Part shown: positions 1 to 64,000 of the stretch, one piece after another | Layout: every line of letters starts with the position of its first letter | How positions within the stretch are numbered: position 1 is the stretch's first letter | Assembly (NCBI GenBank): GCA_043228905.1 | Contig: JBHGNT010000015.1 | Span: 1,426,001 to 1,490,000, forward strand | Direction: 5' to 3' | From: Azolla caroliniana | Taxonomy: Eukaryota > Plantae > Polypodiophyta | Length of the DNA: 64,000 bases | Notes under the pieces: model-generated | Told to the model about the DNA's origin: nothing | What the model saw: the letters and a program-made list of their open reading frames with translations, nothing else | The model's database searches: none | Made by a program: the position numbers and the translations under genes

Positions 1-1372
1 ACCACAAAAAGAGACTGCCCTCAAACCCCAATCATAGGCACCATGTCATATCCAACCGTGTGATGAGTATGATACCAATGCAATCCAACTACCTAATGGT
101 TGTACCCATGACATCATCATAGAAAGCAGCAATGAAGGAAGCAAGCACAGACACTTGTCTACCTAACAACTTACTCTACAAGCAAAAATGATTGAGCGCA
201 CCATCTATTGCCAATATTGGCAATCACGTCGTTTTAGAACATTTTCTTTTCTTTTTGGGGTGGTGTTTGTCCATACATTGCAAGTTGTCAATTGGGCATA
301 CCAAGTGTTAGTTAGCCAACATGTTAGGTTTAATTATTGGAACGGAAAGAAAGAGACGGTTTTGGGTACTAATAAAAGCAATTTCTGATGGACATTAAGT
401 CCTACTATTAGAATATGGTTAGTGGTTAAGCTCACTTAAGAGCCACATACAAATTTCATGGAGACATGATCCCTCCTCCGTTACCCTTCACTTTTAACAC
501 CATTTTGTAAATTGATTGGGGACTAGTGTAAGGAGATCTAACTAGAAGACATATTCAAGTGTGATCTTTTGAATCTCAATTTGTTTTGCACTTCTAGTTT
601 TATTTCAATGTCACCTTTATTATTGAAGATGATCATATTGGTATAAGATGAAAAAACATCATGTTATTGATGGAGCACTTTGACATGAAGATGTTCATAT
701 TAGTATAAGATGAAAAAAACTCACAATCATGATATGCAACAAACACAGTTTTCTTGCAAAGCCAAGTCATTGAAGGATATATTGTGTACCAGCCACAATT
801 TAGGTTCAGACAAGGAAACTATCAATTGGGAGTATTAATTATCTTTCAAGGATAGTGCATTTGTCTTTATTAGAACCCATGCCACATATAACTCAAAGAT
901 GCTTAACCTTTTCCTAGATCTTCATATTAAAGCGTGTGAATAAGTTTTAGATATGAATCAACCCATACCATATGCTAAATTATCAAGCACAATCAATTGC
1001 ATATAAACTATGACATATGTAGAGCATATCTATATTTTGCACCATCATTAAACAACTTGAATAAAATAGTTTCGACATTATTTACAGTCCATGATGGTCC
1101 ATCAATAATTGGTTTAATAGAGCCATCGAGCGCACAGCGCAAGAGAGCATCTCAGCGAGTATTTTACCATGCATCCGTGGAATACAAAGTTGACCCTACC
1201 AGAGCCCCAACTCTGGAAGCTTTACAGTATTTTTTTCTCCAAAAAACCACACTCTTAAACAATATGATCAAAATGTATAATCCATGTGTGCTACCTCACA
1301 TATTTGTGTTTCTAACCGAGATTTGCATGGTTTTGTTCAGTGTTTCCATAGCAAGCATTATTTCCCATTTAG

Positions 1373-4300
1373 TTACATTCCATGAAACCCCGAAAAGGCC
1401 CAAGGATAAGGTCCTTCTACAGGTTGTTCACTATACCCCGTCGATGAAGTGGGCCTAGGCCTTGGAAACAAACCCACATTAGCAAACTGTCCTTCGGTTT
1501 GGTAAGCATTTGTTGATGGGTTAGGAACAACCACTCTTTGATTATGGTGGCTGTTTACATGTGGAATCCATGCCCACCATTGACTAGAAGAAGGTTGAGA
1601 TGCATAGATTCTAGCTGCTGTCCATGGATCAACTTGATTCTCAACTGTCACCCCCCATGTCACTCCATCAGGTCCACCTGCTGTTTGGCCAGAACCAACA
1701 ATATTGCTTGCTTCTGATGAAGACCAACTGCCACCATCTGTAGAAGGAACTTGCATACTTCTATGAGAACCTACATTCATTTCATTTTGTCCTGTCCACG
1801 CACTTCCCATGTATCCATTTTGGACTGCATTCATTGGATGAGGATTATGTAAATGTACAGGCACCTGGCCAAACACATGTCCACCATTACTCTGACTTGC
1901 CCTGTTATAAGTCAAAAGAAAAAACAATGTCATTCAACTTTCATGTTCACACTTTTCCTTTCAAACTCTGTAGGAAGCAATGCATGTATATTTTACTTCG
2001 CATTGTGAAAAGAATGAAATAACATCATTTTGTAGCATTTTGAATTTAAACCTCTTACCCAGCATGAAGAGATTGGGGATTCTGCACTAAGAATCCGAAA
2101 TTATGTTGTCGGTGACTATTGGGCTGTGGAAAACTCCCATTACTGGAGTTATGTGATGTTCCCTCATATGGCATTGAAAGCATATTGCTATAAGATGAGG
2201 AAGTTTGAGTTGCTGCAATATTTCTATTTGTAGCATGAAAAGCCCCACCTCGTCTTGATGATGATCTACTACTAGTGCGATTGTTACCAACATGCAAGCC
2301 TAAGAAATCTTCCACATGAGGGGATGGAACCCCAACAGATAGACCATGAACAGCAAGATAGGGGCATACTCTCAATCCCCCTCTCATATTCCCAACCGGC
2401 TCTGCATCTGCATTTGTCCTCAAAAGAAATAGAATAAGAACAAGCGAAAAGGACACCACTCAGAATTTGTATCAGTGATAGAAATACATTTCGTAAGAAT
2501 GATACTTACAGCCATTACTAAGATTGTCCAGCTCTCTGGAAAAAAAAATCAGAGGAAAAAATGGATCGATTTCTTCAGTTTTCCTCACAGAACGAAAAAT
2601 CATGACAAACACCCAAAAGAACATGATGCTTACTCAAAGGTAAATGAGAAATGAGATCCCTGATGAGGACACCAAGGTGTATGTGAAAATTGCTGCAATC
2701 ACATAATGAAATATATGAGATATTTTTGTGGTTCATAAAGTAAATACGCTGTTATCTTGATTTGGAAGTCCCAGATGTACAGGTCTAAGTACTGGCTCTA
2801 TTTTATTTCAAGGGCACAAAGCTAGGAATGACAGTATTTTTACATGACTAAATCATTAAAATAATAGATTATACGACAATATCAGCGAAGCAAGGCAATA
2901 GGTCACATAGTGGGTACAACAGAGGATCACATATTGTAGATAGCTAGGTCTAGAACACCAACTCTACTCAACTTTGAAGTCCTGCTGCACATGTTTATAC
3001 GTGTATTGACTTATCAAGAGGTTCAAAACTCAATAATTCCTCAATTCCACAAGCCCTAGTACCTAAATATTAGGAAAACTATCTATACTGTCTTTACAAC
3101 TCGGAAACCAAACTAGGCAACTATACAGCAACATGAAAGCATCTTTAGTTTTGGTCCTACCAAATTAGCAGCTCCAGTATAGATCTCCTCCTCATCCATG
3201 GTAAAATCATCCACAAAATCCTCGTGTAAAAAGCATCCATTTGCATATAACCACTGTCCTTGTTCCACATGGCGACAATTTGGACACTGCATCCTACCTT
3301 TTGCATTGAATGCAGATCCAATGCAGTCTGGAGTTAAGCCATAGAAATTATTAGACATGAAGCACAGAATATGAAAATCTATGCCAAAATCGAATAATAT
3401 TAATTAAGAGGGTTACAGATCTAATGTTTAACTTCTTCACACACTATTTTCATGAAATTGAAGGCATCATTTTCAAAATTTTGAACATATTCAAAAGAAT
3501 AAATTCTGTGTACGAGCTAGCATAGCAGCAAAGCAAAAAATTAACAGGGAACCCTGTCTGACTCATAATGGGTATAATATCATAAAGCAGGTAACACGTC
3601 ACAAAAGCAAAAAATCATGAAACAAGAAGGCAGGGGGAATAGTACAGACAGACTCACATTAAGCCATTCCAGTGATATGTGGAATGATTGGACTCCAGAA
3701 ACTCAGAATGTGTAAAAAAGGGAGTACGCCAACGTACAAGGCCTCTCTCATCCTTATCCTATCTGAAACCCCCTGCTGTCTATCCCATCTAGAGCCTCTG
3801 CCCCCATCCATGTGAGGCAAGGTAGGCATATTTATCATAGACCAATTCACAGTCATCTTTATGGCTGGACATCAGACATCCCAATTGTGATGCTATCCCA
3901 TGGGTCATCATAAATATGTTGGCAAGTGAATCCCATCCTATCTTATGATCAATCATCTGCAGTTGGCTGCTACTACTACTACAACTACTATACATGCCAA
4001 TAGATAGGAAAAGCTCCAATGTACATCCTCAAAGTTCTCAATGCAATCTGTCAAGCTAGCTACTCATGTCATACCAATCTGAAAGCTTGCTGCCAGACGT
4101 CATACACTAGAGCAGAAATGTTCAGAATGAAACGTCGGTATGGTTCTTTACTAGAACAAGACATTGTTATCATGTAGTATTCAAAGCGCATGTGCTAAAC
4201 CACATGAGAGAGAAACTATGCAAACCAAAGAAAGAGGGGGCAATTGTGTGTACACAATTGTATGTTCACCAGGTATCCAGAACAAAACCAAATGACAAAG

Positions 4301-5898
4301 TTGATAGGTAAGGACATATAATAACTCATGGGACTGTAAAGTGATGGGTAAAGAAGGACAAGGCAGTCAGGCGGTTTAGGGGTGGGTGCTCTAAAGCTAG
4401 AAAATCATATACCACCCGATATGTCACCAGGGCATACAAGTATGAATTGCATATCCAGTGAGCCCATATACGATGATGTTCGACATAGGTGGATGTGGTG
4501 CAAAGAGACACTCTGTTACGGACCCATGTGCAATGCATCTGCATGCATAACGTTCCTCCCTCTCTATGCATGTGCTACATAATCTTTCAATCCATTCTGC
4601 TCTTGTGATGTTTGCTGAATGCACTGATCTCAATCTCAATCTCAATTTCAACTGCTGGATGCTTGCGAATGCACGGATGCTTGCTGAATGCATTGATGCT
4701 TGATATGCATGTATGTACCTATATATCCTGGTCTTTGTATGAACCCGATCCAGCATCTGCTGTGCATAGATACTTATCCCTGTAGAACACAATCTTCTAC
4801 ACAAGAGGCTAACGATGTCGGATCCACACCTTCCTGATGTAGATCCATTGTTGTGGAATACTTAGCATATAATTCGCGTTGAATATGTATGTTAAGTATT
4901 ATTCTACCTTTTTAAAATACTTAGAATTTGTATTCCACAGATAAAATATAATGAATGCATAGAATATGTGTCGAATACATTAAATACGTAGAATACTTCA
5001 GAGTATTCTAAAACAGCATTTTTTTAACAACTATGTGTAGATCTGGCGTATGAGTTGTCCAAAACAGCCATTTCTCATTTCTAGAAGAGAGAAAACTTGA
5101 AACAGACATTTCTCTCCCCAGTAACATCCATGCATGTGATTATTACTGATGCCATTCCTCTATAATGGCTTGGGTTTGCTACACTTGGATATTACAATAG
5201 TGCAAAAGCATAGAGTGATCCAAACTGACAGCATTAAGCCAGATATATTGAAAAAACATTGGATCAACCACATTAGAAGGCCCTATGCTGCAACAATCGT
5301 CCAATGGAGAATTCCATATAGCTCAGAGAAATCAAATAGTTTGGCCTAAACATCTCGTGGATCCTACAGCTGATTTGTAAATTTAAGCATTTTTTTTTAG
5401 ACGAATTGAAAAACTTAACAGAATGTCATTAATTTGGCATCAAGGGAAACACTGAGAATAAAACGGATGTCCAAGGGAGAATCCAAATCCAAATCAATCA
5501 AAAAAGGCAGCAAATTTTCGAGTAAAAAAGCATCAAGATCAAATGAGAAAAGCCACAAATTAATTTGAGCAAAGAAAGCATAAACAGTATTGAAATTTGA
5601 GCAATTAAGAAGAAATTTAGGCGATTTTTCTGAACAATCTGAGGATGACGCCAAAAACATAATAAAAATGGTTGAGAAAAACATCAGATTCATGCAAATT
5701 GACGCAATTAAGAATCACAAACAGGGTGATTTGTCCTGAGATCGAACCCTTACCTAGATGGAAAAAATGGCCACATTTCAGCTTAGCAATGGATCGATCA
5801 CCTCCATCTTCAGAAACGCCTTCCAAGCAAACAGAACAAGGAACAGAGCCTTGGACTTTAGAGGAATCTGAAGCGTTCAAAGGCTCTGCTGGATCCAT
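1373..5898 (-). CDS. RING-H2 E3 ubiquitin ligase, RFI2/IPI1-like; 6 exons: 5898-5754, 3327-3161, 2692-2634, 2535-2510, 2407-2059, 1901-1373 (424 aa)
   Basis: All introns are GT-AG with matching phases and the exons total 1275 nt in frame. The spliced N-terminus CSVC..KCGHFFHL|DCIGSAFNAKGRMQCPNCR..GQWLYANG is the RING-H2 signature of this family; the WCP and CPY motifs follow in later exons. Confidence 0.9.
4846..5035. mobile_element. hAT-type MITE (190 bp) in intron 1 of the RING gene
   Basis: Perfect 8-bp TSD TGTAGATC (4838-4845 and 5036-5043); imperfect TIRs CATTGTTGTG / CATAGTTGTT; internal GAATAC/GTATTC repeats. Confidence 0.8.
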
Positions 5899-6191
5899 GG
5901 AAATCAGGCTAGATCAACGGTGGGGGATCATGCGACGGGAACAAAAAGGCAACACGGCAGATGAAGGCAATGGAATGGATCTCTTTTTCTTCATATAAGG
6001 TTTGAAAGAAGGCGGAGTAGATCGACAGGCGAAGGAACCCCCAACAAGAAGAAGAAGAAAAGAATTCCCTTGTAGGGTTAGCTGCAGAGGGGATTATTCT
6101 GCACAGAGGGAGAAGCGAGATATGAAGATGAAGATGAAGATGCGGATGATGGATGAAGAAAAGGCAAATGGGTGATGGTGATGTGGTCAGA

Positions 6192-6192
6192 C

Positions 6193-6230
<38 letters not shown>
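6192..6230. repeat. (GA)n microsatellite upstream of the RING gene start codon
   Basis: Run of GA repeats seen directly. Confidence 0.9.
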
Positions 6231-6231
<1 letters not shown>

Positions 6232-6348
6232 CTGTTTCCCCTGTTTCCCCTGCTTTTGTCATGAATGAACAAATGCTTTCAGACGTTACATCATAAAATT
6301 GCTTCAAAGCAAACCCATGGCATGCATGATGGACACCATCCATCTATA

Positions 6349-6912
6349 TACATACATACATACATACATACATACATACATACATACACACATACATACA
6401 CACATACATACATACATACATACATACTTCATACTTGCATACATACATACAAACATACTTCATACTTGCATGCATACATACACACATACATACACACATA
6501 CATACATACATACATACATACTTCATACTTGCATACATACATACAAACATACTTCATACTTGCATGCATACATACATACATACTTCATACTTGCATACAT
6601 ACATACATACATACATACATACATACATACACACATACATACACACATACATACATACATACTTCATACTTGCATACATACATACAAACATACTTCATAC
6701 TTGCATGCATACATACATACATACTTCATACTTGCATACATACATACATACATACATACACACATACATACACACATACATACATACATACTTCATACTT
6801 GCATACATACATACAAACATACTTCATACTTGCATGCATACATACATACATACTTCATACTTGCATACATACATACATACTTGGCTTGCTTGCTTACATA
6901 CATGCATGCATG
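6349..6912. repeat. Compound (TACA)n microsatellite with higher-order units
   Basis: TACA runs are interleaved with a recurring CATACTTCATACTTGCA motif and CAAA/CACA variants; this explains the spurious HTYI ORFs. Confidence 0.95.
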
Positions 6913-7104
6913 CATATACATTCATATGTATGTGTTTTGTAGGTAGTTACAACAATACAAAACAAACCATGTGATTTCTCCTCCATGGGATGTCTGGACT
7001 CTCGTCTACTCATTTTGCCCCCGTCGGCACCCACGCTCCTCTTCGAGGTTCAGAGTCGTGTCTTGTTTGTATGTTCATACCCCCGTTCGCGCTCATGTCC
7101 ATGT

Positions 7105-7430
7105 TCAAGTATGTATCAAGCGAGGGCACAATCTTGATTTCTTCCTTCATGTTCATGCGTGTGTTCGTGTTCGTGTTCATGTTCATGTTTGTGTTTGTGT
7201 TTGTGTTTGTGTATGTGATTGTGATTGTGATTGTGTTCCTAATCCTGATCCTAATCCTATTTAGGTTCATGTTCAAGCTTGGGTTCAGTTATGTATCAAA
7301 CTAAGCCACAATCTTGATTTCTTATGTGTTCATGTTTGTGGGCATGGGCATGGGCATGCCAATGTTTGTGTTTGTGTATGTGTCCAAGTTCAGTATGTAT
7401 CAACCTAGGGCACAATCTTGATTTCTTACT
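7105..7430. repeat. Degenerate direct repeats (GTATCAA..CACAATCTTGATTTCTT, three copies) separated by hexamer microsatellites
   Basis: Motif recurs near 7126, 7307 and 7409, with GTGTTT/GTGATT/GGGCAT runs between. Confidence 0.75.
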
Positions 7431-7685
7431 TTACATATTATGAATGTCAAGCCAAGCCACATATTAACATAACCAGCCTAAACACAATCCAAAGTTTCCC
7501 TTAAGTATGATCGTTTTATGGTAATAAAACTCTCGTCATCATATGAAACAATATTGTTGCATCATATTGAAGACTATATGTTTGGCATATGTCATATTAT
7601 CACATCCTAATGGGATTTGACATACAAATATCGACATGCTCTTACATTTTGGTGTCACATGAATCACAACACGACACATGATTAC

Positions 7686-8270
7686 TATTGAGAATTGATC
7701 GGCCACAACCGGTTGTTTGTTTATGTATTCGAGTGCAAAGAATCGAGATTGATAACGTACAGATAGAAAATAGAATATTCAAAGAGATAGAGACACAAGA
7801 TCTTTTACGTGGAAACCCAAAAGGGAAAAACCAAGGCGTTCCACAAACCCCGAACTAGATCACTATAAGGGAAGGAGTACAACGAGAAGCTCCAAGGCAG
7901 CAACCTTGAGCTCTCCTTCGTCAGTCAGACAGCGGCCGAGTTGCTACTCTCACTCTCACACACACACTCTCTCTCTTACACAGTTACAGGGGCAACGACC
8001 TTCAGAATCTGTGTAACTATACAACAATAATGAACTACTACTTTGATTCCACACACAACTAAAGTTTGCCCTAGTTGTACTTATACATATACAACTTTCT
8101 GGCTATTTACAGATATTGCCCACATGGGCACATTCAGACTATTTATGTGGTCTCCTCAAATCAGTCATAATCAATATTTGATTTTGATTTCCGATTTCGG
8201 TTTCGCCCACGTACTCAACCCAATTCGGTTTGTACTCTCCTTCCCATCCAGAGGGACCTGTTTCCCAACA
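7686..8270 (-). mobile_element. Solo LTR related to the Tto1/Tork-like copia at 50003-55345
   Basis: Shares ordered motifs with the 50003 LTR (GGCCACAACC, ACGTGGAAA, GGGAAAAACCA, GTTTGCCCTA, GGCTATTTACA, CCCATCC..GGGACC..CCCAACA). Termini TATTGAGAA / TTCCCAACA are near-inverted; flanks ATTAC/CTTAC are a 5-bp TSD with one mismatch. Confidence 0.75.
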
Positions 8271-8329
8271 CTTACATGTGCCATAATTCTTGCTTTCCAT
8301 CTCATTAGGTTTTCTTGATCAATATGACT

Positions 8330-10800
8330 CCCTAAAATGTACGAATTCTTTGTAACATAAGATGAAACCCCAAAGGAGCACGAACAAAGAAGGCAAGTCT
8401 ATGCAACCAAAAAAATGAACTCAAAATCCATAGCAAGTGATAACCACAAGACTATCTCAAGTTTGAAAATCCCGTTCAAGAATTTGTTATTGCAAAGCTA
8501 ACCTATATGCAAATCAGGTTGACAATCATGCCATGAATCGCTCCTTAGTAAAGATATGAAAAGAAATTGGGAGCAATTGAAGGATGTCCTTCTCAAGGTA
8601 ATATCATGTTTCAATGCACATGTAGGTTGACACCAAATACTTAACATCCCATTGAATGCTTTGTTTGATGAATAATGCAACGATCGTCTGAAATTGTCCA
8701 AACTCACACAGAATAAAAATGAACAAAATCCTAACATTGTATCAATATCAAAAAATGGCGAGGAGAAGGAAAATAATTAGAAAAAAAAACACAAATCTAG
8801 AATATAAATGGAACACAGACACCCAAAGCTAGAATGGAGACAACTCAGGGGCAAAAAGGAAGATATAATTGGCAAATTCATTGATGAAGAGACAGAACAA
8901 CATGTACGTAGGTTTTATATGCACAATGGGATAATGCCTATAACATTGAGTATAGAAACACTATATAATGCATTTGGGTCTCAAAGCACCGAATGTAATT
9001 TTTATGACAAGTGAGCTCTTGAAATGGAAAGACCACAAACTTGTCAATGGATGACAATTATCATAGATCAAGCTATCAAACAAGGGTTTTCAATAGACTG
9101 ACTCGTGAATTGGATTAAAATAGTCCATAATGGAGGATAAAAAATAAGTATCTAAGTATCAAACCATCATGGGTTTATAATGGCTAAGTTATATCACACT
9201 ATCGTGGAACAAAAGATTAACTCATGTGTTGAACATTGTCACAAATAAGCACTTGGTCAAGCTAGTAGGTTTAGGCAAAATGTTCCATTGTTAATCTTTT
9301 AGTTATAGTAAGCGTAATTATATAAGAAAGTTTACTTCAAGGGGAAACACTATATTGTTGTTTTGTGAACTTCAAGAAAGCCTTTGACACTATGCCAAGT
9401 AGTGAGTTTTGGAAAAGAATTGTTACGGGCATGACCATACTTTATCCACGTGTATAGAATACTACAGTAAATTCTCACCACGAGATATTATATGGTCATG
9501 CCCGTGAGAATTTACCTTAGTATTCTATATACGTGGATAAAGTGTGAGGGTTAAACGAGAGTATAAAGAAGGGTGCCAATCCACCCGACCACCCCCGAGA
9601 TATTATATGGTCATGCCCGTAACAAGAATGATAAGCCATTAGAATATAGAGAAATTGTAGCACAATTATGGTCAAGTTAGATGCCAATTGAAAATGGATA
9701 TGTAGTGGTTTCTTAAAGTTCTAACTTCTAATTGAGAAACATGGGGAGTCAAGCAAGGGTGTCCACACTCTTTGCTCTGTGCATTGATAAATTAGAAGAA
9801 ATAGTAAACAAAATTGCAAAAGAAGAGTGATTAGATGGCCCAAACTCACATAAGAGCTTATCTTTATATTCTTATATGTCAATGATGTTGAGTCATTCTC
9901 ATTTACTTTGGGTGATATGCAAACCTTACTTGGTGTATTGGAAACATTCTATTAAATACACAAGTCTAAACTATCAACATAGACAAAACAAAAATGATGG
10001 CAATAAAGCAAATCCAACGGAGACAATGCCCCACTTTTACATACATTGACAAATACATGGAATGTATGCTATGAGTCTAGACTTCAAGTTGGTTGGAATA
10101 GTTATTATATGTTTGAGAATCAATGCAACCAAAGCGATACTTAGGATGTGAAGTGAGATTGACATTATTCAATGTTATGGTGGTCTTAAGTGTTTCCTAT
10201 ATGGAATGGAAGTGTGGGTGGCATTATCTCCCTTAATGCATAGGATGAATAGAGAAATATCAAAATTTGTTCTTATGTAGACAATTGGGAGTTCAATCCT
10301 TAACATCCTATTTGATCATGCTCTTAGAAACAAGTGCTTGGCGCATAGAGTTGTTCGTTATGCAAAGAGCATACAAGTATATCATAAAGTCAAGAATATA
10401 CCTAATCAAAAATTGCCAAAATAAGCTTGGAATGTAGGATGTAAACTTCAAAGCACAAAAACCTCTTATCTATCTTGATGTTTGGCATTATGAAATGGTT
10501 AAAAGGATGGGGAGAAAGAGATCTATTGGAGCTCTCAAGTGATGCTATGAAGTATGTGATAATCAAGAATAGATTACTCGAGGCACTAAGGATGAAGTGG
10601 CAAGATGCTAAAATATCAAAATTGGAACATTACATTGCAAATGTTAACCCTTAATGTTGGGTCCGAAATACCAAAACGTAACCAACCACATTTTACTACC
10701 CCATGAGCCTTGGATCCCGAAAAGCATTAACACTTCTTCAAACTCGCTTAGGGTTGAGGTGGCATCATCATCATCCAAGTATGAAGATATGCAATGGAAA
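8330..10800 (+). mobile_element. Highly decayed non-LTR retrotransposon (LINE) RT region; boundaries approximate
   Basis: Broken RT motifs in order: LYCCFVNFKKAFDT (about 9349-9391), GVKQGCP (about 9745-9765), LYVNDV replacing LYADD (about 9872-9889). Confidence 0.75.
9421..9624. mobile_element. 204-bp LTR-derived miniature element with 19-bp terminal inverted repeats
   Basis: TGTTACGGGCATGACCATA ... TATGGTCATGCCCGTAACA, TSD AGAAT (9416-9420 and 9625-9629); the interior is made of fragments of the 28247-28711 LTR family. Confidence 0.9.
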
Positions 10801-13800
10801 TCTAGTGAAGGTTGAATATTGCATGCTCAACATATAAGGTAATTTGTGACCAAGTATGAAGACTTGTTACATGAGCATGATAATTTAGGTGTTGTACCCA
10901 AAAATCCACAAAGAAGGGTGACCACATATGTACGTGCATTATTTTTGCATAGAGATTGTTTGCTGCGAAGTAATAATCCCGTCTTCTTAGGAAAGAGTCA
11001 CATACAAGATGATATTTTGATTTGGTCCCATGGGTCAAATTTTGCCTCTTCGTGGATGCTATTCTATTCTATTCTACTCTATTACCATTGAAAAAACACA
11101 ATGTTAAATGGTTGTGTGTCCCCCTACTCATTTGGTCATCAACCATCATCTCATCGAATAATTACTTTGTGATCTTTCGTCAAGATTTTGAGGGTTGTGT
11201 CTCGTGGCTATATGAGTTATGTTTATGGGCATCCATGTTTGAATATCATACCATAGGTTAATTCTTGTACAACTTCATCAATGGTCAAAAGTATAGCCAA
11301 CCCTTAATATCTCATTAACGCCCATGGACCATCGTCTTTACATAATGAAGATCCATGCCTCATCTAATGTGGTCTTTCCATATCTGAATTATATCTTCTT
11401 AACATTAGACTCCATCTTTCGCTATCATATACCAAATTTACATTATTTGGAACAACTTTGACAATGCCCAAGATTCATTGTCAACTGTTTGAGCACATGA
11501 TAGTGTCCACCTCACCTTTTCTTTTTGGATAAGCTGTAAAGTCAAAACCTCAAAAAGGCTTAGATGTTAGCATATACAATGTTTAAGGGAAGAAGGAATT
11601 TATGTCAAACAAAGGTAAAGTTAGTACAAGATCCATAGTCATTCACTAAGGAGACTGTAAGTTTTGTGATTTGCTCAATTTCTTGGATCATATGGAGAAT
11701 GTTCATCAACTTGGAGTATATCTCTAAACATTTGGGTTAATCATACAATTTTATTGCAAAAGGCATTGTTATTTGTAATTGTGAATATTGTGTATGCCAA
11801 TATTAGATCTCTAAATCTCAATAATATTTAGGGTTATTGTATCAAGTGTGCATTTGAGTTGAATTTCATATCTCTGTGTGGAACACACATTTACTTACAC
11901 AAATTCTTTACATAGATGCTACCTACTTATACACTCTCCGTTGAAAAGACAATGTGGATCATGTTACCAATGTATTTACTATCTTCACATATATGCTCAC
12001 TTGTGTGTATACAAAAATACAATAAATAATCTCACATTACATGCATGCACATGGATAACTATTGCCTTTGTTTCACGTTATGTCTATAAGTTTGTTGGAA
12101 TATATCAACATACAACAGTTGTGTAAAGATAATAGACACAGAGCATATCAATATATCTAATGGTCTAGTGTATTAACATTCGTGATCAAAAGTATTCAAA
12201 AATATTGCATGATGTATACAAGTGAATCATCAAGTTTTGCAAAGAATGTATGTATTCACTAGTTTCTGTGAACAAAATTAGAACCATATTTTTGCTTGGA
12301 TATTAATGAAAACAGTTGAAAACAGCTTGTTCATGGTTGAGGAGAAACATCATTCCACTTTCTGTTGATGTTTCCCCATTGAAAAGAAAACAAGATATAT
12401 GATATTACATGGCATGCTATAACTAAACCCATAAATATGAAGGGATACAAAGAATGTAACTGTTATAAATTCCATGGAGATAAAATGGATTTACAATATG
12501 GTTCGAAAGTGCATTGCATGTTTTGAAAAACCCTTTTACATAGGGTGAAGATTAAGAGGAAAATACGATAAGATTATGCGGGGATATCCTCGAGTTTTGG
12601 CAAGGCGAGTCTACAATTGACAGCATGACACCTTGGTTGTCGTAAGCCTCCCTCGTGCCCTTGTGATTTTCTACCACGAAGTTCAATTTCTTGTTGAAGC
12701 ATGGGCTTTCAAATCCCCGAAGCAACGAACCCCAAAATGAGCTCTTGCTCATTATATATCATCTTGGAGCTTTATTGTCAAATAGAAATAGGGTTGCTTC
12801 TTCTAGACTACACCATAATTGCCTTTTCTTTTAGCATGCAATTGATCTTATCCTTTCATGAGCATCTAATTTTGGAAAAACATACGTTTATGCTTTTATT
12901 TACTACATACTTCATTCTCATATTTTGCATAGTAGATCACCTTTCCATCTTTGTCCCCTTTAATTGTTATTGAACCCTCCACCCATTTGTTCTAGTGTTT
13001 AAGTCTTATCATTTCACAAGTTATGTTTTGATGTAGCCTTGATCTTCATATTCTCATATTTTCATTCAATGATCACTTCAACCAAAATCCCGGTCTCTTG
13101 TAAAAAGTGACATTTTAGCTTCTTTCTCCCTTCACACACAACACATCACAACAATAGCTACAAAAATCTGACAAGCAAAAAGAATATTTGAGGATGTGGA
13201 ACTACCAACATAGCGTCATACAAAAGGGGATTGGATATTGGTATGTGACGACAATTTGGACAACCAACATAGCATCATACAAAAGTTTTCAAAGCTTTTG
13301 TTTGATTCGTAAATTGTTCAAAAGGTGAATGACAATGCAACCTACCATTTATCTAAATTAGATGAAATTATAGGGAAAGAGTCAAGAAGAATGCCCAAAG
13401 ATCACTACTAATCTAGAGTCATGAAGAACAATATGAAATTGAAGAAGACGAAGCCAGAACAATTTGCCATTCACCATATCAACACATACAAATGCATAAT
13501 TGGGTTAGGATGTCGTGATGCGATTGGATCACAATGGGGAAGTCATACGTACATAGATATTTTAAGGAAGATTAAAGAAAGTATGTTCGTGTTACCAATT
13601 GGGGGACAAAGGTAAGCAAATCCTTCAATCCTTGCCTCAAGATAAGGAGCGACAAATTGATTGTTCGGGTGTTATGGATTGTAAGAAGGAGTTATCCTTG
13701 GTAATCTATGAGGAGGGTACATCAAAATAGAAGCCTCCCTCGGTTATGGAGACGATGATTCCTCAAAATAATAATGATTTCTCTTTTTCGGCAATATCCT

Positions 13801-13999
13801 TGGTTACAGGTGATACCCTTGCATTGGAAAAACCGAGATGCCATTGCGCTCACATAAATACTCGGGTAAAGATATGATGATAACTAGAGGACAATTATGA
13901 GTTGCTGAGGAAAGAAAACATAGAGAAGTAGTTTTGGTAGGAAAAAGGATAGGTTCATAATAATTAGTTTTTCATAGATGTTCTAATTCGTTTTTCCTA

Positions 14000-16470
14000 A
14001 CCAAGATACGACTTCATGGAATGTTGTAATTGTAGGATATGCTAACCAAAAACAGTTATTGACAGCTCAAGGTTGCTGAAAAATGATTTTATGCTTGGAA
14101 ATACCTTAGTGAATATATATGCCAAATGTGGAGAAGTTTGTAAAATCTCAGAAAGTGATTGAAGAGCTTCCTATTCGAGATATAGTCTCTTGGAATGCAA
14201 GTCTTATTTTCTGGTTTATTAAAAGCACGTGGTAACATGGGAGATATACAGAAAGGGAACAAAATGTTCTGTTTTGTCAAAATGGATGATGCGCTCATTA
14301 AAAGGTGAAAATGATAATATTTTTACACATGGCTTTCAAATGTGGTGCTTTGGACCTCACTCATTAGAGGATATATAGAGAATGGCCAAGCATTGAATTA
14401 TGTCAGCTTATGCAATATCAAGGTATCTTTCTTGATCCTTTAGCTCTGGTTTGCATCTTGAAAGTAGGTGGACATGCACAAGTTGTTAGCAAAGGCCAAG
14501 GAATGGATGTTTTGATAACAAAGAAAGGATTACTTGAAAGTAATGTGATTGTTGGAATTGCCTTGCTGAATATGTATATGAAATGTGGCTTTCTCATGGA
14601 GACACTCAATGTGTTCAAAAGACTTCCATTATAGAATATAGTCTCTTGGACCACACTGATTTCAAGATATGCTGAAAATGGGTGGGGTGAAGATGCCTTT
14701 ATATGGCACTCACGTATGCATTCGGAAGGTATATATCTGAATGTCATGGCATTGTTTGTGACTTGAAAACATGTGGAAGTTTTCGAGCAATAGAAAAAGG
14801 ATAACAAGCGCACAACCGTATCTGAAAACAAGGTTTGGAACATGATCTTATAATTATTAATATGCTAATTGATATGTATGCGAAATTCCATTTCTTCTTA
14901 TGAGATAGATGGAGGTGTTGTGGGATAGATTGGTTCCAATAGTTGGACAATCGCTATGCTAGTTGGACAATCGCTATGGAAAGCATAGGGTGTGTGGATG
15001 TTTCAGGGTCAAATAATGTTGGTCCAAGAAACCATTACTTCCATTTCAATTCTCGTGGAGGCACTCAATGTGTTCAAAAGACTTCCACTACAGAATATAG
15101 CCTCTTGGACCGCATTGATTTCAGGATATGCTGAAAATGGGCGGGGGAGGATGCTCTTATATGGCACTCACATATGCATCGGAAGTATAACTTTGAATGT
15201 TGTGTCATTTGTTTGTGTCTTGAAAACAGGGAGGAAATTTCGAGCAGTAGAAAAAGGATAAGAAGTGCACAACCGTATTTTAAAACAGGTTTTGGAACAT
15301 GATCTTGTAATTAGTAATATGCTAATTGATATGTATACAAAATTCCATTTCTTCTTATGAGATGGATGGAGGAGTTATGGGATAGATTGACCTCCAATAG
15401 TTTCACAATCTCTATGGAAAGCATAGTGTGTGCGGATAGCCTAAGAAACCTTAGCAAAGGCACTCAAGTTCATGATCAGATTGTTAGAAGGGGATTTGTG
15501 AAGAAGGATGTTATGTTAGGTAATGTGTTGGTGGATTGTATGTGAACTATGGTATGCTTGAAAAAGCACAAAAAATGCATAATGAGCTTCTTGTTAGCAA
15601 TGTATACTCTTCGAATTCACTCATTGCAGGGTATGCTCAACACGGAAATGGTCATGAAGCAATGAACTGTTTCTAGAAGATGCAAAGTGAGGGTCTCTCA
15701 CCAGGTAGGATCACATATATTTGCATCTTGAAGGCTTGTGGCGACACTGGAGTAGGGTATGTTGAACAAGGGAAAGTGCATGAAGCTCTTGAATGCTTCA
15801 AATTGATGAGGAATGAGGGTATTTTGCAGTTATGTCAAGCAATGCGTTGGTAGATATGTATGTGAACTGTGGTATGCTTGAAAAAGCACAAAAAGTGTAG
15901 GATGAGCTTCTTGTTAAGATAATATACTCTTGGAATTCACTCATTGTAGGGTATGCCCAATAAAGAAATGGTCACGAAACAATGAATTGTTTCTAGAAGA
16001 TGCAAAGTGAGGGTCTCTCACCATATAGGATCACATATATTTGCATCCTGAAGGCTTATGGAAACACTAAATCTATTGAAGAAGGGGAAAAGATTCATGA
16101 TGAGAGTATAAATAAAGGTCTCTTCATGGAGAAGGATATCATGCTTAACAATGCTTTGGTGAATGCAAAAGAAGGATTTGAAAAAGATCCTTTTGTTGGT
16201 ACCGTAAATGTGGAGCAATAATTGAAGCCCGAGAGCTTTTTGATGAATTATTGCTGGTTGGAGATGCGGTACAATGCACTGCCATGTTATTGGGCTATAT
16301 TGAGCATGATAAGAATGAGGATGCTATACAACTCTATCCTCAAATGCTTGTACAAGGTCTCTTACCTAATATGATGACATATTCTAGTATGTTGAAAGCA
16401 AGTGGCAACACTGAAGTGTTGGTTGTAAATACTGAAATGAAATTAGATTTTGAGATGGATCTCAGTTAGA
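14000..16470 (+). pseudogene. PLS-class pentatricopeptide repeat (PPR) pseudogene with internal tandem duplications
   Basis: Repeated motifs such as IALLNMYMKCG, NIVSWTTLISRYAENG, SWNSLIxGYAQ, ITYICILKACG, with many stops and frameshifts. Duplicated blocks at about 14598-14990/15056-15430 and 15537-15740/15857-16060. Confidence 0.9.
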
Positions 16471-17865
16471 CGAAGGATCCATGGCTAGCCATTGTCTTAC
16501 ACAAGACGGGCTTGGGAAGGATAGTCGCTTCCTTTCCATCTATTTTGTAAGTTGTAGTTGATATGCCTTTTTTAAAACTAATCGAAGGATATTTTGTTTT
16601 GAAAAAAAAGTATGTTCGTGTTAAAAATAATATTCGAGAAGGAAAAGCTAACTTAGTGATCTTCTCGGAGATGAATATGCCTTCAAAGGGGCTCACAAAG
16701 GATAACTACAAAGTATAATAAAGAACCATATGCGAGCATCAGCAATATAAATAAAATGACATTTCATTTATTGACTTAGGCTAGATTCACACTCATCTAC
16801 CAACCAAGGTTTGAAACATAGTGACAACAAGGGTGGGCTTTCACATTGATCACAACTCAGAAGAAATATGTGTTAGTATGTTTACTAGAGATGAAGCTTG
16901 ATCCATGTGTTGGTTATTGCAATGTATTGATGAGGGTTTAACACATTCCACACAACCAAATTTGCCATCATCAATAGTCCACAACAAAGGAATTCAAATG
17001 GTCATGGACATGTCAAGGATCTCTCATGCATGGGTAGTGGGAAGGGAAAACAACACATGTTTAAAACCTTGTTAACTTGGGTGAGTCAGCAAATCGCATC
17101 ATGGAGAAAGGTCCACCTCCCAAATTAAGAACCTTAATTGCCACTTGCTCATAAAATGGATACACCCTATCAACCTCTGGACATGAGAACTCCCACCCCC
17201 TTTAGGGTCTTGCATGTGAAGCACGATTGCATTAGTGGGCAATGACGATGCATTAACTATTCGAGAAAGAACATGACAATATCGAAAATAATAATCTATA
17301 TTGCATAACTAGAAAGTCTTCAATCTACTTGTAAATGAATTCTTTGTCTTCAAGAAGTCTTTTCGGCAATCATTATATGATTATCTAGGCTCCATGATAC
17401 ATCCTATTAACAAATTTCAAATATTCCTTTCGTACTTTTTGACACTTGTTTATGTTTATAGCATGGACAACAAGATCATGCTGGTCCAAAGATTGGCAAC
17501 GCACTATGTTTACAAAGGGTCTAGTTAGGAAAGCATCCCAATCATATTAGAGGAGAACACAAGAAAAACATAATCTTTCATACAAACAAAATTTACCCTG
17601 TATACTTGATTTCCGATCAGAGACACCAACATCATATTGGTGTCATGATTGGCGACAACATGATTCCTTTTCTTTCCTGTTAAACTAGGGAAGCAAATAT
17701 GGCGAGGTATGGTTAAGATCTCAATTGTTCAAGAAAAGCTTCATAATAAACACATAAATAGACAAACAACGAACGAAATCAGCCACGAGGGTAAAGCAAG
17801 GGCCTCCCAAATGACGAGAATACCCCTCTACGTTCAATTCAATTTTCACTTACCAAACAACTCAT

Positions 17866-18015
17866 TGCCAAGAATCGGCAACGGTTCCGTTTCGGCTTAA
17901 TCGGTTTGGTCAGGAATGGGCAACGGTTCCATTTTGGCTTAATCGGTTTGGCCAGGAATCGGCAACGGTTCCATTTCGGCTTAATCGGTTTGGCCAGGAA
18001 TCGGCAACGGTTCCG
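17866..18015. repeat. 42-bp tandem repeat, about 3.5 copies
   Basis: Unit GGAATCGGCAACGGTTCCATTTCGGCTTAATCGGTTTGGCCA. Confidence 0.95.
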
Positions 18016-18258
18016 TATTCTTTTGAAACAAGCGGTTTTTTGTATGAAAAGCAAGCATGATACAAAAAAAAAAAAACATGTGAGTGCAAAAAAGCAAAAT
18101 CAAAAGCAAAACCGCTTATTGTAGAAAGCAAAAAAACACATAAAGAAGATCTAATCTTGTGTGTGATTCCTAGATCTAATCTTGTGGATTCTCTGCCTGT
18201 TTTTGCTGTTTTGCGTCTTTGGATTGAATCTCAATCAACATGCACCCTCTGGTATGAT

Positions 18259-20270
18259 ATGCAGGCCAGTGAATCCGATTCTGAATCCTTGAATGGGCGG
18301 AGCAGCAGTACAGGGAGAGGAAGAAGAAGCTATGGATACAGAAGTGGCTTTATCGGAAGCAGAGTAGGGAGAGGAGGAGATAATAATGATGGTGTGCCAG
18401 ATTGAAAACCGAGGATGAAGGGGGAGGGGGGGGGATAATAATGGTGGTGGCTTTATCAGAACCAGACGAGGGATGCTATGGATATAGAATTGGCTACATC
18501 AGAAACAGAGCAGGGGAAGGAGGAGATAATGATGATGGTGGCCCAATTGAAAACCGAGGAGGAAGAGGAGAGGAGATAACAGTGGTGGTGACTATATTGG
18601 AAACAGTGGAGGAAGAGGCTATGATAATAGTGGTGATAGCTATGGTGACTTTCCACAGATTAATGGTGGAAGCAATGGATTAGGGTTTTCACACAGGAAT
18701 GGGGACACATGAAGAGAATATATAATGGTAGTGTCTACCGTGAACTTTCACAGGATATTGGTGGGAGCAATGGATTAGGGTTTTTACAGCAGAATGGGAA
18801 AGGGGAAAAGGAGATAACAATTGTGGTAGCTATCATCAGAACAATGGTGGGAGCAATGAATCAGGGTTGTCACAGAAGAATGGGAAATGGGAAAGGGAAG
18901 ATAACAATGCTGGTGACAATCCACCCTTTTCTTCCATTGCCCCTTCCTGACCACCACCATTGCCAGTAGATCACCACAATATGCAGAAACTAACTCACTC
19001 CTCCAATGCTTTGGCTCCTCCTATAGGTATGTTCAAAAAGCTTCCTCTTCTTCTTATTTCCATTAAATCCTTAAACCCTTAATACATTATGTAATATCTT
19101 ATACCATTTCTTCCATCATCAAAGTGCTTATGTTTTTTTGTCTTTTTCTTTTGTTTTGTCTAGATTGCCAGGTGAAGAATAGCAGTCTTCCAATGCCAGA
19201 CCTCCTTTTCTTTGTTGCTCAGAATGGATTCTACAGCACAGGGGCTTGCTCTCAACATAGACCTAGCAATGGCAGCCTTTTATGATAGTATACTCGTCTC
19301 AAAAGGTTGTTTTTGACAAGTTTAGGGTGAATCTAATGTCCAAATAGAATGAAATGACCTGATGGATGGTGCAACGAGCTTTAACTCGGCTTATGGTGGA
19401 GACTGTTCAAGATAATAAAAAAACCACGGAACTACACCATTGTGGGTCTCTCTCTGGGTTTGCATTCGAGTTACCTCAGATGTGTAAGGTCATTGAGAAG
19501 CCAAAATTGATCCTTGGGTTTGATGTAACTCATCCTAATGCAAGTGACGAAAGTGCACCAACCATAGCTGCAGTAGTGGCAAACTGTGATTGGTCATCAG
19601 AGATCAAATATGTGGCAAGAGTTCATGCGCAAATTCACAGGGTGTCGATAATAGAGAGCCTCAAGGAAATGACACAAGCTATGAAAGGCTGGGAAGTTCC
19701 TGAGCGTGAGATCGCGTTCTGAGATGGAGTGAGTGAGGGCCCATTTGACATTGTGCTCCACAAAGGGAGGTTGAATGCATTCAAAGAAACAATGGTAGTG
19801 TCAGGAGGGATTGACTAAAAGCCTAAGGTCACATTGATAGTGGTTCAAATGAGGCACCATAGGAGGGTTTTCCCTGTATGTACAAGAAAATATCCACCCT
19901 GGGGTCATCATGATACCCTGAACTCATCCAAGGGAGTTTGATTTCTTCTTATGTAGCCATGCGGGTTTACAAGGACCAATCAAGCCCACACATTACCATG
20001 TGATTTGTGATGAGAACAATTTCCATGCTACTGAGCTGCAGAGCATATCAACAACTTGTGTTATCGTTCAGTATTCGCAGGGCCACCTGCCTACTGTGAG
20101 CATTTGTCAGCCTATTGAGCTTACCTCCATGTGGAAGCCTTGGAAGGAGGTACCTTGGATTCGTCTTCAATAACACTAGGTTTACTGGAGGTAGCCATAA
20201 CTCGAGAAGTGTGGCTCTTCTGGTTCACCCCCCTTCCCCACATTATTGGAATTGCCCTTGTTTGATAGCA
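18259..20270 (+). pseudogene. AGO: Argonaute pseudogene (AGO2/3/7-like), internally deleted
   Basis: Gly/Arg-rich N-terminal exon, GT-AG intron 19027-19163, L1 motif (QGLALNIDLAMAAF), start of PAZ, then PIWI motifs [64 protein letters not shown]; contains stops and frameshifts. Confidence 0.9.
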
Positions 20271-21160
20271 AGTCATTAAATAGACAAAGATAAGAGAAAC
20301 TGTTGAGGTTCTGAGTGGCAACGTTTGCAACACTCATTATGCAAGTGCAAACCTGCATTATTGCAAGATAAAAGGAATTCTTCTGTAATTGAAATTGTGT
20401 GACCACATGGTGTCCCACTCCCTCTCTCCCACCGGTTCTCCTCCACAAATTTTCATTCTGAGCACAGCTTTGTGCAGCCATATTTTCTGTGGGGTTTCAC
20501 CTCATCTCGAGCCTTCCCACTGGTAATATAAAGCACTACTAAATACATAAAAATCTACTAAACGAATCTCTAATGGCAAGCTAATCATTAATTGGAGAAA
20601 GTTTAATGTAGTTTCGTTATAAATGGGGGAAACCCACCAACATAAATGATTGCATTGCAAACAGAAATTGGACAATATATAATGCAAAATGAGAAATGGA
20701 ATGAATAAACTGGATGAACAGTACAACAGAGATTGGCAGGTGACCAACGATGTAAAGTGAAAAGATCTAGCCAGCAGTCAATCAGGAAGTAGAGCAGAGT
20801 AAGAAAATCATGCATGCAGTAAGACAAAAGTGGAATGTGCAATCAATCTTTTCTAGAAGTATAATTTTAGCTCATGTTCATCTTTTAAACTCGAGGACTC
20901 CAGAAAATAAGCATGAGTTTGGTTTAGTTAATTTGGCATAATACATTTCATTTTTTTTAAATTGTAAAATTAAGTGGGCATCAAAATACTACTCTCAAGT
21001 TGCCAATAGAATTTGTTGACCTCCAATGACTTAGTCATGGGAACATACAATGACAAATGGTATGTATTTGTAGTACATGCAAATACATGGCTTTCAGCTT
21101 GGATCTCCAAAAAGTCACATCTAAATCTGAAATGATATATACATCAAGATTCAAATATTT

Positions 21161-21402
21161 GCTCAAACATTACACTAACCAAACATCATGGCTACCTATC
21201 AGACTTAGACTGAAGTTTTAAGATGCTTCAGCATTATACTACCAGATAAAGCCTATTGCAAATTCATCCTTTATTAATAGCGCTCAAACATTACACTAAC
21301 CAAACATCATGGCTACCTATCAGACTTAGACTGAAGTTTTAAGATTCTTCAGAATTATACTACCAGATAAAGCCTATTGCAAACTCATCCTTTATTAATA
21401 GC
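21161..21402. repeat. 121-bp head-to-tail tandem duplication downstream of VHA-G
   Basis: 21161-21281 is repeated at 21282-21402 with about 3 substitutions. Confidence 0.95.
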
Positions 21403-21808
21403 ACTTCAAGCAAACTCAGATTTAGATTAAGTGGTAAGCTTATTCAATGTGTAGAATAGGTTATAGTTTTAGATTCGTTGGTAAGCTTATTTTATTTACG
21501 TGGAGTAGGTTATAGCTTTACTTTGGCATGGTGGTTTTAACATTTACAGGCTTCCTTGGTATGAATAAGGAAAACAATGCTAATAGTAGCAATAAATTTA
21601 ACTCAAAAGAATTGGTGGCCCATTAAATACAAACTTCCAATGCCAACAGTAGCATTCCAATCTACAATCAAAATATAGTTTGTCTATGCAATTTTATTGC
21701 TATCTTGGATTGAAATGCCATGATCTTTGTGACGAAATTGCTTTGAACTGCATAATCTACAAATGACCATGGCAATTAAGTCAAGATTATCCGAACCCTC
21801 GACAGAAA

Positions 21809-23671
21809 TCAATTCCTTACAGTAGTAACATACTTGAGGAGGAGACCAACAATCTGCCAAATCAAGTTTGATATAAACCTCAATAAGTAGGGCAGTATTA
21901 TTATAATGTGTGCATAGAGGCAAACTTAAAAGTTACAAGTCCCTAGCTCCACCAAACAGTTCTGAATACATCATACCTCTGGAGAAACTTTCGATGCCTC
22001 GTCCGTGAGTTGCTTTACCTTTTCTTCTGTTTCAGCTTCTAGACGCTTAATATTTGAGCCAGAATCACCAGTTGACTGCACAAAACACTCATAATATCAG
22101 TTCAAAACAGTCGCAAGAAATGTTCCATTCCTGTTAAGTGGAAATCTGTTTAACAGTTTCAAGTTCCATTATAAAAGGATTTAGAAGTGCCTTACCTTCA
22201 CTTAAATCTGTGAATGCATATACATAAAGATGTATTATACATACAATGATATTTTATTCACACGCCTCTTAGCAATATAATCTTTATTTAATATCTGGAA
22301 GACATTTCCAAATTCTTGAATCATTGAATTGAAGACGTGATGGAAAAAACCAAGAGAGTGAGTAAATGGTCGCACACAATAAGCTAATGGCATTAAAAAT
22401 AGGGACTTTGTTTGTCATCAAACTTCAAGTCCTTGCTTAGATAGAAGGGGAAGATATGCATGCTAAACAGAAGGCACCAAGTAAAGGATGTTTGTAGTCA
22501 ATGGAAAGTATGTTTGTGTATATAACTTCTCTTTTATTAGCACTTTGTTTCTGCAAATTTTGGAGAACTGCAAGGTTTCAAAATTCAGAAAACTTATTTT
22601 GCTTGCTTTGAGCAACTAAGTTTCATAGGGGGCTTCGCTGTGTTTTTTGAATTCATAACTTTCAATGTAATGGAGGAAAGGAGAATCAAATGCAATTTTA
22701 TGTTAGCCAAGTGCAAACAGTAAAAGAGCATCATCAAACTCTTACCTCTGCTAGCTTCTTTTGAAACTCCGCCTCACAAAATGCTCGATATTCAGCAACC
22801 TCTCTCTGTGCTTCCTCTTTTGCCTGCTTTAACCTTGAAGTTTTGGCTACAAAATTAAATAAAGCATCATCACTTTCGGGAAGAAAACATGAAATTTGTT
22901 TCCACTGCTTGTAGAACAAAAAAAGAGAGATAAGAGAAGTATCTTGGGTTCTCGAGAAAGATAAATCTCAACGTGAACCTCAAAAACTGCAACTTAGCTT
23001 TTTCATCCTTTTCAAAGAGAACCCAGCCCAATGTGACATAGATCTAAGTAATAAGTCAGGATTCTTCCTAGCAAAACTTATATGGAAACATAGCTTATTC
23101 TATACATTTAAGAAGTTTATTTGCAAACATGTTAATGATGTCTGGGCCTATACTTACTTATCTGAATCGAATCAAAGGGGATCATTTCATGCTGTTCAAA
23201 TTGAAAGCTTCTGTTCTTGATCAAGGTCAGCATTAATCCTATTTTGCATAGATTTAGGGATAATGACTTCAACCTAATGTGAATAGAATCGAATGAAAGT
23301 GTGTGTTCTGATCAAATTATAATTAAATTCCATCTATTTAGATTTGTAATCCTAAGAAAACGATTACAACGTGCAAACCAGAAGAGGGCACAACCAATCC
23401 ATCTGAAAACAAATTAGGAATCATAGACATTTTGAGAAAAACGACTGAGATCTAGAATTTTCACAATGCATAAGGTGTAGACCCATCTATTTCATATACA
23501 GGGATCAAAGGAAAACAAAAAGAAAAAAGAGAAAAACAGGGGAAGAGAAAACAAAACCAGGAACAAAGAAGAAGGAGCAAAATCCATACCAGCTCTTGCA
23601 GCAGATACGATCTGCTGAGCCTCTTGTTCGGCGGCCAAAAGCATCTGAATACCTCCTTGACCTTTCTCCAT
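21809..23671 (-). CDS. VHA-G: V-type H+-ATPase subunit G; 4 exons: 23671-23590, 22846-22746, 22075-21977, 21853-21809 (108 aa)
   Basis: Spliced product [48 protein letters not shown]...[20 protein letters not shown]...[14 protein letters not shown]; GT-AG introns, consistent phases, 327 nt. Confidence 0.95.
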
Positions 23672-24754
23672 CGTTGCAATTCTCTCTCTCTCTCTCTCTC
23701 TCTGACTCTGACTCTGTTTCTGTCTCTGTCTCTGTTTCTCTGTGTTTGTGTCTCTGTTTTTATTCTTATTTATTTATTTGCATTATATTCAACAAGACAA
23801 ATGATTTACATTATATGGCCCTCTATTTCTTTAGAATTATAAATTTGGCCCTTCAATCTTCTAGGAATTCATAAGAAGTAAAAGACAAAGGCCATTCACA
23901 AGAGGTATATGTATAATGTATACCCATTCACATGCCCGTGTTCGAGTAGCCATATGGCACAACCCCGTAGACAATGTCCACATGAAGAAAATATGTCCGC
24001 CCAAGTGATCAGTCCTCGTAAAAACAATCTATCAGTCAAGGGTAGGATAAGACCAGTACATGCTACAATCTAGCCATTGGCATGGATAAAGAAAGCCGCC
24101 AGTTCACAACGTATCAATCAATCAACCCATCCTTTGTCTCAACCAGAACAAGATATGTGGCATGTTTATGCGTTCAAAATGTCCCATGTCATGCCATCGT
24201 AAGGTAAAACCACAACATTCTAACGCACGTTTGTTCTCACTCTCAACAGGGTTACAAAGGTCGAGCAACTTTCATATTTAGGCAAAGCATTGAGATAAAT
24301 GTAGAATTGTATATGCTTTACAAAGTTGGTAGTGAATTTGTCAGTCCTCCATTGGCATATGTTACAAAAGCTTCTATGTTGTGTGAATGTGAATCAACCT
24401 AATTTTCTAACACACATACAATGGTAAAAAAAACCTTGTTTTAAAAAGAAACATCGCCTCCATATTAGGGTGGTAAAAAAACCTTGTTTTAAAAAGAAAG
24501 TTCGCCTTCAGGTTAGGTAATAGGGAGTATGCCTCTTGACATTTTTTCAATGGATAATAAGACATCACATCCTATCCTACCAATTGTGTCATGAACCTTG
24601 AACCAAACTATAATGATGTATTGAAATGTAATGTTAGGGCATGGCATGTCTCTCTCTCCCTTATGAAATATTTGCATGAAACAACCTACCTAGTATGACA
24701 ACATGACCCAACTGTACACAAAAAAGGTGGTGCATATAGATAGATGCCTAGATG

Positions 24755-24757
<3 letters not shown>

Positions 24758-24786
<29 letters not shown>
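24758..24786. repeat. (AT)n microsatellite
   Basis: Seen directly. Confidence 0.9.
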
Positions 24787-24792
<6 letters not shown>

Positions 24793-27700
24793 CATGTATA
24801 TATGGAACTGTTAGACATATTGTTGATGACTATTTTCTACTATCACCGTGGGTTTTGACCTTGTTTATTGATCTACTGTACCTACGACTATTTTGTTCTC
24901 CATAAATTGCGTGAACTAACTAATAAACACAACCCATTATGATACTCAAGAGTTAGATTAGTCATACTACTTGAGGGTTTTCCTACTCATGTCATTCAAA
25001 GTAGAAGGACGATGCAACACCCTCATGATCAACATTCTACCTTGAACGTGTTTCCTCCCAACCCTTGCATATGACCTCTTTTGCACATTCTGCATGGACC
25101 AAAAAATGCTCAATAAGAGTGGAAGTGAATATCAATAATGGATTGCTAGATATTACAATTGTTAAACACGCATTAACAAATAGAATAGGAAAGTGGTAGT
25201 CTGTAGAATTATATTACAATTGTATACAAAATGGTGTTATGCAAGACAACAAATTCCACACAAAAATGGGCAATGAATGAAGGTTTATTGGAGTTACACA
25301 ATGGGGGTGAGAGCTTGACAATGGCCAAGGATGACTTCATCTTCTACAATGTCATCGGATGTGGGCAAGGAGTCATCTATCTTAATAGTCTAGGGTGGGG
25401 TCATCAACTTTAGGATAACTACGATTGGTTTGGCATCTTCGAGTGAAACATCTTTAGTGTTCTCGAGCTTCCCGTCTAGATACAAGATGGTAAACATCAC
25501 TACTCACGTCAACCACCAAGTCGTGGTAGACCTATTCAAAGTCTCCTCGTTACTTAATTTCTACCTTTTAGCTTTGCCATTTCGTTAGAAAAGATGAAGT
25601 TCTATTGCATGTATGATCCATTCTTGCCAAAATGCATATGTGGCCACTTGCAATTGATCTACCATTGAACACCAAAATGTTTTCCTTTAACTCTTGTGGT
25701 GGTGGTGTTGTAGTCAAGAGATTGGCCAATTATTGATTCAATGTGTACATGTTTTGGGCTTGCCACATGCTATTCTAGCTAGCCCTACATAACTATCCTC
25801 GAACCAAGATCTATGTATGGGGACCAAAAAAACATCTACTCCTCTATTGTTGGTGACAATCCAAACGTAAGACAAGTACAAGTAAACACCGAAGAATGAA
25901 CAAATCAAGTTGTAAACCTAGTGCCTCAATGGACACAAATGAGTGTGAGCTCTCATCGCTACTTAAAGTTAGAAATTAAGGAAAGATGCAAAAAAGAATT
26001 ACAAAACATGAATAATGGCATTAAAGAATCACATTCGACAAGTTACAATCACACCAAAAGCTTAAGATGGAATCTTAAGTTTTGGGTCTTATAATTAATA
26101 AGAAGATTAGGGGTAAGAACTATACCTTAGAAGGAGATGTGGATTAGGAGATCCTTAAGCTCTAGCCCAATGTCCTTTAAGGCAAGTTCTCTTAAGGGTA
26201 TGAAGAAGCTTAGACGACTTATAAAAGTGTCTTTTATAGCTTTTGCATTGTCTTTGGGCCTTTGCACATTTTATTACAAGTCTCTTCATTCTTTTGTCCC
26301 TTTCCTTGTGTTGAATGTGTTCCTTTGATACTAACCAATGTCCAAATGTATGGAAATGTTTAACATCCCTCAACCCACCCCCATGTTATTGAGTGCACAC
26401 TCTTAGGTGAGGGTAGCCCATCTACTAGGCTAAATCACATATATCAAAGACAAGGATGTTGGGGCCGAAGATAGTGTTAGGAATTTTGTCATATGGGGAG
26501 TCATTTGTGGAAAGTGTTAAAGGTTTTACAAAACCAAATGGACGTTTTAGATATTTCTTGTTGCTTTGAAAATTGTCTGTGACACTAGAGAACACCAATG
26601 AAGTGTGCAATGTGTTAAAAGTAGAACCAGGGGAATTGCCAAAGTTAGTGAGTGTGGCGTCTTGATCATTACGACAATTTGTTAGACACCTACCACAATT
26701 AGATTTGGTGATTGTTTTTATTGTTGTGTGTGTTGTTGGTGGTGAATTTGTTGTTATGTTTGTAAATATCATTTGGCATTGCATCAACATTGTTTGAACA
26801 AGTGATTAGTTAGTATGGTGATGTCGGCGAGGGATGGGGCGATGCTTCATGATAGTCACACTAAAGTTGATGTAGGGTGTTAAAGTAAACGTGCAGAAGC
26901 GTTAGATAGAACCGGCTTAGCCGGATAGCAATAGAGAATAAGATGTTTAATGGAGAAGCTTAATACACAGAGCGTATACGTAGGAGAGACAGAGAGAGAC
27001 AGAGCAGAACATAAACTCAATTCAAAATAACTCTAAAACTTTGTACATACAATGTGCTATAACAACACTATTTATACAAAGTCCATAAAGGACTGACAGG
27101 TACTTCAATACTCATACGAGTTACCGACACTAACTATGAGACAATAATTACCTAGTAGTCTAGGCTACTACTAGGCTTCCGGTTCCCGCTCAAATCCGGC
27201 TCTCCAATCAATCTCCTCGATTCGGCTGGTTGTTTCCGGATACTGATCCGGCTCATCCTTCCAGATGCCGATCCGGATCCGGTTGAGCTTGCTTGCTCAA
27301 CACTCCCCCTCAAGCTCAACTTGAGGTCGGATCATGGTGTTAGTGTCCGTGATAGCTGGCTCTTCTACCCGGCTCCTTCTGGCGTTGCTCCGCCTTACTC
27401 TCGCTCCTCGCCCGGTCCGGTCCTGTTTGCCGCAACCCTTCTGGTTCTACACACCTCGACCTCCTCGGTCGGCTTGTTTGTTCAACTGGCCCATTTCAGC
27501 TCCCTTGCTGCTACGACTCCGACGCTTGTCGACTCGTCGATTCCTTCGTGTTGGCATCGACTTCCGTTGCGTCCGTCTTCGCTTGGCCTTTAGTTGATCC
27601 GGCTCCTCCGAATCCAACTGTTGAAGCGAATCAGTTGTCTCCGATTCGTTCCCGCTCTTGTTCGAGTCAGTGTTCTCCAACTCGTCTTCTGGTTTCAGGC

Positions 27701-28697
27701 CCTTCACCACATCAGACCATGTTCGGGTCTTGGCCTTCTCCTTTCGGTCGGCTCTGTCCTTCTTGACTCTGTCGCCACTGCCACTCATTCCAACTTGTTC
27801 GGATGTGCCAACTTCCTTCGTCGACTCGGCTTTCTTTTTCCTCTTGTCTCCCCCTTTGTTGGTTCTTCCCTTTCCGGTTCCTTGTGTGGTGCCGTCAGCA
27901 GTTTCTTTGCCTTTGCCCGTTCTCCCCCTCAAGTGCGGCACGTCGAGATGCTGAACACCAAGCATTTCGGTGAAGTGTTGCAACTTGTCTGATCCGAGCG
28001 GTTTGGTGAAGATGTCGGCAACCTGCCGATCCGTCTGAACATACCGAAGTTCAACTTCACCGCTCAGGACCCGCTCACGCATGAAGTGATAATGCACTTC
28101 TATGTGCTTTGTGCGAGCATGGAAGACGGCCCGGTTCTTGGCGAGCTGTATGTTGCTTATGTTGTTGCAATAGATTAGGATTGGGGTTGACACCTCGATC
28201 CGGAGATCTTGCAGCTGTCGCCAAAGCCAAATGGCTTCACAGGTGGTATTAGAGATTAGGTACTAAAGTAAGCATAAAATAAGGATATATCAATGATAGA
28301 TCTAGAAAGAATAGAGAGAAAAGAGAGAAAGAAGGGTGCCGATCCACCCGACCACCCCCGAGCGAAGGGATCGAGACGGACTCGAGCCTCGATCGGCGTC
28401 CCATACCACCGCCTTGGCGTCGAGTCGTACCTGGACGATAGCGCGCTTGCTACAAGAGTCGTTCCACTCACGGACAGAGTCTCGACGTAGTCAATGCATG
28501 CCCAAATGAGGGTAGCTAGGCCTCTTATTTATAGTAATTCTCAAGGCCCCCAGCCATGTTCACACTTGGCCTCATGGGTTGTCTCAATCCCGAGGATTAA
28601 AAGTAATCCTCCCCTTCTTTAGACTCTTTGTTTAACCCTCACACTTATCCACGTGTATAGAATACTACGACAATTCTCACCACGGGATATTATATGG

Positions 28698-31600
28698 TCA
28701 TGCCCGTAACATACTCCCCCTCTTTAAAACATTGCACTCTTGCAATGGAAAGTTAGGGAAGTTAGTTCTTAGAGTCGTTTCGCGTTCCCATGTGGCATCT
28801 TTGATTGATTTATCCATCCATTTTATTTTAAATTCTCGGATTTCCTTAGCACGTAATTTTTTTGTTTTAACATCGAGAATTCTTTCTGGTACATGTGGTT
28901 TAGAAGATAAATCTTCAGAAGTAACCAGAGTTTCAGTTGTAACTGTATTGTCGCCAGAACCTAGAAGTTCTTTTAGACGACTTACATGAAAGACTGGATG
29001 GATTCCAACACCATCGGGAAGAGCGAGACGATAGGCTGATGATCCAATGCGTTTGAGGACTGTAAAAGGTCCACAAAACTGTGGGGCTAACTTAGCGCAC
29101 TTACCCGTAGACAATGTCTTAGAATTGTGAGGTACACGTAAAAATACCTTCTGTCCAGGGCTGAATACACGAGGTTGCCTGTGATGATCGGCATAAAAAC
29201 GCGCTCTATCTTGAGCTGTTTTTATATTATCCCGTGCAATATGCAACATATCTTGCATATCCCGAAGAAAGTTTTGCGTACTTCGCAACTCATCATGATG
29301 TATATTAACATCAATCGGGGCTCGTGGCTGAAATCCATACATCAACATAAAAGGACTATATCCCGTCGACGTATGCTTGGAGCTGTTATAAGCAAACTCC
29401 AAAATTGGGAGGTAACGTTCCCATTTTGTTGGTTTTGCACCAACGTATGCTCGAAGCATGTCCTCAATAATTTGATTTACTCGTTCTGTCTGTCCATCGG
29501 ATTGAGGATGATCCGTGGAGCTCATGCTCAACGTAGTTTCTAACTTCTTAAAGACTTGCGTCCAGAAGTCACTAGTAAACTTCGGATCTCGGTCACTCAC
29601 GATATCCATCGGTAACCCGTAAAAACGAAATAACTCATCAACGAATTGGTAAGCCAATTCAGGAGCTGTTACCGTGGTTTTAGTAGCAATCAATCTGGCC
29701 ATTTTAGTTAGTCTGTCAACCACAACCCATATGGCATCATGACCTTTTTGGGTGCGAGGAAGGCTAACAATAAAATCCATGGATATACTTTCCCACTTAT
29801 TATTGGGAATGTCCAAGGGATGTAAAAGTCCTGCGGCTTTAAGTCGCTCGGCTTTGTTAACCTGACATTGGTGACATTTAGTCACATAGCTATGTATGTC
29901 AGGACGCATCTTAGGCCAATAAAATTGAGTGGAGATGAGAACGAGTGTACGATGTATTCCAGGGTGCCCTGCTGAGGGTGCATCATGACATTCAAAAAGA
30001 ATTCTCTTTTTGACCTCAGGTAAATCTGGAACACAAACCTTCCCATTACGGTAGAGCAGACCGTTAGCAATGTGGAAGTATTCCTTCGAGGGTGTGGTGG
30101 TGTCTGTTCCAGACTCGACTCTTGCCCAGTATTTTGCAAAATAATTGTCATCAGGATACTTTCCTCGAAGGTGATCATAAAGATCTGATGTTATTTCAGT
30201 GAAGCTAAGCATGTTAACTTCACGGATGCGACTTAGTGCATCAGCGACAGTATTCATGGAACCTTTACGATATCGTATGGAAAAATCAAAGTCCTGGATG
30301 AGATCAGCCCATCGTGCCTTACGACCTTTCAGGTCTTGTTGGTCACAAAAATATTTCAAGGACTCGTGGTCCGTAGTTACCACAAAGCGATTTCCATAAA
30401 GATAATGGCGCCATGTTTTGAGCGCATGTATAACCGCAAATAATTCCTTTTCTTGAACGGTATACCGACATTGAGCAGAATCAAGTTTCTTACTCTCGAA
30501 TGCTATTGGTTTACCATCTTGATACAAGACAGCACCTATAGCATAATCGCTTGCGTCGGTTTCAACCTCAAAAGGTTTTGAAGGATCGGGTAAAAGAAGT
30601 GAATGAGCTTTGCATACCAAGTCCTTGAGTTCCTTAAAGGCGAGGTCTAGTGTAGCATTCCACACAATAGGTTTTGTAGACTTACGCGTTTGACCTTTTA
30701 GAAGATCAGTAAACGGCGTCGTCAATTGTGAGTAATTACGAAGAGATTTTCGCAAAAATCCGACAAAACCAAGGAATGATCAAACTTCTCGAATATTCCG
30801 AAGAGTGGGCCAAAGCTTGATTTTCTCGATGCGAGAAGGATCAATTTCAACTCCTCGTTCGGTTATGAGATGTCCAAGATAAGTAATTGATTTCTTGAAG
30901 AACTCACATTTTGAGATCTTCGCGTAAAATTGTTTGTCACGCAATATTTGTAAAACAAAGCGGACATGTCTAGCATGTTCTTGTAATGTACAGCTATAAA
31001 CTAAAATATCATCTAAGAAGATAACGACAAATTTTCCAAGTTGTTCTCGGAAAATGTCATTCATTTCTTGTTGAAATGTAGCCGGAGCATTGGTCAAACC
31101 AAAAGGCATAACCAAAAACTCATAATGGCCGTAGCGCGTACGAAATGCTGTTTTAGGAACATCGTCCTCACTTATTCGTATTTGATGGTAGCCAGTACGG
31201 AGATCAAGTTTCGTAAAATACCGAGCTCCCTGGAGACGGTCAATTAGATCGTCAGCCCGGGGCAATGGGTACGAATTCTTGATCGTCACTTTATTCAAGC
31301 GTCGGTAATTAATACACATACGCCATGTGCCCTCTTTCTTTTTAACCAAGAGAACTGGTGCACCCCATGGAGATTTACTATAACGTATATAACCCATTCG
31401 TAAATAGTCCTTAAGTTGCTTAGCTACCTCATCCTCTTCAGATCGACTTAGGCGATACGGAGGTATACTAATGGGTGCAATGCCAGGTACAATATCTATA
31501 CGATGGTCTATATTACGTTTAGGAGGTAAACCATCGGGTAGTTCACTCGGAAAAACATCACGAAAATCGTTTACGATTTCATCAAGTTGTTTTTGTTCAA

Positions 31601-33216
31601 AATATGTTAATTGACCCGAGACATTATCGATATTGTAAACGTGAATGTCCGGATCAAGTACACAATAAAATAACGTAGAACAAGACAACTCGGATATTGA
31701 TGGACACGAGGAAACAATCGAGAGGGATTGTTTTGTTACACATTGAATAAAATGCGTACAATCGTTGAGTACAAAAGAAATGGAATGGCGAACCCAATCA
31801 ATAAATAAAGAAGAGCTTTTATTATAAGGGATAACCCAGTATTACATCGGTGGTACTAAGATTCATTACATGGAAGCCTACTTCCTCTATATAGGTATCA
31901 ATAGAAATTCCTAAAGAATGAATCGCCCCGTTGATGTGTTGTACTCTTCCATCAGCCAAGTGCACCGTGTAGGTGTGATCACTTACGGTGGGTTGGATTC
32001 CCCATATCTGTACCAAACGATCATTCACAAAATTGTGTGAGCTTCCCGAATCAAATAAAAATTGTACGGGAGATCCATTGATATACCCGTTTGCACGTAG
32101 TAAATCATTGGGACCCAATACATAATGAGGGAAAGAACATTGACAATTACTCAAATGATGTGTATAGACCTGAAGGACATTAGGAATCTGACCTTTATGG
32201 TCTGTAGCTTTAGGTTTGGCGTCGTGCTCTTTTCGTTGGAGCTTACGACATTGCTCTTTTGTATGACCCTTCTTTTTGCAGAATACGCAAAAAGGATGTT
32301 GTCGCTTATAATCGCAATCCATGAATTCGTTGGGTGTCTTGCGTTTCCCAACGAATTGCGACTGCTTAGTCCCGGGCGCTTCGTTGGGTTTGTTATGGTC
32401 CTTCTTCGAAGTGCGTTGATAGCGAAGAACTATCTCAACGGCCTCTTCGAAGGATTTTGGATCCTTATCGTGCACTATCCAGTGATAGTCCGAATTGGGG
32501 ATGCCATTGACAAAACAAGCTATTAACCAATTGTCCCCTTCTAGACCCGATTTTTGGATTTGGGTTCTAGCATGGTGGACATAGTCTTCTAGCGAGGAAA
32601 ACTTCCTGCTAGAGAGGTTCATTAAAGCTTGTGCTGCCTCGGTTCGAGAGGGAGGTTGTAGAAATTGACCCTTGAAAATTGTGACAAAGTCTGTCCAGGT
32701 CTCGGGAAATCTCCCCAAAGTTCGGAGCCCACGCCACCAAGCGGCGGCCTTACCCCCTAGTTCTCGGCCGACATATGCAATCTTCGTACTATCTGGCGTG
32801 GGATAGAGCTCAAAATGAGACTCCCATCGGCCCAGCCACGTGCAGATTGCTTCTTCGGTTCTTTCCTTTTTATCTCCCGTAAATGGCTTTACGACAAATG
32901 ATGGTTCACCCTGACGCTCATCAGGTCTATTAATCTCATTTTGGAGACTAATGACTCGTGCCTCGAGAGCACTTTGAGATTGCCGAAATTCGGTCAACTG
33001 CTGTGCGGTTGAACTAAGGAAATGTTGTACTTGTAAAATATACGCCTCAATGGACATTGTCCCAGGAGGATTTCCTTGAGTTCTTTCCGCTTGAGCGGAG
33101 GGCATCGGGTCGTTATTCTGAGCCATTAAATGATTATTTCTGGCAAAGAAATAAGATAAGGTCAGACAAATAGTCATAACATCTTGTCGTGGTGTAAACA
33201 TATCATGGGCAAACAT
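28698..33216 (-). pseudogene. gag-PR-RT-RH-IN-chromodomain polyprotein of gypsy 1, disrupted
   Basis: CVFCKKKGHTKEQC knuckle, FDSGS protease, FLDD RT, TDASD RNase H, SMDF/SDRD/QTER integrase, GPF module, group II-type chromodomain (PERILD..KW..DATWE). Frameshift near 31822 and in-frame TGA at 30780-30782. Confidence 0.92.
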
Positions 33217-34321
33217 TAATCGATATCATGATCTCACGTCAATACCCCTCTAGACGTATGAGATGAGGTTCAAGATCAGGTTACTATGGTAACACAGAGG
33301 TGTTTTAAAAACCATGGGGGTGACAAATGAATGCCTTTCCCTGATCTCTATATCGATTTTTTTCATGGCGGCTCCCCGAGGCTCAACCATGTATGTTCGC
33401 GTCATGAATAGTTTATACACGAAAAAAATGTTAACAATAACTATGTTTCTGTGCCCACATATGTGGTTTCGGCTCTTTAAGTCCTATTACGAGGACCCCG
33501 AAGTGCACTTAGACCTAAAGTCTAAACATGTATTATAGTCATATGTATCAACGATGTTGTATGGTGTTGGTCATATTTGAACTCGAGACCTCGAGGACAA
33601 ATACATTAAACACTTGAGCCAACCAAGTAGATTGCGCGTCTTGAATGTTTAATGTTTGAGGCGTATTCGAGATATGCGAGGCATTTGCCCCTATATGTTT
33701 TTTTTAAAAGAAACATATAGGTCAAGTGGCCTTATTTCTCCCTCATTTATTACCCACTATGGTTGTACGCTACCTACCCTCAAGCCTCGTAAGTACAATG
33801 GCATATGCCAAAGTGTAACCTAATGGTCAAGCCGAATGAGCCCTTGTGTCTTCGTAGGCTCATGTGGCCCATCACATGGTCACGTCATTACGAATGGCGC
33901 TCGTAAGAACGAGCTCATGGTGGCATCGTATCCATGTAACGAGGGGAGATGTTGGATACGTGTGTCATTAGAGCGACCCTACTTGATGTGGATCAAGCCC
34001 GACGTATTCAACATCATTTTGGCTATACGAGGTTCGTTACGTAACGAAAGATCAAAGTGACCAACGGGAATTTCAACAATAAAAATTGTTGATAAAAGGG
34101 ATGGTGACAACGCCATTCTCACAAAAATGTGAGGACGGCCACCAAAATCCTCTCCCCAATTAGGAAAACATTTGATATGAATCACGTAATCTAAAATATA
34201 CACATATGTCAATATATCACATATATACGATCAGAGACGTATATAAGTGACCACATATGCATATACTAAATGAATCGTTTTTTTTATATAGCCAACAATG
34301 ATGTATTCGGGATACGTAATC

Positions 34322-34565
34322 GAGGCATATACCTCTACGCACACGAAACATCCGAAAATAAGGTTAAGCGTAATTCGCAATTGAGGTATTGACCTCTTAC
34401 GCATAGTAAATCCAACGCATATCATTTCGAACGAATCGAGGTATTGACCTCGTACGCGAACGTAACATATGTTCGTGAACGTAATACGCAATTGAGGTAG
34501 TAACCTCGTACGCATACGACACTCATCACATATGATTTATATGTCAAACGAGGTATTGACCTCGT
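34322..34565. repeat. Array of five palindromic GAGGT-N4-ACCTC cores in the gypsy 1 leader
   Basis: Cores start at 34322, 34383, 34438, 34494 and 34550. Confidence 0.85.
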
Positions 34566-37500
34566 GGACATATGTAAACGTTTAAGATAACCAATTAAAT
34601 ACCACGTCAACATCATTGAATATATGAAAAAAAAACTACATATTAAGTATACACATGTATAGAAGGGAGAAGAAACAATTAGATAAAAATTTAAGGAAAA
34701 TTTACCGAAGTTCTTTCGCTAATCCTTGTCTGCATGAAGGCGACCGCACAACGATCAATCGCCATCCCACGCGAAGACAAAAAGAAAACCAAAAGAAACG
34801 TTAGTACATAGGCTCTGATACCAAATATTAGAGATTAGGTACTAAAGTAAGCATAAAATAAGGATATATCAATGATAGATCTAGAAAGAATAGAGAGAAA
34901 AGAGAGAAAGAAGGGTGCCGATCCACCCGACCACCCCCGAGCGAAGGGATCGAGACGGACTCGAGCCTCGATCGGCGTCCCATACCACCGCCTTGGCGTC
35001 GAGTCGTACCTGGACGATAGCGCGCTTGCTACAAGAGTCGTTCCACTCACGGACAGAGTCTCGACGTAGTCAATGCATGCCCAAATGAGGGTAGCTAGGC
35101 CTCTTATTTATAGTAATTCTCAAGGCCCCCAGCCATGTTCACACTTGGCCTCATGGGTTGTCTCAATCCCGAGGATTAAAAGTAATCCTCCCCTTCTTTA
35201 GACTCTTTGTTTAACCCTCACACTTATCCACGTGTATAGAATACTACGACAATTCTCACCACGGGATATTATATGGTCATGCCCGTAACAGGTGGCATTG
35301 GTAGCGCCTCGGTATTCAGCCTCAATGCTCGACAGAGCCACTGTTGGCTGCTCCACGCAACAGTTGCGCTACCAAGGGAAAATATGTACCCGGAGGTGGA
35401 TCAGGGATCCGATGCATCACCACCCCAGTCGGCATCTGTGTATCCGACTAGCTCTTCAGTTATACCGTGTCAGTATAACAGTCCCTGGTCCTTCGTGCCA
35501 CTAACATACCAGAGTATCCGGTGTGCGCACTGAAGGTGCTCGACGATCGACTTCTGCATGAACTGGCTAATCACTCCAACCAAATAACTTATGTCGGGTC
35601 GGGTGATTGTCAAGTATATCAGGCTTCCGACTATTTGTCAGAACCGTTTCTCATCGCAGGCTAGTCCGAAGACGGGACAAAGCTTTTGGTTCTGGTCCAG
35701 GGGTGTGGAGATCTGTCGGCATTCCGTCATGCCGAACTTGTACAACATATTCAACACATAATGGTGTTGTGAGAGCAATATACCATCGGGGTTTCGGATC
35801 ACCTCGATCCCAAGAAAATAATGAAGGTCCCCCATGTCCTTCATTTCAAATGCGTCCGACGGTTGGGACTTTACTCGGCCGATTTCATTGAGTCCGGGTC
35901 CGGTGATGACTAAATCATCTACATAAAGCAACATGCAAACCAAACTGTCCGGACCTTGCCGGATGAACAACAATGAGTTGGATTTAGAGGTCACAAACCC
36001 CATCTTACGCAACCGGTGTGTGATCTTTGTATTCCAAGCTTGAGGGGCTTGTTTCAGACCGTAAAGCGACTTCTTAAGCTGGCACACCGCCGACTTGTTC
36101 ATCTCCGACTAAAAACCGAGAGGTTGGATCATATAGACCCGTTCTTCAAGGTCACCTTTAGAAGAAACGCATTCTTCATGTTCATCTGGTGAAGATGCCA
36201 CCCCCTTGCCGCAACAACCGTTAGTACCACACGAACCGTCGTCATCTTTGCTACCGAGCGAAGGTCTTGTTGTAGTCAATTCCGTGGGTCTATGCGTATC
36301 CCTTCGCCACTAACGGGGCCTTGTACCAGTTGATTGAACCGTTGGCATTGTACTTTACCTTGTACACCCATTTGCAACCGATCGGTTTACAATGTCGGGG
36401 AGGGTCAACGAGATCCCATGTGTCGTTGGCATCAAGTGCTCGCATTTCTTCTTCCATAGCGGCACACCAATTTGCGTCCTTTGCCCCTTCTGCATAGCTC
36501 TCTAGCTCACGCACTTTCACCACTTTGGTCATGCACACATAATGATGCGCCATGTACTCATTGTACTCGTACCATGTAACGGGGTTCTTCTGGCGGGAGG
36601 ACCGGCGTAACTTGTCATCACCCTATTTGGGGCCCTTCTTGGCAGGTTCAGACTTCGTTCCCAAAGATCTGCCTTCATCCTTTCTGGAGTCGGATTCGCT
36701 CCGATCCAACTCCAAGTTGCCAGTTTTGTATTTTGACATCTTCTTCTTCCCCTTCTCTTTGCGCGTGAACCGTCTCCTCGGTTCCTTGTGCGGGGAGAGC
36801 ACGGCAGAGTCTCCACTCCTCGCCGGTTCCTTATCCGAATGGTCACTTTGACCCAATCGCTCGTTCGGTCCACTCAACCAAAACGATTCCGGACTCTCTT
36901 CTAGAGTCTCAAGCTCATCATCTTCTATCCGGACCGGTTTAGGCTCATTGGCCTCATCTTCCGGAATCGGGTCTGAGTCGGAAGTCGAACTTGGTAGAGA
37001 GTACCACGATGCCGTCTCGTCGAACTCAACATCTTGGCTTACTCGGACCTCCTTAGTTCGGGGGTTATAGCACTTATACCCCTTTTACTCATGCGAGTAA
37101 CCGATTAGGATGCACTTCTCCGACTTCGGATCGAGCTTCTTCCGCTTCTCATCCAGTACATGCACATATGCTATGCTACTGAATATCCGAAGGTGCCTCA
37201 AATTCGGCTTCCGCCTGAAATACAACTCATGTGCTCACACCTTGTCTCCGATCCGGTTTTGGATGTAGACGGCCTTCCGAACCGCCTCAACCTAGTAGAA
37301 TTGGGGCATGCTTTTCTCCTCCAGCATTGCCCTTGTCGTGTCGACAATTGACCGGTTCTTTCTTTCGGCCACACCGTTTTGCTCCGGTGTGTATCTGTAG
37401 TTGAATTCTCTCTAAATTCCGTTCTGCTGTAGATAACTATTGAATTGGCAGGAAAAGTATTCTTTTCCACCATCCGACCGCAAGCACTTGATCTTCCTCT

Positions 37501-37727
37501 CTGTTTCCTGTTCAACTAAGCTTTGCAAGTTCCGGAAACATTCGAAGACTTCGTTCTTCCGTTCGATGAGGTAGATCCATGTGTGCTGGCTATAGTCGTC
37601 GATGAAGGAGATGAAATATCGACTCCCGCCAAGATTAACGTTTTGTGTCGGTCCCCATACATCCGAATGGATTAGGTCGAGCTTGTTACAGCTCCAGTTT
37701 CATTCGGTGGGGAATGGTAGGCGGTGT

Positions 37728-37960
37728 TAGCAATGGGCGTGGTTCAGTTTCGGTTCGGTTCGGTTTCTTGGCCTTAAAACCAAACCAAACCATTTATTTA
37801 TATTAAAAACCAAACCAAATTGTTTAAATTTTATGAAGCCATTTAAACCAAACCGTTCATGAAAAATTTAGAACCAAACCAAATCGGTTTATCATAAATC
37901 AAAACCAAACCAAACCTATAAACCTTTAAACCTTCAAAACTTTTAAACCTTTAAACCTTT
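37728..37960. mobile_element. Single end of a hAT-like non-autonomous DNA transposon
   Basis: Begins TAGCAATGGGCG right after the copia codons for HRLPFP; dense CGGTT/AAACC subterminal repeats; no second end found. Confidence 0.65.
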
Positions 37961-39763
37961 CTGTCTCCGTGTACAACATCCGACCGTCCGATTGAGTGTT
38001 CATGTACCCACTCACATGGTTTTCTTCGACCATGAGCATCGATTGCAAGTCGAAGAAAGATGGTGGTTTCTCCCGGGTGCAAATCGCGGTCCGGATTGGC
38101 CCGTACTGTCAAGAGTTCGATGCCACGATGACCCACTTGCAGGTCATTTCGGGGTCGCGAAAACACTCGAGCTAATCTCTCGGGGGTATTGGTGGCCACA
38201 ACCATGGAAGTTGGTCAAAGAATACATAAAGAGTTGTGAGTTTTGTGCTCGCTCCAAAGCCATTCATCATCGGCCATATGGCTTACTACAGCCGCTTCCA
38301 TGTCCTTGTTGTCCTTGGGCCTCTATCTCTATGGACCTGATAACTGATCTACCCTTGGTCAATAGCTATGACTCGATGTTGGTCGTTGTCGATTGGTTTA
38401 TGAAGATGGCTCACTTCACTCCATGCTCCAAAACCATTTCCGGAGAAGGAATGGTGCATCTACTACTCAACAATGTGGTACGCTTGCATGGACTCCCCGA
38501 TGATGTCATCTCGGATCGCGGACCCCAGTTTGTCTCTCACTTCTGGCAGCGCCTGCTACAAACTTTAGGCATCTCTGTCAAATTTTCCTCTGCTTATCAC
38601 CCCCAAACTGACGGGCAAACGGAGCGTGTCAACCAAATCCTTGAGCAGTATCTTCGGTGCTCGGTTAGTTACCAACAAGATGATTGGGTCAACTTACTTT
38701 CGCTCGCGGAATTCGCCTACAATAATTCTCTCCATGCATCGACTAGCGTCATTCCCTTCTTTGCCAACTATGGTTTACATCCTCGCTTCAACATTTCCCT
38801 TCCTACCACTTCCGTGAACCCTTCGGTGGAGGATCGCGCCCGCATTTTGGAAGAACTACATCATGATTTATCCTTAGAGCTTAGTCTTGCTAATGAACGA
38901 TATAAGAAGCAGGCTGATCGCCATCGATCTTCCACTCCACACTTTGTCGTTGGAGACATGGTCTGGTTGTTACGTCGACACATCTCTACTACTCGTCCAT
39001 GTGCGAAACTTGATTACAAGAAGTTGGGACCATTCCGTATCATCGAGTGCATCAATCCCGTCACCTTCCGGCTCGCCCTTCCATCCCACTTCCGGATTCA
39101 CAATGTTTTTCATGTCTCCCTCCTCGAATCCCATTATGCTTCACAACTCCCAAGACGTCAGGCCCCACCACCACCACCTGTGCAATTGACGACAGGGGAG
39201 GAATACGAGGTCGACCAAATCCTTGACTCGCGTTGGCACCGTCGACACTTGCAATACCTCGTCCTATGGAGGGGTTACCCCATGTCTGAGGCCACGTGGG
39301 AACCATCGGCAAATTTACAAAATGCCCCAGAGGTCGTCCAAGATTTTCATCACCGATATCCCCACAAACCAGCGGCCGATTTGGGAAGGCGGCGTAGGAG
39401 GGGGGATAATGTCAAGATTCGAACTCTTGACACGACCATGTTATAATCTAGTATTATGAGTTAACCAAGATATCTAGTACATAGTTATGTATGTAATTAG
39501 TCCTTATTATTTTGCTAGCATCATGTGCATAGTTGCTCCCTTGTAGTATTTATACTTGGCACATGCATGCATACCTACATGCTCTATTGTAGATTCACAT
39601 GCGTGCAACAAGTATGCATGCCATGTAGTATAAATAGAGGAGTTCACCTTGAAGGAATTCAAGGTGAACAACACCAGTTATGGAGTCTTTCCTTTAATAC
39701 TATCTTCTTTCTTGTCCATTTGGTTATCTTCTTGCTTGTCTCTTGAGCTTATGATCTGTGACA
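37961..39763 (+). mobile_element. 3' part of Ty3/gypsy chromovirus 2 (Tcn1-like): integrase, chromodomain, PPT and 3' LTR (39410-39763)
   Basis: ORF 37992-39446 has HHCC, SMDL/SDRG/QTER, GPF and a group I chromodomain (YEVDQILD..YLVLWRGY..TWEP). PPT AGGAGGGGGGA; LTR TGTCA...TGACA abuts copia A gag. Confidence 0.9.
39410..39480 (-). promoter_or_regulatory. tRNA-like Pol III A-box/B-box cassette at the U3 end of the gypsy 2 LTR (putative)
   Basis: Minus strand reads TAGATATCTTGGTTAA...GGTC...GAGTTCGAATC; A-box start to B-box G is 52 nt. Confidence 0.5.
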
Positions 39764-42700
39764 CATACCTTTGCGCTAGACCACCGAGGCAGATTTGTAC
39801 CATCTCATCTTCTTCCACCGTCACGTTGATGAACCCGAGTGCGTCACAAATCTCCTTTATCTTGGTGGTGTAATCCGTAACCGACATGTCTCTTTGCCGG
39901 ATGTTGTTCAGCTCTTGCCGAAGTTGCAACTTACGAGTTGTGGTACTCGCGGCGAAAATATTCCTCAGATTTCTCCAGGCCTCCTTCGGCGTTTTTGCAT
40001 CCTTTATGTAGCCAAGCATCTGGTCGTGCACACAGAACGCGAGGCAGTACAATACTCGGCTCACTCCTTGCTCCCATACTGAGAAGTTCTCATGTGTCAG
40101 CTCCAACGCTACCTCGTTCATTCCTTCCACGAAGCTCCAATATCCATGCCCCAACAGGTACTGGTGCATCATGTATGACTAGGACGGGTAGTTGCTCTGA
40201 TCGAGCTTCTCTGTTGGAAGTGAAGTTGCCATTGTTTTGTCCATATCTTCTCTCTGTCTGTTGTTACCGGGTTCTAGGGTTCGTCTACGAAAGCAAGTGT
40301 CGACTACAAAGGTTCTCAACCCTTGCACTCACAAAACCATCTCAACCGGATAGCAACAGAGAATAAGAGGTTTAATGGAGAAGCTTAATACACAGAGAGT
40401 ATACGCGGGAGAGAGAGAGAGAGAGAGAGCAGAACATAAACTCAATTCACAATAACTCTAAAACTTTGTAAATACAATGTGTTATAACAACACTATTTAT
40501 ACAAAGTCCATAAAGGACTGACAGAAGTACTAACAGGTACTTCAATGCTCATACGAGTGACTGACACCAACTACGAGACAATGATTACCTAGTAGTCTAG
40601 GCTACTACTAGGCTTCCGGTTCCCGCTCGAATCCGGCTCTCCGATCCGTCTCCCCGATCCGGCCAATTGTTTCCGGATACCGATCCGGCTCATCCTTCCG
40701 GATGCTGATTCGGATCTGGTTAGGCTTGCTCGCTCAACATAGGGATATGTAGTTATGTGATCATGGTTGTCACCATCGTTGGTAAGGTGTGTCTTGATTA
40801 TTGCATTAGTTTGGTAACTTAGTAATTGACCTCGTAGTAGTTTTTGCTTTCATCAAGATGTTATTTGAATCCTTTGGTCTTATTTATTTAGTCTTTGTAT
40901 AATGAGTTGGGCTCGAGCGACCACATGTATCCCAACCTCAAAAGGTGTGACAAACATAGGTTGATGGAAACCTTTTTGTTCTTTCTTGGCCATGTAGATA
41001 CTATGTGGACATGAACATATCCCTCACACATGGCCTCTAGTGTTAATCGTGTCATAGGGTTTTGTACCCTTTGATTAGTTGATGTGGTAAGGTTGTTAGT
41101 CAAGGGGGTAATGTTCTTGTGTCATTGAACAATCATTGGGCACATTAGGATCTTGAAAATTGAAACACTTCACTTCATGTCCTCTTTGAAGTCTTATTAA
41201 CTCTTGTCTTGGGGTGCATTGGTCATGGCACAGTACATATACAATGGTGTATCAAGAGAATACCTCACCTTCTTGTCCTCCATTTGCCTAATCTTGTGAA
41301 TCATTTGAATAATAGGGTGGTGAGCTCCCTGACCTAAGACACTTCTTAGTGATCATTTTGAGGGTTGAAAAGCCTCATTACCACACTGATTAAGGGGTAT
41401 TAAGATGATGTGATGGTGAACCTTATCTATATAAATGTGTGTGTTGGGCATCGTTGATGTTTGTCTATTTGAGTATATAGTTAGTGTTGAGATATCAAGC
41501 TCAACTAGATTTGGTTAGCTAGTCAACACATGTAACTTAGTAGTTACCTAGATATAATCTAGTTAGTGTGTTGTCCTTAAAGCCTTAAATAGGATTTTGT
41601 ACTTGAGTGGGATACATTGTAGATCCTCCACTCCCATGATCATTTAATATAGGACTTACACCTTTGTACCTATATTGTACTCACACATGTGCACCTTTGC
41701 ACATGAGATGTATATAGACCTCATTGTCAGTATTTTTGTATTGGATGATGTTTTTTAATACAGTTAATCATCCCCCATCTTGTCTCGTTGTTCATAAGTG
41801 TTAACTTCCTCTCTCTCTTCCTCTCACACACATACACACACATATCACTTAATCTTCCGCTTAACTTAATCACATAATTAGGTACTAATTAACCCTTGCT
41901 TAATTACCTAATTATTAACAGTTAGACATAAATCCACTTTGTTCTAGTGGGCATCCAATGGGTCCCATGATACTAGCTTTTATGGTTGTAAAGATTTTTG
42001 AGGGTGATCCTCATCATGTTGTTGAGAGGCCTCTTTATGGGGTAGGTGAGATGTTCCAATTCTAGAGTTCATGTGGACTCCTAGAGTTGGCTTGTGGATG
42101 GTGCTTAATGAGATTATGCTCATGTGAGAATTATGGGTAAAGTTAGATTTGAGTTGTCTATCATTAAATATTTCTTTATCAAGGATTTCTAACTTCCATA
42201 GGCACGTCAAGTGAGAGTCATTCTATAGTTCACTTGTCAATCCCCCTTATTATTTCCCTATCGATGACCTCAACCTATTCAGCTTACCTTCGAAAATTTG
42301 AAGCAAATTCGATTAGGACCGATGCGACTACAAGTAACCAAAGTTTTTAAGAATCTATCAATACATTCCAAAATTCTTGAAAGTTGTTTGTCACGATATT
42401 CAAATGTATGTTTTCACTCAAGAAAATTTTGACTATATTGAGTTGACCCATGCGTCTTACTAAAAAACAGAACACCCCATGTGGATTATAAGGCATTCAA
42501 GTGGCACAATGGGTTGCTTTTTAACAAAGGTCTTCTAAGTATTACTAGAGAGGCATTTTTTTTAAAAAGTTAGGATGTATTGTCATAATGATTATATGGA
42601 TGGACATTATGGGACTCATAAGACAATAGAATTGTTTACTAGGATCATTTTGGTAACCCCATATTCGTAGTTTTGTCGAAGATTCCATTCATACATGTAA

Positions 42701-42997
42701 CACATGTCATACACACATGCCTCAACATCACCTACATTGGTTACAACCATTACAAAACTTAAAAACACCTAGGAAATCTATTTCATTAGACTTTCTATGG
42801 TGTCACATAAATGCGTGTGCATGTGCTACTCTTTTTCTTTTTCCAAACAAAGATACACCCTGGTATTATAAAATCATAAGCAATACAAAAATTGATGGTT
42901 GTTTTAGTGAGAAGAACAACACCACCAAAACAAAGCTAATGCCAACCATAAATTCATCCATCTATTCATGAGGAGAAAGGGACCTAAAAACTTTTTT

Positions 42998-43310
42998 GAT
43001 TCATGGATATTTGCAGCCTCCATGCCGATGAGAGATGGCTGAAATAATACTTTGGACATCGGAATCGTTGTACACATGTAGTTATCACTCCATTCCACAA
43101 TATAACATTTCAACTTGACAACTTTCCAAGCAGTTTTTGTGCTTTCAAAGGAACACTACATTTAACATACATGCTGATCAAAACAGTTGCTATATATGAG
43201 CTTTGTCCAACAACCCTTTTTCCCACAATATATGCATGTATTCTAGAATCTTCACAAAGATCCTTCCACCAAGCACAAGCTTTGAGAAATGACACAACAT
43301 TGAAATCTTC
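42998..43310 (-). pseudogene. Chimeric fragment: PPR motif fused to an actin segment
   Basis: FLKAC..IATVLISMYVKC..NVILWNGVITTCVQ runs in frame into RFRCP, then after a 1-nt slip VLFQPSLIGMEAANIHE (actin). Confidence 0.85.
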
Positions 43311-43399
43311 TTTTGACATTCTCTTCTTTTCTCTTTTAAGTGTTGATACCATAATGTTCTTCTTCCCCTGTTTTCTCTTAAATTTCCCTGTTTTAAATT

Positions 43400-46300
43400 T
43401 TTGACCGATTCCCTTGTACTCTCATCATAGCCGATTTGTTGAGCATAGTCAACCGTAGCAGCAACTTTCCAGCACCATTCCTCATAGTCGATTTGATGTG
43501 TATATGCAAGAACAACACATATTTGTACACCATATCTCCGAAATTTTTATCGTCTACTCCTCCCAAACTTCAATTGAGCATTCAATGAACCCTATAGCAC
43601 CCAAAATCTGTAACAACAGAATGTCCATAATCAAAGTTAGTAGACATTGTTTCCCAAAATCACTAGAACAGTATACATCCAAATTATCTTATCTCCATCT
43701 TCCCTAAAAATGAGCATAGAGGTCCATATCCTTTTAAAATGCATTTTCTTCCTGAAAATGGCATCAGCATTGCCTGTGAAACTTTCATACTGACCACGTA
43801 ATGTATGAACAAGTAACAACCAGAATTCAACAATTATAACAACAACATCCTGAGTTACATGATCAAATATTGATGCGCATTGCGCTTTCCAAATTACCCA
43901 CATCAAAATAAATGAAATTGTCTTCCATATAATATCATCCCTAAATTGCAAACTGTCACTTATAAAGGGTTGAACCATTTGTATATGAGGAGGAACTATG
44001 TGAAAAGCTTCCACTATATCCTCCTTTTCATATAACAAGAGTTGATCCTCTAGAATACCCCACATAACCGCACCCCAAGTGACCACACAATTAGCATGTA
44101 TCAATATCAACAACCTTAATACTCTCTGCCATATTTGCATAATTTTAGGACAAGACCACAATACATGCTTAATTGATTCTACCATACATCCACAACCAAA
44201 ACCACATGACTTACTATCTAATTGCCGGAACCAAGCCCGAACTAGTAGTGCATAATGGATCAATAACCAGTGAAAAAGGACAATCTTCCTGGGAATCTGC
44301 ATACTCCATAACCATTTCCAATATTTAGATGCCTCCATTAAAGAGGCTCCATTCGCCAACCACACTTTCATAGCGGATGGCGGATGAAATTTCCTACTTA
44401 AGAGCAACTTTCGTCCCAACAACTCACAAAATATTGGATCTAAAATCCATGTTTTACCCGATTTACCAATCACTCTCACCGGATATTGCAATGTCGTTTG
44501 CCAAATTGATGATTCCACATCAGTCTGCCATAATCTTCCTTCCTCGGACACATCAAAATAGTAACAGACTCCTTGAGATGTTGTTCCTTTTACTCCTATA
44601 ATAACACCAACCGGAGTAAAATATCCAAACCAAACATGCTCAAAAGAAGGTGACCAATTAGAGAGAAAATTCCCTAAAGATGATTGAATTTCATCAAACA
44701 TAACTCTAAAACCTCTACACATGGTAGCATCTAGCTGTGAATTATTCAGATGAAAAACATAATTTTCCCAAGAGGCTACCGCGGTAGCTATACCATTATC
44801 CAACGTAGGCCACTATAATCGTGGTCTACTGCCGCAATAGTTCTTCATTCGAAGAGGGGCATCTACGAAAAAAAATAAATTTAACAGCTTCCCATGCTTT
44901 ACAAATACCAACCATAAAACCATGTATCGGACCATGTATCGGTCTCATCTTAAAATTTGACAAGAATGCCCATCTTAGAGATTGTTTCCAACCCCTCCCC
45001 CGGTAGATGGTTTAATATCAAACAATCGATTTAAAAGCAACTCTGACCATATACCTTGAGCCGGCAACATAGCCCTAACAACAAATTTTGCCAAAAGAGC
45101 CTTAAATTGGCTGTCTAGGTCCACGAACCCTAAACCACCATTAGAAAATTGCGTCGTAAGTGTCGACCAGGCTACCTTCACACGAGCATCATTATTACTT
45201 CGTCCTATCCAAATAAAGTTTCGAACCATTCGTTGAATCTGTAACAAACAGGATCTAGAGAACAAACATGTAGATGCAATATACCACATCGATGAAAGGA
45301 GAACTTGATTAGCTATCATTACTCTGCCTGCTAAAGACAACTTTGTAATGTCCCAAATCAACAATTTTTTCCTAAGTGATAACATTAGAGGAGCTAACAA
45401 TCGTTCCTTATTCACATTTATACCAACCTCACATCCTAAGTAACGAACTGAAACTCCTTCTTGAATCCAACGAAAAAACTCAGATGGTCTCCATGATGGC
45501 AATGGCGGCGTAGAAACCCAAAAACCCACTAATTTACACCAATTAACTTTTGCACCAGAGGCAACACAAAATGTTTCCAATGCAGCTTGTGCTTTATACA
45601 AATTACCTTCTTCAGCGCGCAAGTATAGTGTTGTATCATCTGCAAACTCCACATCTAGAATCATCTTGTTAGAGATCAGTACGACCAACCCTTGGATCCC
45701 AGCACCTGTTGAATTTAAAAATGCTGAAAATACCTCTGTAACAATAAGAAATAAAAAAGGGGCTAACAGACACCCTTGGCGAACAGATCGTGACATTTGA
45801 AACCTTCGTCCTCTACCGCCTGCTACTAAGATAGAACTATAAGCTAATCTATACAAAGCTGACACTACAATAATCCAAGCTTCTGGAAACCCTAATCTTC
45901 TCATCGCCTCTTCTAAAAAGTCCCAATTCACTCTATCATAGGCCTTTTCAAAATCTACCAATAAAATTACTAAGTCCTCTTTATTTGCCATAGCTAAGGC
46001 GGACAACTCCCAAAACAAAAAAATAATCAAATATACTCCTATCTAGCATGAAACCTGTCTGAGAAGTATGAATAATATCAGGCAATAAAGGTTGCAAACG
46101 CAATGCCAATATCTTAGCATACATTTTGTAAACTGTATTAAGTAATGTGATCGGTCGCCATGCCCTAATGTCCTCCGTGGCTCCATCCCCTTTAGGGATA
46201 AGACAAATCAGCCCCTCCTTCCATTCCTTTGGTAGGGCTCCCGAATCAAAAATTATCTGAAAAGCACTAGTTAAATCATCAGCTATAATGTCCCAATACT

Positions 46301-49165
46301 GTAAGAAAACATCTCTTATTAGTCCATCCTCTCTCGAGCAAACCTCGGAACCCAAAGATTTTTTAATGCTTGTAGAACCTCAAAAGAAGAAAAAGGGCAT
46401 AAAAGAGTTTGAACCATTCGATTTGTAACACATGGTTTTGTTGTACCAAAAACTATACCCCTCATTTCCATTACATTTTGACTCACCTCATCAGCAGACA
46501 AGAATTGTTCATAATATCACGATGCCAACTCTCGCATTTCATCTGGATCTGTTGCAAGAGTACCATCATTCCTCTTTAATGCACCCATCTGAAACTTCCG
46601 CGGTCTTGGAGTAACTACATCAAAATATAATTTGGACATTTTGTCCCCTTTTTTAGAACATTTTGTTGCAACTACAAAGTATTTAAAATCGGCCATTTTA
46701 GATTGCATAAAATAAATCTCGTCTCTTAACTTCCGTAAGTTGTTTTCAAGATAATTTGAATTGATATCTCTTTCTTGCAAATATTGAATCGAGGCCAACC
46801 CTCTTCTTGCATTTGCCAAACAAGAGATAAGAAAAAAATTCTTATCGTTAGCCTTGCCGAAAAGCAGTTTCTTAAGCTGAAATAATGCCACGAAAACCTT
46901 AGTTAACTTGTCAGGAGCAAAGACATTAGACCAAAGGAAAGCAACACTCTCTGCAATAGAATCATCCTTCAGAATCCACTTTGGAATCTTAGCATGATCA
47001 TGACATACAGCCACTGGCAATTTCAAAGTTAGCTTTACTAGTGCATGATCTGACAAGTTTTTACCCGGCACTATCCCTAGAGATCCACCTAACTCCCAAA
47101 AAAATTGATCCGCGTAAAACCTGGCAATCCTAGAGAGATTGGCATCCGCTACCCGCTTGTTCGATCGAGAAAATTGCAAAGACTCTACCCTTCTTGCAAA
47201 AGGCTGCATAAACCACAAATCCTGCAAGTTAAATTTAAAGGATAATTTTTCCCACTCAACCAACTCAGCACCTGAGATTGTAACTGTGCTCCCACCCATA
47301 CGATCTGAAGGGACTTCAAGCATATTAAAGTCCCCAACAATGCACCAATGATCCATTACAGGGAGATCATTCCACAGTTGGCACCAAAATTGTGCCCTTC
47401 CCCTTCCTGAATTCGGCGCATAAACATTCAAGAAGCCAACTTTTTTCTCTAATATCTTTAAGACTATAAATTGGGCACGACCACCCTGTAAAAAACCTTT
47501 GTCTACAATCAAAGAGGCCCATTTTTCAGAACATGCAATAGCAAGCCCCCCTTGCATTCTAGATGGCCCATAAGCCGGAATCCAATCATAAAACCACCTT
47601 ATGTTCAAGAATTTACGAATTTTAACCACCCTATTTTGTGATAAATGATGTTCTTGTATCAATAAAATGTCAAATTTACCCACATACTAGGATGAAAGTT
47701 CCTGATTAAACAAGCCTTTCACTTTATGAAATTTATCACCTCCTAACCCTTGTACATTCCAAGAGAGTAAAGTCAACGAATCCATATCACAAGGAGAGAG
47801 GTAACAACCTTTTATCCTTCAAGATATCACTTCGTTCCTTCTAAGCTGAAGAAACTGCCCTAGTAATTCTTTTTTCCATATTAGAATTTCTATTATCCTT
47901 GTATACTCTATTTTTGTTATTCCCTACAGCCTCAACTACACTATTAGATGTTGAAAATTTATACAGAATGGGAACATTTTCAGCATGCAACACCATCTTC
48001 TTTGAGTGATCCTCTACATTCTTTCTAACAATCTTAGCATAAGAAAATGGCACAATATCCTTAGATATAGAAATTTGCTGAATTTCTAGCTTAAAAGGAC
48101 ATACTTGGATGTTTGATTGATTCTCTAAATGTTGCACCAACTTTTGAACCTTTGAAGAATTACTCATAGGCACTACATCGTCACAAAGACCAACCTCCCT
48201 AACCATACTAACTTGTTGGGTATCAACAATAGGTAACGGCTCGTAATGTGCTTCCACAGCCTGCGAAACGGTATTCAAAAGTGGAAAATGTTGCAAAGGA
48301 TTATCATAAATTCTATCAGGCAATTCAATTTTTTTCTTTCCTCAAAACACCTTATTTCTATTCACGGTCTCCCATTGCAAAGAGTTTTGAACAAGACCTT
48401 CACCAAACGAGGTAGTATCTTGTTCCAATGGACAAGCTTTGGCAATATGACCTATTTCCCTACACCTATAACATTGATTCAGTAAACCATAATATACAAC
48501 TTTTTGAAGTTTTTGAAAGGCATTTCCATCTAGTTTGGGCAATCGAATCCATTGTGGCAATTTGTCCCCTTTCCTACATAATAATTTCACTGACGGAGCT
48601 CCTCCTTCCAAAACGTCATTCTTAGTACGTGACTGAAATGCCAAGACCTTACCAATAGATGCACCTAGTTTAGGCAATATCTTCCTCCATTCTTTCTCCA
48701 AATTTGAGAAAACCGTTGTACAAGTGAACATAGCGGTTGAATCCTCTTGTAATGCAAGTGTATTAAATCTGTGACGCCACGGATAAAAGACCGCCAGGGC
48801 ACCCTTAAGATCCGCCGAGCCCCATGACAAGAGACGAGAAACCGATTCTCCGTTCTCAAATTCCAATTGATAGCAACCCCGTCCTAATATTTGAATGTCA
48901 ATCATTTTATCCAAATCTGATTGGATGGCAACCTGTAACAAATGTCAAAGATCCCCTTTGCTCAGTTGGCTTCCCAAAATATGTACCACTATTGAGACGG
49001 CCTGAAGACGAATTACCTCTTGCATAACAATCACTTCATCCTCTAGTGCTAGGCTAATGTCTAAAGTCCCTTCGACTGAGATTGGGTTGAGAGCTAATGC
49101 ATTGGATCGCTCTCAGGGCGTTGATGTTGATGGTCCCTCCATGGCTAAGTAGATACTTCTCTCTC
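43400..49165 (-). mobile_element. L1-clade LINE, near full length, decayed; 3' end approximate
   Basis: ORF1 49142-47841 with CYRCREIGHIAKAC knuckle. ORF2 from ATG 47785 (MDSLTLLSWNVQGLG, QEHH, NVYAPN, GDFN, SDH endonuclease), RT (WRPITLLN, DFEKAYDRV, QGC, FADD) and zf-RVT (ESIKHVLWSCP) ending 43637; several stops and frameshifts. Confidence 0.92.
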
Positions 49166-50002
49166 CTTTTTATATATTGTATCTTCCCTAATTTTTGTTA
49201 AATAAATCTGTTATTTAGAATAGAGAAGAGGATTACCATGATAAATTGATTCTTCTCTGCTAATCCTTGCTAATTTTGGTGGCCACTCGCTTCCATAGGA
49301 GAGGAAAATAAGTTGTGCAGGGGTAGTGATGACAACAGAGATTCTAGGAGAGGAAATAGGATATGCAGGGGCAGTGATGGGGACAACAGAGCTCTCAGAG
49401 ATCATTATAGTGCATGTGCTACTCTAGCGAGACCATAGAGGACTTAAACCAAGGAAGACATTATCTTGTTGGAGAGGAACTTGTAATGGCGTTTTCTAGA
49501 AACATTCTTGTGTTTTCTACCCTTTCTTGGGCTCCTCTTGTGGATTGCCCTTGTAGGATGACCTCGTGTAAATCCTCTTTGTGGGTTCAAAGGGTGCTCA
49601 TGATTTGGGCTCTCATGCAATGAACCAACACTCATGCAAAGAACAAGCACTCACACAATGAACTGGTAGTCATGCAAAGAATAGTCGCCCACATGAAGAA
49701 CAGTGCTCATGCTTTCAAAGAGCTCTCATGTAATGGAGGAGCTTTTGTGGATTCAAAGGCGCTCTTTTAAATCCCCATTTTTTGGATTCCTTTCATAGAA
49801 TCTCTTCTTGTAATGAATGGGTCATTGTGCTCTCGTTGAATGAACAAACATTGAGCATGGAATTATTTGGCACTCATGGAATCAACGGTTGCTTGTGGAA
49901 TCGAACGGGGCACTCATGGAATGAACAACTGATTGGGCAATGAAGGGGATCCCATGGAATGAATGTTCACTCATGGAATTAATGGGAGATCATGCAATGA
50001 AG

Positions 50003-53000
50003 TGTAAGGAATAGGCCCTTCTATTCACCTTCACCGCTCGGCCACAACCGAGTAAGCGCGAATCAATGGAGCAGAAAATAGGAACCACAAAGAGAAACAA
50101 AACGCGAGTACACAGGGATTAACGTGGAAAACCCTAGACGGGAAAAACCACGGGAGTACAAGACTCCAAACCAACACTATACAGAGAAGTATACAATGGC
50201 GAGCTGCAAGGCGACGACCTTGAGCTCGCTGTCCTCGCCACAGGCGGCGGAAATACACAGAGGCGTCTACCTCTTCCTCTCTCGCGCTCTATCTCTCTCT
50301 CTCTCTCTCTCACGGCTGCTTACACTTCACTCCTCTTGAGTGGAAAAACAGAAAAATGAGAAGCAACAACAAAACTGTTTGCCCTAAGTCATATTTATAC
50401 TTATATGACTTTGGGCTATTTACAACTGTAGCCTCAGGGGCCCATAGCGAACATATTCACGGATATGTCCCTGCATCCGGATCGCTCTCCGGGTACATTC
50501 GTCATCCGGTACCGAAACCGGGGTCTTCGTCATCCGGATCCGAAACCGAAACTGGGCTTGTCGGCATTCATCTCCGATATCCGACCATCCCATCCGAAAG
50601 GGACCGAAATCCCAACAAACTCCCCCTTCACTTCGGCATGGGATGTCTCTCCAATCCGATCCTCTTCCGGCATGCTTCCAGCTTGTCGGGTGTGAGCACC
50701 TTGGTCAGCATATCCGACCCGTTCTCGTCCGTGTGGACCTTCGTTAGCACGAACTCCTTGTCTTCTATCCTTTCCCGGATCCAGTGATATCTTCGCTGGA
50801 TGTGCTTCGTCCGGGAGTGATAGGCCACGTTCTTCGCAAGGTGGATTGCACTCTGACTGTCGCAGTAGAGTCGGTACTCCTCCTGTTGGATACCGAGCTC
50901 TCTAATGAAGTCCTTCATCCATATTATTTCCTTGCCGGCTTCAACAGCCGCCATGTACTCCGCCTCCGTGGTTGACAGCGCAACCGTCTTCTGCAGCCTC
51001 GACTGCCATGAAACAGCTCCCCCTGCATACGTCATCACATACCCTGATGTGGACCGGCTGGTATCTGCATCAGCTGACATATCCGAATCGGTAAAGCCGT
51101 CGAGTTCGGGCTTTCCGGAGCCGAATCGGAGGCACACGTTTGCCGTGCCCTTCAGGTATCGGAGTATCCACTTGGCCGCGTTCCAATGCTCTTTGCCGGG
51201 ATTGCTCATGTACCGGCTCACCACTCCGACTGCATATCCGATGTCCGGTCTCGTACACACCATGGCGTACATCAAGCTCCCGACGGCTGAGGCATACGGC
51301 ACTTTCATCATATCCTCCTTTTCAGCCTTTGTCTTGGGACTTTGCTTGCTGGACAGCTTGCAGTTTGTCGGGAGGGTCGATCCGACCGGTCTTGCTTCCG
51401 ACATGTTGAACCGGTGAAGCACCTTCGTCACGTACTTCTCCTGTGACAGCCACAACTGCTTCTTCTTCCGGTCCCGGATGATGTGCATCCCTAGTATTTG
51501 CCTCGCCGGACCCAGGTCCTTCATTGAGAAGGTTCGGTGAAGAGCCTTCTTCAGCATCCGTATCTTGACCTGGTTCCGTCCGACGATCAACATGTCGTCC
51601 ACGTACAGGAGGAGTATTAGAAAGTCTCCTCCTTCGAATTTCTTCACAAACACGCAGTGGTCGGACTGCGTTTTGAGGTACCCTTCGTCGGTCATGAAGG
51701 AGTCGAACTTCCGGTACCATTGCCGGGGAGCCTGCTTCAGTCCGTAAAGGCTCTTCTTCAGCCGGCATACCAGGTGCTCCTTCCCTTTCTTCTCGAATCC
51801 TTCCGGTTGCTGCATGTAGATCTCTTCTTCGAGGTCACCGTGAAGGAATGCCGTCTTCACGTCCATCTGTTCTACCTCGAGGTCCATGCTTGCCGCTATG
51901 CTCAGCACCGTCCGGATGGAGGTCATCTTCACTACCGGGGCAAATATCTCGTCGAAGTCGACGCCCTTCTTCTGCTGAAACCCCTTCACCACGATCCTGG
52001 CTTTGTATCTCGGGGGGTTTCCGGCATCTCCCGGTTTCAGCTTGAACACCCACTTGTTTCGAAGTGCCCGCTTTCCTTTCGGCAACTCCACAAGTTCATA
52101 TGTGTGGTTCTCATGTAGGGAATCCATCTCGTCCTGCATGGCACTCAACCACCTGCGGCTCTGGGTGTCATGCTTTGCTTCTTCAAAGCTCTCCGGCTCC
52201 CCCTCGTCGGTTAGCAGCACGTGCTCTGGTTCCGGAAATCTCCGGGGGGCCCTTCTCTCTCTTAGAGGATATCTCCGTTCCGGAGCTTCGGTAACCGGTT
52301 CTTCCGATTCTTCTTCATCCGAATCCATTTCGGGATCGGGGCCGGTTCCGGTATCATTTTCGTCTTCTTCGGCCGGTTCGGTTTCTTCACCGTCTTCGGC
52401 CGGATCCTCGAGTGCTAACCGGTCCCTTGCCGGTCGGGACTGCTCCTCGTAGAGTTTATCCTCACCGGTTGACTTGGAGCTCTTCATCTTCTTCTCCGAC
52501 TCCCAGTCGGCGAGTGTCTTGTCCTCCATGAAGATGATGTCTCGACTCCTGAATATCTTCTTGTCAACCGGGTCCCATACTCGGTAGCCGAACTCGTCGT
52601 CGCCGTATCCGAGGAATATGCATGGCCGGGTCTTTGGATCTAGCTTTCCTCTCCGGTCCTTTGCCACATGCACGTATGCGAGACACCCGAACACCTTCAG
52701 ATGCCGGTAGGATACTTCCCTACCGGTCCACACTCTCTGCGGCGTGTCTCCGCCCAAAGGTACTGAGGGTGATCTGTTTATCACGTATGTCGCCGTCGAC
52801 ATCGCCTCAGCCCAAAAACCCTTGGGTAATTCCGCATGCGCCAGCATACTCCGGACCCTCTCCATTATGGTCCGGTTCATCCTCTTGGCCAGCCCGTTCA
52901 GTTCCGGCGTCTTCGGCACAGTAAACTCGAGCCGGATTCCCTTCGAGCGACAGTACTCCTGGAACTGCCCCCGGTATTCCCCTCCGTTATCCGCTCGTAT

Positions 53001-55345
53001 CGCTTTCAGCTTCTTGCCGGATTCCCTTTCCACTCTCGCGTGGAGTTCTTTGAAGACGCACAACACTTGGTCCTTTGTCTTCAACGGTGCCGTCCACAGT
53101 CTTCGGCTGTGATCATCTATGAAAGTTACGAAGTACTGGGCTCCGCCATGTGACTTCGTTTCTACCTGGCACACGTCGGTGTGCACCAACTCCAATGGTG
53201 CGCTACGTCTCGTCGGTGGTCTTGAGTGGAAGGAGGTTCGGTTCTGCTTACCGGCCAGGCAGTCGGTGCACTTCTCCAGGTGCACATGCTTCACCGGAAT
53301 AAGGTTGTCTTCTGCAAGCCTCTTCATCCCCTTCTCACTCATGTGGCACAGTCTTTTGTGCCACAGCTCACCGGCAGTGTCGGCTGCCACATTCAGCTCT
53401 TCCGGACATAACCGGGCATTCATCAGGTACAGTGTGTTGACCTTCCGGGCCCGAGCCACTATCAAGCTCCCCTTGCTGAACTTCATGACACCGTTCCGGA
53501 TGCTACCCGTGTAGCCTTCATCATCTAGCCTCCCGGCCGAAATCAGGTTCAGTCGGACCTCCGGAACGTGTCGGACATCCTTCAGCAGCATTTTGCATCC
53601 GGTCGGGGTTGTCAACCACACGTCTCCTATGCCGGCAATCCGGCACGTACCTTCATTCCCCATCCGAACACAGCCATGCTCGCCGGCTGTGTAGGATGAG
53701 AAGTATCTTCTCTCTGGGGTCAGGTGGAACGATGCTCCGGAATCGACCACCCAGGTCGTCTCATCGCCGGCAATGTTTAGTTCACCTTCTTCGGTGATGA
53801 GCATGATCTCCTCTTCACTTGCCGCGAGTGCCGTCGTTCCTTTCCGGTCCTGTCCTCGCCAATCCGAACCATTCCGGTCCGTGGCTCCCCGGTATGCACC
53901 GTTTCTCTCCGGTGACTTCTTCGAATCGGTGTTGTCGGTTCCATTGTCTTTTCGGTAATGCCGACAATTCTTTCGGAAGTGCCCCGGCTTCCCACAGTGG
54001 AAGCATGTGGGCCTTCCTCTTGACTGCGACCGGGTCCCCGACTTCTCCCGTCTTTGCGGACTCCGGTTCCATTGTCTTCCCCGATCCGATTCGGTAAACA
54101 ACATCTTCGGGTCGGAGGCCGGTTCCTTATCTCTCCGACGCGCTTCTTCATTCAAAATACTTGTCTTTACCGTTTGTAAGGACAAGTTATCTTCGGTGCA
54201 GGAGGTGCTGAGAGTCACCACCAAGTTCTCCCAGCTTTCTGGCAATGTACACATCAGAATGATGGCTTGCATTGCATCCTCCAACGGGAACTTGATCGCC
54301 GCAAGCTGATTCACGAATCCCATGAACGTACTTACGTGTTCCACCATACTCTCGCCATCCCGGTACTTGAGATTCACTATCTTCCTCATCAGGGAGGTTC
54401 GGTTCAACGCATTCTTCCTCTCGTAGAGGCCCGACAGCTTCTTCCACATCTCATATGCGTTGGTGTCGTTCGCCACATGTTGTAGGACGCTTACATCGAC
54501 ATATTGTCGGATCGTCGCTACGGCTTTCCGGTTCAGGAGCTTCCACTCCGACTCAAGTACCCCCTTCGGTATTTCCGACCTGTCAATCGGTTCGTACAGG
54601 TCCCGAACAATCAGAAGATCCTCCATCTTGATCTTCCAGTCGGCGTAATTCTGTGCATTCAGCACCATCATCCCCGGCTGCCCGCTGCCGCCGCCTTCCA
54701 TTTTCTGCAACAGTCGCTCTGATACCAGTTTGTAAGGAATAGGCCCTTCTATTCACCTTCACCGCTCGGCCACAACCGAGTAAGCGCGAATCAATGGAGC
54801 AGAAAATAGGAACCACAAAGAGAAACAAAACGCGAGTACACAGGGATTAACGTGGAAAACCCTAGACGGGAAAAACCAAGGGAGTACAAGACTCCAAACC
54901 AACACTATACAGAGAAGTATACAATGGCGAGCTGCAAGGCGACGACCTTGAGCTCGCTGTCCTCGCCACAGGCGGCGGAAATACACAGAGGCGTCTACCT
55001 CTTCCTCTCTCGCGCTCTATCTCTCTCTCTCTCTCTCTCACGGCTGCTTACACTTCACTCCTCTTGAGTGGAAAAACAGAAAAATGAGAAGCAACAACAA
55101 AACTGTTTGCCCTAAGTCATATTTATACTTATATGACTTTGGGCTATTTACAACTGTAGCCTCAGGGGCCCATAGCGAACATATTCACGGATATGTCCCT
55201 GCATCCGGATCGCTCTCCGGGTACATTCGTCATCCGGTACCGAAACCGGGGTCTTCGTCATCCGGATCCGAAACCGAAACCGGGCTTGTCGGCATTCATC
55301 TCCGATATCCGACCATCCCATCCGAAAGGGACCGAAATCCCAACA
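50003..55345 (-). mobile_element. Ty1/copia element C (Tto1/Tork-like), full length and very young
   Basis: 615-bp LTRs at 50003-50617 and 54731-55345 with 2 substitutions seen; TSD TGAAG; tRNA-iMet PBS at 54727-54716; PPT at 50620-50627. Confidence 0.98.
50628..54701 (-). CDS. Uninterrupted gag-PR-IN-RT-RH polyprotein (1357 aa from the first ATG)
   Basis: CFHCGKPGHFRKNC, VDSGAS, WHKRLCH..CTDC, HTDV, ADNGGEY, YVDD, TDSD/EAEY/CDSQ motifs; the integrase catalytic Glu appears as Lys. Confidence 0.95.
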   Translation of the reverse strand: MEGGGSGQPGMMVLNAQNYADWKIKMEDLLIVRDLYEPIDRSEIPKGVLESEWKLLNRKAVATIRQYVDVSVLQHVANDTNAYEMWKKLSGLYERKNALNRTSLMRKIVNLKYRDGESMVEHVSTFMGFVNQLAAIKFPLEDAMQAIILMCTLPESWENLVVTLSTSCTEDNLSLQTVKTSILNEEARRRDKEPASDPKMLFTESDRGRQWNRSPQRREKSGTRSQSRGRPTCFHCGKPGHFRKNCRHYRKDNGTDNTDSKKSPERNGAYRGATDRNGSDWRGQDRKGTTALAASEEEIMLITEEGELNIAGDETTWVVDSGASFHLTPERRYFSSYTAGEHGCVRMGNEGTCRIAGIGDVWLTTPTGCKMLLKDVRHVPEVRLNLISAGRLDDEGYTGSIRNGVMKFSKGSLIVARARKVNTLYLMNARLCPEELNVAADTAGELWHKRLCHMSEKGMKRLAEDNLIPVKHVHLEKCTDCLAGKQNRTSFHSRPPTRRSAPLELVHTDVCQVETKSHGGAQYFVTFIDDHSRRLWTAPLKTKDQVLCVFKELHARVERESGKKLKAIRADNGGEYRGQFQEYCRSKGIRLEFTVPKTPELNGLAKRMNRTIMERVRSMLAHAELPKGFWAEAMSTATYVINRSPSVPLGGDTPQRVWTGREVSYRHLKVFGCLAYVHVAKDRRGKLDPKTRPCIFLGYGDDEFGYRVWDPVDKKIFRSRDIIFMEDKTLADWESEKKMKSSKSTGEDKLYEEQSRPARDRLALEDPAEDGEETEPAEEDENDTGTGPDPEMDSDEEESEEPVTEAPERRYPLRERRAPRRFPEPEHVLLTDEGEPESFEEAKHDTQSRRWLSAMQDEMDSLHENHTYELVELPKGKRALRNKWVFKLKPGDAGNPPRYKARIVVKGFQQKKGVDFDEIFAPVVKMTSIRTVLSIAASMDLEVEQMDVKTAFLHGDLEEEIYMQQPEGFEKKGKEHLVCRLKKSLYGLKQAPRQWYRKFDSFMTDEGYLKTQSDHCVFVKKFEGGDFLILLLYVDDMLIVGRNQVKIRMLKKALHRTFSMKDLGPARQILGMHIIRDRKKKQLWLSQEKYVTKVLHRFNMSEARPVGSTLPTNCKLSSKQSPKTKAEKEDMMKVPYASAVGSLMYAMVCTRPDIGYAVGVVSRYMSNPGKEHWNAAKWILRYLKGTANVCLRFGSGKPELDGFTDSDMSADADTSRSTSGYVMTYAGGAVSWQSRLQKTVALSTTEAEYMAAVEAGKEIIWMKDFIRELGIQQEEYRLYCDSQSAIHLAKNVAYHSRTKHIQRRYHWIRERIEDKEFVLTKVHTDENGSDMLTKVLTPDKLEACRKRIGLERHPMPK

Positions 55346-55815
55346 TGAAGGGCTATTGTGGATTTGGCCCCGTTCATGGTGCTAACTCACAATGTTGTCG
55401 TTAGTCAATCTCTCTCATTCACTTAACTTAGTTGCATAATAAGATTAATAGAACGAAAACTAATCATTTACCACTTCAACAAAGTAAGTTTAGGAACAAA
55501 ATATTTATTTTGATTACAATAAGAAAACCTTATAAAATAGGATAAATTTATGGCAAGATTGCAAGAGGGAGAGGAAATAAACAAGGAGGAAGGTCTCCAA
55601 GTTTGGTGGTTTGAGCTCTTGATGGATGGCAACACACCTTTTGTCGATGTAGCTTTATATTATTCTCACTTTCAAGCTTCTCTTACTAGGAGGAGATGAA
55701 GATTAAGAGAAGTGGCCTATAATCCACCTCACACATGTCAAAATTATTGAGAATTGATTAGATAGATAGGTAGATTCTTGTAATGAATCGGGTGTGATTC
55801 TATGCAACAGAAGAG

Positions 55816-55817
<2 letters not shown>

Positions 55818-55874
<57 letters not shown>
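55818..55874. repeat. (TG)n microsatellite in the copia B LTR; continues as (GA)n after 60835
   Basis: Seen directly; gypsy 3 sits at the TG/GA junction. Confidence 0.95.
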
Positions 55875-55876
<2 letters not shown>

Positions 55877-58800
55877 TGTCAGGAATAGTACTAAAGCAGA
55901 GATGGAATTAGTACTAATAAGAGAACTACTATTAGTACTAAGAAGACGGGACTGTGTGAGATTCCCGAGAGAGGAAGTGAGAAGAGGAGAGAGATAGCGA
56001 GGATGAGAGAGAGAGAAAGATGATGACAGCAGCTAATATATTATGTGAAAAGATAAGTACAAAGCGGCTAAGAGGCTTAAGACTAGCATTGAACCAATTT
56101 GGTGCAACATAATGTCTAGTGCCTTCTTTTATAGTGTTGTCAGGAGTAATCCTGAAACTTCTAGAATGTTCTAGAGAAATCTGGAATATACATTACTTTC
56201 TTATAATAAAATATAAATGAAAATAATATCCTATGAATTACAATAGATGGTGTGATGGTTAAGAGCTCGACCCATATACCATAAAGTCATGGGTTCAAGT
56301 CTTGCCATATCATGACACTATCTCCCCCGTAAAGACGACGAGTGGAACGAGTTGGTGCTGATTGCGGACCGGGTTTGTCCAAATACTTTCGGTGGAAATC
56401 AGCAAGCAAATCCTGAGCATTGACAACATGCTCGACGGGTTCCCAAGTGCGTTCGCTCGGATTATAACCAAGCCAATCGACCAAATAATAAAGTTTGTTG
56501 CGAATAAGTTTGGAATCGAGGGTGGCAGTAACTTCATACTCCGAGCCGGCGTCCAACTCGAGCGGGGGCGGCGGTGGTGTAACACGATCGGGAATGGTGT
56601 TGGCTTTATAAGGTTCAAGAAGAGAACAATGGAAAACTGGATGTATCTGAAGCTGCGGAGGGAGATCAAGGCGGAATGTGACATCATTCACCTTACCCAT
56701 AATACGGAAAGGACCGAGTCGTCGATAATCCAACTTGTCGCACGGTCGAGTAGTCTTGATGTGACGACGTAAGAACCATACTCGATCTCCGATGGCAAAA
56801 GAGGAGGGAAGCCGATGACGATCCGTGTAAGTCTTCTGTGTCTGTTGAGCATGACGAAGATGAGTCGAGAGATTTGTCTGGATCTTGCGTAGTCTCTCCA
56901 ATTGATCCCCGGCACGAGGATTGGTAGGTAGTTCCGGGGTGTCGATCACCGACCAACGAGGATGAGAACCGGTATAAGCGTAGAATGGGGAGACTCGAAT
57001 CGAGGAGTGAACAGCATTATTATACGCAACTCTGCAAAGTGGAGAATCTCGGCCCAATCGTCCTACTGATAACTCAGGAAACACCGGAGATATTGCTCCA
57101 GCGTTTGGTTTGTTCGTTCCGCCTGCCCACCGGTCTGAGGATGGTAGCCGGAGGAGAGGTTGCAAGAGATCTTGAGCATCTTGAAGAGATGCTGCCAAAA
57201 TTTGGAGACAAATTGCGGTCCTCGGTCACTGATGATACTGTCTGGGAGGCCATGATGCCGAAATACCTCACGCATGACTAGGGCGGCGGTTTCCTCGCTA
57301 GTGATGGCCTTAGTACACGGAACGAAATGTGCCATCTTCGTATATCGATCGACAACGGTTAAGATAGCATCGAACCCCTGCGAGACCGGCAGATCTGTGA
57401 TAAAATCAAGACAAATAGACTGCCATGGCTTACTTGGAACGGTAAGGGTTCCAACAAGCCATATGGATGGTGTCGTGGCATCTTTGCTCAGCAGCAAGCA
57501 TCACAGGTCCAAACGTAGTCGTCAACAAAACGGCGCATGTGGGGCGACCAAAAAGATCGTTTCACTAGCTCCAACGTCTTAGTACTACCGAAATGTCCCA
57601 TTGTATGGGTGTCATGACAATGCTGGACGATTTGAAGGCGACAGGAGCAATCGGGGACATATACGCGCTTTTTAAAGAATAACAAACCATTATGATATTC
57701 GAATTGTCGGTAGTCAATACCTGGTTGTTGAGACTGAGAACAGGATGCCCGAGAAGTATCAATGTGCGCCAGGATGTCTTGACCAAAGCTATCTGTCTTC
57801 AAGTTTGCACGTATGTAATCGGTAATCCGTGAATCCATCGGGGTGTAAAAAATCTGTGTCGTGTGCAATCGTGTTGGTCCCAAGATTACTTGCTTTTGAT
57901 TATCAAATGTTGGATCACCAGGACGAGGTGCAAGATACGAACGTTGTGATAGTGCATCTGCTTTTCCTTGTTGCTTCCCCGGTCGATATGTGATTTTGAA
58001 GTCGAAATGCGTGAGGAATTGCGCCCACAGAGCTTGCCGTCGATTTAGTACGCGAGTGTTCTGGAAATAAGCAAGATTTTTATGATCACTAAAGACAATG
58101 ACCTGATGTGGAGAGCCCTCTAAGAAATGCCGCCATTGCACAAATGAATCCACGATGGCTAATAACTCCTTGTCATGTATTTCGTAGTTGATTTCCGCGA
58201 CATCGAATTTGCGCGAATGGAAAGCCACCGGATGCAACTCTTCTTTATCTCCTTGTTGAGAAAGGATGCTACCGAGAGCGAAATCTGAAGCGTCGGCCTC
58301 CATGATGAATGGTTTGTTGGTATCCACATGAGCTAGAATCGGTGCTGATGTAAAGGCTTTCTTAAGATGCCGAAAAGCCATATCTGCTTCAATGGACCAA
58401 AGATGAACCCGCTTGCCAAGTTCTCCTCTATGTAGGCTCGAAGGACTTCTAACTCGGTGGGTGACAAGTTGTAAATTGGTCCCCATGGTGGCTCAGTTCC
58501 TGGTTGTAAATCGATGGGACAGTCATAGGGACGGTGATGAGGAAGGGTACCGGCTTTTACCTTGTCAAATACATCGGCATAAGGATGATATTTTGCCAGA
58601 AGTTGTACTGAGGAGTCCTTCTTAATAGTGCTGGAAGGATGTAATGATATTGCAAATAGGAACATTGTCTCCTTGTGTCCTTCGCGTAATTGATGGAGTG
58701 AAATGGTCAAAATTCAATGAGTAGATTCTTGGGGTGGTCGATATCGGACTTCTCTTGTTCTCCAATCTATGGTTGGATTATGTAATTCAAACCAAGGTAA

Positions 58801-59144
58801 TCCTAGGACAATGGGATGCTCTGGACTACTAATTATATTAAATGATATTACACACACAAAACTACCTAGGACAACTTGAATGGGTTCTGATTCTTCTACA
58901 ATATTCCCGGAAGCAATGGGACGACCATCAATGACTACTATAGATGCGGGACAAGGAAGTTTTCTTAAGGATATTTGAGAAGCTTGGGCAAAATTTCGAT
59001 CCATGAAACAGGAATTAGCTTCGGAATCTAAAAGTGCTAGGAGGGGTACTGGAGGAGTACTTTTAGTACTAACAATGACTTGGGCTAGGAACACATTGCT
59101 AACTTGCTTAGAAGGAATGAAACCACTAATAGGCTGTACAGATC

Positions 59145-59199
59145 TAGGGCTGCTGTCCAACCAAACGGCTCCTATTTTGGCTAGACTCAATCGTTTAAC
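59145..59199 (-). promoter_or_regulatory. Putative -1 ribosomal frameshift signal (G UUA AAC plus pseudoknot) between gag and pol
   Basis: Slippery heptamer 59199-59193, 6-nt spacer, 11-bp stem GTCTAGCCAAA / TTTGGTTGGAC; pol opens in the -1 frame. Confidence 0.75.
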
Positions 59200-60378
59200 T
59201 CTTCATCTAATTGACTAAGGACTTCAAATTTATTTGAGATACTTGGGCTATTAGTACTATGAATACTATCTGACACCCTATTAGTACTATTAATACTATC
59301 AGACACTCCGAAGGGAATAATTGACTCGAGTTTAGTACAGGCGACGATTTGATTTACCTGTCTTCTTGGCCTATGGGGACAATTGATGGCGATATGCCCT
59401 GGTCCTCCGCAATAAAGACATAATCGATTGGCACGTCGTCGTTGCTTTTCTTCTTCCGATAACGGGTCGCGTCGACGCATGGTGTCGATCTCCATCGGTG
59501 TCGAAATATTGGCTTGAGGTACATCGCGTGCAAATGGTTTAGCCGTGACTGAGGTGTATGTGGGTTCCGGCTGAGAGCGTGGTATTTGTAACTGACGTTC
59601 CGAACGTCGTTCGAAAAGGCGGTTGTCGCATCGGACCGCTCGACTGATTGCCTCCGTAAGAGACTTTGGTTCCTCGGGGAAGGTTAAAAGCAAGTCTTTG
59701 ACATCGTTGCGCAAGCCATAGCGAAACTGCTCCATAAGAGCCTGATCATCCCAGGGGATATCTGAGGCGAGTAGACAGAAATCTGCCACGTAGGCCGAGG
59801 CTGGACGATCGCCTTGATGCAATCTTCAAATCTTGTTGATCGTCATCCTGATGCTGTCGGTATCTCCAAAGCAGGCTTTAAACTCACCAATAAAATCTTC
59901 AAAGTTATTAAGCAAGGGTGATTGTTTTTCTAGAAGTGGAGCAAACCATGCCAAGGTTGAGCCCGCTAAGTAACGTGCCTATTAGGCCGACTCGAGATGC
60001 ATCAGTGGGATATCGGGAAGGATGCATCTGGATGACTAAGCGTACCTGATTAAGGAATCCCCGGAATTGCGATCGTGTTCCATCAAATTTCACAGGAAGT
60101 CCAATCTTGGGCTCTTTATGAAATCCTTGGGGACTTGATCCTTGTTGTTGCAACGCTGCTTCGAGTTGTTGTACCCGTAACGCTAACTCCCCATGTTGTT
60201 GTTGCGTTTGTTGTTTTTCGAGAGCGATTTGTTGCAGATCCCCTATCAACCGTTGGTTTTCTTGTTCCAGGGCAACAAACTTTTCTTTTAGGCACTGTAA
60301 CTCAGAGAAAATGGATTGATATTCTTGGGCACTAACAGTAGCCATAGTATAGGGAAAAGGGTAGGAGGAAAGGAAGAA

Positions 60379-60390
60379 AAATTGGTTCAA
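60379..60390 (-). promoter_or_regulatory. Self-priming PBS (non-tRNA) of gypsy 3
   Basis: TTGAACCAATTT, 2 nt after the 5' LTR, is complementary to AAATTGGTTCAA (60618-60607), which starts 33 nt from the first base of a TATAAAA box (60651-60645). Confidence 0.8.
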
Positions 60391-60758
60391 ACTGTCAGGA
60401 ATAGTACTAAAGCAGAGATGGAATTAGTACTAATAAGAGAACTACTATTAGTACTAAGAAGACGGGACTGTGTGAGATTCCCGAGAGAGGAAGTGAGAAG
60501 AGGAGAGAGAGATAGTGAGGATGAGAGAGAGAGAAAGATGATGGCAGCAACTAATATATTATGTGAAAAGATAAGTACAAAGCGGCTAAGAGGCTTAAGA
60601 CTGGCATTGAACCAATTTGGTTCAACATAATGTCTAGTGCCTTCTTTTATAGTGTTGTCAGGAGTAATCCTGAAACTTCTAGAATGTTCCAGAGAAATCT
60701 GGAATATACATTACTTTCTTATAATAAAACATAAATGAAAATAATATCCTATGAATTA

Positions 60759-60835
60759 CAATAGATGGTGTGATGGTTAAGAGCTCGACCCATATACCAT
60801 AAGGTCATGGGTTCGAGTCTTGCCATATCGTGACA
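60759..60835 (+). promoter_or_regulatory. tRNA-like Pol III A-box/B-box cassette at the U3 end of the gypsy 3 LTR (second copy 56241-56317)
   Basis: TGGTGTGATGGTTAA (60766) ... GGTC ... GGGTTCGAGTC (GTTC at 60811); the 45-nt spacing equals tRNA positions 8 to 53. Confidence 0.65.
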
Positions 60836-62991
60836 GTGAGAGAGAGAGAGACAAGTATACAGAAAACTATAAAATTGTATTAACAAGATAATAAAACAAC
60901 CAACCAACTACAAAGAAGAGGAGAAGGTGCTTATGTAGTCACATTCTCTCTATGTTCTCTAACTACAACCACCTCTTGGGAAGGAGGTGGAGACTTAACT
61001 ACCTAGTAACTATGTGTCATAGGACGTACCTTCTATGACACATTAGTTATGATACAAAGTGGTGGGATGTTCATACACTTGGCCATTCCTAAGATGTCTT
61101 CACACACTAGGGAAGTTGAGTTTGATTCTCAACAAGCCCCTTCAAACACAACTTCCGGTCGCCGAAGAGTTGGCTTGGAGGTTGGTGTCCGGGTCGGCTT
61201 CGGTAATCGGCTCCGGTTTTGGCTATGGATGGCCGGCTCACTCTTGTGCTCCGTTCAACTTCATGTTGGGCCGCGGCTCCTTACTCCCCCTCAAGCTCGG
61301 TTGGTTGGTGGTCGAGACACCTAGGCTTGTCGAGAACTGCCGCAACTTGTCCGTTACCAGGGCCTTCGTGAAGATGTCGACCATTTGCAGGTTGGTGTTG
61401 ATATGTTGCAGGTCAACATCTCTGGCCAGGACACGTTCTTGGATGAAATGATAGTGTACCTTGATGTGTTTAGTCTAAGCATGGAAAATCGGGTTCCGAA
61501 CTAGGTGAATACTGTGCATGTTGTCAGAGTATAAGAGGATTGGGTCTTTGATGGAAATGTCCAAATCCTTGAGAATCCTCTTGAGCCATATGGCTTCGCA
61601 TGTTGCCACTGTTGTGCCCTTGTATTCCGCCTCTGTGCTCCACAGTGCGATTGTCAGCTACTTTTTGTTGCTCCAAGTGATAGCTCCGCTATCGAGGGAG
61701 AAGACGGAATTATCCCGATGTCGATCGTTTGTCGGCCTTGTAGCTAACCCAATCAGCATCTATGTACCCTTCGAGACAAATCTATGTAGCTAACTTGTAG
61801 AGAATGTCATAGTCCATCGTTCCACTCACATATCGTAACACTCGCTTAGCACAATCTAAATGTGTATCACATGGAGTTCACATGAATTGGCTAAGGAGGC
61901 CAACCGGATAGCTGAGGTCAAGTCGAGTGATAGTGAGGTAGATAAGACTTCTGACAAGTTGTCGATAGTATGTCAGCTCACAAAGTTGGCATCTAGTTTG
62001 AGGTTTCGGTCAAGAGGGGAAGAGATAGGGTTACACTCTGTCATCCCAAACTTGAAAAGCAAATTGAGGATATAGTGTCGTTGGGAGATCATGATGCCAT
62101 ATGGAGTCCGAATTACTTCTATCCCTAAAAAGTAATGAAGCTCCCTTATATCTTTCATTTCGAATTGGCCAGATAGAAGCTTCTTGATATGATTGATATC
62201 TACTATGTGCTCTCCTCCAATGACCAAGTCGTCCACATCTATTATGATAAACAATTGTCCTCTGGAGTCGCTCCGGAAGAACAGGGAATTGTCGGACTTG
62301 GACATTCTGAAGCCAATTTGGTGAAGATACTAAGTTATCTTTGAACGCCATGCTTTAGGTGCTTGCTTGAGGCCGTGGAGAGGCTTTTTAATTCGGCATA
62401 CGGCAATCGGATGCATAATCGACTTGAAGTCAGGAGGTTGTACCATCTATACCTCCTCATCTAATTTGCCTAGAAGAAAGATGTTCTTTACGTCCATTTG
62501 GTGGAGGTGCCACCCTTTTTCTTTTACAAGCGCGATCACAGTTTGGATGGCAGTCATCTTTGCCATTGGGCAAAGGTCTATTCACAATTGACCCCGTGTG
62601 TTTGCGCATACCCTTTTGGCACTAGTCGGGCCTTATACCGATTGACGGTGTCGTCGGTGTTGTGTTTCACCTTGTATATCTACAAGCATCCAATTGTTTT
62701 ATGGTAGGGTGAAGAGGGGACAAGATCCCATGTCTCGTTCTTGGAGAGTGCTTGCATCCCCTCATTCTTCAATTCGACCCATCATGGGTCCTTAGCGGCT
62801 TCGGAAAAGTTTTCCGGTTCTTTAACTAACGCCACCTTCATCATAAAGGCATAATGATATGCTATGTAGTCATTGTAGCCGAACTGGCTTACTACATTCT
62901 TTTCACAGGTGGAGCGTCGGAGTTTCTCATTTGCTATTGTGACTACTTTCTTGGCTCCGGGTGTCTTCATGATAGGTAACACCTAGTCCAC

Positions 62992-63643
62992 ATGTCGCGT
63001 TGTTACGCGCGTGCGTGGAGAAACGAGGCGGGACCACCGGGGTCTTGAACCGAAGAGCAGGTGATAGGAGGGGGGAAAGAGAAAGAGAAAGACGACCGGT
63101 AACGTACGAGCAAAGAAACACAGGGACACGGCCCGTCAACGTAGAAAACACGAATGGACACAGAGACGGAGAGACACGAATGTTTGTATATTAACAAATG
63201 ACACAAAACAACAGAGCACACGAGCGGTTACAACCGACCAAGCCGGCGAACAAATGTTGATGCCTGTTCGTCTGCGCACGAAAGGGGATAGGATGGAGGT
63301 GCTGCCGGAAGCACACGGGCGTTCCTCGAAGCAGCGCGAGCCTCCCTAAATCCTGCAGAGAAGAGCGATGGAGAATGAACAGAGGAGAAGCGTTCGGTTA
63401 CGGTTCGACAGCACTTCGTCCTCCTCAATGCGCGATCCCCTTCTCCCCTGCGTCTCCCTCTTCTTTATAGCGTCCAGAAGGGAGCCGTCTCCCTCATTTA
63501 CTTCCTACCTACCGAATCTAACTACCCAGGATATACCTATGTACCTAATCCCCTATTATATACATTAAGGGTGCGCACGCGCGAAGAGCCGGTTCACGCG
63601 CGCTATGCATCGATTGCGCTAAGGGACGGTTTTCTTCACGTCA
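62992..63643 (-). mobile_element. 652-bp CpG-rich solo-LTR-like insert flanked by a 178-bp direct duplication of copia B
   Basis: 62814-62991 matches 63644-63821 (2 substitutions); the insert has TG near its start, ends in CA and carries a minus-strand TATAAA at 63468-63463. Confidence 0.7.
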
Positions 63644-64000
63644 CCGGTTCTTTAACTAACGCCACCTTCATCATAAAGGCATAATGATATGCTATGTAGT
63701 CATTGTAGCCGAACTGGCTTACTACATTCTTTTCACAGGTGGAGCGTCAGAGTTTCTCATTTGCTATTATGACTACTTTCTTGGCTCCGGGTGTCTTCAT
63801 GATAGGTAACACCTAGTCCACCATACTCACTGTTGAGTGAGTGTGTCGATTCGTTTCCATCTGAGTCTTCTAATTCATTTTGGCCTTCCCTTTGTCCATC
63901 TTTGGACTCGGCCAAGATGTGCTTCGGTCGCTTGGAGGCTCTTGTGGCCCACTGAGTGTAGTTGTAATCGGGCTATGCTCTGTTATATGCGATGGTTGAT

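Follow-up and report, generated by a model that had tools for sequence, protein, structure and literature searches.

An antisense tRNA-like A/B-box cassette at the U3 tip of Tcn1-type chromoviruses in Azolla caroliniana

Introduction

Why would a protein-coding LTR retrotransposon carry, near the outer edge of both LTRs and pointing against its own direction of transcription, what looks like the internal promoter of a tRNA gene? "Not a few LTRs" in Repbase are reported to contain part of a tRNA; in the accessible text of the source only TRIMs are analysed, and autonomous elements are argued to depend on Pol II (PMC10886601). The question is raised here by a gypsy element (gypsy 3) in a 64-kb stretch of Azolla caroliniana DNA, hereafter the window. 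An earlier note had claimed that both LTRs of this element hold an A-box, a variable-loop motif and a B-box at tRNA spacing, and the following features were indeed found there.

60766-60776, + strand: A-box-like element TGGTGTGATGG (tRNA positions 8-19) in the U3 tip of the 5′ LTR, antisense to the element
60802-60806, + strand: variable-loop-like AGGTC, conserved between families
60810-60819, + strand: B-box GGTTCGAGTC (tRNA positions 52-61), 16 nt inside the LTR end
56248-56301, + strand: second copy of the cassette, in the 3′ LTR, with AAGTC and GGTTCAAGTC, facing the polypurine tract (PPT) and chromodomain

The cassette and its carrier element

The element lies on the - strand and the boxes on the + strand, so the cassette is antisense: as had been described, it points out of the 5′ LTR and, from the 3′ LTR, into the PPT and chromodomain. 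The distance from T8 to G53 is the claimed 45 nt, which is also that of host tRNA-Arg and tRNA-Lys genes, and the arrangement is that of a type 2 Pol III internal promoter, in which A-box and B-box lie 30-60 bp apart. When the matrix is derived solely from 18 host tRNA genes, the 3′ LTR cassette scores 22.8 bits, against a maximum of 7.9 bits for shuffled tips (n = 200 shuffles). The arms were correctly said not to pair, with 3 of 7 acceptor pairs and 1 of 5 anticodon pairs present. ARAGORN reported no tRNA in the 64-kb window and Rfam gave no tRNA match at E ≤ 10 between 55000 and 61500; together with the unpaired stems, which leave no cloverleaf, these searches rule out a functional tRNA gene. 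No single source tRNA stood out, the best matches being spread across Ile, Arg, Thr, Asn, His, and Lys within a partial host set. No oligo-T terminator was found near the cassette, the first T4 lying at 397 nt for the 5′ LTR and 1,367 nt for the 3′ LTR. The 5′ copy in the window has G at A-box position 14, which is occupied by A in 24 of 30 clade members. In the window's family the spacer repeats the B-box arm in inverted orientation, and as a result the whole cassette folds as a single long hairpin.

The carrier is 4.96 kb long and is laid out as follows.

60393-60835, - strand: 5′ LTR, 443 bp
55877-56317, - strand: 3′ LTR, 441 bp, 97.3% identical to the 5′ LTR
55872-55876 and 60836-60840: 5-bp target duplication
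60645-60651, - strand: TATA box, the element's own predicted Pol II promoter (putative function)
60607-60618, - strand: predicted 12-nt self-primer, complementary to the primer binding site (PBS), 33 nt after the TATA start
60379-60390, - strand: PBS complementary to the element's own LTR (predicted Tf1-type self-priming)
56318-56328, - strand: polypurine tract
56287-60423, - strand: broken gag-pol with gag/CCHC, protease, RNase H, integrase, SH3, and chromodomain

The chromodomain matches Pfam Chromo at E = 1.6e-10, and its translation holds the Y, W, and Y residues of an aromatic cage. The PBS is complementary to 12 nt of the LTR and not to a tRNA. Inspection of 84 3′ LTRs with their upstream regions yielded 38 LTR pairs, 28 of which have a complementary stretch of 11-13 nt between PBS and LTR, where changes in one partner are matched by changes in the other; a self-priming PBS is the pattern reported for the Tcn1 clade (PMC6317226). 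An integrase tree made by a quick method placed the families with fungal and metagenome rows (P0103, P0108), apart from the window's tRNA-primed gypsy element and three Tekay-like rows; the tree held no named Tcn1 reference, and the Selaginella element SM-Tcn1 was compared by eye only. The proposed Tcn1-type assignment is borne out by the aromatic-cage chromodomain, the self-priming PBS, and the grouping with fungal elements. By eye, some 11-12 nt located past the TATA box in the SM-Tcn1 LTR appear able to pair with the sequence after the 5′ LTR, a self-priming signature that its own paper, in its accessible parts, did not find (PMC2864245). Since the window's element has its own predicted TATA box and is predicted to prime itself, the cassette is needed neither for promoting genomic RNA nor as a primer site; it is neither a tRNA nor a genomic-RNA promoter.

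A second Tcn1-type family in the window, a distant relative of the first, is likewise cassette-bearing.

39410-39763, + strand: 3′ LTR of the second family
39416-39476, - strand: diverged cassette at the tip of this 3′ LTR
39416-39425, - strand: its B-box
39465-39476, - strand: its A-box-like element, with spacing 6 nt longer

The 3′ part of this second family is enclosed in a copia element (26910-40739, LTRs 88% identical), together with a nested chromovirus (28247-35290) that is tRNA-iMet-primed, has identical LTRs, and carries no cassette. An intact-looking copia at 50003-55345, with an ORF of 1,374 aa and LTRs 99.7% identical, also has no cassette, and LINE-like ORF fragments (endonuclease, RT, zf-RVT) occupy 43637-48944 on the - strand.

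Spread through the genome and among other elements

The genome searched comprises 523 Mb in about 22 large contigs. A pattern combining A-box, variable loop, and B-box gave 3,170 matches, against 1 for a reversed control pattern; a free-standing SINE with this head was also considered, and in the first 100 of these matches the matched text looks like that of LTR families. An LTR search returned 2,943 candidates, of which 40 were scored. To avoid circularity, LTR tips were picked by a PPT pattern rather than by the cassette; this pattern had 3,175 matches genome-wide against 40 for its control, and most of the first 100, all on contig C1, provided 93 junctions (2 of them from the window). Among the matches listed, 61 of 80 tips with integrase upstream score at least 15 bits in the antisense direction, compared with 0 of 80 on the sense strand and 1 of 80 in the following 130 nt, and the layout recurs in all 10 integrase-linked clusters, in some only in degraded form. 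Host tRNA-Lys(TTT), tRNA-Ile(TAT), and tRNA-Arg(TCT) genes form tandem clusters (L184-L192, L201-L203, L305, L313, L315) with many variant copies and few T-run terminators nearby.

The cassette is also found in an unrelated LTR family with a tRNA-type PBS (L411:3920-3217, - strand, and L412; G000 C2, C5), a 2.8-kb element that encodes gag and protease only and whose ORFs gave no match in Pfam. Its PBS is putatively that for tRNA-Trp. An antisense cassette lies near the U3 tip (24.3 and 15.7 bits in the two copies) and a second, in sense orientation, about 360-410 nt into the LTR (20.0 and 22.0 bits), so that the two bracket the TATA box.

Rearranged copies occur as well. An AT-rich foldback-like element (L400, L402-L410) contains tandem arrays of 2-7 cassette units, each starting with LTR nt 1-101, that is, the cassette alone; the last unit may extend into an R/U5 remnant without TATA box and self-primer. 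The boxes in these arrays are decaying, with GTTCRA kept in 21 of 38 units. At L401:970-1650, inside a copia, a Tcn1 LTR and PBS are followed by an inverted copy of the element's own tip, resulting in two outward-facing cassettes. Elsewhere (L327, L161-L163), three tandem 354-bp repeats comprise chromodomain, PPT, and LTR tip, and two of these are cut just upstream of the B-box.

Beyond this genome, 93 metagenome and viral loci were collected as relatives. In 42 of them the PPT could be located and was followed by at least 100 nt of tip; no tip among these 42 reaches 15 bits, and in the Selaginella SM-Tcn1 LTR (PMC2864245, supplement S3, as far as accessible) the cassette is absent by eye. The suggestion that this is a Tcn1-wide feature is therefore not upheld. 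One locus whose PPT was missed by the rule (L061) does have the cassette, its integrase being 87% identical to that of a family of this genome; close relatives of its branch (L062, L063, L096) are without it, L062 despite 67% integrase identity to the window's second family. Two outside loci with no located PPT score 16.8 and 17.7 bits in 600-nt scans, away from the LTR tip and against a background of 2/308. The viral contigs yielded 0 loci when searched with a single protein and 13 with an alignment; a loose DNA pattern gave 120 loci there, none with an integrase match. In a Tekay-like element on viral contigs (L147:4750-5100), the 3′ LTR holds two tRNA-like cassettes, both in sense orientation (33.8 and 25.1 bits). 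A single clade of all cassette-bearing rows was rejected on the quick tree (p-AU 0.0007). These results suggest that the cassette was either gained within this host, and then exchanged among lineages or captured repeatedly, or gained long ago and lost several times.

Conservation and decay of the boxes

Outside the window's own clade, integrase identity between clusters is 44-78% where measured, and the LTR bodies of different clusters mostly share only short alignable patches. Mean pairwise identity across 9 families is 0.75 in the D-loop, 0.79 in the variable loop, and 0.94 in the B core, as opposed to 0.25-0.33 in the upstream DNA and in the spacer, which is near random. Because the D-loop GG and the B core served as alignment anchors and the variable loop did not, the variable loop provides the unbiased figure. 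Among 14 representatives, hand-picked as best copies and related to each other, T8-R9 is kept in 13, Y11 in 11, A14 in 10, G10 in only 7, and C56 in all 14; position 57 is only A or G, and position 59 takes all four bases, within the B-box consensus. The distance from G18 to G53 is 35-36 nt in 11 representatives and 42 nt in the other 3. The B-box lies anywhere between 6 and 53 nt from the LTR end, and the cassette is therefore no attachment site. With box positions kept, spacing held, and spacer sequence free, a two-lobed DNA-binding factor is a better fit than pairing with a single tRNA.

Within the window's clade the contrast depends on the comparison. Across 30 LTR pairs, inherited variants and post-insertion mismatches number 1 (G57A) and 12 in the B-box, compared with 26 and 27 in its flanks (Fisher p = 0.0098); relative to all of U3, the difference is not significant (1 of 10 versus 47 of 130 variable positions, p = 0.16). 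The B-box of this clade lies in a hairpin arm, which could itself account for its conservation there; over 21 tips, a hairpin with z ≤ -3 on some strand is seen in 6, and most families are without one. The idea that the boxes are more conserved than their neighbors thus stands across the 9 families and, inside the clade, against the flanks, not against U3 as a whole. Such conservation is what a selected TFIIIC site would predict, and we regard the cassette as real and probably under selection.

After insertion, C-to-T changes are found in 326 copies at the B-box CpG and in 328 at a control CpG in the spacer (3,052 intact), and this equality indicates that most copies are not protected from methylation. 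CpG methylation excludes TFIIIC (PMC11346459), and with most copies looking methylated a TFIIIC site would serve the few active ones. In paired LTRs 2-7 kb apart, among the matches listed, C56T, G57A, and the control CpG change are shared by 3, 3, and 3 pairs, where chance predicts 2-3, and both G57A pairs examined belong to another family. T54C occurs in three copies from two related clusters, and this sharing makes it seem that an element with a broken B-box has replicated.

Proposed function and alternatives

On the strength of sequence comparison, the reading we favor, with a probability of roughly 0.52, is that this backward tRNA-derived A/B pair, conserved across many families, binds TFIIIC as DNA and so keeps the U3 edge open. 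A tRNA gene or the head of a tRNA-derived SINE may have been inserted antisense in U3, and would then have passed between lineages sharing the genome, through exchange of U3 segments or by being captured more than once. TFIIIC would occupy the few copies that are unmethylated and replicating; the outer LTR edge would be kept open and the element's TATA promoter, 115 bp further in, shielded. Such a barrier, or clearing of nucleosomes, could benefit an element whose chromodomain should lead it into heterochromatin, and any Pol III transcript would be a by-product. In fission yeast, TFIIIC at B-boxes constitutes a boundary pathway (10.1101/630970), and TFIIIC is reported to relieve nucleosome repression, with an optimal box spacing of 30-60 bp (PMC11346459). 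More tentatively, and with the odds against it, several autonomous LTR lineages in one plant may have repeatedly gained and kept a portable TFIIIC barrier, giving thousands of mobile boundary elements, among them an unrelated family that brackets its TATA box with two outward-facing cassettes.

Alternatively, genomic RNA could be the useful strand, with U3 after the PPT likely annealing to the D-loop and the variable-loop/T-arm of a host tRNA and so serving packaging, dimerisation, or strand transfer, as in Ty3. Over tRNA positions 44-62, each of the 14 representatives could form, in register, 14-18 of the 19 pairs with host tRNA-Arg, -Ile, or -Lys, in runs of 9-17 nt; the conserved islands are those used by the Ty3 U3 (PMC5371799), and the tRNA-Lys3-like sequence at the HIV-1 U3-R is a reported precedent (cited in PMC6468702). 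However, an element predicted to prime itself needs no primer tRNA. Conservation tracks the loose consensus of the boxes and not an unbroken stretch matching one tRNA, the length of the spacer is held without complementarity, and in the window's clade the hairpin would hide the site. We therefore consider tRNA annealing improbable.

It is also unlikely, in our judgment, that the cassette is a neutral relic of an old tRNA or SINE insertion, kept only through conserved U3 tips or hairpins that serve reverse transcription or integration. Post-insertion decay equal to that of the control CpG is what such a relic should display, and the hairpins in 6 of 21 tips, the loss of the cassette in L062, the existence of T54C copies, and the decay of units captured in arrays (GTTCRA in 21 of 38) all fit. 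On the other hand, a CpG-bearing, G-rich motif has persisted while spacer identity dropped to 0.25-0.31, the variable distance to the LTR end (6-53 nt) excludes an attachment site, and the hairpin is absent from most families. Cassette bearers are not one clade (p-AU 0.0007) and include an unrelated LTR lineage, so that a relic would require repeated retention.

A working Pol III promoter is a further, and similarly doubtful, explanation: antisense RNA from the 3′ LTR might damp expression or feed small-RNA silencing as a form of copy-number control. Its orientation fits, the upstream DNA is AT-rich and in the clade always has CAA 5-7 nt ahead of T8, and 29 of 58 clade copies have a T4 run at most 36 nt past the LTR edge. 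However, the terminator is not conserved, with T4 inside the tip in only 4 of the 14 representatives and the first T4 of the window's family 1,367 nt away at the 3′ LTR. In plant tRNA genes, moreover, CAA is reported at -1 to -10 (PMC11700998), farther from the A-box than it lies here. An antisense regulator, as the earlier note had envisaged, is not supported, for want of a conserved terminator.

Least likely is the proposed integration aid, in which TFIIIB/TFIIIC bound at the tips would draw in integrases, much as Ty3 is drawn to tRNA genes. In its favor, three different breaks (L214, L231, and the foldback arrays) lie at LTR nt 101-103, some 30 nt upstream of T8. However, only 2 of 110 tip-anchored LTR copies end there, just upstream of the A-box, one of them via an internal deletion, the array junction shows microhomology, and 0 of 50 outer flanks have a cassette within 100 bp, so that neither flanks nor break points hint at targeting.

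If the cassette does recruit TFIIIC, the selection of a reversed A/B pair in autonomous chromoviruses would suggest that such boxes have a second role, in chromatin control. It would be a direct test case for TFIIIC boundaries in plants, and it bears on how elements that target heterochromatin remain transcribable. Being present in more than 3,000 copies, the cassette could also deplete TFIIIC by titration or organize chromatin in this genome.

Comparison with known systems

Fission yeast IR elements and ETC sites resemble the TFIIIC-binding reading in that the B-box acts as DNA, possibly without a useful transcript (10.1101/630970, PMC11346459). They differ in being host loci with several B-boxes, whereas here a single A/B pair is mobile and present in thousands of copies. 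The bipartite PBS of Ty3 (PMC5371799) and the HIV-1 U3-R sequence also place in U3 a complementarity to the D and T arms of a tRNA. Those elements are described as tRNA-primed and match one primer tRNA, while the element here is predicted to be self-priming and matches no single tRNA; in a Ty3-type arrangement one and the same tRNA pairs with U3 and, through its 3′ end, with the 5′ PBS, and here the PBS pairs with the element's own LTR. With the Tcn1 clade the carriers share a Group I chromodomain with aromatic cage, a self-priming PBS, and a fungal grouping (PMC2864245, PMC6317226), and the RNase H region is colinear with that of SM-Tcn1 by eye (PMC2864245); the accessible text of these Tcn1 descriptions mentions no cassette (PMC2864245, PMC6317226). 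Cassandra TRIMs also have a Pol III promoter in a plant LTR, but theirs is a 5S-derived type 1 promoter that makes genomic RNA in a non-autonomous element (per PMC10886601).

The closest likeness is to Helenus/TRIMp3, where tRNA-derived A and B boxes occur in both LTRs with the cloverleaf mostly lost (PMC10886601), and where the consensus LTRs keep GGTC before box B, as here (PMC10886601 supplement). In the Helenus consensus LTRs examined, however, the boxes are in sense orientation, in short, non-autonomous, tRNA-primed elements, and are proposed to promote genomic RNA (PMC10886601). The cassette described here is antisense and occupies the U3 tip of 5-kb chromoviruses that encode proteins, are predicted to be self-priming, and have a TATA box of their own. 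The 4.96-kb gag-pol element lies well outside the TRIM size of under about 1.3 kb, and tips carry the boxes antisense in 61 of 80 cases and sense in 0 of 80, among the matches listed. In the accessible literature searched, Repbase entries and subscription journals aside, no A/B cassette in antisense orientation was described for Tcn1 or for any other autonomous LTR element. As far as these sources extend, tRNA-derived boxes in LTRs are already known from Helenus, and what is new is an antisense cassette in autonomous chromoviruses.
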